64,000 bases of DNA from Torpedo marmorata (Eukaryota). The notes under the pieces were generated by a model. It was not told the origin of the DNA and did not search any database. It was given only the letters and a program-made list of their open reading frames with translations. The stretch covers positions 172,608,001 through 172,672,000 of the forward strand of contig OZ360225.1 of the NCBI GenBank assembly GCA_977017645.1, in the 5' to 3' direction. Positions 1-64,000 of this stretch are shown here, piece after piece; positions within the stretch are counted from its first letter, which is position 1, and every line of letters starts with the position of its first letter. The translations under genes were made by a program, and so were the position numbers.

Positions 1-1003
1 AGAGGCTGGCTCCCTGGCTCAGAAGGGAAGGGGGGAGAAGAGGAGAGCTATGGTCATTGGGGACTCATTGGTTAGGAGAGCAGATAGGAGGTTCTGTGAA
101 CAAGATCGAGGCTCCCGGATGGTATGTTGCCTCCCAGGTGCCAGGGCCAAGGACGTCTCTGATCGAGTTCAAAGCATTCTAGAGGGGAAGGGCAAGCAGC
201 CGGATGTCATGGTCCACGTGGGAACCAATGACATAGATAGGAGTCGGGATGCGGTCCTGAAGAGGGAATATAGGGAGATAGGAAGGAAGTTAAAAAGCAG
301 GACCTCAAGAGTGGTAATCTCAGGATTGCTGCCTGTGCCAAGCGCCATAGAGAGTTGTGGCAGATAAATGCGTGGCTGAAGAGTTGGTGCCAGGGGCAAG
401 GGTTCAGATTTGTGGATCATTGGGATCTCTTCTGGGGAAGGTCTGACCTGTACAAAAAGGACGGGCTGCACCTGAACTGCAGGGGGACCAATAGCCTGGC
501 AGGCAGGTTTGCTAGAGCTGTTGGGGAGGGTTTAAACTAGTTTGGCAGGGGGGTCGGAATCAGAATGTGAGTGCAGAGATTTGGGTAGAAGGACAAAAGC
601 ATGATGCTTGGTGCTCTGAATTGGTGAGGAAGGACAGGCAGGGGACAAAACATAAAGGTAGCCAGTTAGAGGGTTTGTAATGTGTCTATTTCAATGCTCG
701 GAGTATTAGGAATAAAGGCGATGAACTTAGAGCATGGATCAATACATGGAAGTAAGATGTTGTGGCCTTTACTGAAATTTGGCTGGAGGAAGGGCAAGAT
801 TGGCTGATGCAGGTACTGGGGTTTAGGTGTTTTAAATAGAATAGGATGGGAGGTAGAAAAGGTGGGGGGGGGGAGTAACATTACTGGTCAGGGATAGTAT
901 CACGGCTATAGAAAGGGAGGACGCTGCAGAGGGAGTGTCCACTGAGTCGGTGTGGGTGGAAGTGAAAAATAGGAAGGGAGCTATCACTGTGCTGGGAGTC
1001 ATA
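1..1003 (+). mobile_element. CR1 LINE fragment: ORF1 SGNH/GDSL-esterase domain and start of ORF2 APE endonuclease (decayed)
   Basis: ORFs 50-367/355-540 carry VIGDSL, HVGTND and DGLHLN esterase blocks. CVYFNARSIRNKGDEL (endonuclease N-terminus) is at about 681. Same family as the minus-strand CR1 at 35420-36830. Confidence 0.9.
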
Positions 1004-1018
1004 TTGCAACAGCAATGT

Positions 1019-1655
1019 TGTAAATTAGCTTAGGCACTGATGAAGGTCGCCTTTTCAACCCCCTTCGTCCAAGTCCAGGGTGGTGCTCTTTTCTTCAGCA
1101 AACGTACCACAAGGATTGGAAGGCTCAGACACTTTAATTTCCTGGTACTCCTTTATTCACACACAAGCTGGTGGGAGATCCTTCATACCCCGTAGAGAAT
1201 CAAGAAACTCTCCGAGCATACAAATGCATGGGTTTAAATTCTCCAACGCTATCTGATAGTAGCCAATCTCAAAACAGACACCTCCTAGGCAGCAAGTATT
1301 ATTCCATTAGCATTAAGCTATGCAATGTCCATCTACATGATGCACCATATTGTGGACCAATGACGCAGATGTTTACCCCTCCTCTAAGGCATTTTTACAG
1401 TTTTGATTCCCCTAATTCCTGTAAATCACATGATTCTAGAGAGAAACAGGGCATTTGGAAAGTTACATTCCAGAGCCTCTCGCTGTCCTTGCCTGTTGTT
1501 GCCAGGCAACACACATCCTGTGCCCCCCTCAACGTCTGTTGTGTTCAGAATAGGTTTGATGCTTCAAAGAGAATCAAGTTTGGACACGTGTTATTAACAA
1601 ACAGTGATCTTTATTTATGCACAGGGGAATTCACAAAAGGGCACACAGCACCAAT
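1019..1655 (-). mobile_element. ERV-type LTR (partial), related to the LTR at 60635-61311
   Basis: About 1085-1540 aligns by eye to about 60716-61170 (shared gtttaaattctccaacgcta, ccaatctcaaaacag, gcaccatattgtggaccaat, cccctaattcctgtaaatcacatg, gttgccaggcaacacacatcctg). Ends are approximate. Confidence 0.7.
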
Positions 1656-1805
1656 AGCCTGAATACGACTGGGATTGTCTGATCTCGGAAGCTAAGCAGG
1701 CACAGGACTGGTCAGTACTTGGAGGGGAGACTGCCAAGGAACACCAGGTGCTGTAGGTTTCTGTGAGGGGCGCTGGACAAAGTAGTGACTCTCTGTCTGC
1801 CTTAC
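1656..1805 (+). mobile_element. 5S rRNA-derived SINE (SINE3), 5' part, split by the Gypsy insertion
   Basis: 1656-1760 matches 5S rRNA (TCTGATCTCGGAAGCTAAGCAGG...AGTACTTGGA.GGGAGAC...GGTGCTGTAGG) with the box A and box C regions. It continues at 6341. An uninterrupted copy lies at 7153-7379. Confidence 0.92.
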
Positions 1806-2049
1806 TGTGGTAAACCACTGTTTTGTGTATTGTGTGTACTGCTGTCTGTCCCAACGACTCCTCTCCCCTCCTTTGGGTCTCCAGGTAATCCCTCCCCTTT
1901 TCTCTCTTGAATAAAGGCTTGTGTGCTAGGGCTCCGCACTCAGTCCGGGAGATCTGTAGGTCCACTGCAGCTCTGTTCTATGTATATTAAAGCCTATGGT
2001 ACGTTAACCCTCTCATAGTCTCTTGAGTGCTTAATTGATAGGCATATCA
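1806..2049 (+). repeat. Gypsy 5' LTR
   Basis: tgtggtaaacc...ggcatatca; direct repeat of 6092-6335. Confidence 0.97.
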
Positions 2050-2050
2050 A

Positions 2051-2068
2051 TTTAATATACATACAACA
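2051..2068 (+). promoter_or_regulatory. Putative self-priming primer-binding site (complementary to LTR 1974-1991)
   Basis: No TGG tRNA-type PBS follows the LTR. tttaatatacata (2051-2063) is the exact reverse complement of tatgtatattaaa (1979-1991), extending to 17/18 bp. Confidence 0.7.
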
Positions 2069-2080
2069 AAAAAAAAAATT

Positions 2081-5000
2081 ATGGAAGGCGCCCTCCGACC
2101 GGACCGACTAGACATCGACCCTTTGGCTCCTGACGCTGGTCATGCATTCGAACACTGGCTACGCTGCCTCCGATCGTTCTCAAAGGAGGTCAAAGCCGAA
2201 AGCGACGAGCAGAAGCTAGAGGTCCTAGTATCTAGGGTAAGCCCTCGATTGTATTCGACCATCTGGAAATGCGGAACGTACAACGAGGCGATGGAGGTGC
2301 TGAGAAAGATCTATGTGACCCCTGTTAATGAGGTCTATGCAAGGTACAGACTATCGTTGCGGAAACAGCGGGCCGGGGAGTCAATGGTGGACTTTGTCAG
2401 AGACATCCAGTACCTAGTGCGAGCGTGCGCCTGTAAAGCGCTGACGGAAGAGCAACATGTTGATCTGCTGGAGAGGGACACCTTTATTATGGGGATGAGG
2501 TCAACATACGTACGCCAGCGGCTGCTGGAGCACTCTGATCTCGATCTTCGTTCTGCGGTGGCGATGGCTTGCACACTGGAGTCCGCGCTGCAGAACTCCG
2601 ACGCGATGCAGACGCGGGACCCCCAGCCTAATGCGTGGATCGCCCCGTTCCCCAGCCCCACCGATCCAACTGTGGCCGCTGTGGCCCGCGACCCGATTGC
2701 TGCCGCCGCTACCCGCGACCCGACCGCTACCAACGCTACTCTCACCGCCGCAGCTGTTAATCGCGAGCCCAAGAAGTGCTACTTCTGCGGGCTCGACAAG
2801 CATCCGAGGAAGCGCTGCCCGGCCCGCGACGCGACTTGTTCCAACTGCGGCAAGAAAGGCCACTACGCGAAGGCCTGCCGCTCCAAGCCGCGCGCGGGCC
2901 CGAGTAGTGCCGCGTGCGAGAGATGGGAGCGGCCATCTTGCAGACTGGCACTTCCGGCGCCGACCGCGTGTGAGGAGTGGAAGCGGCCATCTTTCATGCT
3001 GGCACTTCCGGCGCCGCCATCTCAGAGCCATACATCGTTACTTCCGGCACTTCCGGCGCCGCCATTTTGTGCAGAGACCTCCAGCGACACGTGCAACCCA
3101 CGGGAGCGGCCATTTTTAAAGACCTCGGATCAAGACGACTTCACCCCTACTTTGGCATCCATCACCCTCGACCAGAACGTTCCCCACCAGCTGACAAGAT
3201 CCATGATGGACATACTGGTCGAGGGACACAAGATAAATTGTTTATTTGACACTGGAAGCACTGAGAGCTTTATCCACCCGGATACTGTTCAACGCTGTGG
3301 CCTAACGATCGTACCGGTAAGCCAGAGGGTGGCCATGGCGTCCGGGTCCCACACAACCGACATCCGGGGGGCGTGTGTGGCGAACATTGTGGTACAAGGG
3401 GCAGAGTACAGACAATTTTCCTTCTTTGTGATGAACCGTTTGTGTGCGCCGGTATTACTGGGTTTGGATTTTCAGAGCCATTTGCAGAGCGTTACAATGC
3501 GGTATGACGGTCCTCTCCCCGCGATCACTGTAGCCAACCACCAGTTTCTGGACAGCACGCCCGAAACCACCTGTGGTCTTTCTACCCTTAAGATCTCGCC
3601 TCCGTCGTTGTTTGCGAACCTGACCCCGGACTGTAGGCCTGTGGCAACTAAAAGCAGGCGTTACAGTACCGAGGACAGAGCATTCATCAAGACGGAGGTA
3701 CAAAGATTGCAACAGGAAGGGATTATAGAGATGAGTAATAGTCCCTGGAGAGCCCAGGTGGTCATTGTAAAAGGGGCCAAGAGCAGAATGGTGGTGGACT
3801 ACAGCCAAACCATTAACAGGTTTACGCTTCTAGATGCATACCCGCTACCACGGATAGCGGAGATGGTGAACCAAATTGCCCAATACCGCCTCTTTTCCAC
3901 CATCGACTTGAAATCGGCATACCATCAGCTCCCTATCCGTCGGGAGGACCGCCCATACACCGCGTTCGAGGCAGATGGCAGGCTGTTCCAATTCTTGCGC
4001 CTTCCTTTTGGTGTTACTAATGGTGTTTCTGTTTTTCAGCGGGAGATGGACAGGATTGTGGACCATTACAAACTCAAAGCCACTTTCCCATACCTTGACG
4101 ACATTACCATCTGTGGTTATGATCGTCAGGACCATGACAACAACCTCCGGAAGTTCCTGCAGGCGGCAAAAGCTCTAAACCTCACGTATAACAAAGAAAA
4201 ATGCGTGTTTGGTACCACTCGCCTCGCTATTTTGGGGTATGTGGTCGAGAACGGGGTAATTGGACCAGACCCCGAACGCATGCGGCCCCTGCTGGAACTT
4301 CCGCTCCCCGCCAATCCCAGAGCCCTTAAACGATGCCTCGGGTTCTTTTCTTATTATGCCCAATGGGTCCCAAATTATGCGGATAAGGCCCGACCCCTTG
4401 TGAAATCCACTGCATTTCCCCTTGCTTCGGAGGCACGTAAGGCGTTCGACCTTATAAAAGGGGACATTGCGCGAGCAACAATGCACGCAGTGGATGAGGA
4501 GACACCCTTCCAGGTGGAGAGTGACGCATCGGACTTCGCGCTGGCTGCTACCCTCAACCAGGCGGGAAGGCCGGTGGCATTTTTCTCCCGAACCCTACAG
4601 GGCCCCGAAATTCGGCACTCAGCGGTGGAGAAGGAAGCCCAGGCCATAGTGGAGGCCATCAGGCACTGGAGGCACTATCTTGCCGGTAAGCGTTTTACCC
4701 TGCTGACAGATCAACGCTCTGTGGCATTCATGTTCAACAATCAGCAGCGGGGTAAGATCAAAAATGACAAGATCATGAGGTGGAGAATAGAGCTCTCCAC
4801 CTACAATTACGACATCATGTACCGGCCCGGGAAGCTCAATGAGCCCTCCGATGCTCTATCCCGGGGATCATGCGCCAGCGCGCAGGTCGACCGATTACAC
4901 GCCCTACATAACGACCTATGCCACCCAGGAATTACCAGGCTCTTTCACTTCGTGAAGTCACAGAACCTGCCATACTCCCTGGAAGAGGTCAGGACAATGA

Positions 5001-6016
5001 TCAGCAGTTGCCGGGTTTGCGCGGAGTGCAAACCCCAGTTTTACCGCCCCGACAAGGCACAGCTGATCAAAGCCACTCGCCCCTTTGAACGTCTCAGCAT
5101 TGACTTCAAGGGTCCCCTTCCCTCCACGAACCGCAATGTGTATTTTCTGAACATTATTGACGAGTACTCGCGGTTCCCCTTCGCCATTCCCTGCCCCGAC
5201 ACTTCGGCTGCCTCAACCATAAAAGCCCTTCGCCAGGTATTTACGCTGTTCGGCTTCCCGAACTACATTCATAGCGACCGGGGATCAGCTTTTATGAGTG
5301 AGGAGCTGCGCCAGTTCCTGCTGACCCGGGGCATCGCCACTAGTAGGACCACCGCATACAACCCCCGAGGTAATGGACAGGTGGAAAGGGAGAACGCCAC
5401 TGTCTGGAAGGCGGCGCTCCTGGCTCTCAAGTCCAGGGGACTGCCGGTTTCCCGCTGGCAAGATGTTCTCCCCGAAGCCCTCCATTCGATACGGTCCTTA
5501 CTGTGCACAGCCACAAATGTAACGCCTCATGAGAGATTTTTCTCCTTCTCCAGGAGGTCGAACACCGGGACCGCCCTGCCTGCCTGGCTGATGTCTCCGG
5601 GGCCGGTGCTGCTCCGCAACCACCTCCGGAGCAGCAAATATGAGCCCGCGGTCCAGAGGGTGCAGTTAGCGCACGCTAACCCGCAGTACGCCTACGTGGT
5701 CTTCCCGGATGGGAGAGAGGACACGGTCTCAATTCGGGACCTGGCGCCCGCGGGAGCGCCGGAGGAACCTCTCGATGGGCAAGACCACTCGCTGCGGCCC
5801 CTCCCTAGTCCCTCTTCTACAACGTCAGACCAGGCACCTGCGATGGAACCCACAATCCTGTCATCTCACCCAGCACCACAGGAGGAGGCGACGGCCTTGC
5901 CATCTTCCCCTGCACCACAACCCGCACCCAGGGTACCCCCTGCACCACAACCCGCACCCAGGGTACTGCGCAGGTCACAGAGGCGAGCCAAACCACCGGA
6001 TCGCCTTGACCTGTAA
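2081..6016 (+). CDS. gag-pol: Gag-Pol polyprotein (Gag with Zn knuckles, aspartic protease, RT, RNase H, integrase), 1311 aa
   Basis: CYFCGLDKH...CSNCGKKGHYAKAC; LFDTGS; RT LPFG...YLDD; RNase H ESDAS...TDQ; integrase H-x3-H/C-x2-C, IDFKGP, HSDRG, NGQVER. Order PR-RT-RH-IN; no chromodomain evident. Confidence 0.98.
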   Translation: MEGALRPDRLDIDPLAPDAGHAFEHWLRCLRSFSKEVKAESDEQKLEVLVSRVSPRLYSTIWKCGTYNEAMEVLRKIYVTPVNEVYARYRLSLRKQRAGESMVDFVRDIQYLVRACACKALTEEQHVDLLERDTFIMGMRSTYVRQRLLEHSDLDLRSAVAMACTLESALQNSDAMQTRDPQPNAWIAPFPSPTDPTVAAVARDPIAAAATRDPTATNATLTAAAVNREPKKCYFCGLDKHPRKRCPARDATCSNCGKKGHYAKACRSKPRAGPSSAACERWERPSCRLALPAPTACEEWKRPSFMLALPAPPSQSHTSLLPALPAPPFCAETSSDTCNPRERPFLKTSDQDDFTPTLASITLDQNVPHQLTRSMMDILVEGHKINCLFDTGSTESFIHPDTVQRCGLTIVPVSQRVAMASGSHTTDIRGACVANIVVQGAEYRQFSFFVMNRLCAPVLLGLDFQSHLQSVTMRYDGPLPAITVANHQFLDSTPETTCGLSTLKISPPSLFANLTPDCRPVATKSRRYSTEDRAFIKTEVQRLQQEGIIEMSNSPWRAQVVIVKGAKSRMVVDYSQTINRFTLLDAYPLPRIAEMVNQIAQYRLFSTIDLKSAYHQLPIRREDRPYTAFEADGRLFQFLRLPFGVTNGVSVFQREMDRIVDHYKLKATFPYLDDITICGYDRQDHDNNLRKFLQAAKALNLTYNKEKCVFGTTRLAILGYVVENGVIGPDPERMRPLLELPLPANPRALKRCLGFFSYYAQWVPNYADKARPLVKSTAFPLASEARKAFDLIKGDIARATMHAVDEETPFQVESDASDFALAATLNQAGRPVAFFSRTLQGPEIRHSAVEKEAQAIVEAIRHWRHYLAGKRFTLLTDQRSVAFMFNNQQRGKIKNDKIMRWRIELSTYNYDIMYRPGKLNEPSDALSRGSCASAQVDRLHALHNDLCHPGITRLFHFVKSQNLPYSLEEVRTMISSCRVCAECKPQFYRPDKAQLIKATRPFERLSIDFKGPLPSTNRNVYFLNIIDEYSRFPFAIPCPDTSAASTIKALRQVFTLFGFPNYIHSDRGSAFMSEELRQFLLTRGIATSRTTAYNPRGNGQVERENATVWKAALLALKSRGLPVSRWQDVLPEALHSIRSLLCTATNVTPHERFFSFSRRSNTGTALPAWLMSPGPVLLRNHLRSSKYEPAVQRVQLAHANPQYAYVVFPDGREDTVSIRDLAPAGAPEEPLDGQDHSLRPLPSPSSTTSDQAPAMEPTILSSHPAPQEEATALPSSPAPQPAPRVPPAPQPAPRVLRRSQRRAKPPDRLDL

Positions 6017-6091
6017 ATTATGACTGTAAATACTTTGAGATTGTATTGTGGCCACTCCACCCCGCTGGACTCTTTTAAAAGGAGGGGTGAA

Positions 6092-6335
6092 TGTGGTAAA
6101 CCACTGTTTTGTGTATTGTGTGTACTGCTGTCTGTCCCAACGACTCCTCTCCCCTCCTTTGGGTCTCCAGGTAATCCCTCCCCTTTTCTCTCTTGAATAA
6201 AGGCTTGTGTGCTAGGGCTCCGCACTCAGTCCGGGAGATCTGTAGGTCCACTGCAGCTCTGTTCTATGTATATTAAAGCCTATGGTACGTTAACCCTCTC
6301 ATAGTCTCTTGAGTGCTTAATTGATAGGCATATCA
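6092..6335 (+). repeat. Gypsy 3' LTR, preceded by PPT aaaaggaggggtgaa
   Basis: Direct repeat of 1806-2049. Confidence 0.97.
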
Positions 6336-6340
6336 CTTAC

Positions 6341-6422
6341 GGTAGACAAAAATTAAAGAATTTCATGTATGTTACATTCTAAATGTAGTATTACGTGACA
6401 ATAATGGAACCTTTACCTTTAC
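6341..6422 (+). mobile_element. SINE3 3' part with (CCTTTA)n tail
   Basis: Matches the reverse complement of 7153-7230 and ends gtgacaataatggaacctttacctttac. Confidence 0.9.
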
Positions 6423-7780
6423 TTCCCAGTTTTTTTCACGTGCCCTCCCACCCATATCCACCTATGACCTCTTGCCTGTGGGCCAGTGCTCCTCCCCCAG
6501 GATTTTACTAATTTTTATTCCAATATCTCCAATTTTCTTAACTTCTTTAATATGGGTGGATAAATCTGTGATGTTAGATGATTCGTCTGGGATATAAGTA
6601 CAGCATTCTCTCCCAATAAGAGCAAAAGTGCCCCCCTTTTCAGCTGATATGATGTCCAGGGCCATCCTGTTTTGAATTACAACATAACGTATTGCAGCCA
6701 TTTCAGTAGTTATGGCCATTACCTGACTCTGAGTTTTACTAAGGGATAAAACAGTTCTATTTGCCAGTTGTTCCAGAGATGCTGCGAGGTTAATGATTTC
6801 ACGTGAATTCCGGGCAGTTCCATAAAAGGGAAAAGCAATCATCCAGAACCTTTCACTTTCAGAAATTCCACGCTTATCCCTTCCCAGGTGTGGATTCTCT
6901 TGCAAGTGAGGCAAGATTCGTAAATGGGGGACTATATAGGCCAGATAGCAACACCCTGTCCACAGTTTATGGCTTGGCTGGGTGTGCCACCGCTGGTGTT
7001 GGCTCGATTGCCACATATCCAGTATGTCTTTACGTATGTGGTATTTGTAATGCAACTCTGCTTTCCTACAAAGAGAGTATCCTTTCCCTTCTGAAAGTTA
7101 CAGTAGCACACACACAGCATCAGTTACTGTGAAATCATAGCTGGAGAGTATGGGTAAAGGTTCCATTATTGTCACGTAATACTACATTTAGAATGTAACA
7201 TACATGAAATTCTTTAATTTTTGTCTACCGTAAGGCAGACAGAGAATCGCTACTTTGTCCAGCGCCCCTCACAGAAACCTACAGCACCTGGTGTTCCTAG
7301 GCGGTCTCCCCTCCAAGTACTGACCAGTCCTGTGCCTGCTTAGCTTCCGAGATCAGACAATCCCAGTCGTATTCAGGCTTTAAGGCCAGGAAAGCTTTTG
7401 TGCTTTAAACTTGTTATAGTATATATTGGGCCATAAATACCAGCCCTCAAAGCACTGGCAAAGACAATCATCTGGGGTTCTTTCAGTTTTTATCTCTGTT
7501 ACCTTGTGTCTCATTTGACATTGCCCATGCTGAGAGTCTTTCACTGTTGTTAAGGGCAACAACGGAAACTGGGATCAGACTGCTGCCATGTGGCGGGACT
7601 TCAGCTCACACCCAACACTGGTCACTACTCACTCTCCTAGCGTAATGGAGACATAAGGACAAAAATGTGTTTCTATCTTATTCAGGGAAGGGTTTAGGGG
7701 GGTAGAATCTGGTGGGATATGGGTACCTATCATGTCAATAATAGTAACAGTAAAACATAAGCTCAGTCTTCATCATGCTT
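6423..7780 (-). pseudogene. env: ERV-1 env remnant (TM ectodomain in ORF 6462-7055), interrupted by SINE3
   Basis: IQNRMALDIISAEKGGTFALIGRECCTYIPD = ISD plus a decayed CX6CC. The membrane anchor is missing. Confidence 0.9.
7153..7379 (-). mobile_element. 5S rRNA-derived SINE (SINE3), complete copy
   Basis: Its reverse complement equals 1656-1805 + 6341-6417 with 4 substitutions counted by eye. Confidence 0.93.
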
Positions 7781-7782
7781 TC

Positions 7783-9500
7783 TTAGTTAGAGTCTTTATA
7801 ACCTTTTCCAATTTGTTTACAGTCCGAGTAGTGTATCCACCGCGGATGTCCTTCAACCTTTACTGCCGTAGGTGTGGTCAGCAGCACTTGAACAGGGCCT
7901 TTCCAGCAGGGTCCTAATTTATTCCGATCCCCATTTTGAATCAGCATGTAGTCGCCGGGCTGGAGGAGGGGCACCTGTTTGCCGTCAATAGGTTCCTCGG
8001 GATACCTCTGAGTCTCTTTCACCTGTGAGTGTAGGACTGACAGTGCTTTGGTTAGTTGCTGTACATAGGTGGCCATTTTTTCACTTAGCGCATGTAAATC
8101 TAAAGTAACGTCAGTCTTAGGATTTGCTCCCCAAGGCGCTCGGAGTGGCCTCCCATACATAACCTCAGCTGGGGTTAACCCCGTACTGCAGGGCGGGGTT
8201 ATACATGTTTCAAATAAAGCCAACAGCAATAACTTTATCCAATTAAACCTAGTTTCTTCTGACAACTTAGCCAACTTATTCTTTAAGGTCCCAGGTAGAT
8301 CAATAATAACAAGACAAGCAATTCTATAAAATCAACCTATATACAATCAAATGGTAGACATTCATGTCCTTCCCTGAGGGCACTTAATTTCTTTACCAGG
8401 ATTATTTTGCTGACAGATGATACATTCCTGTGCCTTTCTTTGTGCCACTTTTCTCAATTTAGTGTGTCACTCCTACCATTCCCTTCTTAGCCAAATATAT
8501 TATTGCATGTATATAATTCAGCAGTACAGGTAAAAATTGCATTAGGTACAGAAATTGTCCAGCAGGGGTGGTTCATAAATCAGTTTCTGGATTTCTGGCG
8601 CACCCCCGCTGTTTCCAGAGTTTAATCAAATTAGCAGGGCAGGGGCATCCCCCTGAAGTTACACCACATCCCCATATCAGGCAAGACCGTTCTATTTTCA
8701 AGCAGTTTATCACTTTCTGAATAAACGGTGAAGGGACCATTTATAACAGCAGCTTTTGCAATGGCATCTGTGTAAGCATTCCCAAGGGCTACAGGGTTCT
8801 GATATGGGCATAAATTTTCCTTTCCCTATCATGTAGGCTCTAATAAGAGCAAACAATTCAAATTGCTGGGAAAGATTGGATGGTGGAAGGCAGCCGTCTT
8901 TATTACTTCATCAGTATTTTTCACAATGGCATAACCTGCACAGTGTAGACCTGTATCCTCAACAAAGGCTGATCAGTCAATAAACCAAGTCGTAGTTTCA
9001 TCAATGGGACTGTCTATTAAATCTTGTCGTGCCAGAAGTCAAAAGATAATTATGCTGCAAACAATCATAATCTGGTTCTTCAAGTTCACCTGGAGGCGGT
9101 ATTAAAAAGGCTGTCGAGTTAACAGTAATTCAGTCGTGGAAGGTCAGATATGAATTCACTAAGAGAAAAAGTTCATAGTGGCTTAAACATGCTTGAGTCA
9201 TGTGGTCTGTTTGATTAGACGTCAGGAGAGCTGTCACTGAATGCTGGATGTAAACTTGTACTGACTGATGTAAGGTGGTATGGAAAGTAGTTAAGTAGGT
9301 TTATCCTGACCATACTTCCTCTGATACTTCTCCAGTATTTTGCCATGGACTTCTTGAGGCGTCAATGCTCTCTGCGAGAAATCTTGTAAAGTTGTTCCTG
9401 TATCAATCAAAAATGGAAGAGAGACACTCTGCACCCTCATTGTAACGATAGGTTCCTCATTCCTTCTTCGTGTCACTAGGGGGGAGGCAGTGAGAACCAC
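7783..9500 (-). pseudogene. pol: ERV-1 pro-pol remnant with internal deletions (RT polymerase domain and IN core largely missing)
   Basis: LPFLIDTG at about 9400-9420; RNase H-like WFID (about 8985) and GNAYTDAIAK (about 8760-8785); IN C-terminus TGLTPAEVMYGRP...WKGPVQVLLTTPTAVKV..WIH in ORF 7783-8274. Confidence 0.88.
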
Positions 9501-11769
9501 TGGTCCCTTATCGGATCACTGGCAGAAGGGATTATTAATAATAAAAGATGCCTGATGGCAATCGTCCTCTCCGGAGGAGGGGCTCTCCCAACGCCAATGT
9601 CCTTCTCCACCAAACTTAAAACAGACATGTCGGCGAGTTGGTGGTCCACGAGATAATTATTAGGTGTACTCCGGGTGCCTGGGCAGGGTGTCTAGAATCG
9701 GTCTCGCCCCTGAGGTGGGTTAGAGCGCTGAACCGGAACCTGTGTTGGTTTGCTGGAATACGGCCAATCATCTCTTTTATCATCATCTCTCATCAGTGTT
9801 CTTAAGAGATATTCATATTTCACTTTGGGTTTCAGTGGTGCCTCAGCTCTCTCTTTATTACTCGGCCAGTTCTTTGGTATTATCTGACCAGTTTAAGTTA
9901 GTCTTAAACAATTATGCTGGTTTTTTTTCTGGTAAGCATTGCATAAAGATTGCATTAAATTAAGCCGAGGGCTGGTCATCATTAAATGTCTGATCTGCAG
10001 CATAAGTCTGGTGCGCTACAATAAAAGTGTTTCCAAATTCCCTGTGCAGTGTCTTTGGGGAGGGGTTTACATTCCAGTCAACTGGTCGCTTTAGTTTAAA
10101 CTATCAATTGGCTGGTGCCGGTGCTGTCTGAATTCTTCACACAACAGTACGGGATCTTGCGGTGTTTGCATTGCCCTCCCTCTATTTCACATTTTACTCA
10201 GGTTTCAAAATTTAATGACACAGGGAAAAAAAATCCTGGGATTGAGTCCCATACATGTTTTAAGTTGATCTGATATAGTCAATAAAGCCCTTTGGATTTT
10301 TACTTCTGTTGGGAGCATGGTGGGCTATTAACAACATTTCTTGTTGTTTTCACAGAGTATATATTTCCCCTGGTTTATTTTTCTTTCTTCTCTGTCTCGT
10401 TTTTACTCCTTCTGCTGTACAAGTTAGTAACTGAGATTGCAAGTGAGATTGTAAACACTGAAGGAGTGAAACACCATTTCTTAACTGTCATTTTCATGTC
10501 CAATTAGCTGTGAATCTGCTGCATGAATTGGCTTTTACATTGCGACCTGTAATCTGTGTCTGCCAATTTAATCCTACAAAGCGCTGGTGAAACAGATGCA
10601 TTACAGCATGTTCGTAAAAAAAAAGGATTCATTCCATTAGGAGTGAAGCACTCTAGAGGGCAGGTTTCAAATTACTGTTGATGATACCTTCAGCTCGTTT
10701 TTTTTTAATCCCCTCTTCCTCACACCCTGCACAGTCTTGTACAAACAAAAGTGCTCGAGGAGCCTGGAAGGTGGGAGGCAAACGTTTTCAAGTTTCTTTT
10801 TCCAAAATGAGCAACGATTCTCCATCAAAGCTGAGTCTGAAACCTCATTTAGCTGCTTCTCCTTCTTCGTATCTAGTGAGACACGGGGCTAGTGGAGTTG
10901 TGGCTGCTGGGGTACATATGGGGGTGGTCTTGCCCACAAGGAATCTTTTGATTCCTCATCCTCATCATTCTGCAAGAATAGGGTCGCCATGCCTGACATC
11001 GGGACCCCGGGGTTTTCTTTTATCACCTTCTGTTTGTTAACCATCTGGCACCTAGCTCTGCTCTCATTCTCTCTCCGATTTCTCTCCTGATTGTCATCCC
11101 TCACATTCAGCCTGCAGGACTTCTCAGTCTTTTTGGAGCACCCTCCTTTGTACGTTACACTATCCCTCTATAACTTGCATTTTTCCTCCAGTTTATTTCT
11201 TTAGATTTTTGCTATTCTTGTATACGCTTTCTCCATTTCTTTGCTGCATCCTTTTCCTACACTTATTTGTCCCTGCGATCGCATGATTCTCCCTTTGTTT
11301 CTGTTCCCTTTCTTTTTTTCTCTTGTTTATCGTGGCAGTCATGATCTGACTGAAATACCTGCCAGGTTTTTCTGGTTTCCATTCTGAGTACATACCACTA
11401 TCCCCTGCACAGCTTTTTATCCCTCCAGCTCTTTTTCTTTGTTCCTCTTTTACATACCACTATTCCCTTTTTCCACTTTTTCTTTTTAAAATATTTTTAT
11501 TGAGTTTAACATATCTTGCATACATAATTGTAATGAACAGATAACAAATCTTTTCATATACATGTAAAATAACTCTTTTTCCACTTTTTAGCGGCATCTT
11601 TTTCCCACATTAGCTGCTCTGCCTCAGCTATAGTGATCGTGTTCCATGTCCCTCCTACGGACCATACTTCATTTGTTAGAGTCACACTTAACATTCTTAA
11701 ATTCTTTTCATCTCCCGAGTGCAAATCACACATCGCCTTCACGAGAGAGCCTTTTTAACTCTGTCCCAT
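9500..11769 (-). pseudogene. gag: ERV-1 gag remnant
   Basis: MGQ start at 11769, W.VGGTW matrix-like block, PPPY late domain at about 10917-10928, CFKFGGEGHW decayed knuckle at about 9594-9623. Many stops and frameshifts. Confidence 0.8.
11482..11574 (-). mobile_element. 93-bp L1-type 3'-end insertion in gag
   Basis: 15-bp TSD ctttttccacttttt (11467-11481, 11575-11589), with AATAAA and an A-rich tail on the minus strand. Confidence 0.75.
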
Positions 11770-11899
11770 ACTTACCATAAATTTACCCGGCCAGCCCTTT
11801 TCTGGCCTCCTGCTCAATTCCTACCTTTTTTTTTACAATCTGAGTTGTGCAACTCACTGTCCTATTTAAATTCCTACTCTTAATTTACCAGGTCCTCAT

Positions 11900-12110
11900 T
11901 TCCTCATCTCTTTCCTATTTTTTTCTGCCATAGTAATTGTTCTGCTTTTTCAATATCTCATACAGACCACGTTTCTCCCGACTGGCCATGCTTCAATATT
12001 TGTTAATGCTGTCGAAAGCTGTCAAAATTCTTTACCATACTTCGGATACAAATAACACAGTTGTTGTACCGGGGTGCCCCCATCACTTTTGTCCATAGCC
12101 TGTTTCCCAT
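11900..12110 (-). pseudogene. Second matrix-like module upstream of gag
   Basis: Manual translation with 2 frameshifts: MG/QAMDKSDGGTPVQQLCYLYPKYGKEF*QLSTALTNIEAWPVG/TWSV*DIEKAEQLLWQKK, similar to 11580-11769. Confidence 0.7.
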
Positions 12111-12115
12111 ATTAC

Positions 12116-12363
12116 AATTCCGAGCGGCAAGTTACACTACCTGCAAAGTCACACGGTCGCTCCCCCGTTTGATTTGATTCTGAGCAGCAAGTTACACTAC
12201 TTGCAAAGTCACACGGTCGCTCCCCCGTTTAATTTGATTCTGAGCGGCAAGTTACTCTACTTGCAAAGTCACACGGTCGCTCCCCCAGTTAATTTGATTC
12301 TGAGCGGCAAGTTACTCTACTTGCAAAGTCACACGGTTGCTCCCCCGTTTAAATTGATTCTGA
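12116..12363. repeat. 60-bp tandem repeat x4 in the ERV-1 5' leader
   Basis: Unit ygagcggcaagttac.ctac.tgcaaagtcacacggtcgctcccc...ttgattc recurs at 12121, 12181, 12241 and 12301. Confidence 0.97.
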
Positions 12364-12622
12364 TTTTCTCTAACAGTCCCTTCCCTGGGACCACACTTAC
12401 TTTTCAGCCCTCTCTTTAAGGACCTACCTTTTTTCCACCGTTATTCTCTACGTCCGGATTTCGGCAGGGAACCAGATCAACCTCGGACAAGGGACCACAG
12501 TGTTCCCGGGAGCTTCCTTGGGAGGTCGATCTCAAAGGGTCCGACTAGAGCTCAATTTTCTCCCCGTCCAGTCCCGGCAACCTGCAGCCTCTTACTCAGT
12601 CTCTGGTGTCTGTCCCAGCGAA

Positions 12623-12640
12623 ATCCTGCCGGCTACGCCA
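12623..12640 (-). promoter_or_regulatory. Primer-binding site, tRNA-Ser
   Basis: TGGCGTAGCCGGCAGGAT; 17/18 match to the complement of the vertebrate tRNA-Ser(AGA/TGA) 3' end as recalled (ATCCTGCCGACTACGCCA). It lies 1 nt from the LTR CA end. Confidence 0.88.
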
Positions 12641-12641
12641 A

Positions 12642-13372
12642 TGTAAAATTTTGCCCGTGCTGCAATTTATCTGTGAATAAAGAATACAGCAGAGAACCAC
12701 AAAACAAGTTTTAAAACACAAACAGTTTATTACTGCAGTAACACTGGCGGGAGATAGGAGGCACTATGAAAAGTCAATGACTCTTCTCTAGTGCTGAGTC
12801 CTTCTCCAAAGTCAATACTTCAGGGGTCGACTTATATAGTGAATAAGATCAATGCCTACGTATGGTTTCACATGTTCTCACAAATTGAAAATAAATTGGA
12901 AACAGCTTTTACATTTGTTCATGGAATTGGAATGTCTTGTTGTTAAATTGATCACTCGACAGTGACTCCCAAAGCCTTTAATTACTTCTTAGCTCTAATC
13001 ACTCATTCAGGACTGTCACAGTTAATGTCTCTTACAGATGTGAAACGTTATCCCTTCTTGATAAGAAAAGCATTACAACTGATTTATATGACAGCCTTTC
13101 TGGGCAAATGAAGACATAATCTTCTTCAGAAACCGAAACTTAAAGTTCAACTAAAGTTACAATCCCATAATCCTTTGCATTCTATGTTGGCCAACTCTTA
13201 TAGAAACAGTCCCAGAATTCTTTACAATGCCACAAGATAATGTTTAAATTGTCCACAAACTTTAACATGGGTGCAAATAAATCGCTGCTAAACATTCTCA
13301 ACTCCCGATTGTGAATACAAGGGTTAAACACACAATGCCCATCCACCCACAGGCACAGCACACTAATGAACA
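12642..13372 (-). repeat. ERV-1 5' LTR
   Basis: Abuts the PBS and ends ...ttttaCA. TATATAA at about 12832-12838 and AATAAA at about 12726-12731 on minus. The distal end (TG at 13372) is inferred. Confidence 0.75.
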
Positions 13373-13491
13373 AGATAAAAACACTTTCAAGTCATCAAAA
13401 AACCTGCAGATGCTGCAAATCTGAAATAAAACAGAAAATGTTAGAAAAACTCAACAGATCATGCATAATCTTTAGAAAGTGAAAGAGTCAA

Positions 13492-13910
13492 TCTAGAGGT
13501 TCACTAGACTGATTCCAGAGATGAAAGGGATAGCCGATGAGGAGAGATTGAATCGTCTGGGACTGTACTCACTGGAATTCAGAAGAATGAGAGGGGATCT
13601 TATAGAAACGTATAAAATTATGAAAGGAAAGTGGTAGGTAAGTTTTTTCCACTGGTAGCTGAGAACTAGGGGGCATAGCCTCAACATTTAGGGTAGCAAA
13701 TTTAGGATGGAGATGAGGAGGAACTGCTTTTACCAGAGAGTGGTGAATCTATGGAATTCTCAGCCCATGGAAGCAGTGGAGGCTACCTAAGTAAACACAT
13801 TTAAGACAAGATTGGATAGATTTTTGCAAAATAGGAAAGTTAAGGGAAATGGGGAAAAGGTGAGTAGCTGGAGATGAGCCTATCATCAGATCAGCCATGA
13901 CCTTATTGGG
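13492..13910 (+). mobile_element. CR1 LINE 3' fragment
   Basis: LGLYSLEFRRMRGDLIETYKI-coding sequence and CR1 3' UTR (gatcagccatga). Confidence 0.85.
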
Positions 13911-13989
13911 GACACCAATACCCCCTGGGCTGTCCACTACCTTTTGCAGGGCTTCACGCTTGGGGGTATAGGGACATCAATACCCCCGA

Positions 13990-14430
13990 GTATAAAGCCC
14001 TGAAAAAGGTAGTGGACACAGCCCAGGAAATCACAGGCAAACCTCTTCCCACCATCGAGAACATCTACGGGGAATGCAGCCGTCGGAGAGCAGTAGCAAT
14101 CATCAAGGATTCACACCACCCAGCACACACTCTGTTCTCACTGCTGCCATCAGGAAAGAGGTATAGGTGCCAAAAGACTTGCACCACCAGTCTCACGAAC
14201 AGCTGCTACCCCTCCACCTTCAGACTCCTCAACAACAAACTCAATCAGGGACTCATTTAAGGAATCTTACTTTTGCACTTTATTGTTTTTTTTCTCTCTG
14301 TATTGCACAGTCAGTTGTTCACATTTGTTTATTTGTTTACATGTGTATATTGTGTACAGTTTTTTTGCACTACCAATAAGTGGTAATTCTGCCTAGCCCG
14401 CAGGACAAAAAATCTCAGGGTTGTATGTGA
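13990..14430 (+). mobile_element. Rex1/Babar-like LINE 3' fragment
   Basis: IIKDSHHPAHTLFSLLPSGKRYR motif in ORF 14012-14260, followed by a 3' UTR. Confidence 0.82.
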
Positions 14431-15269
14431 TAAAGAGAATACAATAAGAACAGTACCTCTCTTCTAGAGGCTACTGCTTTTTGGACTTCAGATGTTTCTT
14501 GGTGCAATATTAAAGATGTCTTGTCTGGAGTGTCGAAATCACGTGACATGACATCATTGCTGTCTTTGAAGTTTCTTCTCTTCCAAAAGTATGAGTTGAT
14601 ATGGTTCCAAATTGTCTGCTGAAGCCACAAGCAAAAGCCTTTGTGTACACAGATCATTGAAGCAAAAGCCAGCTTGTTTGAACATATGCTTCTGAGTTTC
14701 CATTCTAACAACATGGGTAAACAAGCAGAGAGTCTTTTGTTTAACCAGATGTCCTCCTTGAGCACACCTCATTGTCCTAGATATTTCAATGACCAATCAC
14801 TCTGGTTTTATTGCCCTGTTTACCAGACTTTGCGTCTCAGAAAATGGCTTCTCTCTGAGTGTAATTGTGTGTGTCTGTAAGTGTGTCCCTGTCCAGCCCA
14901 CAATTCCTTTTACTAAGAAATATATATATAATTGTAACCAAAAATTAATAATAACAATTCCATCACAATATAAATTCCAACCTCACAGCTGGTTTTGTGA
15001 GTGGCTGATCGTGAGGTTTTTGGCATGGAAACTTTGTTAGTTCTTTGTCTGGAAGTTCAAACAAAGCATTTGTTGGATCTGTGCTAGCAGTTCCTGATGG
15101 TTTCCTCATGATGAATGCTGCTTCTGTAACTACACTGTAGGACGTCGATAACTGTAACGGATCATCACAAAAGCCTCAGGAAGAGCAGCATCTTGTTTGC
15201 GCCCACCATCAACTCTGTAACAGAAAGATGATCAGAGATCCAGCTCCCAGGACCCCATCCCTTGCACAC

Positions 15270-15522
15270 ATTTAAAAAAAAATTAGACATACATCACGGT
15301 AACAGACCCTTCCGGCCCATGAGACTGTGCCACCAAAATATACTCAGTTAACCTCCACCCCTCTACGTTTTTGAAAGGTGGGCGGAAACCGAAGTACCCA
15401 GAGGAAACCTACACAGACACGGGGAGAATGTACAGACACCTTTCAGACAGCGCCGGATTTGACACCGGGTCACTGGCACTGTAATAGCGTTGCGCTAACT
15501 GCTTCGATAACCATGCCGCCCC
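15270..15522 (-). mobile_element. tRNA-derived V-SINE (HE1-like)
   Basis: tRNA-like head, V-domain GGTTTCCTC.GGGT.CT.CGGTTTCC.CCCAC and CR1-type tail. Confidence 0.88.
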
Positions 15523-16019
15523 TAAGTCTATAGGCCTGACCTGTAATTTCTGAAATCAATGTTTGAGGAGGCTCAGGGTACTATAAAGCAGTGAAAAATG
15601 CAATAAAAAGGCTTGTTGTCTGCTGAACTTGCTGATCACTGTCTACTGATGGTTGTGAAAATAACCAAAACTCGAGGCCTTGGGATTCTTTCAGTGGTCT
15701 GAAAGAAACATGTACAGAATCCTGCAGTCAATTGCTCAAAAATGCATCAGGAAAATGACATTGCTTTCATTGCCTGACAATTACGCAAGCATTGCCATTT
15801 ATGAATTCAAGTGCTAGAATGGGTTAGGGTTAGGGATGACATGGATTTTCAGCTATGACTGACTTCCAACAAATCAGACTGAAAGAAACTGCATGTACGA
15901 AACATTCAGTGCACTTGCCCAGGAATGTGTATTAATCACAAGACTCTCCGCCCAACGATGTTCAGGTTGTCTTTTACCACAAGAAGACTTTTGTGCATGA
16001 GGGTGGGTATCCGTGAGAT

Positions 16020-16195
16020 TCCCAGATAGTCATAGAGTCATGGAGTCAAAGAGCATGGAATGAGAGCCTTCGGCCCAACTTGCCCATGCCAACCAAAATG
16101 TCCCACCTACACTAGTCCCATCCTATCCATGGATCTGTCCAAATTTTTTCTTCAACATTGCAATAGTACCTGCCTCAACCACCTCCTCCAGCAGT
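16020..16195 (-). mobile_element. CR1 3'-end fragment
   Basis: (GACTCTAT)n-type tail and gggccgaaggct stem on minus. Confidence 0.6.
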
Positions 16196-16719
16196 CCTCA
16201 TGATTTATTGATTCTGCAGTAGTTCATCCTCTATGAGCTATTCAGCTGTCAAGCAGAGTTAGGGCTTTGATGCCTGGAGAAGAGTGATACCCACTGAAAA
16301 TATGTTCAGTGAAACCAGGAAGGAATTATTACCATTGGGATTAAAGTCAGATGTATGAAAACATTTGCCACAACAAATGCTGAAAATACACTTCACCTTC
16401 CATGACAACATTTTACAACAAAGAAGGTGGGTATATAATGCAGAAATGACTCAATCCCTAAACAAGGAGCAGATACACACATCCATATCTTTGACCACTC
16501 AGCACCAACCCATGATGTCCTCATACCAAGCAAATTATAAGCCCATCTGCCAGTCATTAACCAAATATATACAAGACCAGAAAATGGTACAAACAAATCA
16601 AGAGCCCAAAGAAAGAAAATTTACCACTCTATCACTATCTAAAACACCCAAATCCTACCACTGCCACAAATCTTTACAAAGTCCTCTTCTAAACTTCTAT
16701 CTGATGAAAGGGTACAGCA

Positions 16720-17035
16720 GTTAGTTAAGTTGCCACACTGACATCTAGAGGTCAGGTATACAGATCTGGAGTTTGAATCCCATTGCAGAGGTTTGGGAAT
16801 TTCAATTCAAGTCATTAAAAATGACTGGATTTTTCAAATGATATCAGTAATAAGATTATGAAGCTATTGGATTTTTGTTAAAATCCATCGGTTCATTAAT
16901 GTGCTTCAGAAAAGGAGTCTGCCATCCTTTCCCGGTGATTCCAGTGTGATTGATTTCATAGTCGCCATAGTTCAGAGGCAATGCGAGATGAACAATAAAT
17001 GCAAACATTACCAGCAACATCCACATCATTCAAAA
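16720..17035 (+). mobile_element. Old degenerate tRNA-derived SINE
   Basis: B-box-like gagtttgaatccc and ggttcattaatgt...ctgccatcctt core resembling a common shark SINE (recognised from memory). Confidence 0.5.
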
Positions 17036-17375
17036 GCAGAGACTGGGTCGCCCAATCCCTGCTCTGCATTTTCGATACATGTGACAATTAACTGGAACTT
17101 GAACTTGAACTCTGCTGGCTAAAATGCCCTCTGTTGCTGTCCTCTGAATTCTGGACTCTGTTCACCCTGTGCGATACAGCAAGACAGCAGAGATGATATT
17201 CCGTTTCACTATTTTGAAACCACATTTAAGTTGATAGTCTTCTTCAGTCCAGCATCTGTTAATAGCCATTATAGTATTTGTCCTTTTCTGCCATTACCAG
17301 CTGTATAGCCATGGCAAGATATTTCAACAGATCCAGCTGATCCAATGCTGATTCAAAAAGGATCTCTTTTGATTG

Positions 17376-18292
17376 TGTTACGTCATAGACCAGCAGCAAT
17401 AGAAATTCAGCAAGATAATGGTATCTTAAAACAATAATTTTTAATAATAACTATTAATAATATAACATCTTACTTAAATCTAAACTTAACCCCAACTATG
17501 CGCAAATGCATATGTGTGTGTGGATTACCCAAACCATTACAGCTTAGGCACAATTCTGAAAAGTCAATTCAAAGTTCAGTCTTAGAAATCTTGCGTTGAA
17601 ACTCAGAACCTTTAAACTAATGTTCAGAAGTAATTATGAAGTAGGTGAGACACCGAGTCATCAGACTTCTCAAAACTCACGAATTCTTGTCGAGTTGTTT
17701 TCAGAGAAATGTTCCTTCATACGAATGATTGTCAAAACTCCCCTCTTCCTTGCGTAGGGGTTACAAAACTTGTGACTTCCACGATGTGTTGCTTCCACGA
17801 ACCCAGGCAAGGGTTAAACAAAATGACCATTAGAATAGTCACGATCCAAATACAGGATTGATCCTGCTTCCTTTACCCAGACATGGGTCAATCAGAAATG
17901 ACCATTACAATGGCCTCAGTATCACTGCTCTCCCTTGACAAGGAGAAGCAGCAGAAGTGACCATCTTCCCCGAAGTCACTTTAATTCTGTCCCTCCAGAT
18001 GACTTTCTGATGAACTAAAATGCTGCTTTTTCAAGTGTCTTAATCACATGACTGGCATCATCATACTGGTTTTTCAGTTTCAATTTCCAAAAAAACCTGA
18101 GTCATATGGCAGATGGCCTTTTCTTTGAGCAGATGTCTTCTTGAGTAAACATCATTGTTATAGTCTTTCAATTGAGAACAATAATGCTTGTTTACAGCTT
18201 GGACGTAGGTGCCTTTGCGTCTGTTCAAAATGTTATCTGTGAGTGTCTTCCCCTGGTCCAATCCCCAAAGTAACTTTACTAAAAAAATAACA
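17376..18292 (-). mobile_element. Possible solo LTR
   Basis: TGTTA...TAACA inverted termini around 0.9 kb of non-coding sequence. No TSD or partner found. Confidence 0.3.
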
Positions 18293-18439
18293 TATAGAAT
18301 AAAGATTAAAAAATACCAGAAGCCTACAACAACTGCCATAGATTCCTTAAAATAGTTTTGTTATTTGGAGCTGTTCTTTCTCCTTGGTTCAGCTTTATCA
18401 GCATGTGTTCAGCTTTTGGAAATTTTCTTCTCTTGAAAT

Positions 18440-20705
18440 AATATTACATGGTCAACCCCAAGCGCAAGACCCCACCAATCATCATCTGGATATCATCTCC
18501 CAGACTATCACTACAGGGGATCTCCCTGCCACCACCTTCAACCTTATAGTTCCCCAACCCCACGCCACCCACTTTTATCTCCTACCCAAAATTCTCAAAC
18601 AGAACTGCTCTGGCCATTGTTTCTGCCTGCTTCTACCCCACTAAAGATATTTCCTTTTACCTCGACACCATCCTGCCGACCCTCATCCCTTCATACCTAC
18701 ATTCCCGAAACCACTCACGCTCTCCACCTCTTTGAGGTATTCCAATTCTCCAGCCCCCATCCCCTTATGTTAACCATGAATGTACAATCCTCTTTACACA
18801 TCCATCCCCCATCAGAAAATACTCAGGGCTCTCTGCTTCTTTCTTGAATGCAGAGCTGTTCAGTCCCCATTAACTAACATTCTCCTTTGCTTGGTGGATC
18901 TTGTCCTCACATTTTGACTCCTCTCGTTTCCTCCAGATCCAGGGTGTAGCGATGTGCACACGTATGGGCCTCAGCTACACCTGCCTTTTTTTAGGGTATG
19001 TGGATCAATCCTGTTCCAAACCTACTTGAGCTCCACTCCCCAACTCTTCCTCCGCTACATCGCTGACTGCATTGGTGCTAGCTCCTGTATCTGTGCAGAA
19101 CTTATTAATTTTATTAAATTCACTACCAACTTACACACTGCCCTTAAATTTACCTGCACTGTTTCTTTCACCTCTCTTCTCTTCCTTGACCTCTCTGTTT
19201 CCATCTCAGGAGACAAACTATTGATTGATATCTATTACAAACCCTCTGACTCTCAGAGCTACCTGGATTATACCTCTTCCCAACCTGTCCCTCATAAGGA
19301 TGTCATTACTTTCTCATAATTCCTCCGCCTCCTCAGCCTCTGTTCCCAGCATGAGGCCTTCCATTACAGGACATCCAAAATGTCCTTTGTTTTCAATGAA
19401 TGTGGATTACCCCTTATTGTCATTAATAAAGGCCATACTCATATCTCCTCCATTGCTCATACTTCTGCCCTTACCCCATATTCCCCCAGGGCAGAACAAG
19501 GACAGAGTCCCTCTGGTCCTCACTTTCCACCCCAGTGGCATCTGCTTCCGACACATTATCCTTTGTCACTTCTGCCAACTTCAGCGTGATCCCATTACCA
19601 GCCACATCTTCTCCTCTTCACTCCATATACTCTACTCAGGGATGGTCTCACTGAGATTCACTTGTCCGCTCTTTCCTCTGGACCCACCCTTCCCCTCCCT
19701 TAGGCACTTCCTGCTGTAACTGCATAAAGTGTAAAACTTGTCCATACATCTCCACTTCACCACTATCCAGGGCCACAAACAGACTTTCTAGGTGAGGCAG
19801 AGTTTTACATACACTTTGTCCATCTAATCTACTGCATTAGTTGTACTTGGTATGGTCTGCTCTATATCATGAAACCAAATTCATATTAGGTCTTTGCTGC
19901 TGTCCCCTCCCTCCTTTCTCCACCTATCATCTCCTGCCTTTGCCACCCCCCTTCCCCCCTCACTCTTTTGTTCGGACGCCTGCCAGCATTTTCTCATAAT
20001 TTGATGAAGGGCTCAAGCCTGAAGTGTCGGTTATGTATTTCTACCTTTGCTACATAAAAGACACTGTTTGACCTGCTGAGTTTCTCCAGCATTTGTGTTT
20101 TTTACTTCAACCACGGTGTCTACAGATTTTCGTGTTTTACCTATGATGTGTTTGTGGGTCGAAACTTGAGCTTCCTGTAACCAACCATTTTAACTCCCCC
20201 AACTATTCCTACAGTGACATTTCTATCCATGGCTTCATCCATTGTCAAGGCGAGGCTAAAGTAAGCTTGAGGAACAACACATCGTATTCCTCCTGGACAA
20301 CCTTCAACCTCATAGCATAAACATTGATTTTTCTAATTTTAAGTAACCCCTAAATGACCTAATTCCACTGTTTCCATTACCTCTTTACCGATTCCCATAC
20401 TTACTTTTTTTTCTCTTTCTATATCATTTTTATTCCCCTCCCCCCTTTCCTAATGGTTTTTCCTTCTACCTGTCTCTCCACCTCTCACACCTTCGGTCCC
20501 ATACTCCTCACCTCTGGGCCCTTCCCCCAGCTTCTTTCCCCGTTATATATGAAATTTCACATTTTGTATCTTAGTCTTGATGAAGGGTTCAGACCAAAAC
20601 ATTGACTAACCATTTCTACCCTTTGTTGCTCTCTAACCTGCTGAGTTCCTCCAGCAATTCTCTGACTGCTCAAGATTCCAGCATCTGCAGCTATTGAGTT
20701 TCTCA
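18440..20705 (+). mobile_element. Old decayed Penelope-like element (RT, GIY-YIG remnant, 3' terminus)
   Basis: FYLLPKI, TMNVQS, FLRYIAD, FLDLSVSI, IYYKP..S.SYLDY and LEEQH blocks collinear with 57950-59655. Degenerate hammerhead-like motif at 20573-20607. Confidence 0.88.
19891..20141 (+). mobile_element. Young Penelope 3'-terminal fragment nested in the old Penelope
   Basis: Near-identical to 55477-55725 and 59737-59986. Confidence 0.92.
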
Positions 20706-21214
20706 CATGGCATTAATGCCTTTCTCATATTCTATTCTGGTAGGTTTCACCATGGTCTCCAATAAACTACAATCACTTTAGCCTCTCACCCCTCAGTGGC
20801 TGAACCACCAAATTTAACCGAGTAAGCAATAGAAAAGATTAGTTTGGAAAAGCCTAGAACAAAAGCAATACATCTAAAGTGTGCGGAAAAGATCGGTTCA
20901 ATCAGGTTGGTTCCTTAACTGTCAGAATTTACAAATATTGAGTTTACAAGTTTCATCTGATAAAAATGTTGAGTGTTTGGAAAATATTCCTAATCATGTA
21001 CATGCCAACATTTTTATTGTAATAAATAGCACACTCATTGTTCAGAAGTGGAACTTAAAAATATAAAACTTCAACATTAAACATAGCATTTACCACATTT
21101 ATGTTACAGAATGAAGGCTGAGTTTTATAGAGAAGATGGATGTTTTATAAGCCCATGAATGTACAGGAAAATGGTGTAATGTATTAATTACTGAACCCAA
21201 TGCTCTAAATATTT

Positions 21215-21355
21215 GTACCAAGAAAGGCTCAAGCCCAAAACATTGGTTATGTATCTTTACCTTTGCTATGTAAAGTACAATGTTTGACCTGCTGAGTTTC
21301 TCCAGCATTGTGTTTGTACTTCTATCATGGTGTCTGCAGACTTGCATGTTTTACA
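21215..21355 (+). mobile_element. Penelope 3'-terminal fragment
   Basis: ggctcaagccc..aac...ggttatgtat...tttgacctgctgagtttctccagcatt is shared with the Penelope terminus. Confidence 0.8.
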
Positions 21356-22332
21356 ATTGTTTTCTTGATGCAGTTCCTGCATCATGAACTACTATTTTGT
21401 AGAAAAAAAATGTGGTTGGGAAGAAAGCTTCCAAACAGGAAAGGCATGAGACAAAAATAACCAGAAATTACCTGAGTAATAGTGGCCATTTAAAGGGAAT
21501 TGTTAACTTTTCAAAAATGATGTTTCATTCATTGGCAGGACAGAGTTCTGGTCTTTTCAATAGGATTGCCATCTGTATGATTCACCATGTTCACTTTCAC
21601 TGCCTTCTGACTTGCTTTTATGTTGGATAAAACTCATTTTCACAGCCATAGCTCATTCCTTAGCAACTGCCTCTACATTTAAATTACTCCTCATGTTTGT
21701 GACCACAGATATCTCCAGGAAATTAATCTTTAAATTGTTCATTTTGCCAAATTCTGAGATCCGCACTCAACACGATCCCATATCGTTTCAACAAACCTAA
21801 CTTCCCTCTTTGGTAACGCTGATTCATTCTTTCTCAAAGCTGCAGCTCCATTTCATCTTTAACTATATCCAGTACCTTAACAAGAACTTCACTTGTTCTT
21901 TTCAGGTGTGAAGGATCACAGACTTTATGAAATCCAGAATGCCAGAAACGTTCAGTTATTTCTTTCCCTTTATTTTCCTCTCACCACATCCTCTTTTCAA
22001 TCTCCTGACACTATTCCTTCTGATTTCCACTCTCTGGCACAGGAGTACCAGTCTTCCAAGGAAAGCTCCATTAAATTACACCTCTACCTCAATGGATTTT
22101 GAGCTTGGTACAATACTGAGATCTTCATCCAATGCCTTTCCATTTGTCAAGATTTCTTTGAATTTTAACACCAAAATCTTCACCCCTGCATAGAATTATC
22201 ATTCTACCTATATCCCTTTTCCAAATCTTTTGCTTAGAGACATCAGCAAGTTAGCTACACTGCATTGATTCCAACTTAATTATTTTCGAATTTGCAACTT
22301 CCTGATCTCTCAAGTCTAAACTACCATTATAA

Positions 22333-22590
22333 CGGTACGGTTGGCGTAGCAGTTAGCGCAACGCCTTTACAGTGCCAGCGACCAGGGTTCGAATCCCGCG
22401 CTGTCTGTAAGAAGTCTGTACGTGTCTCCCCGTGTCTGCATGGGTTTTCCCCGGGGGCTCCGGTTTCCTTCCACTGTTCGAAATGTACCGGGGGTGTGGG
22501 ATGATTGGGTGTAAGTTGGGCGACACGGACTCGTGGGCCGAAATGGCCTGTTACCGTGCTGTATGTCTACATTTTTAAAATTTTTTAAAT
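22333..22590 (+). mobile_element. V-SINE (HE1-like)
   Basis: A/B boxes (tggcgtagcagtt, ggttcgaatcc), V-domain and CR1-like tail. Confidence 0.92.
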
Positions 22591-23120
22591 AATTATTAAA
22601 TCGGCTAAGAAAAACAGCCCTGATGTTTTATTGTAAGTTCATTAACTTGAATCACTATCTCTGTTTCACTTTCCATACTTGTTGCCTCCCTGGCTATTTT
22701 GTTTTTATTTCAAATTTCCAGCATCTGGAGTTTTTTGTTTCTGATTTCATACTGTGGCTGTTTCATGATACAATTTCTCGCCCATAGTGGCTTAATGCTA
22801 ACTTAACTATCTTATTCCACTTCAAATGGATCTAACCTCATATCTAAAGATATTCCCTTCATGAATTTCAATCATGACTTTGCACAAGTTCTGATAAGGG
22901 ATTATTTGATTCAAGGATGCTGTTTAATGCATTACATTCACAGAGCAATTTGTATTTTTATGCATTTACTTTGGCCAATCAGGGAGAGCATAAAAATATT
23001 CCATCACGAGATGGCTAGAAATGGAGTGGTTGATTATTTTAATGACTGGCAAGGTCTTTCATTCTCCCTTGAATAACACTTACTGGGAATTTTTGCCTGG
23101 GTTTTCAAACACACTTGGGC

Positions 23121-23369
23121 TTAAATTGAAATTAAATTTAAAATTTAGATATACAGCACGGTAACAGGCCCTTCCGGCCCATGAGCCCGTGCTGCTCAAA
23201 TGCCCCAATTAATCTACAACCTCCATACGTTTTGAATGGTGGAGGAAACTCGAGCACCCGAAAGAAACCCACGCAGACATGGGGAGAACGTACAAACTCC
23301 TTACAGACAGCGCCAAGTGACTGGCACTGTAATAGCGTAGCGCTAACAGCTGTGCTCACCATGTCACCC
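23121..23369 (-). mobile_element. V-SINE (HE1-like), B-box region deleted
   Basis: Reverse-complement homology to 22333-22590. Confidence 0.9.
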
Positions 23370-23480
23370 TTCTAGCCCTTATCTTGTGGCCTTGACATTA
23401 TCATTTCTCCCACTGCTAGTCTATCTTCTGTCATTCTCCTATCATGGCCTTTAAGCTCCACTTTTAATCCTTACACATAT

Positions 23481-23774
23481 GGGCGGCACGGTTGGCGTAG
23501 CGGTTAGCGCAATGCCTTTACAGCGCCAGCGATCGTGACTGGACCAGGGTTCGAATCCCACGCTGTCTGTAAGGAGTTTGTACGTTCTCCCCGTGTCTGC
23601 GTGGGTTTTCCCCGGGGGCTCCGATTTCCTCCCACCGTTCAAAAAATATACCGGGGGTGCAGGTTAATGGGGTGTAAATTGGGCGGCACAGACTTGTGGG
23701 CTGAAATGGCCTGTTACCTTGCTGTATGTCTACATTTAAAATTTTAAAAATTTAAATTAAAAAAAAAATTAAAA
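23481..23774 (+). mobile_element. V-SINE (HE1-like)
   Basis: Same family as 22333-22590 and 62226-62480. Confidence 0.93.
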
Positions 23775-24149
23775 TCTTTAAGTTCAACCACTGCAGTTAC
23801 TTACGCTGCATTACACATCCTCACCCTCGTCATAAAACCATTTCAGGCTCTGAATCCATTCTGAGTATTTAATGAGACAACTCCTTCTCTCCACACTGCC
23901 AAACATTATTTGAGAGTTAGCAAAATTCCATGATCATTCAGTGATCCAATAAATCTGTCATTTTGTCATAGAATGCACCTGAAATTGAAACCCAAGCACA
24001 GATTTTCATATTAATGCCAGAACTAAATTCTATGAAAGGAAACAGATGGTAAAATCAAGGATTAATTGCTTAGACTGACACACGAGGATGGTTTCATTCT
24101 TCCTACAAAAATAAAGGTATATACATATTCTTCCGACCAAAAACTAACA

Positions 24150-25610
24150 CTTCACATTTCTCTGCATCTGCCAAATTTCAAAGTATTCCATCAACCTGAT
24201 GAAATCTCCTTGAAATCTTTTGCCACCATCCTGGCAGTTTACTATGGCTCCAATTTGTGCTTCATTTGCAAACTCGGAAACAGTGCACTGCACACCCAAG
24301 ACCAAATCATTAACATAAGGACTTCAAAAATAGGGAGAGGAGTAGGCCATCAAGCCCTTTAACTCTGCTCTGTGATCCAGCAAGAATATGGCTGATCTTA
24401 TACCTCAGCGCCATGTTCTAGCATCATCCCCCATGTCCCTCCAAGTCCAGAAATTTATCAATCTCTGTTTTGAATGAACTCAATGACCGATCCTGCACAG
24501 CCCTCTTGAGCCAGCAATTCCAATTGTTCCACACCCGCTGAGAGAAGAAAACTGTCCTCAAATGGTGTCCCTTAGCCCTGGTCTCGAGCCGAGAAATACT
24601 CTCTGTGCATTTAGCCTGCCTGGCAAACTTCAAACAGATATCCTTTAATTCTTCCAAATAGTAAAGAGTAAAGTTTCCGGTCCCTTTCTGCTCAATCTCA
24701 CTTTGTACAGCAAATCCACCATCCCTAGTACACTGAATTTTCCCTACACTTTCTCTCAGGCAAGTACAGCCTTTCTTAGTTAAAGATACGAAATTTAACA
24801 CAATGCTCAGCAAGGCCCTCCATAATTGCAATAAAACATCCCTACTCCTGTTATCAAGCCCTGTCATAATAAAAGTGAAGGGTGGATTTTATACAACAGG
24901 CCATAGTAACAATACTAGAATGGGTGAACTTACGTCACATAGAGCAGTACAACAAACAAAAGGAACCTTCAGCCCACCTTCTCTGTGTTGACCATGATAC
25001 CAAATTAAAATAATCCCATCTGCCTGAACATAATCCATATCTCTGCACATTCATATGCCTGTAAATGCCTCTTAGATGAACAAGGTTGTCTATGGCAAGT
25101 GCCAGGTTAAGAGTGAACCAGAGTACAGAAAGTTCAAAGGGTAAATGAGAAAAGAAAAAAAAAATTAGAGCCAGTGAAAGTCTTCCTCACTATCCACAAA
25201 TACACCAATTTTTGTAATCTGTGGATTTACTAATCAGTCAATCAGTTTTTGTCCAAATATTTACATATATCACAAATACCAGAAGCTCCAGGACTAACCC
25301 CATGTGGAACACCACTGGACACAGACCACTAATCAGATAAACACCCCTTCATCACTGTACTCTGCCTTCTCTGGGCAATGCAATTTTGAATCCAATCTGA
25401 CAAGTCACCATGGATCACATAATTCATAATCTTCTGGATCAGCCTACTGTGAGAGACCTTGTTGAAAATTTCACTGAAGTCCATATAGACAACATCTACT
25501 ACCCTACCCTCATCAGTCATTTTTGTTAATTCCTCAGTTAACTCAATCAAGTTTGTAAAACATGATCTGCCCTGTACAAACCCACATTGTCTATCCATAA
25601 TAAATCCATT
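24150..25610 (-). mobile_element. Several decayed CR1 fragments
   Basis: ORFs 24424-24867 (FFSQRVWN.WN) and 25329-25616 (GFVQGRSCFTNL..VDVVYMDFS). Confidence 0.8.
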
Positions 25611-25611
25611 C

Positions 25612-26302
25612 CACACCGGTCACTGAAGGCTAACACGCAGGTTCAGAAAGCTGTGAAGAAGGCAAATGGCATGTTGACTTTCATAAAGAGGGGATTGGAG
25701 TATAGGAGCAGAGACGCCCTTCTGCAGTTGTACAGAGCCCTGGTGAGACCTCACCTGGAGTATTGCATCCAGCTCTGGTCCCCAAATTTGAGGAAGGACA
25801 TACTAGCTATAGAGGGTGTGCAGCGCAGATTTACAAGGTTAGTTCCAGGGATGGCAGGATTGACATATGCTGAAAGGTTAGAAAAACTGGACTTATATCC
25901 AATGGATGAGGGGGGGACATGATTGAGGTATACAAGATTATCAAGGGGATGGACAGGGTGAAGTCGGATTACTTGTTCCCAATGATGGGAGAGACGAGGA
26001 CTAGAGGGCATAGTTTAAGAATACAGGGAAGGCCCTTTAGGTCGGAGATGAGGACATTTTTTTTTACCCAGAGAAGTGTGGAATGCTCTGCCACAGAGGG
26101 TGGTAGAGGCAGATTCACTGATTATGTTCAAAAGAGAGTTAGATAAGACTCTAGTGGGCAGGGGAGTTAAGGGTTATGGGGATAAGGCTGGAAAGGGGTA
26201 CTGATAGTAGTGATCAGCCATGATCTGTAAAATGGCGGTGCTGGCTTGACGGGCTGAAGGGCCTACTCCAGCTCCTATTGTCTATTGTCTATTGTCTATT
26301 GT
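25612..26302 (+). mobile_element. 5'-truncated young CR1, same family as 43045-46305
   Basis: Near-identical peptides (SLKAN.QVQKAVKKANGML...KLDLYPM) and a (CTATTGT)n tail at 26275-26302. Confidence 0.93.
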
Positions 26303-26605
26303 CAAATGCAAGTAAACCGTGTCCTTAAGAATCCACTTCAATAGCTTTCCTATCGATAATATAAGGCTTAACAGTCCATATTGTACAGAATTATCATTAT
26401 TTCATTTCTTAAATAAAAGAACAACAATGGCTACCCTCCAGTCCTCTGGGACTTCAATTACAGCTAGAAAAGATATGAAGATTTCTGTCAATAACCCAGT
26501 AATCTTCTCTCTTGCCTTTCTCAATAACCTTACCCTCTGGACGTATTCACCTTAATGTAGATCCAATGCCTCCTCCTCGATGATGTCAACATGCCTTAGA
26601 ACATT

Positions 26606-27790
26606 TCAGAATCAGAATCAGAATCAGAATTTAATGTCATGAACAAGTCATGAAGTTCGGTGTTTTGCGGCAACATCATAGTGCAAACATTCATATTATA
26701 ACCATCTTACGACATTACTATAAAAAAATATAAATAATAGTGCACGAAAAGTAAGGCAAGTGTCTTTGGTTCATTGATTATTCAGGAATCTAATGGCAGC
26801 GGGGAAGAAGCTGTCCTTGTGCCGTTGAGTGCTCGTCTTTAGGCTCCTGTACCTTTTTCCCGATGGTAGCAGAGTGAAGAGGACATGGCTTGGGTGGTGG
26901 GGGTCTTTGAGGATAGAGGCTGCTTTTTTAAGGCACCGCCTCATGTAGATGTCCTCGATGGAGTGAAGTCTGGTGCTTGTGATGTCACAGGCCGAGTTAA
27001 TAACCCTCTGGAGTTTATTCTTGCCTGAGAGCTGGCGCTTCCATACCAGGCAGTGATGCAACCAGCCAGAATGCTCTCCACGGTACACCTGTCGAAGATT
27101 ACGAGAGTCTTCGGTGACATACTGAATCTCAGACACCACACAAAGTATAGCCGCTAGCGAGCCTTCTTTGTGATTGCATCAACATGGAGGCTCCAGGACA
27201 GATCCTCGGAGATGTTGACACCCAGGAATTTGAAGTTCTTGACCCTCTCCACTACTGAGCCCTCGATGAAGACTCGGTCATGTTCCCCTGACTTCCTACT
27301 GAAGTCCACAATCATTTCCTTGGTTTTGCTGACATTGAGCGCAAGGTTGTTGTCGTTACATCATTCAACGAGCTGATCTATCTCCCTCCTGTACGCTTCC
27401 TCATTGCCGTTTGTGATTCTGCCGACAACTGTGGTGTCATCGGCAAACTTGTAGATGGCATTGGAATTGTGCCTGGCCACACAGTCGTGGGTGTATAACG
27501 AGTAGAGCAGTGGACTAAGCACGCATCCTTGGGGTGCGCCTGTGTTGATAATCAGTGAGGAGGAGACGTTGTTTCCAATTCGTACTGACTGTGGTCTTCC
27601 GATGAGAAAGTCAAGGATCCAGTTGCAGAGGGGGGTACAGAGGCCAAGAGTTTGTAGCTTCTTGACCAGCACTGAGGGAATAATTGTATTGAAGGCTGAG
27701 CTGTAGTCGATAAAGGGCAGCCGTATGTATGAATTGCTGTTTTCGAGGTGATCCAGAGCTGAGTGGAGAGCCAGCGATATTGCACACTGA
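26606..27790 (-). mobile_element. Rex1/Babar-like LINE, 5'-truncated
   Basis: [20 protein letters not shown]...[10 protein letters not shown]; LLPSGKRYRS; tail catgacattaaa(TTCTGA)n. Confidence 0.9.
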
Positions 27791-28049
27791 TCACACTATC
27801 TTCCATGTCGTTCTCCTTGGTGTAATACCAGTGCAAAGTACCAGTAATATCCTGGTGAATCTCTTCTGATACCTTTCCAACTGAATGATATCCTTCCGAT
27901 AGCTGAGCAACCAAGTGTGGTCCCATCAGCAACTTGTACAGCTGTATCTTGGGGTTCCAACTGTTGTACTCTATAACCTGACCAACGAAGGCAAGCATGT
28001 AAAATGCCTTCTTCACCATCCTGTCCAACTGGGTTGCCATTTTCTGGAA

Positions 28050-28155
28050 GTAAAAACATACCGAAATGCTGGAGGAGCTCAGCCAGTCTTTCAGCGTCCA
28101 TAGGTGACAAAGATATATTGCCGACGTTTCGGGCCTGATCCTTTCTTCAAGTAAT
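28050..28155 (-). mobile_element. Penelope terminal fragment with hammerhead-like motif
   Basis: The minus strand reads ttgaagaaaggatcaggcccgaaacgtcggc...ctgagctcctccagcattt. Confidence 0.7.
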
Positions 28156-28169
28156 AAGCAAAGAATAAG

Positions 28170-31100
28170 CAGAACTGATGGTGCCTCTAGCTGCTACAAA
28201 TGTGGAAAGTGTGTCCAGGTTCAGCTCCTGAAGGACCGTGTTGGGGAACTGGAGAAGCAACTGGATGATCTCAGGTTAATCCGGGAAAACGAGAGTTTTC
28301 TGGACAGGACATTCAGCGAGATCGTTGCACCGAAAATACCGGAAGAGAGAAGGGGGGGCGACAATGAGGAAGGGATGGATGCTTGGAGTACAGGAGACCC
28401 CGTGGGATGTACCTCTTGAAAACAGGTTCACCCTCTTGGAAGCTGTCAGGACAGAAGACACTGCCAGTCTGAGAGGCGGACAGGTCTGCGAGTCAAAAAT
28501 TGGCTCTGAAGCAAAGCCGAGGAGACAGAAGTCAGGCAGAGCCGTGGTAGTAGGGGACTCTATAGGGAGAGGTACAGAAAGGAGTTTCTGCGGCAACAGG
28601 CGGTATTTAAGGATGGTGTGTTGCCTACCTGGTGCCAGGATCCAGGAAGTCATGGACCGATTGCAGGGCATCCTCAAGGGTGAAGGTGAATAGCCGGAAG
28701 TGGTAGTACATGTCGGCACAAATGATGATGGGAAGAAGAGGAACGAAATTCTGTAACGAGATTTCAGAGAACTTGGAAGAAGTCTGAAAAGCACGACCTC
28801 CAGGGTGGTAATCTCCGGTTTGCTTCCAGTTCCTTGTGCTGGTGAGGGCAGGAACAGGGAGATGTGGGATCTGAATGTGTGGCTGAGGAGCTGGTGCGTG
28901 AAGCAGGGATTTGGATTCTTAGACCACTGGGAGCTGTATTGGGGTAAGAATGAATTGTACAGGAGGGACGGGTTGCACCTTAACAGGTGGGGGACCAGCA
29001 TTCTGGCAGGCAGGTTTGCCACTGCTACTCGGGTATGTTTAAACTAAGTAGTGGGGGGGAGGAGATGAACTGGAAATATAAGGATGGAGTTAAAGAGAGA
29101 ATAAGAAAAGTTAGGAAAGACAACAGATTTAACAGGGCAGAAAGCTCAGGAAGGGATTGGAGAGTATGGCCAAGTGCAATAGGAATCGATGTGAAAGGGG
29201 AGGGGAGTAATGGATTAAAAGTATTATATATGAATGCACGAAGTATAAGAAATAAAGTGGATGAGCTTGAGGCTCAGTTGTAAATTGGCAAGTATGATGT
29301 CGTAGGAATAACAGAGACATGGCTGCAAGAGGACCAGGGCTGGGAAATGAATATTCAAGGGTATACGTCCTATCAAAAGGACAGGCAGGTGGGCAGAGGG
29401 GGTGGGGTGGCTCTGTGGTGAGGAAAGAAATTCAGTCCCTTGCGAGGGGTGACATAGAATCAGGAGATGTAGAGTCAGTATGGATAGAATTGAGAAATTG
29501 TAAGGGCAAAAAGACCCTAATGGGAGTTATCTACAGGCCCCCAAACAGTAGCCTGGATATAGGGTGCAAGTTGAATCAAGAGTTAAAATTGGCATGTCGC
29601 AAAGGTAATGCTACGGTTGTTATGGGGGATATCAACATGCAGGTAGACTGGGAAAATCAGGTTGGTACTGGACCCCAGGAAAGGGAGTTCGTGGAGTGCC
29701 TCCGATATGGATTCTTAGAGCAGCTTGTACTAGAGCCTACCAGGGAGAAGGCAATTCTGGATTTAGTGTTGTGCAATGAACCGGATTTGATAAAGGAACT
29801 CGAGGTAAAGGAGCCATTAGGATGTAGTGACCATAATATGATGTTTTAATCTACAATTTGAGAGGGAGAAGGGAAAATAGGAAGTGTCAATATTACAGTT
29901 GAACAAAGGGGACTATGGAGCCATGAGGGAGGAGCTGGCCAAAGTTGACTGGAAGGATACCCTAGCAGGGATGACAGTGGAAAAACAATGGCAGGTATTT
30001 CTGGGAATAATACAGAAGGTGCAGGATCAGTTCATTCCATAGAGGAAGAAAGATTCTAAGGGGAGTAAGGGGCAACCGTGGCTGACAAGAGAAGTCAAGG
30101 ACAGTATAAAAATAAAAGAGAAGAAGTATAACACAGTAAAGACGAGAGGGAAGCCAGAGGATTGGGAAACTTTTAAAGAGCAACAGAAGATAACTAAAAA
30201 GGCAATACGGGGAGAAAAGATGAGGTACAAAGGTAAGCTAGCCAAGAATATAAAGGAGGATAGTAAAAGCTTCTTTAGGTATGTGAAGAGGAAAAAATTA
30301 GTTAAGATCAAAGTTGGGCCCTTGAAGACAAAAACGCGTGAAATTATTATGGGGAACAAGGAAATGGTAGAAGAGTTGAACAGGTACTTTGGATCTGTCT
30401 TCACTAGGGAAGACACAAACAACCTCCCAGATGTAATAGTGGACAGTGGACCAAGAGTAACGGAGGAACTGAAGGAAATTCACATTAGGCAGAAAATGGT
30501 GTTGGGTAGACTGATGGGACTGAAGGCTGATAAATCCCCAGGGCCTGATGGTCTGCATCCCAGGGTACTTAAGGAGGTGGCTCTAGAAATAGTGGACGCA
30601 TTGATAATCATTTTCCAATGTTCTATAGATTCAGGATCAGTTCCTGAGGATTGGAGGGTAGCTAATGTTATCCCACTTTTTAAGAAAGGAGGGAGAGAGA
30701 AAACAGGGAATTATAGACCAGTTAGCCTGACATTAGTGGTGGGGAAGATGCTGGAGTCAATTATAAAAGATGAAATAGCGGCACATTTGGATAGCAGTAA
30801 CAGGATCGGTCCAAGTCAGCATGGATTTACGAAGGGGAAATCATGCTTGACTAATCTTCTGGAATTTTTTGAGGATGTAACTATGAAAATGGACAAGGGA
30901 GAGCCAGTGGATGTAGTGTACCTGGACTTTCAGAAAGCCTTTGATAAGGTCCCACATAGGAGATTAGTGGGCAAAATTAGAGCACATGGTATTGGGGGTA
31001 GTGTACTGACATGGATAGAAAATTGGTTGGCAGACAGGAAACAAAGAGTAGGGATTAACAGGTCCCTTTCAGAGTGGCAGGCAGTGACTAATGGGGTACC

Positions 31101-32103
31101 GCAAGGATCGGTGCTGGGACCGCAGCTGTTTACAATATACATTAATGATTTAGATGAAGGGATTAAAAGTAACATAAGCAAATTTGCAGATGACACGAAG
31201 CTGGGTGGCAGTGTGAAATGTGAGGAGGATGTTATATGAATGCAGGGTGACTTGGACAGGTTGGGTGAGTGGGCAGATGCATGGCAGATGCAGTTTAATG
31301 TGGATAAATGTGAGGTTATCCACTTTGGTGGCAAGAACAGGGAAGCAGATTACTATCTGAATGGTGTCAAGTTAGGAAAAGGGGAAGTACAACGAGATCT
31401 AGGTGTCCTTGTTCATCAGTCACTGAAAGTAAGCATGCAGGTACAGCAGGCAGTGAAGAAAGCTAATGGCATGTTGGCCTTCATAACAAGGGGAGTTGAG
31501 TATAGGAGCAAAGAGGTCCTTCTGCGGTTGTACAGGGCCCTGGTGAGACCACACCTGGAGTATTGTGTGCAGTTTTGGTCTCCAGGTTTGAGGAAGGACA
31601 TTCTTGCTATTGAGGGAGTGCAGCGTAGCTTCACGAGGTTAATTCCTGGGATGGCGGGACTGTCATATGTTGAAAGATTGGAGCGATTGGGCTTGTATAC
31701 ACTGGAATTTAGAAGGATGAGAGGGGATCTGATTGAAACATATAAGATTATTAAGGGATTGGACACACTAGAGGCAGGAAACATGTTCCCGATGTTGGAG
31801 GAGTCGAGAACCAGAGGCCACACTTTAAGAATAAGGGGTAGGCCATTTAGAATGGAGTTGAGGAAAAACTTTTTCACCCAGAGAGTTGTGGATCTGTAGA
31901 ATGCTCTGCCTCAGAAGGCAGTGGAGGCCAATTCTCTGGATGTTTTCAAGAAAGAGTTAGATAGAGCTCTTAAAGTCAAGGGATATGGGGAGAAGGCAGG
32001 AACGGGGTACTGATAGTGGATGATCAGCCATGATCACAGTGAATGGCGGAGCTGGCTCAAATGGCCGAATGGCCTACTCCTGCACCTATTGTCATTTGTC
32101 TAT
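28170..32103 (+). mobile_element. Near full-length CR1 LINE (ORF1 Zn-finger/coiled-coil/esterase; ORF2 APE-RT), inactivated by stops and frameshifts
   Basis: KCGKCVQVQLLKDRV.ELE; VVGDSI; YMNARSIRNK; MGDIN; SPGPDGLHP; DFQKAFD; PQGSVLGP; FADD; 3' tail cctattgtc. Confidence 0.96.
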
Positions 32104-32691
32104 AATAAGCAAAAGAATAAGCCATTTGCTGGAAACTATGTACCTGTACTCCGAGGTCACTCTTTTCTATAGCACCCTACCATCTACTGTGTATGACCTG
32201 CCTTGGTTTGACTCAATAAATTTCAACACCTCGCACTTGTCAGAGCCGAATTCTATCTTATATTCTTTGGCCCATCTTCTCAACAGAGCTAGATCCTGTT
32301 GTAAACTTAGATATCCTTCCTTGCTATTCCATCAATTTTGGTGCCATCTGCAAATTTACTAACCAGGCTAACTACATTGTCACCCAAATTGTTAATTTAG
32401 ATGACAAAATACTGGCAGTCTCGCTAAAGGGTTTTGACTCAAAACATCGATTGTTCTTTTTCTCCTCTGATGCTGCTTGATCCATTGAGTTCCTCCAACA
32501 GATTGTGTTTAGCTTCAGATTCGAGCATCTGCAGTTTCCTGTGTGTCTCAGCATTTTAGTTGATTAAAGCTCACAGATGCTGCCTGATCTATTAAGTATT
32601 CCCTTTTTTATCCTACTAACACACAGCAGAATCAAAGAGTAAAATCTTGTTTGGGTTGGTAACCAGAGGAACAAATTTAACCTCTGGCAAA

Positions 32692-35600
32692 TGAACATAG
32701 AACATAGAACACAACAGCACAGTACAGGCCCTTCAGCCCTCAATGTTGTGCCGACCCATATATTCCTTAAAAAAAATCTAATCCCTCCCTACCCCTAACC
32801 CTCTATTATTCTTCCATCTATGTGCCTGTCTAGGAGTGTCTTAAATGCCCCTAGTGTTTCAGCCTCCACCACCATCCCTGGCAAGGCATTCCAGGCACCC
32901 ACAACTCTCTGCATAAAAAAACTACCCCTAATGTCTCCCCTAAACTTCCCTCCCTTCACTTTGTACTCATGTCTTCTAGTGTTTGCTATTCCTGTCCTGG
33001 GAAACAGGTGCTGGCTGTCCACCCTATCTATGCCTCTCATAATCTTGTAGACCTCTATTAAAGTCTCCTCTCACCCATCTACGCTCCAAAGAAAAATGTC
33101 CCAGCTTTGCTATCCTTGCCTCATAAGACTTATTTTCCAATCCAGGTAACATCCTGGTAAATCTCCTCTGCACCCTCTCCATAGCTTCCACATACTTCCT
33201 GTAATGAGGTGACCAGAACTGAACACAATACTCAAGTGTGGTCTCACCAGAGGTTTATATAGTTGCAACATGACCTCTCTACTCCTTAACTCAATCCCCC
33301 TATTGATGAAGCCCAGCATCCCATAGGCCTTCTTAACTATCCTATCAACCTGTGTGGCGACCTTGAGGGATGTGTGGATTTGGACACCAAGGTCCCTCTG
33401 TTGATCCACACTCTTAAGTAACCAACCATTAACCCCTACTCAGCCTTCTGGTTTGTGCTTCCAAAATGCATCACCTCACACTTATCCAGATTGAACTCCA
33501 TCTGCCTCTTTTCCGCCCAACTCTGCATCCTGTCTATATCCTTTTGTAACCTTCGACAACCTTCAGCTCCATCCACAACTCCTCCAACCTTCGTACCATC
33601 CGCAAATTTACTGACCCATCCTTCCGCCTCTTCATCCAGGTCATTTATAAAAATCACAAAGAGCAGGGGTCCCAGAACAGATCCTTGCGGTACTCCACTA
33701 GTCACCGACCTCCAGGAAGAATACTTTCCTTCCACTACTACTCTCTGCTTTCTATCTGCGCCAATTTTTTATCCACACAGCCAAGATTCCATGGATCCCA
33801 TGCCTCAAGACTTTCTGAATGAGTCTCTCATGGGGGACCTTGTCAAATGACTTACTAAAATCCATGTAGACCACATCTACCGCCTTACCCTCATCAATTT
33901 CTTTTCTTAACTTCTCAAAAAACTCAATTAGGCTCGTGACTCACGACCTTCCCTTCACAAAGCCATGCTGACTATCCTTGAGCAGACTGTACTTCTCCAA
34001 ATGGTCATAGATCCTATCCTTAAGAATCCTCTCCAATAGTTTGCACACCACTGATGTAAGACTCACCGGTCTATAATTCCCAGGATTCTCCCTATTACCT
34101 TTTTTAAACAAGGGGACTACATTTGCCATTCTCCAAATCCTCCGGCACCTCCCCTGCGGCCAAAAAGGACTCAAAGATCATAGCTACTGCCCCAGCTATC
34201 TCTTCTCTCACTTCCCACAGCAACCTGGGGTATATCACGTCCGGCCCCGGGGACTTATCAATCGATGTTTTTAACACTTCCTCTTCCTTAATCTCAACAC
34301 TATCCAGCACACAAGCCTGCTCTATTCCGACCTCACCCTGATCAAGGTCCTGTTCTCTTGTGAATACTGATGCAAAGTATTCATTTAGGACCTGCCCAAC
34401 CTCCTCTGCCTCCAGGCACATGTTGCCTCCTTTATCCTTTAGCGGCCCTACCTTCATTCTCGTCATCCTTCTGTTCTTCACATACGCATAGAATGCCTTG
34501 AGATTTTCCTTAATCCTACATGCCAAGGCCTTCTCATACCCCCTTCAAGCTCTTCTAAGTCCTTTCTTAAGCTCCTTCCTGGCTACCATATACTTCCCAT
34601 GAGCCCTTCCTATTTCCTACTTCCTATATCTAATATATGCTTCCTTCTTCCTCTTGACTAGTTGCCTCACCTGTTTTGTCAACCATGGTTCCCTTTTCCT
34701 ACCATCTTTTCCTTGCCCCAGTGGGACAAACCTATCCTGAACCCATCACAAGTGGTCCCGAAATTTCTTCCACATTAGTTCTGTGCTTTCTCCCTTGAAC
34801 ATCTGTTTCCAAATTACTCTCGCTAGTTCTTGCCTCATCCCATCGTAATTAGCCCTTCCCCAATTAAGCACTTTCCCATTTTGTCTGCTTTCATCCTTTT
34901 CCATAGCTATGCTAAAGCTCAGGGAGTTGTGGTCACTCTCATCAAAATGCTCCCCCACCGAGAGGTCCGCCACCTGACCAGGTTCATTAACCAGGATTAG
35001 ATCCAGTATGGCCTCTCCTTTCATCGGCTGGTCCACGTACTGCGTCAGGAATCCTTCTTGGACCCACCTGAAAATTCAGCCCCATCTATCCCTCTTGCAG
35101 TAAGGAGGTGCCAGTCAATATTAGGGAAGTTGAAATCACCCATAACTACAACCCTGTATTTCAAGATTCAATTTATTGTCATAGTAATAAAACAATGTCA
35201 TATTCCATGAAATTTCTTTTTGCCTGCTGCAAGGCAGACAGATTCGCCACCGGCAGAAATTGCCTAAGCGCCTCTAACATTCCTTACAGTCAGAGAAAGA
35301 GAAGCAAAAGAGAGTCCCCCCAGTCACCGAGTGTCCGTAGATTTGCCTCCAGCGCTTCCGCAGCCACACAGAGTCCAGTCCAGACCATCTGCAACCCGAG
35401 CTCCAGATCCAAACCATTTCCTGCACCATTCCAAAATCTGCCTGCTTATCTGCTCCTCGGTGTCCCGAGGGCTATTTGGGGGCCTATAGACTACTCCCAG
35501 CACAGTGATTGCTCCCTTCCTATTTCTGACTTCCATCCACACCGACTCAGTGGACACTCCCTCCACAGCCTCCTCCCTTTCTATAGCCGTGATACTATCC

Positions 35601-36830
35601 CTAACCAGTAATGTTACTCCCCCCCTCTCCTACCTCCCATCCTATTCCTTTTAAAACACCTAAACCCTAGTACCTGCATCAGCCAATCCTGCCCTTCCTC
35701 CAGCCAAGTCTCCGTAACGGCCACATCGTAGTTCCACATACTGATCCATGCTCTAGGTTAATCCCCTTTATTCCTAATATGCCTAGTGTTCAAATAGACA
35801 CAGTTCAAATCCTCTAACTGGCTACATTTATGTTTTGTCCCCTGCCTGTCCCTCACAAACTCAGAACACAGAGCATCATGCTTTTGACCTTCTGCCCTAT
35901 TCTCTGCACTCACATTCTGGTTCCCACCCGCCTGCCAAACTAGTTTAAACCCTCCCCAACATCTCTAGCAAACCTGGCCACCAGGATATTGGTCCCTTTC
36001 CAGTTCAGGTGCAGCCCGTCCTTTTTGTACAGGTCAGACCTTCCCCAGAAGAGATCCAAATGATCCACAAATCTGAACCCCTGCCCCCTGCACCAACTCT
36101 TCAGCCATGCATTCATCTGCCACAACTTCATATTCACAGCACAGCACAGGCAGCAATCCCAAGATTACCACCCTTGAGGTCCTGCTTTTTAACTTCTTAC
36201 CTAACTCCCTCTTCAGGACCTCATCATTACTCCTATGTCATTGGTCCCCAAGTGGACCATGGCATCTGGCTGCTCACCCACCCCCTCCAGAATGCTGCGA
36301 ACTTGATCAGAGACTTCCCTGACCCTGGCACCTGGGAGACAACATACCATCCGGGAGCCTCGATCTCGTTCACAGAATCTCCTATCCACTCGTCTAACCA
36401 ACGAGTCCCCAATCACCATAGCTCTCCTCTTCTCCCCTTCCCTTCCAGAGACGTGACCACCACAACTTGTCCCTGGTAGATCGTCCCCCCCAACAGTATC
36501 CAAAACAGTATACTTATTTTTGAGGGGAATGGCCACAGGGGTGCTCTGTACTGTCTGCTTATTCCCCTTCCCTTTCCTAACAGTCACCCAGTTACCTGCA
36601 TCCTGACATTTGGGGGTGACTGTCTCCCTGAAGCTCCTCTCTAACACTGCCTCTGCCTCCCGAATGATCCGGAGTTCATCCAGCTCCAGCTCCAGTTCCC
36701 TAACTCGGTCTCCCAGGAGCTGCAGCTGGATGCACCTCTTGCAGGTGTAGTCATCAGGGACAATTGTGCTGTCCCAGATTTCTCACATCCTGCAATCGGA
36801 GCACTCGACTGCCCTAGCTGCTGTCTCCAT
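32692..36830 (-). mobile_element. Near full-length decayed CR1 LINE
   Basis: (ATGTTCT)n tail at 32692-32712, RT blocks in ORFs 33436-34526, endonuclease 34746-35810, esterase ORF1 35940-36830 starting METAARAVECSDC. Confidence 0.95.
35163..35415 (-). mobile_element. Short non-coding retroposon sharing its 3' ~125 bp with the SINE3
   Basis: Interrupts CR1 codons EWCRK|YRVVV with ATTTC on both sides (35158-35162, 35416-35420). Minus strand ends ctgtctgcctt...tttcatg...tattactatgacaataaattgaatctt. Confidence 0.8.
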
Positions 36831-38310
36831 TAACTCTTCCTAATTTAAATATAAATATCTTATCTGGCCTTACCTCACTGGAATCAAGCTCATCCTGAGG
36901 AGAGATGTGAAGATTTATTTTCTGCACATTTTTTTGCAAGTCTGTGTTATTTGGCATCCTTAGCCTGAAAGGGTGCGATAAGCAGGCTCAATTGTTATAT
37001 TCCAAAGGGAATTTCATATGCTCTTGAAAGGAAAACTATTTGCTGAACTTGGTGAAAAAGAAAAAAAAAGGAATGAAGCTAATGAAACAGTTCTTTCAAA
37101 GAAGCATTAAATGCAAATGGGCCTATTGTAAATTTGTACTATCCATGGATAAGATCCCAGGTGAACCACTTGGAAAGGCTATTGTAAGGCTTCAGGTATG
37201 AAACACTATTATGTGAAGAGCAAAAAATGCAATTGGGAACAATAATGGCCCCCAATCCAAAATGTTGACCATCGTTTTGCCTCGAAAAATGCTGTTTGAC
37301 CTTCAGCTGAGTTCCTCTTGTTTGATTTTGCTCCAAAAATGCCATTGGATTTTGGTTTGAATTGGTGAAAGAGAAAAACACCTTCCTGTACTATTCTAAT
37401 CCTAACCATAAACTATGCCATGACCACCAAAATATCTGTCTGCACTACTGAAACAACACCTTATTTTTCCTGCTCTAACTGTGAATATTTATTGATATAT
37501 ACCAGTATTTTGATATTTATCATCTCTTTTTCTGGCTTGCATTTGTGGCAACTTAACATTTCACTACAGGTGCCTAACCTTTTATCCGAAAACCTTGGGA
37601 CCGGATACTTTTCGGAAATCGGATTTTTTTGGATTATACAATTATAGAGGCCGACGTCTCCGCTGCTGCCGGGAGGCCGACGTCCCCTCTGCTGCCGACC
37701 CCGGAGGCCGACGTCACTGGCCCTGTTGTGATTTGGAACGCCGACCAAGATGCTGACCTGCCGGGAGGCTGACGCCGGATCTGATGCTGACCTGCCGGGA
37801 GGCCGATGCCGGCATTGTTCGTGAGCTGCCGAGAGGCCGACGCCGGATTTGCTTCTGACCTGCCGGGAGGCCGACACCGGCACTGCTCCTGTCCTTCCGG
37901 GAGGCCGACACCGGCACCGCTTCTGCGTTGTGATTTGGAATGCATGCGCAGATTTCCGTCGCTCTCTCTCCCTCTTCAATTTCTCTCCTTCCCCAGCAAA
38001 TGCAATCTGCGCATGCGTTGTAAATTGGAGGCGCTGGACGGGGTGGGGGGTGGGGGGGTTGGTTTACAGCGGCGTCTGTACCTGTATGACGTTTCCGTTG
38101 CTGCCGGGAGGCCGACGTCCCCGACGTTCCACTAACTACCGACGCGGACCGACACGGGATTTTCAAGCGTGAGTTAAGTGGGGGCGTGGCGTGATGGCGT
38201 AGGTTGGAGATGTGGAAATACACCTCTCCCTACAGAATTAATTAAAACCTGTTAAAAAAAAACATTTTTGCTTATTAAAACAGTTAAGATTGTTTATTAA
38301 CGATTGAAGA

Positions 38311-39760
38311 ATGTCCACTAGAAAAAGGAAGGAGCAAAAGTCAAAGAAAATGGTGTTTAAAGAAAGTTTAATTCAAGAGGAAGATCGGCCTACCTTAGCG
38401 ATGGAGCCTCGGGATCAAGTTCCTCTCCCCCCCAGGAAGATGCAGACAAGGACGGTGAAGGTAATTGCAGCACCAGTGCCGTCCTCCTGGGGAGATGGGG
38501 AAGATGGCGCTGGTGCTCGAAGAAAGACTAAGGAACTACAACGTGAGAGTGACTGACCGCGCATGTGTGAAACGACGCACACGCGCGATAAAGAACGGGA
38601 ACTGTCAGCTAAGGCTGACAGCAGAGGAAAAGTTTCTCACCTATATCGTTATGAAGCAGGACAAGAACTATCATCATCAACAGAGTCAGAAGATAAAAGG
38701 AGGGAGGAAGAAATATATGAAGAACTGGAAGGAGGGATACAAGAGATGGAGGGAGAGGAGCAAGAAGAAATAAGTGGAGAAGAGGAGGCTCAAATACTTC
38801 AAGGTAAACAAGAATTATCAGCTACTTTTATTCAAGCTATGGATAAATTAACAAACCAAATGTTAATATTGAATCAACGTATGCAACATGGATTTAATGA
38901 AGTTAAGGAAGAAATGAAAGATATTAAACAAGATATGAAAAAATATACAAATATTGTGGACAAAGTAACATTGAAGGTCAAAAAATTGAAGAGGATGTTA
39001 AAGAACACTATGAAGAAATGATGGACTGTAAAGATAGAGTTGAAAAAGTGGAAGACTCATTTACAGGTTGGGAGCAACAAAGAAAGGAACTTTTACAAAA
39101 AATAGATGTATTGGAGAATCAGAGTCGGAGAAATAATGTTAAAATCGTGGAACTGCCCGAAGATTTTGAAGGGATGAATTCAACTATATTTTTTCAAAAA
39201 TGGATTCCAGAGACTTTGGGTACTGATCATTTTCCAAATGGACTTGAATTAGATAGAGCTCATAGAGATAGTAGAAGGAAACCATATCCTGGTCAAAGGC
39301 CACATTCAGTCTTCATTAGATGTCTTCGATACCAGGATAAAGAGATGATATTGAAATTAGCTGTTCAAAATGCAAGGAAGTACCAGGGTTGATTGATGAT
39401 TGATAAAAATAGGGTATTTTTTTATGCTGATCTGAGTACGGCAATAATAAAAAAATGAAAAGAATTTAATCCAGCGAAAGCAGTTTTGTGGAGTAAAGGA
39501 TACAAATTTTCATTAAATATCCTGCAACATTGAAGATACAGTCTGCAGAGAATCAATCATTCTTTTTCACTGACTATCAAGAAGCTTAGCAGCATGCAAA
39601 TTTACTTCCGGAATTAAAGAAAGATCAAGATTTTTTGGGGCAATATCAAGTTATTCTACAGACTCAGGAACTGCTTTCACCAAGAGCTTCAGGACAAGAA
39701 AATGTGGTCGTAATCGATGAGAATCAAGTTAATAGAGAGTTTGAAGAAGCTGGATGAAGA
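38311..39760 (+). pseudogene. L1-A ORF1 (frameshifted)
   Basis: Coiled-coil followed by LENQSRRNNVKIVELPE and LDRAHR, typical L1 ORF1p RRM motifs. Confidence 0.88.
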
Positions 39761-40043
39761 AATGATAACAAATGTTCTGGAAAATCTGTTTGGGGGGGTG
39801 GACTTTTTGTCTTCTCCGTACCTAGTCACACGTCACCTTAGTAGCGAGGGCCACTTCCCGAACAATAGAGGGTGGTAGTACTGGTGTAAATATACCAGTA
39901 TTATATATAGTGGAATTTTTAGTTTTTTTATTTTCCTTTTATTTCTTTTTTTCTTTTTCTTTCTAAGGAGATGTCAAATAGATTACAAATGTGGAAGGGG
40001 AAACCAGCAGGTCTGATGGAGAGAGAGTTATTAAATATTAGAA

Positions 40044-41608
40044 ATGGCAGATAGTAAATTAATAAATGTAGTAAGTATTAATGTAAATGGGCTAAATAAT
40101 CCAATTAAAAGGAAGAAAACTTTAGAATATATTAAAAAGTTAAAAGTTGATATAGCTTTTTCACAAGAGACACATTTGACAGATATAGAACATCAGAAGT
40201 TGAAAAGAGAATGGGTTGGTCAAATGGTAGCGTCTTCATTTAATTCTATAGCAAAAGGAGTTGCTATATTGATTAATAAAAAGTTACCCTTTAAAATACA
40301 ATCAGTGGTGACAGATGTGTCAGGAAGATACGTCTTAATAAATTGTCAGATATATTCAGAAATGTGGATACTCATAAATATATATGTGCCAAATATGCAA
40401 GATGAACAATTTATTCAAGATTCCTTTATGCATTTGTCAGAAGCAAATGATAATATTTTAATTGGTGGAGATTTCAATTGTTGTTTAGATCCAATAATGG
40501 ATAAAACATCGAAATTAACTATTAGAACTAAAACTGCTAAAATAATTCTTACTTTGATGAAAGATTTGAATTTAATAGATATTTGGAGGAAGTTGAATCC
40601 GAGAGAAAAAGATTATTCCTTTTATTCTTTTAGACATGATTCTTATTCTAGAATAGATATGTTTTTACTGTCAGCACAATTGGAAGATAGGGTGAATCAA
40701 GCACAATATAAAACAACAATAATTTCTGATCATTCGCCTCTATTAATGTCATGTATAATTCCAGAAAAAGAAAAAATTATATATAGATGGAGATTTAATT
40801 CCTCTTTATTGAAAAGAACGGATATTTGTAATTATATAAGAGAAATTCAAGAATTTTTACAGATTAATTCTGATTCGATTGACAATAAATTTATTATTTG
40901 GGAGGCTTTGAAAGCTTATTTAAGAGGTCAAATAATAAGTTATTCAGCAAAAATTAAGAAGGAATATATTCAGGAATTGGATAATTTGGAGAAGGAGATT
41001 GAGTTTTTGGAGAAGGATTTGCAAAAAAAGAGATCAGAAGAAAAGAGGAAAAATTTAACTGAAAAAAAATTATATTATATTACGTTACAAACATATAAAA
41101 TAGAAAAATTAATTGAAAGAACTAAGCAAAGATATTATGAATTGGGAGAAAGAGCTCATAAAGTCTTAGCCTGGCAATTAAAGAAAGAACAAACCTCTGG
41201 AACTATAACAGCTATAAAAATGAATTCTAAGAAAATAACATACAAACCTCGAGAAATAAATGATTCTTTTAAGGATTTTTATTTAAATTTATATAAATCT
41301 CAAACTGATAAAGATTATTCTAAAATTAATGAATTTTTACCTAAAATTAAGTTGCCTAGATTAAATATTCAAAGTAAAGAATTTTTAGATTCATTGTTTA
41401 TGATGAGAGAAGATAATGAGGTTCTTAGTTCTTTAACAAGTGGAAAATCTTCGGGGGAGGATGGTTTCCCATCAGAATTTTATAAGGAATTTAAGGATTT
41501 ATTGATACCTCCTTATAAGGAGGTGTTAAAACAGATAACGGAAACTCATTCTCTACCGGAAAAAATTTCAAATGCAATAATAACAGTTATACCTAAAAAA
41601 GATAGAGA
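40044..41608 (+). pseudogene. L1-A ORF2 N-terminal half (APE endonuclease to pre-RT)
   Basis: SINVNGLN, QETH, GGDFN, SRIDMF, SDHSP, GKSSGEDGF. Confidence 0.93.
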
Positions 41609-43044
41609 TTTTTTTAATTTTTTAAATTTTTTAAAAAATATTTTATTTTAAAATTTGAATTTTCTCACAGTAGTACAACATACGTAATATACATTATTAA
41701 TTCCAGTAAATAAAAAAATAATTTGTATTACAGTGTATCTAACTCATCCCTTAACCCACCCTCTATAATGTTGCTACCCCACCCTCCACCCTTCCCCTCC
41801 CTTTTATTCCCTCCCCTTACTAAAAACTAAAAGAAAAAAACAGAAAGGAAGGCATTGGTATTACTTATTAAAAAAAAACATCTGCACGGATCGCTGTTGG
41901 GTCCACGATTCAATGCGTGGCATTCAATAGTATTTATTCTTTAAATTTAAGAGAGTCAACAGGGTCTAGGATGTAGAGCAACACATTTAAATGTTCATAC
42001 CTAATGATTGGATATATGGACGCCAAATTTGCAAAAATATCCCATATTTGTTTCTCATATTATATGTTATTTTTTCCAATGGAATACAACTCCGCATCTC
42101 TATATTCCATCTATCCATGCCTAAATTTGTATCTGATTTCCAGGTTACTGCTATACACTTCCTTGCTACTGCTAAAGCAATTTTTACAAATTTCAATTGA
42201 TATGTAGATAACTTCAACTTTGGTCTAGTTCCTTCCACATTCCCTAATAAAAATAAATCAGGATTCTGTGGAAATGTAACACCGGTAATTTGTTTTAACC
42301 GTTTCCCTAACTCTGTCCAAAAACATTTTACTTTAGGGCATAACCATGTTGAATGTAGAAAGGTTCCCTTCTCTTCACCACATCTAAAACACTTATTTGA
42401 TAATGTAGATTTTATCTTATTCAATTTCTGTGGTGTAAGATATAATTGATGTAAAAAATTATACTGTAGAAATCTATATCTTACATTAATAGTATTGGTT
42501 ATAGTATCTTGACATAAATCCGACCATCTTTTTTCATCAATCATAACATTAAGATCTTGCTCCCATCTTTGTCTAGATTTATGAAGTCCTTGTTTTAAAA
42601 CTCCCCTTTGTAACAAAGAATACATTATAGAAGTAAATTTTTTAATATTTTAATATTGCCTTTCCTAATAACGGTTTCTACCTCACTACAATCTTGTAAC
42701 AACATATCCGGACCTAGTTTGCAGCTGACAATGTAGCAAGATTACTTAGTATTGTTCATTTAGCTCAAAAAAGAAAAGTACTATGTGTCGCGGTGGCACT
42801 AGATGCAGAGAAACCTTTTGATAGACTGAAGTGGGATTTTTTGTTTAAAGTATTGGAGAAATTTGGATTTGGGAGGATTTATATAGATTGGATTAAAGCA
42901 TTATATAATGCTCCAAAAGGTAAAGTAGTGACTAACGGACAAATATCAACTTCGTTTTGTTTGACAAGATCTTGCCGACAAGGGTGCCCATTGTCACCAG
43001 CTTTATTTATATTATCTATAGAACCATTGGCAGAGGCAATTAGA

Positions 43045-46000
43045 CAATAGACAATAGGAGCTGGAGTAGGCCCTTCGGCCCGTCGAGACAGCACCGCCAT
43101 TTTACAGATCATGGCTGATCACTACTATCAGTACCCCTTACCAGCCTTATCCCCATAACCCTTAACTCCTCTGCCCACTAGAGTCTTATCTAACTCTCTT
43201 TTGAACATAATCAGCGAATCTGCCTCTACCACCCTCTGTGGCAGAGCATTCCACAGATTCACACTTCTCTGGGTAAAAAAATTTTTCCTCATCTCCGTCC
43301 TAAAGGGCCTTCCCTGTATTCTTAAACTATGCCCTCTCGTCCTCGTCTCTCCCATCATTGGGAACAAGTAATCTGACTTCACCCTGTCTATCCCCTTGAT
43401 AATTTTGTATACCTCAATCATGTCCCCCCTCATCCTTCTAAACTCCATCGGATATAAGTCCAGTTTTTCTAACCTTTCAGCATATGTCAACCCTGCCATC
43501 CCTGGAACTAACCTTGTAAATCTGCGCTGCACACCCTCTATAGCTAGTATGTCCTTCCTCAAATTTGGAGACCAGAATTGGACGCAATACTCCAGGTGGG
43601 GTCTCACCAGGGCCCTGTACAACTGCAGAAGGGCGTCTCTGCTCCTATACTCCAATCCCCTCTTTATGAAAGCCAACATGCCATTTGCCTTCTTCACAGC
43701 TTTCTGAACCTGCATGTTAGCCTTCAGTGACCGGTGAACAAGTACACCCAGATCCATTTGCACTTCCCCACTCCCTAGCTTGTCTCCATTTAAATAATAC
43801 TCAGCTTTCCTATTTCTGCCCCCAAAATGGATAACCTCACATTTGCTCACATTGAACTTCATCTTCCATTCTTCAGCCCACTCCCCCAACCTGTCCAAGT
43901 CCCTCTGCATTTTCCTGACATCCTCTTCACACTTTACACCGCCACCCAGTTTAGTGTCATCTGCAAATTTGCTCATGTTATTAATAATCCCATCATCCAA
44001 ATCATTTACATAAATGACAAACAACTGAGGACCCAACACCGATCCCTGCGGCACTCCACTCGTCACATCCTGCCATCCTGAAAAAGACCCGCTTACCCCA
44101 ACCCTTTGTTTCCTATTTCTTAACCAACTTCGTATCCATGTCAGCACCTTACCTTCAATACCATGCTCCCTGATCTTGTCCACTAGTCTCCCGTGCGGTA
44201 CCTTATCAAAGGCCTTCTGGAAGTCCAAATAAACCACATCCACTGGCTCTCCCAAGTCCACCCTTTTTGTCACATCTTCGAAAAATTCCAGAAGGTTAGT
44301 CAAGCATGACTTACCCTTAAGGAATCCATGCTGACTAGCCCTTATACTATTATTTCTGCCTAAGTGTTCTGCTATTACTCCTTTTATGATAGATTCCAAT
44401 ATCTTCCCCACCACTGACGTCAGGCTGACCGGTCTATAATTTCCCGTTTTCTCCCTCCCTCCCTTCTTAAAAAGCGGCACCACATCAGCCACTCTCCAAT
44501 CCACAGGGACCTCCCCCGAATCTATGGAGCTTTGGAAAATGTCGACCAGTGCCTCCACAATTTCCAGAGCAACCTCTTTAAGCACCCTGGGATGCAGCCC
44601 ATCAGGCCCTGGGGATTTATCAGCCCTCAGTCCCAACAATTTACTCACAACCTCCTGCTTCTGGATCCGGATATCTATCAGATTCCCTACTTCCCCAGGA
44701 AAGTTCCCCAAGTCTCTTGATACTGCATGACCACTACCCCCTAACTGACCATAACCTATATCCTCCTTGGTGAAGACAGATGCAAAGTACTTGTTAAATT
44801 CCTCAGCCATTTCCTTGTTTCCAGTAATAATTCCACCCTTTTCCATTCTTAATGGCCCAATTTTAGACCGAACCAATTTCTTCCTCTTCACATATTTAAA
44901 AAAGCTTTTGCTATCCTCTATTATATTACTTGCTAATTTCCTCTCGTACTTCATTTTCCCCTCTCGTATGACTTTCTTAGTTACCCTCTGATGTTCTTTG
45001 AAGGTTTCCCAATCCTCTAGCTTCCCACTCTGCTTCGCTATCTTATACTTACTCCCTTTGGACTTGATAATGCCCTTGATTTCATTAGTTAGCCACGGCT
45101 GCCATTTGCATCTCCTTGAGCCTTTCCTCCACTTTGGAATGAATTTGTCCTGAATCCTGTGAAAAATGTCCAAAAATACCTGCCATTTTTCCCCAGTTGT
45201 CCTCCCAGCTAGTGTATCTTTCCATTTTATTTTGGCTAGCTCCTCCCTCATAGCTGCATAATCCCCTTTATTTAACTGCAGTATAGATGCTTCCGACTTC
45301 CTTTCTTTTTCCCTTTCCAATTGCAGATCAAAAGTAACCATACCATGGTTACTATTCCCTAATGGCACCCCTACTTCGAGGTCACTAATTAACTCTGCGT
45401 CGCTGCACAGCACCAACTCCAGAATCGACTTCCCCCTGGTAGGTTCCTCCACTAGCTGCTCCATGAATGTGTCTCGTAGACATTCTATAAACTCACTCTC
45501 TTGTTTTCCTGCCCCCGTCTGATTTTCCCAGTCCACCTTCATGTTGAAGTCCCCCATAACTACCGTATTGCTACCACTTTGACATGCCACTCTTAATTCC
45601 TGATTTATACTACTTCCTATATCTGAGCTATTTTTCGGAGGCCTGTAAATGACCCCCATTATGGTCTTCATGCCTTTGCAATTTCTTAATTCTATCCAAA
45701 CAGACTCTACCCCACCTGTTTCAATGTCTTTCCTTTCAAACGCCTGAACTTCATTACTTACCAACAGAGCTACCCCACCACCTCTTCCTAACTTTCTGTC
45801 CTTTCTATAGGACGTGTACCCTGGAACATTTATTTCCCAATCCTGTCCCTCCTGCAGCCATGTCTCCGTAACTCCGATAATGTCATAACCTCCCATTGCC
45901 ATTTGCGCCTCAAGCTCATCCATTTTATTCCTTACACTCCGTGCATTCATATACAATACCTTGATACCATATCTCCCTTCTTCCTCCACCTTTGTTTCTG

Positions 46001-46305
46001 ATGCACTTGCCCCTACTCTCCTATCTCTTTTAGTTCCCTTTTTCCTTATGGTTTCACCGTCTATCGGAACCACCCCTATATTCACTCTCCTATCTGCTTC
46101 CCTATCAGTCCTGTTCCCTTCCCCCTGCCAAATTAGTTTAAATCAAATCCAACAGCATTATTAAACGTAACTGCTAGTATATTGGCCCCCTTTGCATTCA
46201 GGTGTAAACCATCCCTCCTGTAGAGGTCTTGTCTCCCCCAGAAGAGATCCCAATGGTCTATGAACCTGAATCCCTGCACTCTGCACCATTCCTTCAGCCA
46301 CACAT
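43045..46305 (-). mobile_element. Young CR1 LINE (5'-truncated within ORF1 esterase) inserted in L1-B
   Basis: (CTATTGT)n tail, TTAGA on both flanks (43040-43044, 46306-46310) and ORF1 end ...DGLHLN at 46133-46305. Confidence 0.95.
43128..46085 (-). CDS. CR1 ORF2, uninterrupted APE endonuclease-reverse transcriptase (985-codon frame; true start uncertain)
   Basis: YMNARS, GVTETW, MGDFN, SNH (canonical SDH), [25 protein letters not shown]; no stops. Confidence 0.93.
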   Translation of the reverse strand: MNIGVVPIDGETIRKKGTKRDRRVGASASETKVEEEGRYGIKVLYMNARSVRNKMDELEAQMAMGGYDIIGVTETWLQEGQDWEINVPGYTSYRKDRKLGRGGGVALLVSNEVQAFERKDIETGGVESVWIELRNCKGMKTIMGVIYRPPKNSSDIGSSINQELRVACQSGSNTVVMGDFNMKVDWENQTGAGKQESEFIECLRDTFMEQLVEEPTRGKSILELVLCSDAELISDLEVGVPLGNSNHGMVTFDLQLEREKERKSEASILQLNKGDYAAMREELAKIKWKDTLAGRTTGEKWQVFLDIFHRIQDKFIPKWRKGSRRCKWQPWLTNEIKGIIKSKGSKYKIAKQSGKLEDWETFKEHQRVTKKVIREGKMKYERKLASNIIEDSKSFFKYVKRKKLVRSKIGPLRMEKGGIITGNKEMAEEFNKYFASVFTKEDIGYGQLGGSGHAVSRDLGNFPGEVGNLIDIRIQKQEVVSKLLGLRADKSPGPDGLHPRVLKEVALEIVEALVDIFQSSIDSGEVPVDWRVADVVPLFKKGGREKTGNYRPVSLTSVVGKILESIIKGVIAEHLGRNNSIRASQHGFLKGKSCLTNLLEFFEDVTKRVDLGEPVDVVYLDFQKAFDKVPHGRLVDKIREHGIEGKVLTWIRSWLRNRKQRVGVSGSFSGWQDVTSGVPQGSVLGPQLFVIYVNDLDDGIINNMSKFADDTKLGGGVKCEEDVRKMQRDLDRLGEWAEEWKMKFNVSKCEVIHFGGRNRKAEYYLNGDKLGSGEVQMDLGVLVHRSLKANMQVQKAVKKANGMLAFIKRGLEYRSRDALLQLYRALVRPHLEYCVQFWSPNLRKDILAIEGVQRRFTRLVPGMAGLTYAERLEKLDLYPMEFRRMRGDMIEVYKIIKGIDRVKSDYLFPMMGETRTRGHSLRIQGRPFRTEMRKNFFTQRSVNLWNALPQRVVEADSLIMFKRELDKTLVGRGVKGYGDKAGKGY

Positions 46306-47127
46306 TTAGAAGTGATTTGGCAATTAAGGGATTTATATTTGGTCAAGAGCAACATAAAATTAGTTTATTTGCGGATGATGTTTTAATATATTTGACAGAG
46401 CCTGAGACTTCTCTGCAAAGATTGCAGTTTAAATTGGAGGAATATGGGAAAGTTTCTGGTTATAAGATAAACTGGGATAAAAGTGAAATTATGCCTCTTA
46501 CAGAGGGAGACTATACTTTATGTAAAAGAAGCACTCAGTTTAAATGGCTACATAATGGGATAAAATATCTCGGGATTCGAACAGATAATAATTTTAAAAA
46601 ATTATATAAGTGGAATTATTTACCACTGCTTAAAAAGATTTGTAAAAATGGATTAATTTACCTATTACATTGATAGGAAGAGTTAACTGTATTAAAATGA
46701 ATATATTTCCAAGGATACAGTATTTGTATCAAACTATACCTATTTTATTACCACAGGTTTTTTTCCAGGATTTAAATAAACAAGTGCGAAAATTTCTTTG
46801 GAAAGGTAAAATGTCAAGAGTTTCTATGGAATGTTTAACTTGGAAATATGAATTGGGAGGTTTACAACTCCCTAATTTTAAAAATTATTATCGAGCGGCA
46901 CAAATGAGATTTTTTACTTCCTTGTTTGAAAGTGAAGGAAGACCTGCATGGGTTGGAATAGAGCTTGGAGAAATAGGAGAAAAGGTACCAGAAGAATTTA
47001 TATATAAATGGAATTCAAAATTATTGACAGGTGTTGAAGAAACACCGTTACTAAAACATTTGATTAATGCTTGGAACAAGATTAATGATGAGATAGGGAT
47101 GAAAGGAACGATATTACCTAAAACGTC

Positions 47128-48834
47128 TTTTTTTTTAAAAAAAAATTATTTTTTTATTTTTTTTATAATTTTATTTAAATTTTAAAATCACAAAATACAT
47201 AAATCAAAAATAATATATCATTCCAAGTACATGTGATATATTTCCTCCCCCCTCCCACCCTCCCCTCCCCAACCCCCCCAGCACTATTCCAAAAAAAAAA
47301 AGAATATTAGTTATAAAGAAAAAAAAAGAAAATAATTGAATAATAAAGAATTAAAGAATTAAAGTGAGGAGAAAACAAATTACAAGCTAATTCTATTTAT
47401 ATATTGGAGGTTAGTTTTGCCAGCGGAGCCGACTTCTAGAGAATTAATTCATACCCATAATTCTCATATATGGGCTCCAAATTTTCAAAAAGAAATGATA
47501 TTTATTACGTAAATTATATGTAATCTTTTCCAATGGTATACATGAACGTAATTCTGCATGTAATCTATCTAAATTCAAATCTAAATCTGATTTCCAAGTA
47601 ATAGCAATACATTTTTTTGAAACCGCTAAAACAATTCGCAAAAATTCTATTTGATACATATTCAATCTATTTCTAATACTAAATTTTTTAATATCTCCAA
47701 ATAAAAATAACATAGGGTCCATTGGAACCGTAATATTAAAAATTCTATCCAAAAAATCTTTAACTTTAGACCAAAAGTCCTTAATTTTAGAACATAACCA
47801 TGTTGAATGAACAAACGAACCAATTTCATCCTTACATCTAAAACACATATCTGATAATGCCGGATTAAATTTCTTTAATTTTTTAGGTGTTAAATATAAT
47901 TGATGAAAAAAATTATATTGTACTAATCTATACCTAACATTAATAATTTTAGTCATACTCAGTTTACATAAATCTTTCCAATGTTTTTTATCTATATTAA
48001 TATTTAAGTCTGATTCCCAACTTAATCTTGATTTATGAAATCCTACCTTAGGCATTTTTCTCTGAAGTAATTTATACATTTGTGATGTAAATTTGTTAAC
48101 ATTTCCATTAGTAATTAATAATTCTAATCCATCCTGTCTTGGAGCTATTAATTGATTCCCCAATTTCTCAACTAAAAATCCTCTAACTTGATAATAAGCT
48201 AAAATTGTATTATCCAATATTCCAAATTTTTCTTTCAGCCTGGAAAATGTAACAAATCTTCCAGCCTCAAAACAATCTTTAATCTTCTTAATTCCTTTTT
48301 GAAACCATAATTTTAAAAATTGATTATCAATAGAAAAAGGTAATAATAAATTCTGATACAGTGGCGTATTTGGAGATAATAACCCTTTTCGTCCTATCTC
48401 ATTGTCTAACTGTGTCCAAATTTCCAACAAATGTTTAATAATCGGTGAATTTTTCTTTTTAACTAATAATAATTTAGAATTCCATTTATAAATAATATCT
48501 TCTTTATATCTCTCCCCTATATTATTCAATTCTATATTAATCCAAGCAGTAGATTTAGTTCAATCAAAAAATTCATTAATAAACTTTAATTGAGCTGCCT
48601 TATAATAATATAAAAAATTGGGGAGTTGTAATCCACCCATCTCGTAATTCCAAGTTAATTTATCCATACTTACTGTCGCTAATTTTCCCTTCCATAAAAA
48701 TTTCCTAATAATAATTTTTAAATCTTTTAAAAAATTTTGAGGAATTCCAAAAGGAATAGATTGAAAAAGGTATTGAACTCTTGGAAAAATATTCATTTTA
48801 ATACAATTCACTCTTCCCATTAAAGTTATAGGTA
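47128..48834 (-). mobile_element. L1-C: 5'-truncated L1 inserted in L1-B
   Basis: Poly(T) at 47128, 12-bp TSD acctaaaacgtc (47116-47127, 48835-48846), ORF2 C-terminal pieces at 47444-48820. Confidence 0.92.
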
Positions 48835-50787
48835 ACCTAAAACGTCATTGATACAGAATAATCTTATACCTTTAACAAAAGATAATCAATTTTTAAACAT
48901 ATGGTCACAGAAAGGAATAAAGAAGATAGAAGATTGTTGTGAAGGGAACCAATTGATGTCGTTTACACAATTACGAAACAAATATGGAATACCCAATAAT
49001 ACTCTTTTTTGTTATTTTCAATTAAGATAGAAATTTGTTGAAAACAGAATTATATAGACCAATTTCATTGCTAAATGTGGATTATAAGATAATGGCGAAA
49101 ATTTTAGCAAATAGAGTTGCTAAATATTTACCAGATTTAATCCATGTAGATCAAGCAGGTTTTATTAAGAATAGATATTCAAAAGATAATATAGCCAGAT
49201 TAATTAGTTTAACAAATGTGGCACAAAAGAAAAAGGAATTAGCATTAGTATTAACATTAGATGCCGAAAAGGCTTTTGATAGATTAGAGTGGAATTATTT
49301 ATTTATTTAAAGTACTGGAAAAATTTGGCTTTGGAACTACATTTATTAATTGGATTAAAACTATATATAAAGAACCTTCTGCCAGAGTGGTGACAAATGG
49401 ACAAATTTCTTCAAAATTTTTGTTGACTAGGTTGACTAGGATGTCCTCAGAACCTTTAGCAGAATTAATTAGACAGGATATTTAGATTGTTGGTATTAAA
49501 GTTGGTAATGATTGTTTTGAAGCTAGTAAATTTATTACTTTTCAAAGAATGAAAGAAAAGTTTAATGTATTAAATAATACACTTTTTGCTTATTATCAAA
49601 TCAGAGCATTTTTAGTTGAAAGGTTGGGCTATAATAGTTTGACTTTACCAAGACAAAATGAACTGGAATTATTAGTTACTAATGGAGGTGTAAATAAATT
49701 TATTTCTCAAATGTATAGATTGTTAGAGGAAAATGCCTAAATTAGGAATTCATAAATCAAGGTTAAAATGGGAATCAGATCTGAATATAACAATAGACGA
49801 AGAACATTGGAAAGAATTATGTAAATAAAGAATGACGAAGATTATTAACGTTAGATATAGATTAGTGCAATATAATATTTTTCATCAATTATATTTAACA
49901 CCTAAAAAATTTAAGAAATTTAATCCGACATTATCTGGTTTATGTTTTAGATGTAATAGAGAGGAAGGTTCTTTTGTACATTCTACATGGCTTTGTCCAA
50001 AGATATATGATTTTTGGTTGAAATTTAAACAGTTTTTGAACAAAGTATTAAGAATTACACTCCCAATGGATCCTATGATATTTTTGTTTGCCGATATTAA
50101 AAGAATTAGTATTAAGATTAAATTAAATATGTATCAAATAGAATTTTTGCAAATTGCTTTAGCTGTTTCTAAGAAATGCATTGCTATTATATGGAAATCT
50201 GATGTAGATTTAGGGTTAGAAAGATGGCATGCAGAACTTCGTTCAGCTATACCACTTGAAAAAATTACATAATTTACGTAATAAATATCATTTTCTTTTT
50301 GAAAATATGGAGCCCATATATAAAAACTGTTGGTTTCAGGATTTGAAGATCTCTGGATATCAGATCCGACTGGCGAACCTTTGTTCCACAATAAAATTAG
50401 TTTATAGTTGTTCTTTTTTTAGATTGACATTCTCCTTACTTTATCTTTTTCTTTCCTTCTTTCTTTTCTATTTTAGTAGATTAGTAGGGGTGGGAGGGTT
50501 AGGGAGGGGAAGGAAGGGAGGGGGGTGAAAATGTATCACATGTATTTTGATAATTTTGCATTTTATACTATGATTTAAAATATTTTTTTAAAAAGCTTGA
50601 GTTAAGTGTGGGTCGTGTCGGGTCATGTTTGGTGAGCACATGAAATCCATGAAAAAAGTTCTGTTTTCGGAGGTTTCCGGTTTTCGGAATTCCAGATAAA
50701 AGGTTAGGCACCTGTATTGTAATTGGTGTATCTTACATTTTTGTTTGGCTGCAGCAAGTAAAAATTTTGGTACATCTGAACATTGTA

Positions 50788-50991
50788 TAGTAAAACCCTG
50801 TTATCCGGAATTCAAGCAACTGGCGGCCTAAAGCAACCAGAAAAAAATAGTGGAAAATAAATAGGTAAAAAATACGGAAGTTTAACATTGGTGCGCCTCG
50901 CCATTAGTTCGCCAATCACGCAGCACACAGTGTCAACCAACTGGAAAGTTCACTTATTCGGCATCTACCAATCCCCATAGGAGTTTTACTG
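50788..50991. mobile_element. Second Tigger-like MITE (204 bp)
   Basis: TA|tagtaaaaccc ... gagttttactg|TA imperfect TIRs. Confidence 0.75.
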
Positions 50992-51190
50992 TACTTGTCT
51001 ATATGATGATAAACTCATGTTAAATATTGAAGCTCAATGATGCAAGATGATCTGTGTGTCCCCACAAAAGTAAAATGAAATGACTGACTTAAACATTTAA
51101 ATAATGGAGATTGATGCTGGAATATCTGAATAAAATTCTGATGTAAACATAAGCCCCAGAGGTATTATGTTACTTTTATGCTTTTGCCAG

Positions 51191-51247
51191 AAAGTAATGC
51201 AGATTCTCATATGAATGAGTCACAGAGTGATATTGTGCGAGGAGATG
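51191..51247 (+). CDS. Candidate 57-bp frame-preserving host exon (xSNADSHMNESQSDIVRGD)
   Basis: ttacttttatgcttttgccag| 57 nt |gtgaga; open in phase 1-1; lies in a ~600-bp island with no recognisable repeat. Gene not recognised. Confidence 0.45.
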
Positions 51248-51592
51248 GTGAGAACTAGAACTGTCTGTCTGTCTGTCATCATGTTCTGTTTTCTTGCATT
51301 TAGACATTATGACAGTGTGATGTTACAGATTTTCTCGCTGTTTTAAATTGGACATGTGACAGAATAATGTTCATGTATTGATGCATGGTAGCATATTCTG
51401 ATTATTTACTGCAAAGTTCCAAACAGAATTGAATATTGTGTGGAATCTTGCTGTACATTCTACACTATTGTACTTTTAAACCCCTGATATGACAGTGCAA
51501 TTTTATAGCTTTTGACTGTCAGTGAAATTCTAATAATGCCTCGGGCCATTTTGTGTAAGTTAAAATATGTTACTATTGAATGAGAGCTTCAA

Positions 51593-52430
51593 AAGACCTT
51601 AAGACCATAAGATATAGGAGCAGATGTAGGCCATTCAGTCCATCGAGTCTGCTCACCATTCCTGCATGAGCTGATCCATTCTCCCACTCAGCCGCACTCC
51701 ATTGCCTTCTCCTGCCTTAACCTTTGATACCCTGACTATTCAGATACCTATCAATCTCCACCTTAAATACACTCAATGACCTGGCCTCCACAGCTGCCCG
51801 TGGCAGAAAATTTCAGAGGTTCACCACTCTCTGGCTAAAGAAATTCGTCCGCATCTCTGTTTTAAATGGGCGCCCTTCAATCCTGTTGTGCCCTTTTGTC
51901 CTAGGCTCCCCTACCATGGGAAACAACTTTGCCACATCTACTCTGTCCAGGCATTTCAACATTCAAAATGCTTCTATGAGGTCGCTCTCATTCTTCTGAA
52001 GTCCAAGGAGTACAGTCCAAGAGCCATCAAATGTTCCTCATATGCTAATCGCTTAATTCCAAGAATAATTCTTGTGCATCTTCTCTGAACCCTCTCCAAT
52101 GCCAGCACATCCTTTCTTAAATAAGGAGCCCAAAACTGCTCACAATACTCCAAGTGAGGCCTCACCAGTATGTTATAAAGCCTCAACATCACATCCCTGC
52201 TCTTATATCCTATTCCTCTATATATTAATGCCAACATTGCATTCACCTTCTTCACTGCTGCTCTGATTTCCTCCCTGCCAGTGTGCCTTTCCAAACAACT
52301 TTTGCCAGTTCCTCTCTCATACCTCTGTAGTCCCCTTTATTCCATTGATATACTGATACCTCAGATTTTAGTTTCTCTTTCTCAAACTGCAGGGCGAATT
52401 CTATCATATTATGATCACTGCCTTTTAAGG
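51593..52430 (-). mobile_element. CR1 3' fragment with internal deletion (continues 54445-54552 and 59989-60320)
   Basis: RPHLEYCEQFWAP, GSDHNMIEF; (TATGGTCT)n-type tail. Confidence 0.88.
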
Positions 52431-54442
52431 TCAAGTCAAGTCAAGTTTATTGTCATCTGATGGCACAAGTACAACCTAACGAAACAGTGTTCTCTGGTCC
52501 TCGGTGCAAAACATGCAGACACACAATCAGTCATAACACACATAAAGACAAATAATAAATATGCAGGACAAGTATTCATATATACAAATAAATAATAAAT
52601 ATTGGTTTCATGAATATGAGAGTCTCGCATGGTTAGTGTGATCAGTTCCTTTGGTCATTCAGCATTCTCACTGCCCGTGGGAAGAAGCTGTTCCTCAGCC
52701 TGGTGGTGCTGGCTCTGATACTCCTGTATCTCTTTCCCGATGGGAGCAGCTGAAAGATGCTGTGTGCAGGGTGGAAGGGGTCTTCAATGATTTTGGGTGC
52801 TCTCTTCAGACCACAATCCCGGTAGAACACGTCGATGGGGGGGAGAAGATCCAGTGATCCTCTCTGCCACACTTATGGTCCTGTGGATTGACCTCCGATC
52901 TATTTCTCTGCAGCAACTGTACCACACTGTGATGCAGGTGGCCAGACCACTCTCAATAGAGCACCTGTAGAAGTTTGACATAATGGTGGCCAGTAGCCTT
53001 GCCCACTTCAGTCTTCTCAGGAAGTGCAGTCGGTGTTGCGCCTTCCTGACAAGTGAGGAGATGTTGAGTGTCCACGATAGGTCACAAGTTAAGTGAACTC
53101 CAAGGAACTTGGTGCTCTTCACTCTCTCCATGACAGAGTTGTTAATGTGTCATGGAGGGTGGTCGTTACTAGTCCTCCTGAATTCCACGATCATATCCTT
53201 AGTCTTGTCCACATTGAGATTCAGGTTGTTACTCTCACAACATATCATGAGATTTTCAACCTTGTCTCTGTAGAGCGACTCATCGTTGTTGCTGATAAGG
53301 CCAACTACTGTTGTGTCATTTGCAAACTTGTTGACACTGTTGGAGCTGGATCTGGCGATGCAGTCGTGGGTCAGTAGCATGAACAAGAGCGGGCTGAGCA
53401 CACAGCCCTGAGATGTGCCAGTGCTCAGTGTGACGGTGCTCGACGTTCTGCTGCCAACCCGGACAGATTGTGGTCTTTCCGTTAGTCCAGAGAGGGGTGT
53501 TGAGTCCCAGTGAGGATAGCTTCTCCACCAGCCTCTGGGGAATGATTGTATTAAACGCCAAGCTGAAGTCAAGGAACAGCAGCCTGGTGTATGAGGTTTC
53601 GTTTTCCAGGTGGGTCAGGACGGAGTGAAGGGACAAGGCTATGGCATCGTCTGCGAAACGGTTTCTTCTATAGGTGATTTGAAATGGGTCCAGTGTCTCT
53701 CTGGGAGCTGTGCTTTGATGTGTTCCATCACCAGATGCTCTAAGCATTTCATAATAGTGGAGGTCAGTGCCACAGCGTGGTAGTCATTGAGGCCTATTAT
53801 TGTCACCCTCTTGAGTACCGAGATGATGGTGGCTGTCTTGAACCCTGCGGGAACGAAGGACTGCTGCAGTGAGATGTTGAAGATGGCCATGAACACCTCT
53901 GTCAATTGGTCTGCGCATTCCTTCAGTGCCCGACCAGGTACTGTATGTTGTCTGGTCCTGCCGCCTTGTGTGGGTTCACCTTGGATAGGGTTCTCCTCAC
54001 CTCAGCCTTGGCTATGCAGGGGGCCCGTTCATCAGGGGGACACGGAGCTTTATTTGACAACATCCTGTTCTTCTCATCAAATCATGCATAGAAGATGTTC
54101 AATCTGTCCGGAAGGGAGGCGTCATTGTCCTTAACTCACAAGGTTTACTTGTGATCCATTATAATCGTGATCCCTTGCCACATGCACCTCATGTCGCCGA
54201 TGTCACACAGCTGTCTGTGGATCTTCTACGCGTACCCCCACTTTGCTTTCCGGATTGCACCGGAGAGTTCATCCCTGGCTGATCTTAGTACCATCCTACA
54301 CCCTGTCCTGAAGGCAGCATCACGAGCTCAGAGGAGGGCCCGGACCTCTGCAGCCAACCATGGTTTCTGGTTAGCCCCGGATGTAAAGTATTTGATCTCG
54401 GTGACATCCTCAATGCACTTTCTGATGTAGCCAGTCACTGAG
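52430..54442 (-). mobile_element. Rex1/Babar-like LINE, 5'-truncated, decayed
   Basis: [48 protein letters not shown]; tail tgacaataaa(CTTGA)n. Confidence 0.92.
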
Positions 54443-54638
54443 ATAAGGGTTCCCTTACCTTCAGCTCCCTTATCAACTTTGCTTCATGACACAATACCCA
54501 ATCCAGAATTGCCATTTCCTTGTTTGACTCAGCCACAAACTCCTCTAAGAAGCCACTTCCTCACACCCTGTCCCCTGCAAGGATTCCATCCCCTTCTCTC
54601 AATTTCTCCGCCCCTGCCGCATCTGTTCCCAAGATGAG

Positions 54639-55394
54639 GTGTTCCACTCCAGATCTTCTGAAATGTCTGCTTTTTTCCACAAACGTGGCTTCCCCTCCAC
54701 CACCATCAACTCAGCCCTCACCCGCATCTCCTCCATTTCCCGCTCATCTGCCCTGGCCCACTCTGCCCCCAGACGCAACAAACATAGAATCCCCCTCATC
54801 CTCACCTACCACCCCACCAGCCTCCGCATCCAACACATTATCCGTCGGAATTTCCGGCACTTACTACAGGATCCCACCACCAGACACATTTTTCCTTCTC
54901 CTCCCCTCTCGGCCTTCCGTAGGGACCGCACCCTCCGCGATTCACTCGTGCACTCATCCCTCCCCACCCATCGCACCCCCGGCACCTTTCCTTGTGCCCG
55001 CAGGAGGTGCAACACCTGCGCCCACACCTCCCCCCTCACCACCGTCCAGGGCCCCAAACAGGCCTTCCAAGTGAAACTACACTTCACTTGTACATCCAGA
55101 GAACTTATTTACTTCATCCGGTGCTCCCTTTGTGGCTTTCTCTACATCGGAGAGACCGGTCGTAGATTGGGAGTCCGCTTTGCTGAGCACCTCCTCTCTG
55201 TCCGCAACAACAGCGACCTCCCAGTAGCCAACCATTTCAATTCCGGGTCACACTCCCACACTCACATGTCTGTCCATGGCCTTATGTACTATCCCACCCA
55301 GATTACCCGCAAATTGGAGGAACAACATCTCATTTTCCGTCTCGGCACTCTCCAGCCAGATGGTATTAACATTGACTTTTCTGCTTTCCACTAA
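54639..55394 (+). CDS. Open RT-thumb/Cys-linker/GIY-YIG endonuclease frame inside the pseudo-LTR (251 aa)
   Basis: Uninterrupted ORF in the upstream repeat; the downstream copy is frameshifted near 59355. Expression unknown. Confidence 0.55.
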   Translation: MFHSRSSEMSAFFHKRGFPSTTINSALTRISSISRSSALAHSAPRRNKHRIPLILTYHPTSLRIQHIIRRNFRHLLQDPTTRHIFPSPPLSAFRRDRTLRDSLVHSSLPTHRTPGTFPCARRRCNTCAHTSPLTTVQGPKQAFQVKLHFTCTSRELIYFIRCSLCGFLYIGETGRRLGVRFAEHLLSVRNNSDLPVANHFNSGSHSHTHMSVHGLMYYPTQITRKLEEQHLIFRLGTLQPDGINIDFSAFH

Positions 55395-55765
55395 ACCTGC
55401 TTGTCCTTCCCTTCCCCTCCCCCCTCACCTGTCCTTCCTGTTTTTCTCCACCTACCCAGCCATCCTTCCTCCCCCTCTTTGCTGCTGTCCCCTCCCTCCT
55501 TTCTCCACCTATCATCTCCTGCCTTTGCCACCCCCCTTCCCCCCTCACTCTTTTGTTCGGACGCCTGCCGGCATTTTCTCATACTTTAATGAAGGGCTCA
55601 AGCCCGAAACGTCGGTTATGTATTTCTACCTTTGCTACATAAAAGACACTGTTTGACCTGTTGAGTTTCTCCAGCATTTGTGTTTTTTACTTCAACCACG
55701 GTGTCTACAGATTTTCGTGTTTTACTTCTGAATACTACAACAACTCTGTGAAAACTCTTTGAGAG

Positions 55766-58700
55766 ATGCCTACCCTGAAGAAGTTCGCCTTTGCTCTCCG
55801 AAGGGAGTTCTGTGGGATTCTCTTTCACTGCTCCCCATCTGCAACCCCTGCTGCTCTCAAGCTCTACGACCATGTACTCACCCAGACTCGATTCCACAGC
55901 CACGTTGCCTTCCTTGCTACTTGCCTCCATCGCCATCTGGTGCCTCGTGGTTTCTAGCTTCGATTCCAGGCCTCGCAGTTTGGCCCCCGCAAGGACCTCA
56001 GGTACCTCCACAGCATCGACTGCTGCTCTCTCTGCTTCTCCCAACGACTCCTCCGCACCATCCTCACCTCGATGCAGAGATACCAGCAGCAACTCGCCCT
56101 CTCCCTGCCACAGCTCTGGACCTCGCTGGCCATGGCCTACAGCGGACCCCTCCTATACTACATCCGCCGCCGGATCCACGCGTTCAACCACCGGCTCTAC
56201 ACCTACCTGGCGTCCATCAAGAACCGTAAGCTTGCCTCCCTCGAGACTGCATCCTCTGCGAACCTGACCGTGGATCCCCATCTCGGCCCCGGCCGCCGAC
56301 TTACCGGAGCTCCTAACACCGCAGCCGCCGAACCGACCCTGGACCCTGGCCGCCGACTTACCGGAGCTCCCAACGCCGCAGCCGACGACTTGATCCCTGG
56401 TCCCGGACGCCGACTTACCGGAGCTCCCAACGCCGCAGCCGCCGACCCGACCCTGGACCCCGGCCGCCGACTTACCAGAGCTCCCAACGCCGTAGCCGCC
56501 GACTTGATCCCTGGTCCTGGCCGCCGACTCACCGGAGCTCCCAACACGACGGCCGCCGACCCGACCCTGGACCCCGGCCGCCGACTTACTGGAGCTCCCA
56601 AAGCCGCAGCCGCCGACTTGATCCCTGGTCCCGGCCGCCGACTTACCGGAGCTCCCAACGCCGCATCCGCCAACCCGACACTGGACTCCGGCCGCCGACT
56701 TACCGGAGCTCCCAACGCCGCAGCCGCCGACCTGACCCTGGACCCCGGCCGCCGACTTACCGGAGCTCCCAACGCCGCAGCCGCCGACCTGACCCTGGAC
56801 CCCGGCCGCCGACTTACCAGAGCTCCCAACGCCGTAGCCGCCGACTTGATCCCTGGTCCCGGCCGCCGACTCACCAGAGCTCCCAACGCGACGGCCGCCG
56901 ACCCGACCCTGTACCCCGGCCACCGACTCACCGGAGCTCCCAACGCCGCAGCCGCCTGTTCCTACCCGTGCCCCGGGCGCCGACACGACGGTACTCCCGA
57001 CGCTACGGCCGCCAACCCCAGCCCGGACCCCGAGACTCTACTCACCAGAATTTCCGATGCCTCCACCGCCGACTCCCGACACAGACTGTTACCTGCTGGA
57101 GCCTCCCACGCTGACTGCCACTGGAGTCCTCATCTCGCAACAAGATCCCACTTACCTATCCCCCTCACTACTCCTTCCCTCTCCTCCTGCACCTCTCCCT
57201 ACTCCACCCCCACCTCCCCCTCTCTGCCCCACTCTCCTCCCCAACCCTCAGACCTCATCCCTTCCCTTCCCTCCATCCCCCCCCCTCTCTCTGGCTACCC
57301 TCCCTACCCCCCTCTCCCACCCTACTACCTCCCCTACCCCCCACCTCCCCCCTCCGAACCCCCCTACCCCTCCCTCCAACCTCCCCCACCCTCCACCTCT
57401 CCCCTCTGACCTCCCCAACCCTCCCCCTCCCCCCAACACCCTCCACAACACCGATCCCCACTCTAACCCCTGCTTGGTTTTTACTATCCCCTCCGACCTT
57501 CCCCTCTCTGAGATGGATCGCTCCGTCCTCAGTAGAGGCCTCACCTTCGTCCCCCTCCGCCAACACCTCAACGAGTTCCGCGCACGCCATGATGCCGAAC
57601 TTTTCTTCCGTCGCCTCCGCCTCCGTGCTCACTTCCATGACCGTGACTCTCCACCCCCCACCCAAGACCCTTTCTCCCGCTTCAAGCCTTCTTCCTCTTC
57701 CTGGACACCTCACCCTGGCCAGCTGCCCGCTCTGGACCTTTTTATTTCCAACTGCCGCCGAGACATCAACTGTCTCAACTTCACCACCCCCCTCTCGTAT
57801 TCCAACCTCACCTCCTCAGAACGCTCTGCCCTCCACTCTCTCCGCAACAATCCCAACCTCACCATCAAACCCGCAGACAAGGGCGGTGCGGTTGTGGTCT
57901 GGCGCACTGACCTCTACCTTGCCGAGGCCAGTCGACAACTCTCAGACACCTCCTCCTACCGACCCCTCCCACAAGACCCCACCACAGCACATCAAGCCAC
58001 TGTCTCCAACACCATCTCCGACCTCATCACCTACGGTCACCTCCCCTCCACGGCCACCAACCTCATTCTCCTCCACCCCCGCACTGCCCGTTTCTACCTT
58101 CTACCCAAGATACACAAACCCAACCATCCGGGCAGACACATTGTTTCTGCCTGCTCCTGCCCCACCGAACTAGGTTTCATCTTACCTTGACTCCATCTTT
58201 TCTCCCCTGGTCCAATCCCTCCCCACCTACATCCGCGACACCTCACATGCCTTCCATCTCCTCAATGACTTCAGATTCCCTGAACCGGACCGCATCATCT
58301 TCACCATGGATGTTCAATCCCTTTATACCTCTATCCCCCACACAGAAGGTCTGAAAGCACTTCGCTTCTTCCTGGACCAAAGACCCGACCAGTCACCCTC
58401 TACCACCACCCTCCTCCGCCTGGCAGAACTTGTCCTCACTCTCAATAACTTCCCTTTCAACTCATCCCACTTCCTCCAAATCAAAGGAGTAGCCATGGGT
58501 ACCCGCATGGGTCCCAGCTTACGCCTGCCTGTTTGTGGGCTTTGTGGAGCAATCCATGCTGCAAGCCTACTCAGGCAAGACCCCTCATCTCTTCCTCCGT
58601 TATATCGACGACTACATCGGGGCTGCCTAATGCACCCGCGATGAGCTTGTCAACTCCATCCACTTCGCATCCAACTTCCACCACGATCTCAAACTCACCT

Positions 58701-59655
58701 GGTCCATCTCCAATAACACTCTCCCCTTCCTGGATCTCTCTGTCTCCATCTCGGGAGACAAGCTTTCCAGCGACATTTACTACAAACCCTCCAACTCCCA
58801 CAACTATCTGGACTACACATCCTCACACCCTGTCCCCTGCAAGGACTCCATCCCCTTCTCTCAATTTCTCCGCCTCCGCTGTATCTGTTCCCAAGATGAG
58901 GTGTTCCAGTCCAGATCTTCTGAAATGTCTGCCTTTTTCCACAAACGTGGCTTCCCCTCCACCACCATCAACTCAGCCCTCACCCGCATCTCCTCCATTT
59001 CCCGCTCATTTGCCCTGGCCCCCTCTGCCCCCAGACGCAACAAACATAGAATACCCCTCATCCTTACCTACCACCCCACCAGCCTCCGCATCCAACACAT
59101 TATCCGCCGGAATTTCCGGCACTTACTACAGGATCCCACCACCAGACACATTTTTCCTTCTCCTTCCCTCTCGGCTTTCCGTAGGGACCGCTCCCTCCGC
59201 GATTCACTCGTGCACTCATCCCTCCCCACCCATCGCACCCCCGGCACCTTCCCCTGTGCCCGCAGGAGGTGCAACACCTGCGCCCACACCTCCCCCCTCA
59301 CCACAGTCCAGGGCCCCAAACAGGCCTTCCAAGTGAAACTACACTTCACTTGTACTCCAGAGAACTTATTTACTGCATCCGGTGCTCCCTTTGTGGCTTT
59401 CTCTACATGGGAGAGATCGGTCGTAGATTGGGAGACCGCTTTGCTGAGCACCTCCTCTCCGTCCTCAACAACAGCGACCTCTTAGTAGCCAACCATTTCA
59501 ATTCCGGGTCACACTCCCACACTCACATGTCTGTCCATGGCCTTATGTACTATCCCACCCAGACTACCTGCAAATTGGAGGAACAACATCTCATTTTCCA
59601 TCTCGGCACTCTCCAGCCAGATGGCATTAACATTGACTTTTCTGCTTTCCACTAA
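55766..59655 (+). pseudogene. Penelope ORF (N-terminal domain, 19-aa repeats, Pro-rich linker, RT, GIY-YIG) with stops and frameshifts
   Basis: MPTLKK...FLATCLHRHLVPRGF* N-terminus. Pieces 56072-57409, 57057-58190, 58306-, 58901- and 59269-59655. Confidence 0.9.
56288..57028 (+). repeat. 57-bp coding minisatellite x13 (PGRRLTGAPNAAAAD-PTLD/LIPG)
   Basis: Counted from the translation of ORF 56072-57409; the last unit is degenerate. Confidence 0.95.
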
Positions 59656-59840
59656 ACCTGCTTGTCATTCCTTTCCCCTCCCCCCTCACCTGTCCTTCCT
59701 GGTTTTCTCCAGCTACCTAGCCATCCCTCCTCCCCCTCTTTGCTGCTGTCCCCTCCCTCCTTTCTCCACCTATCATCTCCTGCCTTTGCCACCCCCCTTC
59801 CCCCCTCACTCTTTTGTTCGGACGCCTACCGGCATTTTCT

Positions 59841-59881
59841 CATACTTTGATGAAGGGCTCAAGCCCGAAACGTCGGTTATG
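59841..59881 (+). ncRNA. Minimal type-I hammerhead ribozyme-like motif in the Penelope terminus
   Basis: catact-TTGATGA-a-gggc(tcaa)gccc-GAAA-c-GTC-ggttatg. Core has U in place of C3; palindromic ACGT at stem III. Confidence 0.7.
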
Positions 59882-60319
59882 TATTTCTACCTTTGCTACA
59901 TAAAAGACACTGTTTGACCTGCTGAGTTACTCCAGCATTTGTGTTTTTTACTTCAACCACGGTGTCCACAGATTTTCGTGTTTTACTTTCCTCTCTCCAA
60001 AGATTTATTTCCATTTTTAACAAGCAGAACCATCCCTTTCCCTCTGCATACCTTCCTGACCTTCCAATACACTGTGTATCCATGGATATTAAGTTCCTAG
60101 CTGTGATCATCTTTTAGCCACAACTCAGTTATGGCCACAATTTCATACCTGGCAACTTCCAGCTGCGCTATTAGATTATCAACCTTATTTCTTATGCTGT
60201 GGTCATTTCAATACACGACCTTCAGTGGTGTATTTTCCCTATTGACTGCCTATCTTTCCTCACAATCTTGCTACACTGTTTATCTACTTGTATATCTTTT
60301 GCCCTATTCACTGCCCTCT

Positions 60320-60634
60320 CTTTCGGAGGACCTTTCCTGGGCCCAACACACGAATGTCATCATGAAGAAAGCATGCCAGCACCTCTACTTTCTCAGGAGT
60401 TTGCAGAGGATTGGTATGACATCGAAAACCTTGGCAAACTTCTACAGATGTGTAGTGGAAAGTGTGTTGACCGGCTGCATCACAACCTGGTATGGGGGCA
60501 CCAATACCTCTGAGCGGAAAACCCTGGAAAAGGTCATGGACACAGCTCAGTACATCACAGGCAAAACTCTCCCCACTATCAAGAAAATCTATGGAACGTT
60601 GTCGTCGGAGCGGAGCAGAAATCATCAAGGATCC
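60320..60634 (+). mobile_element. Rex1/Babar-like fragment cut by the ERV-2 LTR
   Basis: HLYFLRSL...FYRCVVESVLTGCITTWYG...IIKDP; same family as 13990-14430. Confidence 0.85.
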
Positions 60635-61311
60635 TGTGGAGGATAGGTGTCGATCCTTGATCCAGGTTCTGGGGTGAGGTCCCAAACAGCAGTTTACTCT
60701 CCTGAGGAATGAAGGACTCTTCTTCAGCCAATTCCCTTTATTTGATGCACAGGCCTGTGGGAGGTCCGTCACCTCTGTAGAGGATCGACGAGCTCTCCGA
60801 ACATACAAACTCATGAGTTTAAATTCTCCAACGCTAACTGACATTAACCAATCTCAAAACAGTCACCTCTTAGGTGGCAAGCATTGTCCCATCAGCATTA
60901 AGCATCTGCATGAGCACCATATTGTGGACCAATCACACAGATATATCCCCCTCCTCTCAGGTATTTTTACAGTTTTGGTTCCCCTAATTCCTGTAAATCA
61001 CATGGTTCCAGAGAGAAATGGGACTAATGAAAATTTATCAGCCAGGTTGTTGTTATCAGGCAACACACATCCTGGAGCTTCTCGCTATCCTTGCTCAGGG
61101 CGAGTGGAATTTCAGCTTGGGTGTAGTTGCCAGGCAACACACATCCTGGGCCCCCACTCACTGTCGTTGGGTATCTGCACCTGTGTCAGCAAAAGCATTA
61201 ACAAAGTTGTATTTACGTATTAATATTTTGGTTAATTAATTAACTCATGTTTTTATGTATTTGATGTATTAATCAACATCAATCTAAACTAGACCGACTC
61301 TTACTTCTACA
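60635..61311 (-). repeat. ERV-2 3' LTR
   Basis: TG...CA termini, directly follows the PPT, AATAAA on minus at about 60737-60742. Confidence 0.88.
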
Positions 61312-61498
61312 TTCCCCCCTTTGAGACTTTTACAGTCTCACACAACACAGTCTCATCCAACTATGATAAGCATTAAGTGTTATAAGCAGTCAACCCTCTC
61401 CTCTTGGAGAGTTTCATCAAACTCTCCAGGTCAAGGAGAGGTCATTACAATGGTTTAATAAGCACATAAATGGGTTAATGATATCTAAGCTACGAGTG

Positions 61499-63370
61499 CT
61501 AATATGATACTACGTCTAATGGCATTGGGTCAATTACATTCCCGTACATGGGCATGGTCTCCTTTTTCCCATCCGTATAATCACACAAGCAGACACGCTC
61601 CCTTGTGTCTTCATCCTGTTCAATCATCATACCCCCTCCAACAAACATGGTTCCTACCCAGCAGGGTAACATGGCTTTCGCACATGTCAGTACAATGGTA
61701 TATCCATAAACAGCAATGCCCAAAATTACAACTATGGGGATCAGGATTTGTACTAGCATAGCTCCCGAGTCCTAAATGATTGGTGAGCCATCCTGAGAAT
61801 GATTTTCCTGCACTTTTAGAAGGGCCAAACGCATCTCTAATTGTTCTCAATGCATCAATAAAATTGGTCATGTTATCTTCTGAGTCTGGAATCAAGGTGG
61901 CATATGCATAACCTGTCAAATTTAGTGTGATGCAAAGTCCACACTGCTTTGCCAAAATATAGTCTATTCAATAGAATTGTCATCTCATGCTTCAGGAAGG
62001 TTAGTCTGTGACATTCTGGGTGGAGTTAAAATCTGAAATCCTTTAATAATTTGGTTTGCAAATGCTGACATGGTGTAAGTGATGTTATCTATGTGATCAG
62101 CTAAGAATGTTACCGCATACCAAAGGAATAACCCGATTCCCCATTTTCTTCCTAGTGAGATTCTCCAGTGAAATGATTCAATATCAGAGAATTGTGCCAT
62201 CTTCCTCCTTTTCCGTGACAGGTAAGGGTGGCACGGTTAGCGTAGCGGTTAGCGCAACACTGTTACAGCACCAGCGATCAGGACCGGGGTTCGAATTCCG
62301 TGCTGTCTGTAAGGAGTTTGTACGTTCTCCCCGTGTCTGCGTGGGTTTTCCCCGGGAGCTCCGGTTTCCTCCCACTGTTCAAAATGTACTGGGGGTTGTA
62401 GGTTAATTGGGTGTAATTGGGCAGCACGGGCTCGTGGGCCGAAATGGCCTGTTACCTTGCTGTATGTTTAAATTTAAAATGTTAGTTACTGTGAAGTCTA
62501 CTAGACTGCAACACCCTGACCAATTCCTTGGCAGGAACCACTAAGCTTGCTCTCCATAGACCCAGAGTCTCGATTCACCAACTATCATTCCCCAACCAAG
62601 ATGTATATCATCTATGCCACCCAGATATGTTTGGTTTACCGACACCTTTTGTCCTTTTATTGTGATGGCTATTGTTTCTCCTGTCCCTGTAGTAAGATAC
62701 CCTATTTTAGCAGACCTGTGCTGGCAAGTGGGCATGCCCATATGTTATCCACTGCCATGGTTACATATACAATGGGGAAATGTATGGGGTGCTTGTTTCC
62801 CAAGGATTCGGCAAGTACACCTTTCTCATTATCGTCAGGTTTTATCATGGGCTGGGCTTTGGTGCAGGCTGTATTGATACATGACGTTGCATTTCCTGTG
62901 CCATTAATATATTGCCCTATTCAAGGTGTCCTTGCACTGTGTAACATTTGGCTGCCAAGATGGTGATGTGTAGTTTCTTTTTCTCTCAGGGCCTTACAGA
63001 AGGCTGAGAAAGCTGCTGAGAAAACGCCAAAGCCATGGCGCTTAATGTGATAGTGCAGCTATGCAGGACTCACTACATTCCAGGACCCTTGGCTTCAGTC
63101 TAAACATGGATTTCCATTGTTTTGGATTCTGGTGAACCATAAGTGTTCCTTCATTCCTGATGGTTCCCTTCTTTAGCCACCTCATAAATCCCCACCAGCT
63201 GTTCTTTTGCACTTTTTCATTTAAAATGGCAACTTCATTTTCTGCATTAAACCCGAGGGATACCATTTTGTTCCTATTTTCTCTTTCCCTCCTGGGGCTC
63301 CACGCCCCCCTTCTATACCAAATAAGAGCAAAAAACATAAGTTATAAAACAAAATACAAAAATTTAAGCA
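61499..63370 (-). pseudogene. env: ERV-2 env remnant, interrupted by a V-SINE
   Basis: Fusion-peptide-like GIGLFLWYAV, HRLTFLKHEMT/IDYILAKQCGLC, LIPD and hydrophobic anchor LVQILIPIVVILGIAV. Confidence 0.82.
62226..62480 (+). mobile_element. V-SINE (HE1-like) inside ERV-2 env
   Basis: Same family as 23481-23774. Confidence 0.92.
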
Positions 63371-64000
63371 TAGTCTCTCATTTCCTAATTTTCCTTAGTG
63401 ATGCTGTTCATGCAATCTTTTCTTTCTTTCTTCTCCTTTGGTTCCCCAGCTGGTGGGACACTCCGGCAGTGGTTCAGATGAATCCATGGTCCTATCTCCT
63501 TTATCTTGACCACAGTGGGTGTTGACAAGATCACCTGGAATGGTTTGACTTGCCTCGGCTGTTTCCACTTTCTTTTAAACTTCTTCACACAGACCCAGCC
63601 TCCAGGATTCATCTGCAGTTCGGTGACTTCCACTGGGGGTCCTTGCGTCTCCCGTACCTGGAAATATACAGATCTAACGGCCAATGTTAGTCCCTTCAAG
63701 TACTTTCCTAATTCTTCTTCTTACACTTCTAAGCTTACCTCATTGCCACTGGGTTTAGTTATTGGCATTGACATAACCCTTCCAGTAACCGTCTCATGCA
63801 GAGTTAAATGGGTACATCTATTTCTACTGTTTCTCATAGACGAATGCTAACAGTTAGCATTGTACCCAGTCCAAACCTGTTTGTCTGCAGACTTTTGCCA
63901 GTTTGGCTTTCAGGCTACCTTTGCACCTTTCTACTAAGACAGCTGATTGTGGATGATACACACAAGAGAATTTCTGTATAATTCTCATAATTTTACACAG

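Follow-up and report, generated by a model that had tools for sequence, protein, structure and literature searches.

Two inverted copies of a short retroposon in the 64-kb window (the whole stretch of Torpedo DNA analysed) are best read, with a probability of roughly 60%, as a young 5S rRNA-derived SINE (SINE3), born by template switching and moved by a Rex1-clade LINE residing outside the window. Sequence comparison supports a retroposon that has a 5S head and an end of Rex1 type, not of L2/CR1 type; this upholds in part the interpretation of the initial annotation, a young 5S-SINE with a Rex1-type tail. The link to Rex1 is indirect: it consists of a motif and a hairpin, with a non-coding element as intermediate. 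Coordinates are collected in Table 1.

Table 1. Elements of the window and their parts, in order of position
Feature	Position	Strand	Remarks
LTR-like left flank of copy 1	1017–1655	−	Kin to 60634–61310, not to 12642–13260
SINE copy 1, 5′ part	1656–1805	+	Head 1656–1760, body as far as the hairpin B loop
Gypsy LTR retrotransposon nested in copy 1	1806–6335	+	4,530 bp; LTRs 1806–2049 and 6092–6335
SINE copy 1, 3′ part	6341–6423	+	Same as copy 2 over 6341–6417; two CCTTTA units; end ambiguous versus flank
Decayed endogenous retrovirus	6418–13260	−	Hosts copy 2, abuts copy 1; env remnant on either side of copy 2
Short tail of copy 2	7152–7165	−	One CCTTTA unit
SINE copy 2, whole	7155–7379	−	225 nt; last tail bases (7152–7155) ambiguous versus flank
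Body of copy 2	7166–7274	−	Predicted hairpins A and B, A-rich spacer, hairpin C, TGACAATAA motif
Predicted hairpins of copy 2 body	A 7270–7242; B 7241–7222; C 7207–7172	−	TGACAATAA motif 7174–7166
5S-derived head of copy 2	7275–7379	−	5S positions +16 to +120; Rfam RF00001, 40.2 bits
Putative promoter boxes of copy 2	Box A ~7345–7331; intermediate element ~7328–7323; box C ~7315–7298	−	
Provirus parts	7786–8331; 12642–13260	−	Integrase remnant; LTR-like (LTR and primer site by eye)
Rex1-like LINE	26606–27795	−	5′-truncated, broken; (TTCTGA)n tail; bipartite end motif and terminal hairpin
Non-coding element	35163–35415	−	Inserted in a CR1 LINE; last 85–125 nt nearest kin of SINE body
Rex1-like LINE	52430–54430	−	5′-truncated, broken; (CTTGA)n tail; 3′ motif and weak terminal hairpin

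Heads, copies and proviral setting

Both heads exceed the Rfam gathering score for 5S rRNA (43.3 and 40.2 bits; cut-off 38) and are the only two Rfam matches in the window. As annotated, the head terminates in TTT only, and the 225-nt sense strand holds no run of four T (T4). The first 15 nt of 5S are missing from both, which start at +16 (Rfam, and by eye against stingray 5S); a type-1 Pol III promoter is expected to start near +1, which counts against the SINE3 reading. Within what we take to be the limits of the promoter boxes, copy 2 keeps 14/15 positions of box A, 5/6 of the intermediate element and 16/18 of box C (by eye). A functional 5S gene or 5S array is ruled out by the missing first 15 nt and the lack of both a T4 and a tandem unit.

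By eye, the copy 2 head is identical to stingray class II 5S (+44 to +120) at 69 of 77 positions and the other head at 67 of 77, above the identity of at least 60% over at least 60 nt by which SINEBase recognizes SINE3 (PMC3531059). As for the SINEBase distinction from pseudogenes, the copies have 120 nt of extra body and changes in common (relative to stingray 5S, not the host's own); as for layout, the element is under 1 kb (225 nt) and non-tandem, with head, body and tail set between unrelated flanks. Eight changes from stingray 5S within +44 to +120 are common to both copies (by eye), pointing to a shared source element and not to two 5S pseudogenes. One of these eight lies at a CpG, against two of the four between-copy differences, which are CpG to TpG in copy 1; this is the pattern expected of a source that had diverged from 5S and of copies that decayed once inserted.

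The copies, in opposite orientation, differ at 4 of 227 aligned positions (window 1732, 1736, 1786 and 1789), the number first annotated. All four fall in the 5′ part of copy 1 (1656–1805), a clustering in its first 150 nt with a chance of 0.19; copy 1 may have come from recombination of two SINE copies. An identity of 98.2%, compared with 79–90% pairwise for the tRNA-type SINEs of the window, makes the element young relative to these and agrees with the recent activity initially proposed. SINEBase counts as a SINE family at least 100 interspersed copies per genome; the 64-kb window contains no copies beyond these two. The head–body junction had no exact match in bacterial and archaeal assemblies, which is uninformative for copy number. 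Likeness between the copies ends at the element ends, with tails of unequal length, and the longest words common to their 100-nt flanks measure 8 nt (5′) and 6 nt (3′). No target-site duplication was accepted at either copy (longest common flank words 5 and 4 nt in 30-nt flanks).

Of the two supposedly continuous units, copy 2 is whole and copy 1 is split (1805/6341) by a Gypsy element missing from the initial annotation. This very young insertion has identical LTRs (0/244 differences), a 5-bp target duplication (1801–1805 and 6336–6340) and a single 1,324-aa gag-pol frame (2042–6016); neither of two Gypsy sequences looked up was present in the protein collection. Its LTR brings a T4 into copy 1 at 1821. 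Copy 1 is dead as a source and copy 2 is intact.

The surrounding provirus matches PF00429 (E 4.3e-7) and PF18697 (E 9e-14) through several stops and frameshifts. The left flank of copy 1 (1017–1655) scores 410 against 60634–61310 and 31 against 12642–13260 (shuffle means 27 and 28); being unrelated to the latter, it shows that copy 1 joins two different proviral pieces, apparently at a deletion junction. Env relatives were sought for sizing the target-site change, and 0 of 460 candidates passed. Before the Gypsy insertion the copies lay ~0.74 kb apart (chance of such closeness ~0.025).

This spacing and the position of copy 1 at a deletion junction lend some weight to a local DNA-level event, which we nevertheless consider rather unlikely: inverted duplication of one copy (SINE or low-copy chimera) as a templated insertion, repairing a deletion of the provirus 3′ end. 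The inverted arrangement, the joining of two unrelated proviral pieces, the same start base in both copies, a tail repeat that at copy 1 continues into a similar flank word and the lack of a third copy within 64 kb all suit such an event. Copying would, however, have had to begin and end at the element's own ends, with no flank copied and no common bases at the 5′ junction, and the eight common, mostly non-CpG changes from 5S would be left unaccounted for. If it occurred, the pair is silent on recent retrotransposition and family size.

The tail and its relatives

The 120-nt body closes with the TGACAATAA motif, as annotated; the microsatellite said to follow amounts to one or two CCTTTA units. 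LINE/SINE pairs are characterized by a conserved 3′ region that runs into a short oligonucleotide repeat (excerpt of PMC6274825). The predicted fold of the body has a z of −3.1, with 1/200 shuffles equally stable. Judged by length, there is no Deu central domain in these 120 nt, most of which are matched by a non-coding element at 35.2 kb.

When the body was aligned with 21 element ends (1,000 shuffles each), this element alone was significant (71% over 89 nt, E 2.5e-6; z 14.8, 0/1,000 shuffles as high). The initial annotation had looked to Rex1-like ends for the tail's nearest kin; that place belongs to the 35163–35415 element, which it did not list. An exact Rex1-type motif stands at its end, and the three hairpins predicted for the SINE are predicted for it too. 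Neither Rfam nor ARAGORN detected a 5S or tRNA head in it, and a decayed 5S head (7/2,000 simple shuffles as high, yet 9 to 26 of 490 GC-matched window tiles) was rejected, also on account of unstable alignments. The first 31 nt of the SINE body match it weakly (220/5,000 shuffles as high), so that homology up to the 5S junction is not established.

Both quoted Rex1/Babar LINE ends exist, on the minus strand, and their reported similarity to the SINE holds at the level of motif and hairpin but not of pairwise alignment, in which 351, 40 and 248 of 1,000 shuffles score as high for the three Rex1-like ends of the window. The LINE end of an outside fish locus (L001) is no closer (945/1,000), making four of four LINE ends non-significant, and five non-Rex ends (9, 14, 20, 36 and 46 of 1,000) equal, surpass or come near the best Rex1-like end. 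The clade name Rex1/Babar is our assumption for these LINEs, whose reverse transcriptase pieces are 52–67% identical to one another and to L001 and 26–37% identical to CR1. Domains of the LINE at 52430–54430 are RVT_1 and PF09004 (E 5.8e-15), the latter presumably a marker of Rex1; it occurs in 2/9 pieces and, by eye, in ~82 among the 120 relatives listed. The literature searched gave no confirmation of a PF09004–Rex1 link, and no named Rex1 protein is among the matches listed. No intact Rex1-like reading frame occurs in the window, and the direct partner LINE of the SINE is not in it.

End motifs were picked after the sequences had been seen. An 11-nt motif of the two complete Rex1-like ends has three exact sites in the window, those ends and the 35.2-kb element; the SINE matches it at 9/11 positions, a level of match reached at 70 sites in 128,000. 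Two boxes defined from the SINE alone, with one error each, return four sites (both copies, the 35.2-kb element and the 26.6-kb LINE end), compared with a mean of 0.03 and a maximum of 1 in 30 shuffles. Relaxed to 2+1 errors, they have as sole match in the 5.4-kb L001 locus the 3′ end of its LINE; this looser form has a window shuffle mean of 1.2 per 64 kb and also matched two non-end sites. Neither form matches the 52.4-kb LINE end. A stem closes just before CA(A/T)TAA in both SINE copies, the 35.2-kb element and both complete LINE ends, and likewise at 2/5 background TGACA(A/T)TAA sites; the 52.4-kb terminal hairpin is no better than shuffles (1,208/2,000). Across elements the last stem of the 3′ module ranges from 6 to 16 pairs, with the closing motif kept. 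A consensus fold of five tails gave 0 pairs from a visibly poor, uninformative alignment, and LINE ends are absent among the best 25 matches listed for a profile of the SINE and 35.2-kb tails.

The want of any significant direct alignment to Rex1-like ends, and a tail repeat unmatched among the Rex1-like LINEs of the window, would suit a true SINE3 family that owes its mobility to a LINE outside Rex1 (L2, CR1, Crack or RTE) and whose Rex1 likeness is convergent or a donor relic. CR1 is moreover abundant in the window, with an intact 1,004-aa ORF2, and the mobilisation of vertebrate 5S-SINEs has been ascribed to the CR1 clade (PMC7245038), of which Rex1 is a close relative (excerpt of PMC6274825). 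We find this improbable: similarity to the body beyond shuffles was seen for 0/7 CR1 ends and 0/2 Penelope-like ends, two of three L1-like ends also lack it (the third is AT-rich), and the donor-type 35.2-kb element ends in the exact Rex1-type motif. Even with up to three mismatches allowed, the window has no site for the L2/CR1 end motif of zebrafish SINE3, and the SINE end bears no likeness by eye to CR1_DR/L2-type ends in a published supplement alignment (PMC3472496). A better-fitting CR1/L2 partner, the outcome that would have spoken against the annotated tail, was not seen among the ends in the window.

Proposed birth and mobilisation

For a SINE3 moved by a Rex1-clade LINE, birth would have come about when a LINE reverse transcriptase left its template, a Rex1-tailed non-coding RNA akin to the 35.2-kb element, for the 3′ end of mature 5S rRNA; a junction at the TTT end of 5S and a body matching the 35.2-kb element suggest as much. 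The source element would later have diverged from 5S. Pol III may transcribe from the internal 5S promoter and read through to the tail, there being no internal T4. By analogy with other stringent LINE/SINE pairs, the LINE ORF2 would recognize the 3′ hairpin, TGACAATAA and the short repeat, and target-primed reverse transcription without target duplication would insert the SINE RNA. Two insertions into an old provirus, one losing target sequence, would account for the copies; afterwards copy 1 lost two CpGs and was split by Gypsy.

A junction at the mature 5S end, like the 5′-truncated head, would equally fit a one-off chimeric retropseudogene (template switching having joined 5S to an RNA with a Rex1 tail) that decayed, was copied once and never became a Pol III-driven family. 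5S promoters rely on upstream signals and may fall silent after retroposition (excerpt of PMC3272025). Neutral decay of 10% should, however, strike CpGs first, yet copy 2 retains seven in 225 nt (observed/expected 0.63, versus 0.32 in the adjacent env remnant), and 7/8 head changes lie off CpGs (by eye, a count weakened by the reference being stingray 5S, not the host's own); we hold this origin to be quite improbable. The inverted orientation of the copies and their LINE-type tails rule out a Cassandra/Ajax-like LTR element, as well as a DNA transposon of which the copies would be the termini.

More tentatively, the SINE3 may represent a chondrichthyan family absent from repeat catalogues, still active or active until recently, and may be the first 5S-SINE of a vertebrate to be paired with a Rex1-clade LINE. 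It would consist of a 5S promoter grafted on a Rex1-tailed non-coding element, would begin at a fixed non-canonical position (5S +16), and its three-hairpin 3′ module would act as RNA signal for Rex1 reverse transcriptases. Most likely the SINE belongs to a known class of selfish DNA as an unusual variant, and Repbase or Dfam may already list the family. A Rex1-driven 5S-SINE in cartilaginous fish would add a head–tail pairing and a further example of an existing non-autonomous element acquiring a 5S promoter, and would offer, in 120 nt, a substrate on which to test recognition by Rex1 enzymes; a young family would supply insertion markers for sharks and rays. General understanding of how SINEs work would be left unchanged.

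Comparison with known SINE families

Few SINEs derive from 5S rRNA (2.3% of those in the first SINEBase release; excerpt of PMC10946416). Our literature search, with partly off-topic results and sources partly in excerpt, returned neither a 5S-headed SINE of sharks or rays nor a 5S-headed SINE for which a Rex1 partner is named. Zebrafish SINE3-1 and AmnSINE1 likewise combine a 5S head, type-1 promoter, non-coding body, LINE-derived end and simple-repeat tail (excerpt of PMC3747384). They differ in having a Deu domain of ~330 bp (PMC4824008), for which the 225-nt Torpedo element has no room, a CR1_DR/L2-type end (excerpt of PMC3472496), whose motif it lacks, and the first 15 nt of 5S. OS-SINE1 of salmonids is, in the excerpts available, also a fish 5S-headed SINE, with a Deu domain unlike the Torpedo element and an RSg-1 tail common to other non-autonomous elements (SlmI, HpaI); if RSg-1 is Rex1-clade, the 5S–Rex1 pairing is already known there.

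Closest in origin is HaSE3 of Helicoverpa, a 5S head template-switched onto the 3′ part of HaSE1, although its host is an insect, its partner is RTE and some copies have target duplications; it is 94% identical to its donor (excerpt of PMC3272025), whereas the Torpedo SINE is 71% identical to the donor-type element. HE1, SacSINE1 and SINEX-1_CM/SINE2-1_CM are chondrichthyan too, but tRNA-headed with HER1 or CR1-type tails (excerpt of PMC3747384). The sole SINE with a named Rex1 partner in the excerpted SINE tables is sea anemone SINE2-5_NV (Rex1-24_NV), which has a tRNA head, a cnidarian host and a different sequence and repeat unit; by eye, the Rex1-24_NV end shares the AATT-CA/stem/TG-CAAT layout (excerpt of PMC3472496).

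The 5S-headed retroposon and its nesting

The window carries a real, young 5S-headed retroposon of 225 nt. It is probably a variant of SINE3, one whose end is Rex1-type and which lacks a Deu domain. Rfam searches at gathering level give two matches in the whole window (43.3 and 40.2 bits), both to its 5S-like segments, and a head profile search finds no third copy there. Over 227 positions the copies show 4 differences, 2 of them CpG to TpG in copy 1, bearing out the near-identical pair of the initial annotation. Its claim of youth holds relative to the window's four tRNA-type SINE copies, presumably HE1-like: these are only 79–90% identical to one another (6 pairs), making the 5S element much younger.

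Coordinates of the 5S element and surrounding features
Feature	Position	Strand	Remark
5S element, copy 1	1656–1805, then 6341–6417	+	Two parts split by Gypsy element
5S element, copy 2	7379–7155	−	5S-like segment
Gypsy element	1806–6335	+	Nested in copy 1
tRNA-type SINE	15365–15525	−	HE1/V-SINE-like (presumed)
tRNA-type SINEs	22330–22575, 23480–23735, 62226–62475	+	HE1/V-SINE-like (presumed)
Endogenous retrovirus remnants	1017–1655, 6418–13260, 60634–64000	−	At least two families
35.2-kb element	35163–35415	−	GC-rich, non-coding, Rex1-type end; inserted in CR1 ORF2
Rex1-like LINEs	26606–27795, 52430–54430	−
Rex1-like fragment	13915–14435	+	Truncated tail with hairpin-B-like stem
Rex1-like fragment	60330–60633	+	PF09004; interrupted by LTR-like insertion
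CR1 LINE	43041–46300	−	Intact 1004-aa ORF2 (43128–46142); nested in L1/Tx1-like element
CR1 3' fragment	25614–26303		95–97% identical to CR1 LINE
Penelope-like element	54490–60000	+	Direct repeat 4261 bp apart (96%); GC-rich 57-bp minisatellite (56287–57032)
GC-rich element	37620–38140 / 50600–50720		Internal 34/68-bp repeats

Copy 2 splits what remains of env in a decayed provirus. Copy 1 joins the same env remnant to an LTR-like piece akin to 60634–61310, foreign to the provirus's own LTR-like end, and so seems to mark the junction of a deletion. Neither copy has a recognizable target duplication. The Gypsy element within copy 1 is very young and apparently intact, with 244-bp LTRs showing 0 differences, a 5-bp target duplication, a CpG observed/expected ratio of 0.82 and a single 1324-aa gag-pol frame (protease, RT, RNase H and integrase domains). 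By eye, nothing obvious as a tRNA primer site follows its 5' LTR, and its exact protein has no entry in the protein collection searched. If these LTRs dated back to the divergence of the two SINE copies, 0 differences would have a probability of 0.014, which gives the order provirus, then SINE, then Gypsy.

The anatomy, nesting order, common head changes, 35.2-kb match and end motif are observed. We favour a model in which a Rex1-clade LINE retrotransposed a Pol III 5S-SINE on independent occasions (probability roughly 0.6). The SINE would have originated by template switching, would be transcribed and would be recognized by a Rex1 ORF2; the size of its putative family belongs to the same model. 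The pair could instead stem from local templated duplication, whose main support is a spacing of ~0.74 kb before Gypsy insertion (chance ~0.025 for two random points), but on either side the similarity between the copies stops where the element itself ends, and we regard this origin as unlikely.

Body and tail

When the 120-nt body was compared with 21 window element ends, the sole match was the 35.2-kb element (score 70, 0/1000 shuffles, z 14.8); among 2514 window tiles, the three best-scoring also came from it. Nominal values of 9–46 of 1000 at five other ends were no longer significant once the 21 tests were corrected for, and neither the 7 CR1 ends nor the 2 Penelope-like ends matched. The body is predicted to fold into three hairpins (z −3.1); the same three are predicted for the 35.2-kb element (z −1.4, 15/200 shuffles). 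By eye, pairing is kept at the few substitutions in the aligned stems, although it was from these two sequences that the structures were derived. No RNA-gene head was found on the 35.2-kb element. It may be a copy, truncated at its 5' end, from a larger family of non-autonomous elements, and its class may have donated the SINE body.

RT pieces of the two Rex1-like LINEs and of an outside 5.4-kb locus with a fish-type LINE (L001) are 52–67% identical to each other and 26–37% to CR1, and this group carries PF09004 near the C terminus; we take all three to be Rex1/Babar. An 11-nt motif common to both complete LINE ends occurs three times in the window, the third time in the 35.2-kb element, and the SINE matches 9/11 of it. 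Boxes defined from the SINE only, with one error each, find four sites (0.03 on average in shuffles). Two are the copies themselves; the others fall in the 35.2-kb element and at the 26.6-kb LINE end. The exact box pattern has no match in L001; when loosened, its sole match there is the LINE end, with 2 non-end window sites matched as well, and the 52.4-kb LINE end is never matched. A stem closes directly before CA(A/T)TAA at all five window ends (SINE copies, 35.2-kb element and two LINE ends), as it does at 2/5 background sites; interior shuffles of this stem give 19 (SINE), 96 (35.2-kb), 84 (26.6-kb) and 1208 (52.4-kb) of 2000. In PMC3472496 (supplement file 2, part 2), the named Rex1-24_NV end has, by eye, a stem layout like the window ends. 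The ends of zebrafish SINE3 and of elephant shark SINEs are without it, and their end motif has 0 matches in the window.

Taken together, the 11-nt motif, SINE boxes, stem layout, likeness to Rex1-24_NV and absence of the zebrafish SINE3 motif lead us to read the tail as Rex1-type by motif and layout. To this extent the proposed Rex1-type tail stands; alignment with the three Rex1-like ends gives it no significant support, 351, 40 and 248 of 1000 shuffles scoring as high. The tail was most likely inherited via the 35.2-kb class of element. Because the Rex1-like LINEs here are truncated, broken and carry other terminal repeat units, the actual partner is absent from the window. The partners of listed 5S-SINEs are CR1/L2, RSg-1, RTE/BovB or I-clade LINEs. 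A Rex1 partner is named once in the tables of PMC3747384 and PMC3472496, for a sea anemone SINE with a tRNA head. We regard a SINE3 with a partner of another clade as improbable.

Head and known systems

The head was compared by eye with stingray class II 5S, +44 to +120, from PMC3123226 supplement 1. Copy 2 differs at 8/77 positions and copy 1 at the same 8 plus 2 more. Within what we take to be the limits of box A, the intermediate element and box C, copy 2 retains 14/15, 5/6 and 16/18 positions. Both copies start at 5S +16. The head does end in TTT, as initially annotated, and since mature 5S rRNA also ends in TTT, this weak terminator is most simply the head–body junction itself. The SINE contains no T4; the first lies 321 nt beyond copy 2's tail and, for copy 1, at 1821 within the Gypsy LTR.

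That the element is a one-off chimera we consider very improbable. Decay of a single 5S pseudogene is disfavoured: only 1/8 common head changes is at a CpG, itself variable between stingray classes, and copy 2 keeps 7 CpGs (observed/expected 0.63 versus 0.32 in the adjoining env remnant and 0.47 in the window), a pattern that better fits a source element which had moved away from the 5S sequence beforehand.

Comparison drew on parts of PMC3747384, PMC7245038, PMC10946416 (Table 2), PMC5786205, PMC4824008, PMC5499810, PMC6274825, PMC3472496, PMC3531059, PMC3123226, PMC2746220, PMC5135761 and PMC3272025. Literature searches found no chondrichthyan 5S-SINE. The SINEBase table, the RSg-1 clade and the content of Repbase and Dfam bear on novelty, and there is little short of an even chance that the family or the 5S–Rex1 pairing is already catalogued.

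Other elements

L001 (887–3650, with microsatellites) and two further loci, L002 and L003, place fish-type LINE sequence in 3 bacterial genome assemblies, most likely eukaryotic contamination of bacterial records. Among named matches, the CR1 ORF2 is closest to Chiloscyllium punctatum (75% identity over 75% of the region), followed by Mobula birostris (63% over 100%); birds and turtles reach 43–55% among the 120 matches listed. This pattern points to a cartilaginous fish as host. For the provirus at 6418–13260 the window contains no second LTR to match, and its leader bears a 60-bp tandem repeat (12117–12363). The Penelope-like element gives a weak GIY-YIG match (E 0.002). The GC-rich element is possibly DNA transposon-like, and by eye its ends, 13 kb apart, seem to flank nested L1/Tx1-like LINEs.

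Follow-up and report, generated by a model that had tools for sequence, protein, structure and literature searches.

The window, a stretch of 64,000 nucleotides from Torpedo marmorata (contig OZ360225.1), contains on its minus strand a provirus which, to judge from its sequence, is a decayed class I endogenous retrovirus (ERV) of gamma/epsilon-like type; this assignment was made because it combines a gamma-type Env transmembrane region, an MLV-type integrase C-terminal domain and a gag/pro layout with a single stop. The features recognised are as follows.

12641..12838, minus strand: 3' part of the 5' LTR, with a TATA-like box at 12838, AATAAA at 12731 and the end of U5 at 12641
12624..12640, minus strand: primer-binding site (one match in the whole window, 0.01 expected)
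12117..12356, minus strand: four 60-nt tandem leader repeats, 54-56 of 60 positions identical, finishing just ahead of the ATG at 12110
11909..12110, minus strand: unit 1, N-terminal half of a matrix-position domain, with two frame breaks and two stops
11770..11908, minus strand: spacer of 139 nt with GGTAAGT at its end and stops in all frames
11290..11769, minus strand: unit 2, second matrix-position domain, with its own ATG-GGA and a C-terminal tail
11482..11574, strand not given: AT-rich host repeat inside unit 2 (93 nt, 81% AT)
11057..11289, minus strand: unit 3, a further copy of which just the C-terminal half is present, collinear with the remaining gag
10916..10927, minus strand: PPPY late-domain motif, aligning with the PPPY of the Gag protein P0012 (described below)
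9516..10445, minus strand: decayed capsid (10445-9879) and nucleocapsid (9635-9519)
7786..8331, minus strand: C-terminal part of integrase (Pfam MLVIN_C, E 9e-14; PDB 2m9u, E 6e-9)
6465..7097, minus strand: gamma-type Env transmembrane region (Pfam TLV_coat, E 4e-7; syncytin-1, E 4e-9)

We take the primer-binding site at 12624..12640 to be of tRNA-Ser type; a second LTR copy (the 3' LTR) was not found within the 64-kb window. The gag and pro genes share one frame, with a single stop between the end of nucleocapsid and the protease DTG (near 9404). By eye, only about 1.05 kb separates the protease motif from the integrase ORF, so reverse transcriptase appears to be largely missing from the provirus. 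The host repeat inside unit 2 carries AATAAA near its end and is bordered by a 15-nt direct repeat, likely a target-site duplication. In the env region, about 250 nt recur in inverted orientation (1656-1808 plus 6336-6439 versus 7129-7379, 92-97% identical); a Gypsy-type element sits within the inverted copy, and this end of the provirus is rearranged. That element (1806-6338, plus strand), assigned to its family from motifs by eye, is young, with 247-nt LTRs that are 100% identical and an unbroken gag-pol frame of 1324 codons (2042-6016). Elsewhere in the window, an integrase C-terminal region at 63457-63937 (minus strand; E 8e-9 to the skate protein P0005, introduced below) belongs to a second, more distant retroviral element, a GC-rich tandem array with a 57-nt period (56171-57154) lies between two repeat copies 4261 nt apart, and the segments 40000-43000 and 47000-50300 are very AT-rich (25-32% GC) with long inverted similarities, such as 47517-48063 versus 49725-50271. 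The locus is a dead provirus, not a co-opted ORF.

The sequence-only reading of this DNA had reported two diverged matrix-like modules on the minus strand, and both translations are indeed present, in units 1 and 2. Module 1 is read across two frame breaks, one just after the ATG-GGA at 12110 and the other near 11976, and across two stops (12024 and 11960); module 2 opens with the ATG at 11769 and is interrupted by a single stop at 11757. The two are identical at 26 of 62 residues (42%; BLASTP E 2e-15), with an alignment score of 120 against a shuffle maximum of 52, a score reached by 0 of 5000 shuffles; their codon-aligned DNA is identical at 92 of 171 positions. Each module had been credited with an MG(Q) start. 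Met-Gly is found on both, but in module 1 the in-frame reading is Met-Gly-Asn, and MG(Q) needs the frame break. Where the WPxxGT/S hallmark of gamma-type matrix had been invoked, module 2 carries WSVGGTW instead. The donor-like GGTAAGT before the second ATG is present at 11776-11770, but the window's minus strand holds 12 occurrences of it and it is not distinctive.

Relatives of the modules were rare. A HMMER search of 1.84 billion proteins returned seven hits, one of which was a true relative, XP_078286998.1 (hereafter P0005); on reading, the other six were repetitive or unrelated proteins. A profile made from P0005 and the two modules found two proteins, P0005 and P0012, among 1093 long candidates, both of them single-module, and no multi-module protein among those candidates. 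P0012, from a Logan contig, is an intact Gag of 566 residues with a single module starting at residue 1, followed by PPPY, by a region that matches Gag_p30 weakly (E 0.021) and by a CCHC knuckle; the module occupies residues 1 to about 110, upstream of the late domain, capsid and nucleocapsid. When module 2 alone was searched against a word index, nothing came up among 20 candidates; an Atlas search with module 2 gave no usable match, and no relative was found in viral contigs. The one metagenome locus, L001, looks like a helical-repeat protein of no relation.

The layout of P0012 and the ESM features agree in placing the modules as the N-terminal, matrix-position domain of Gag, as had been proposed. 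The ESM Atlas neighbours of P0012 residues 1-135 were Gag_p17 (0.92), a mixed Gag_p10 cluster (0.90) and Gag_MA (0.88); these share 144 of 256 features, below the 170 typical of close family members, and are a lead toward matrix, not proof. The anticipated similarity to retroviral MA folds was not recovered: a single-sequence AlphaFold model was poor (pLDDT 55.5), and three fold searches with a model of pTM 0.44 (Foldseek on PDB and on BFVD, and VIA-align), in which the long helix of the model dominates, contained no matrix domain. No Pfam family matched the modules, the four members of the sequence set A2 or the N-terminus of P0012, and a PDB sequence search with the module gave no MA chain up to E 10. 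The label "matrix" is therefore well founded in position and ESM features, not in structure. The myristoylation consensus is a Met-Gly start, usually with Ser or Thr five residues after the Met. A Met-Gly start is found in module 2, P0012 and P0005, and in both relatives it lies at the position matching the start of module 1, where the ATG-GGA is out of frame with the body of the module; at the Ser/Thr position, module 2 and both relatives have Lys or Asp. Given the Met-Gly start, the modules may be myristoylated; their attachment to the membrane would be equally putative, as would a function for the extra units.

Alignment with P0012 also defined the extent of each unit. Unit 1 matches residues 4-70 (E 1.6e-14; 37 of 62 identical), so that module 1 corresponds to only about the first 70 residues of the relative's Gag, and unit 2 matches residues 4-155 (E 4e-18). 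The earlier count of two modules had captured a real repeat but overlooked a partial third copy at 11289-11057: unit 3 matches P0012 residues 53-134 (0 of 2000 shuffles as good), and the late domain, capsid and nucleocapsid follow it in collinear order. Between unit 3 and the tail of unit 2, 114 of 176 positions are identical at a 240-nt offset (0 of 1000 shuffles); the match of that tail to P0012 is marginal (100 of 2000 shuffles). A whole third module was ruled out, as unit 3 has no N-terminal half in front of it. The spacer (11770-11908) showed no significant similarity to P0012 residues 70-125, the leader, unit 2 or unit 3, and its derivation from matrix or as a copy of the leader is unsupported by the tests against P0012 and the leader.

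The divergence of the modules is old, as had been proposed, their synonymous sites being saturated. Over 57 codon pairs, pS was 0.86 and pN 0.35, giving a pN/pS of 0.41 (bootstrap 0.29-0.57), a ratio that choosing the alignment by protein similarity biases downwards; identity at the three codon positions was 29, 41 and 22 of 57. Subject to that alignment bias, these comparisons indicate that the modules diverged under purifying selection. Among the differences listed from other copies of the provirus, seven of the nine classed were synonymous against 21% expected (P 4e-4), with four of five in one module and three of four in the other; they were taken from the 40 of 208 rows listed, one stop-codon site being left out. 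Each module is nearer to P0012 (37/62 and 36/64) than to the other (25/56). A quartet tree rejected no topology, and duplication and capture are not separable by it; four of its five informative columns pair the two modules, which also share a gap of 3-4 residues relative to both P0012 and P0005.

Twelve sequencing runs from six studies contain part of the stretch; none has half of its words, and no RNA run is listed among them. Four of the twelve (X1, X2, X3 and X7, from four organisms) were mapped at 80% likeness, and the joints and contigs described here come from the 15 of 155 joints and 32 of 11,797 pieces listed. A joint between 11909 and 11237, which skips 671 nt and links unit 1 directly to unit 3, was present in one contig of each of X2, X3 and X7 (sides 24, 41 and 99), and X1 contained similar joints. 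Splicing is not needed to account for the skip, as its ends are not GT-AG and it is seen in contigs. Position 11773, four bases before the second ATG, was represented in 12 contigs of X3 and 11 of X7 and in none of X1 or X2, and the spacer region (11770-11908) was covered by contigs of X1, X3 and X7. The start of unit 1 was tied to the spacer in at least seven X7 contigs (sides 34-58) and at least one X3 contig (side 27), by joints that read the two sides of a 136-203 nt skip; at least one X3 contig (side 38) linked 11328 with the core of unit 2. An equal depth of 9.38 suggests that one X2 contig continues from unit 2 to unit 3 and lacks the host insert. No contig spanning unit 1 to unit 2, or running from the end of unit 1 into the spacer, was found among the pieces listed. 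The layout is thus probably not unique to this locus: pieces of it lie in contigs of other organisms, with the link between units 1 and 2 drawn from the contig mapping. As judged by overlap of pieces only, the multi-module arrangement is probably a family trait.

Two other parts of the locus behaved differently in these runs. Neither X3 nor X7 had any depth over the four leader repeats, and a contig of X1 passes over 12104-12467, so the repeats may have been gained recently and in one lineage. The insert at 11482-11574 reached a depth of 1e4 to 6e5 in X1, X3 and X7 against 1e2 to 1e3 alongside, a very high copy number in three of the four runs.

The distribution of ATGs bears on where translation of gag began. 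No ATG occurs between the TATA-like box and the ATG at 12110, a distance of 727 nt in which 9.3 are expected (0 of 2000 shuffles), or in the 541 nt that remain when three of the repeats are dropped; between the ATG at 12110 and that at 11769 there are nine, against 8.2 expected. The leader is thus arranged for initiation at module 1, and nine intervening ATGs make leaky scanning to module 2 unlikely. In P0012 and the skate P0005 the single module lies at residue 1 with a start of the module 1 type, and the contigs that join unit 1 to unit 3 indicate that unit 1 is the start of Gag in sister copies. As units 2 and 3 follow one another ahead of capsid whichever start was used, the lineage had at least one internal matrix repeat. 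Our favoured reading, held tentatively and at a little below even chances, is that the provirus encoded one lengthened Gag beginning at module 1. Under this reading, template switching during reverse transcription would have inserted an internal block of spacer plus unit 2 and repeated a C-terminal stretch of 240 nt, the added sequence being either duplicated or captured from a sister virus. The genomic RNA would be scanned by ribosomes as far as module 1, where translation would begin and where Gly2 would be the myristoylated residue. As internal matrix-like repeats, units 2 and 3 would give Gag more length, or more basic surface facing the membrane, ahead of capsid; the single-module copies would be either the unexpanded form or deletion products. 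In this copy there is no open frame from unit 1 to unit 2, and the spacer holds five stops in the frame of module 2, six in the frame of the ATG at 12110 and two in the third; with these stops and the frame breaks, fusion is unproven. Against fusion also stand the Met-Gly and good initiation context that module 2 retains, which an internal repeat would not need, and a spacer that is not recognisably matrix-derived, as well as the lack of a multi-module protein among the 1093 long candidates and of a listed contig from unit 1 to unit 2. The earlier interpretation had left a choice between a double-MA Gag and a stand-alone MA paralogue; the ATG distribution and the single-module copies favour the fused multi-matrix Gag, neither form being proven.

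That second form, in which module 1 and the spacer are a separate upstream ORF encoding a matrix paralogue of about 110 residues and Gag is made from module 2 by reinitiation or internal entry, we consider unlikely. The least interrupted frame of the spacer does stop at 11785, 13 nt before the ATG at 11769, module 2 begins with ATG-GGA with A at -3, and WDSV orf C offers a precedent as described in the cited part of PMC3185748; but a spacer frame with one stop or fewer arises in 49% of shuffles, so that its openness is at chance level, the two starts are separated by nine ATGs, and in the relatives Gag itself begins with the module 1 type of start. Among 60 candidates, no protein of 35-181 residues scored as a stand-alone form, which is weak evidence in the same direction. 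It is similarly doubtful that the provirus was a defective recombinant, in which a 671-nt block from a sister virus (leader end, donor motif and matrix start) entered the matrix gene and was spread by helper proteins. Such an entry would fit the sister copies that skip just these 671 nt and join unit 1 directly to unit 3, as well as a spacer which looks non-matrix and ends in a donor-like motif; moreover, with each module nearer to P0012 than to the other and the quartet favouring no tree, the purifying selection could date from separate parent viruses. The presence of layout pieces in at least two other organisms (X3 and X7) would, however, require long persistence or spread of the defective form. 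The differences from the X3 and X7 copies are mostly synonymous in both modules (4/5 and 3/4, among the differences listed), and the shared 3-4 residue gap and the pairing of the modules at four of five informative columns also speak against it.

A one-off event at this locus, whether nested proviruses, duplication after insertion or misassembly, is very improbable. No single listed contig spans the region, no run holds half of the words of the stretch, and the env end of the provirus is rearranged; yet the saturated synonymous sites (pS 0.86) and the bias among codon positions (29/41/22 of 57) are unlike a neutral duplication after insertion, no LTR or primer site lies between the units, and the linking joints are present in X3 and X7. 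Together these data indicate that the repeat of the Gag N-terminal domain is real, old and probably family-wide. It is slightly more likely than not that a replication-competent lineage in cartilaginous fish kept two full matrix domains and a partial third under purifying selection, in one Gag or with a matrix-only accessory protein initiated at the first genomic-RNA AUG, and that it reached several host species in this form.

The matrix domain of Gag sets membrane targeting and Env packing. A lineage keeping several diverged matrix units would show this part of Gag to be modular and expandable; if module 1 was instead a separate ORF, it would show that a retrovirus can derive an accessory gene by copying a structural domain. 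As the locus is dead, it matters as a pointer to the family, for which the modules provide seed sequences of a fish matrix family undetected by Pfam.

To our knowledge, known Gags have a single matrix domain. The closest systems are the two relatives themselves. P0012 resembles the modules in its N-terminal domain (56-60% identical) and has its PPPY, capsid and CCHC knuckle arranged as in the provirus, and P0005 (XP_078286998.1, Rhinoraja longicauda) is 45-48% identical to them in that domain; both differ in holding a single module within the protein, a comparison made between proteins, so that an extra module farther upstream may exist there. The gene model of P0005 joins about 100 residues of the matrix-position domain to the C-terminal part of integrase; it could represent a spliced ERV transcript or an error of gene prediction. 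The modules are like Gag_MA (PF01140), Gag_p17 (PF00540) and Gag_p10 (PF02337) in their N-terminal position, Met-Gly, predicted helices and basic KKWKK patch, and unlike them in giving no Pfam, PDB sequence or fold match.

The part of PMC13709493 cited here gives the Gag domains as MA, CA and NC. The sequence-only reading knew of no description of the present arrangement, and our search agreed: no paper on tandem matrix domains in a retrovirus was found in open-access full text; Repbase, Dfam, subscription literature and supplements, outside that scope, may annotate the family. Precedents for pre-gag ORFs or regions, and for a matrix-only host gene, are given in the excerpts of PMC4977317, PMC8672886 and PMC10699275 and in the sources that follow. 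The likeness of WDSV orf C, our model for a separate upstream ORF, lies in its place just 5' of gag; in the cited part of PMC3185748 only 7 bp separate its end from gag and genomic RNA is its presumed template for translation, and it is described there as a mitochondrial pro-apoptotic protein, a description that sets it apart from a matrix copy. Among class I elements, extra sequence 5' of gag occurs as the pre-gag region of HERV-W/ERV1-1 and the pre-gagV1 of HERV-V (PMC5775608, PMC12679747), and MLV glycogag has extra coding 5' of gag that extends the N-terminus of Gag by 88 residues (PMC5120145); in the sections cited these are not described as matrix repeats, unlike the layout reported here. 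PLAC4, a simian co-opted ORF consisting of the matrix part of gag, is kept under purifying selection according to the relevant section of PMC12679747; it differs from the present case in being a host gene derived from a truncated gag, rather than a tandem repeat within a provirus.
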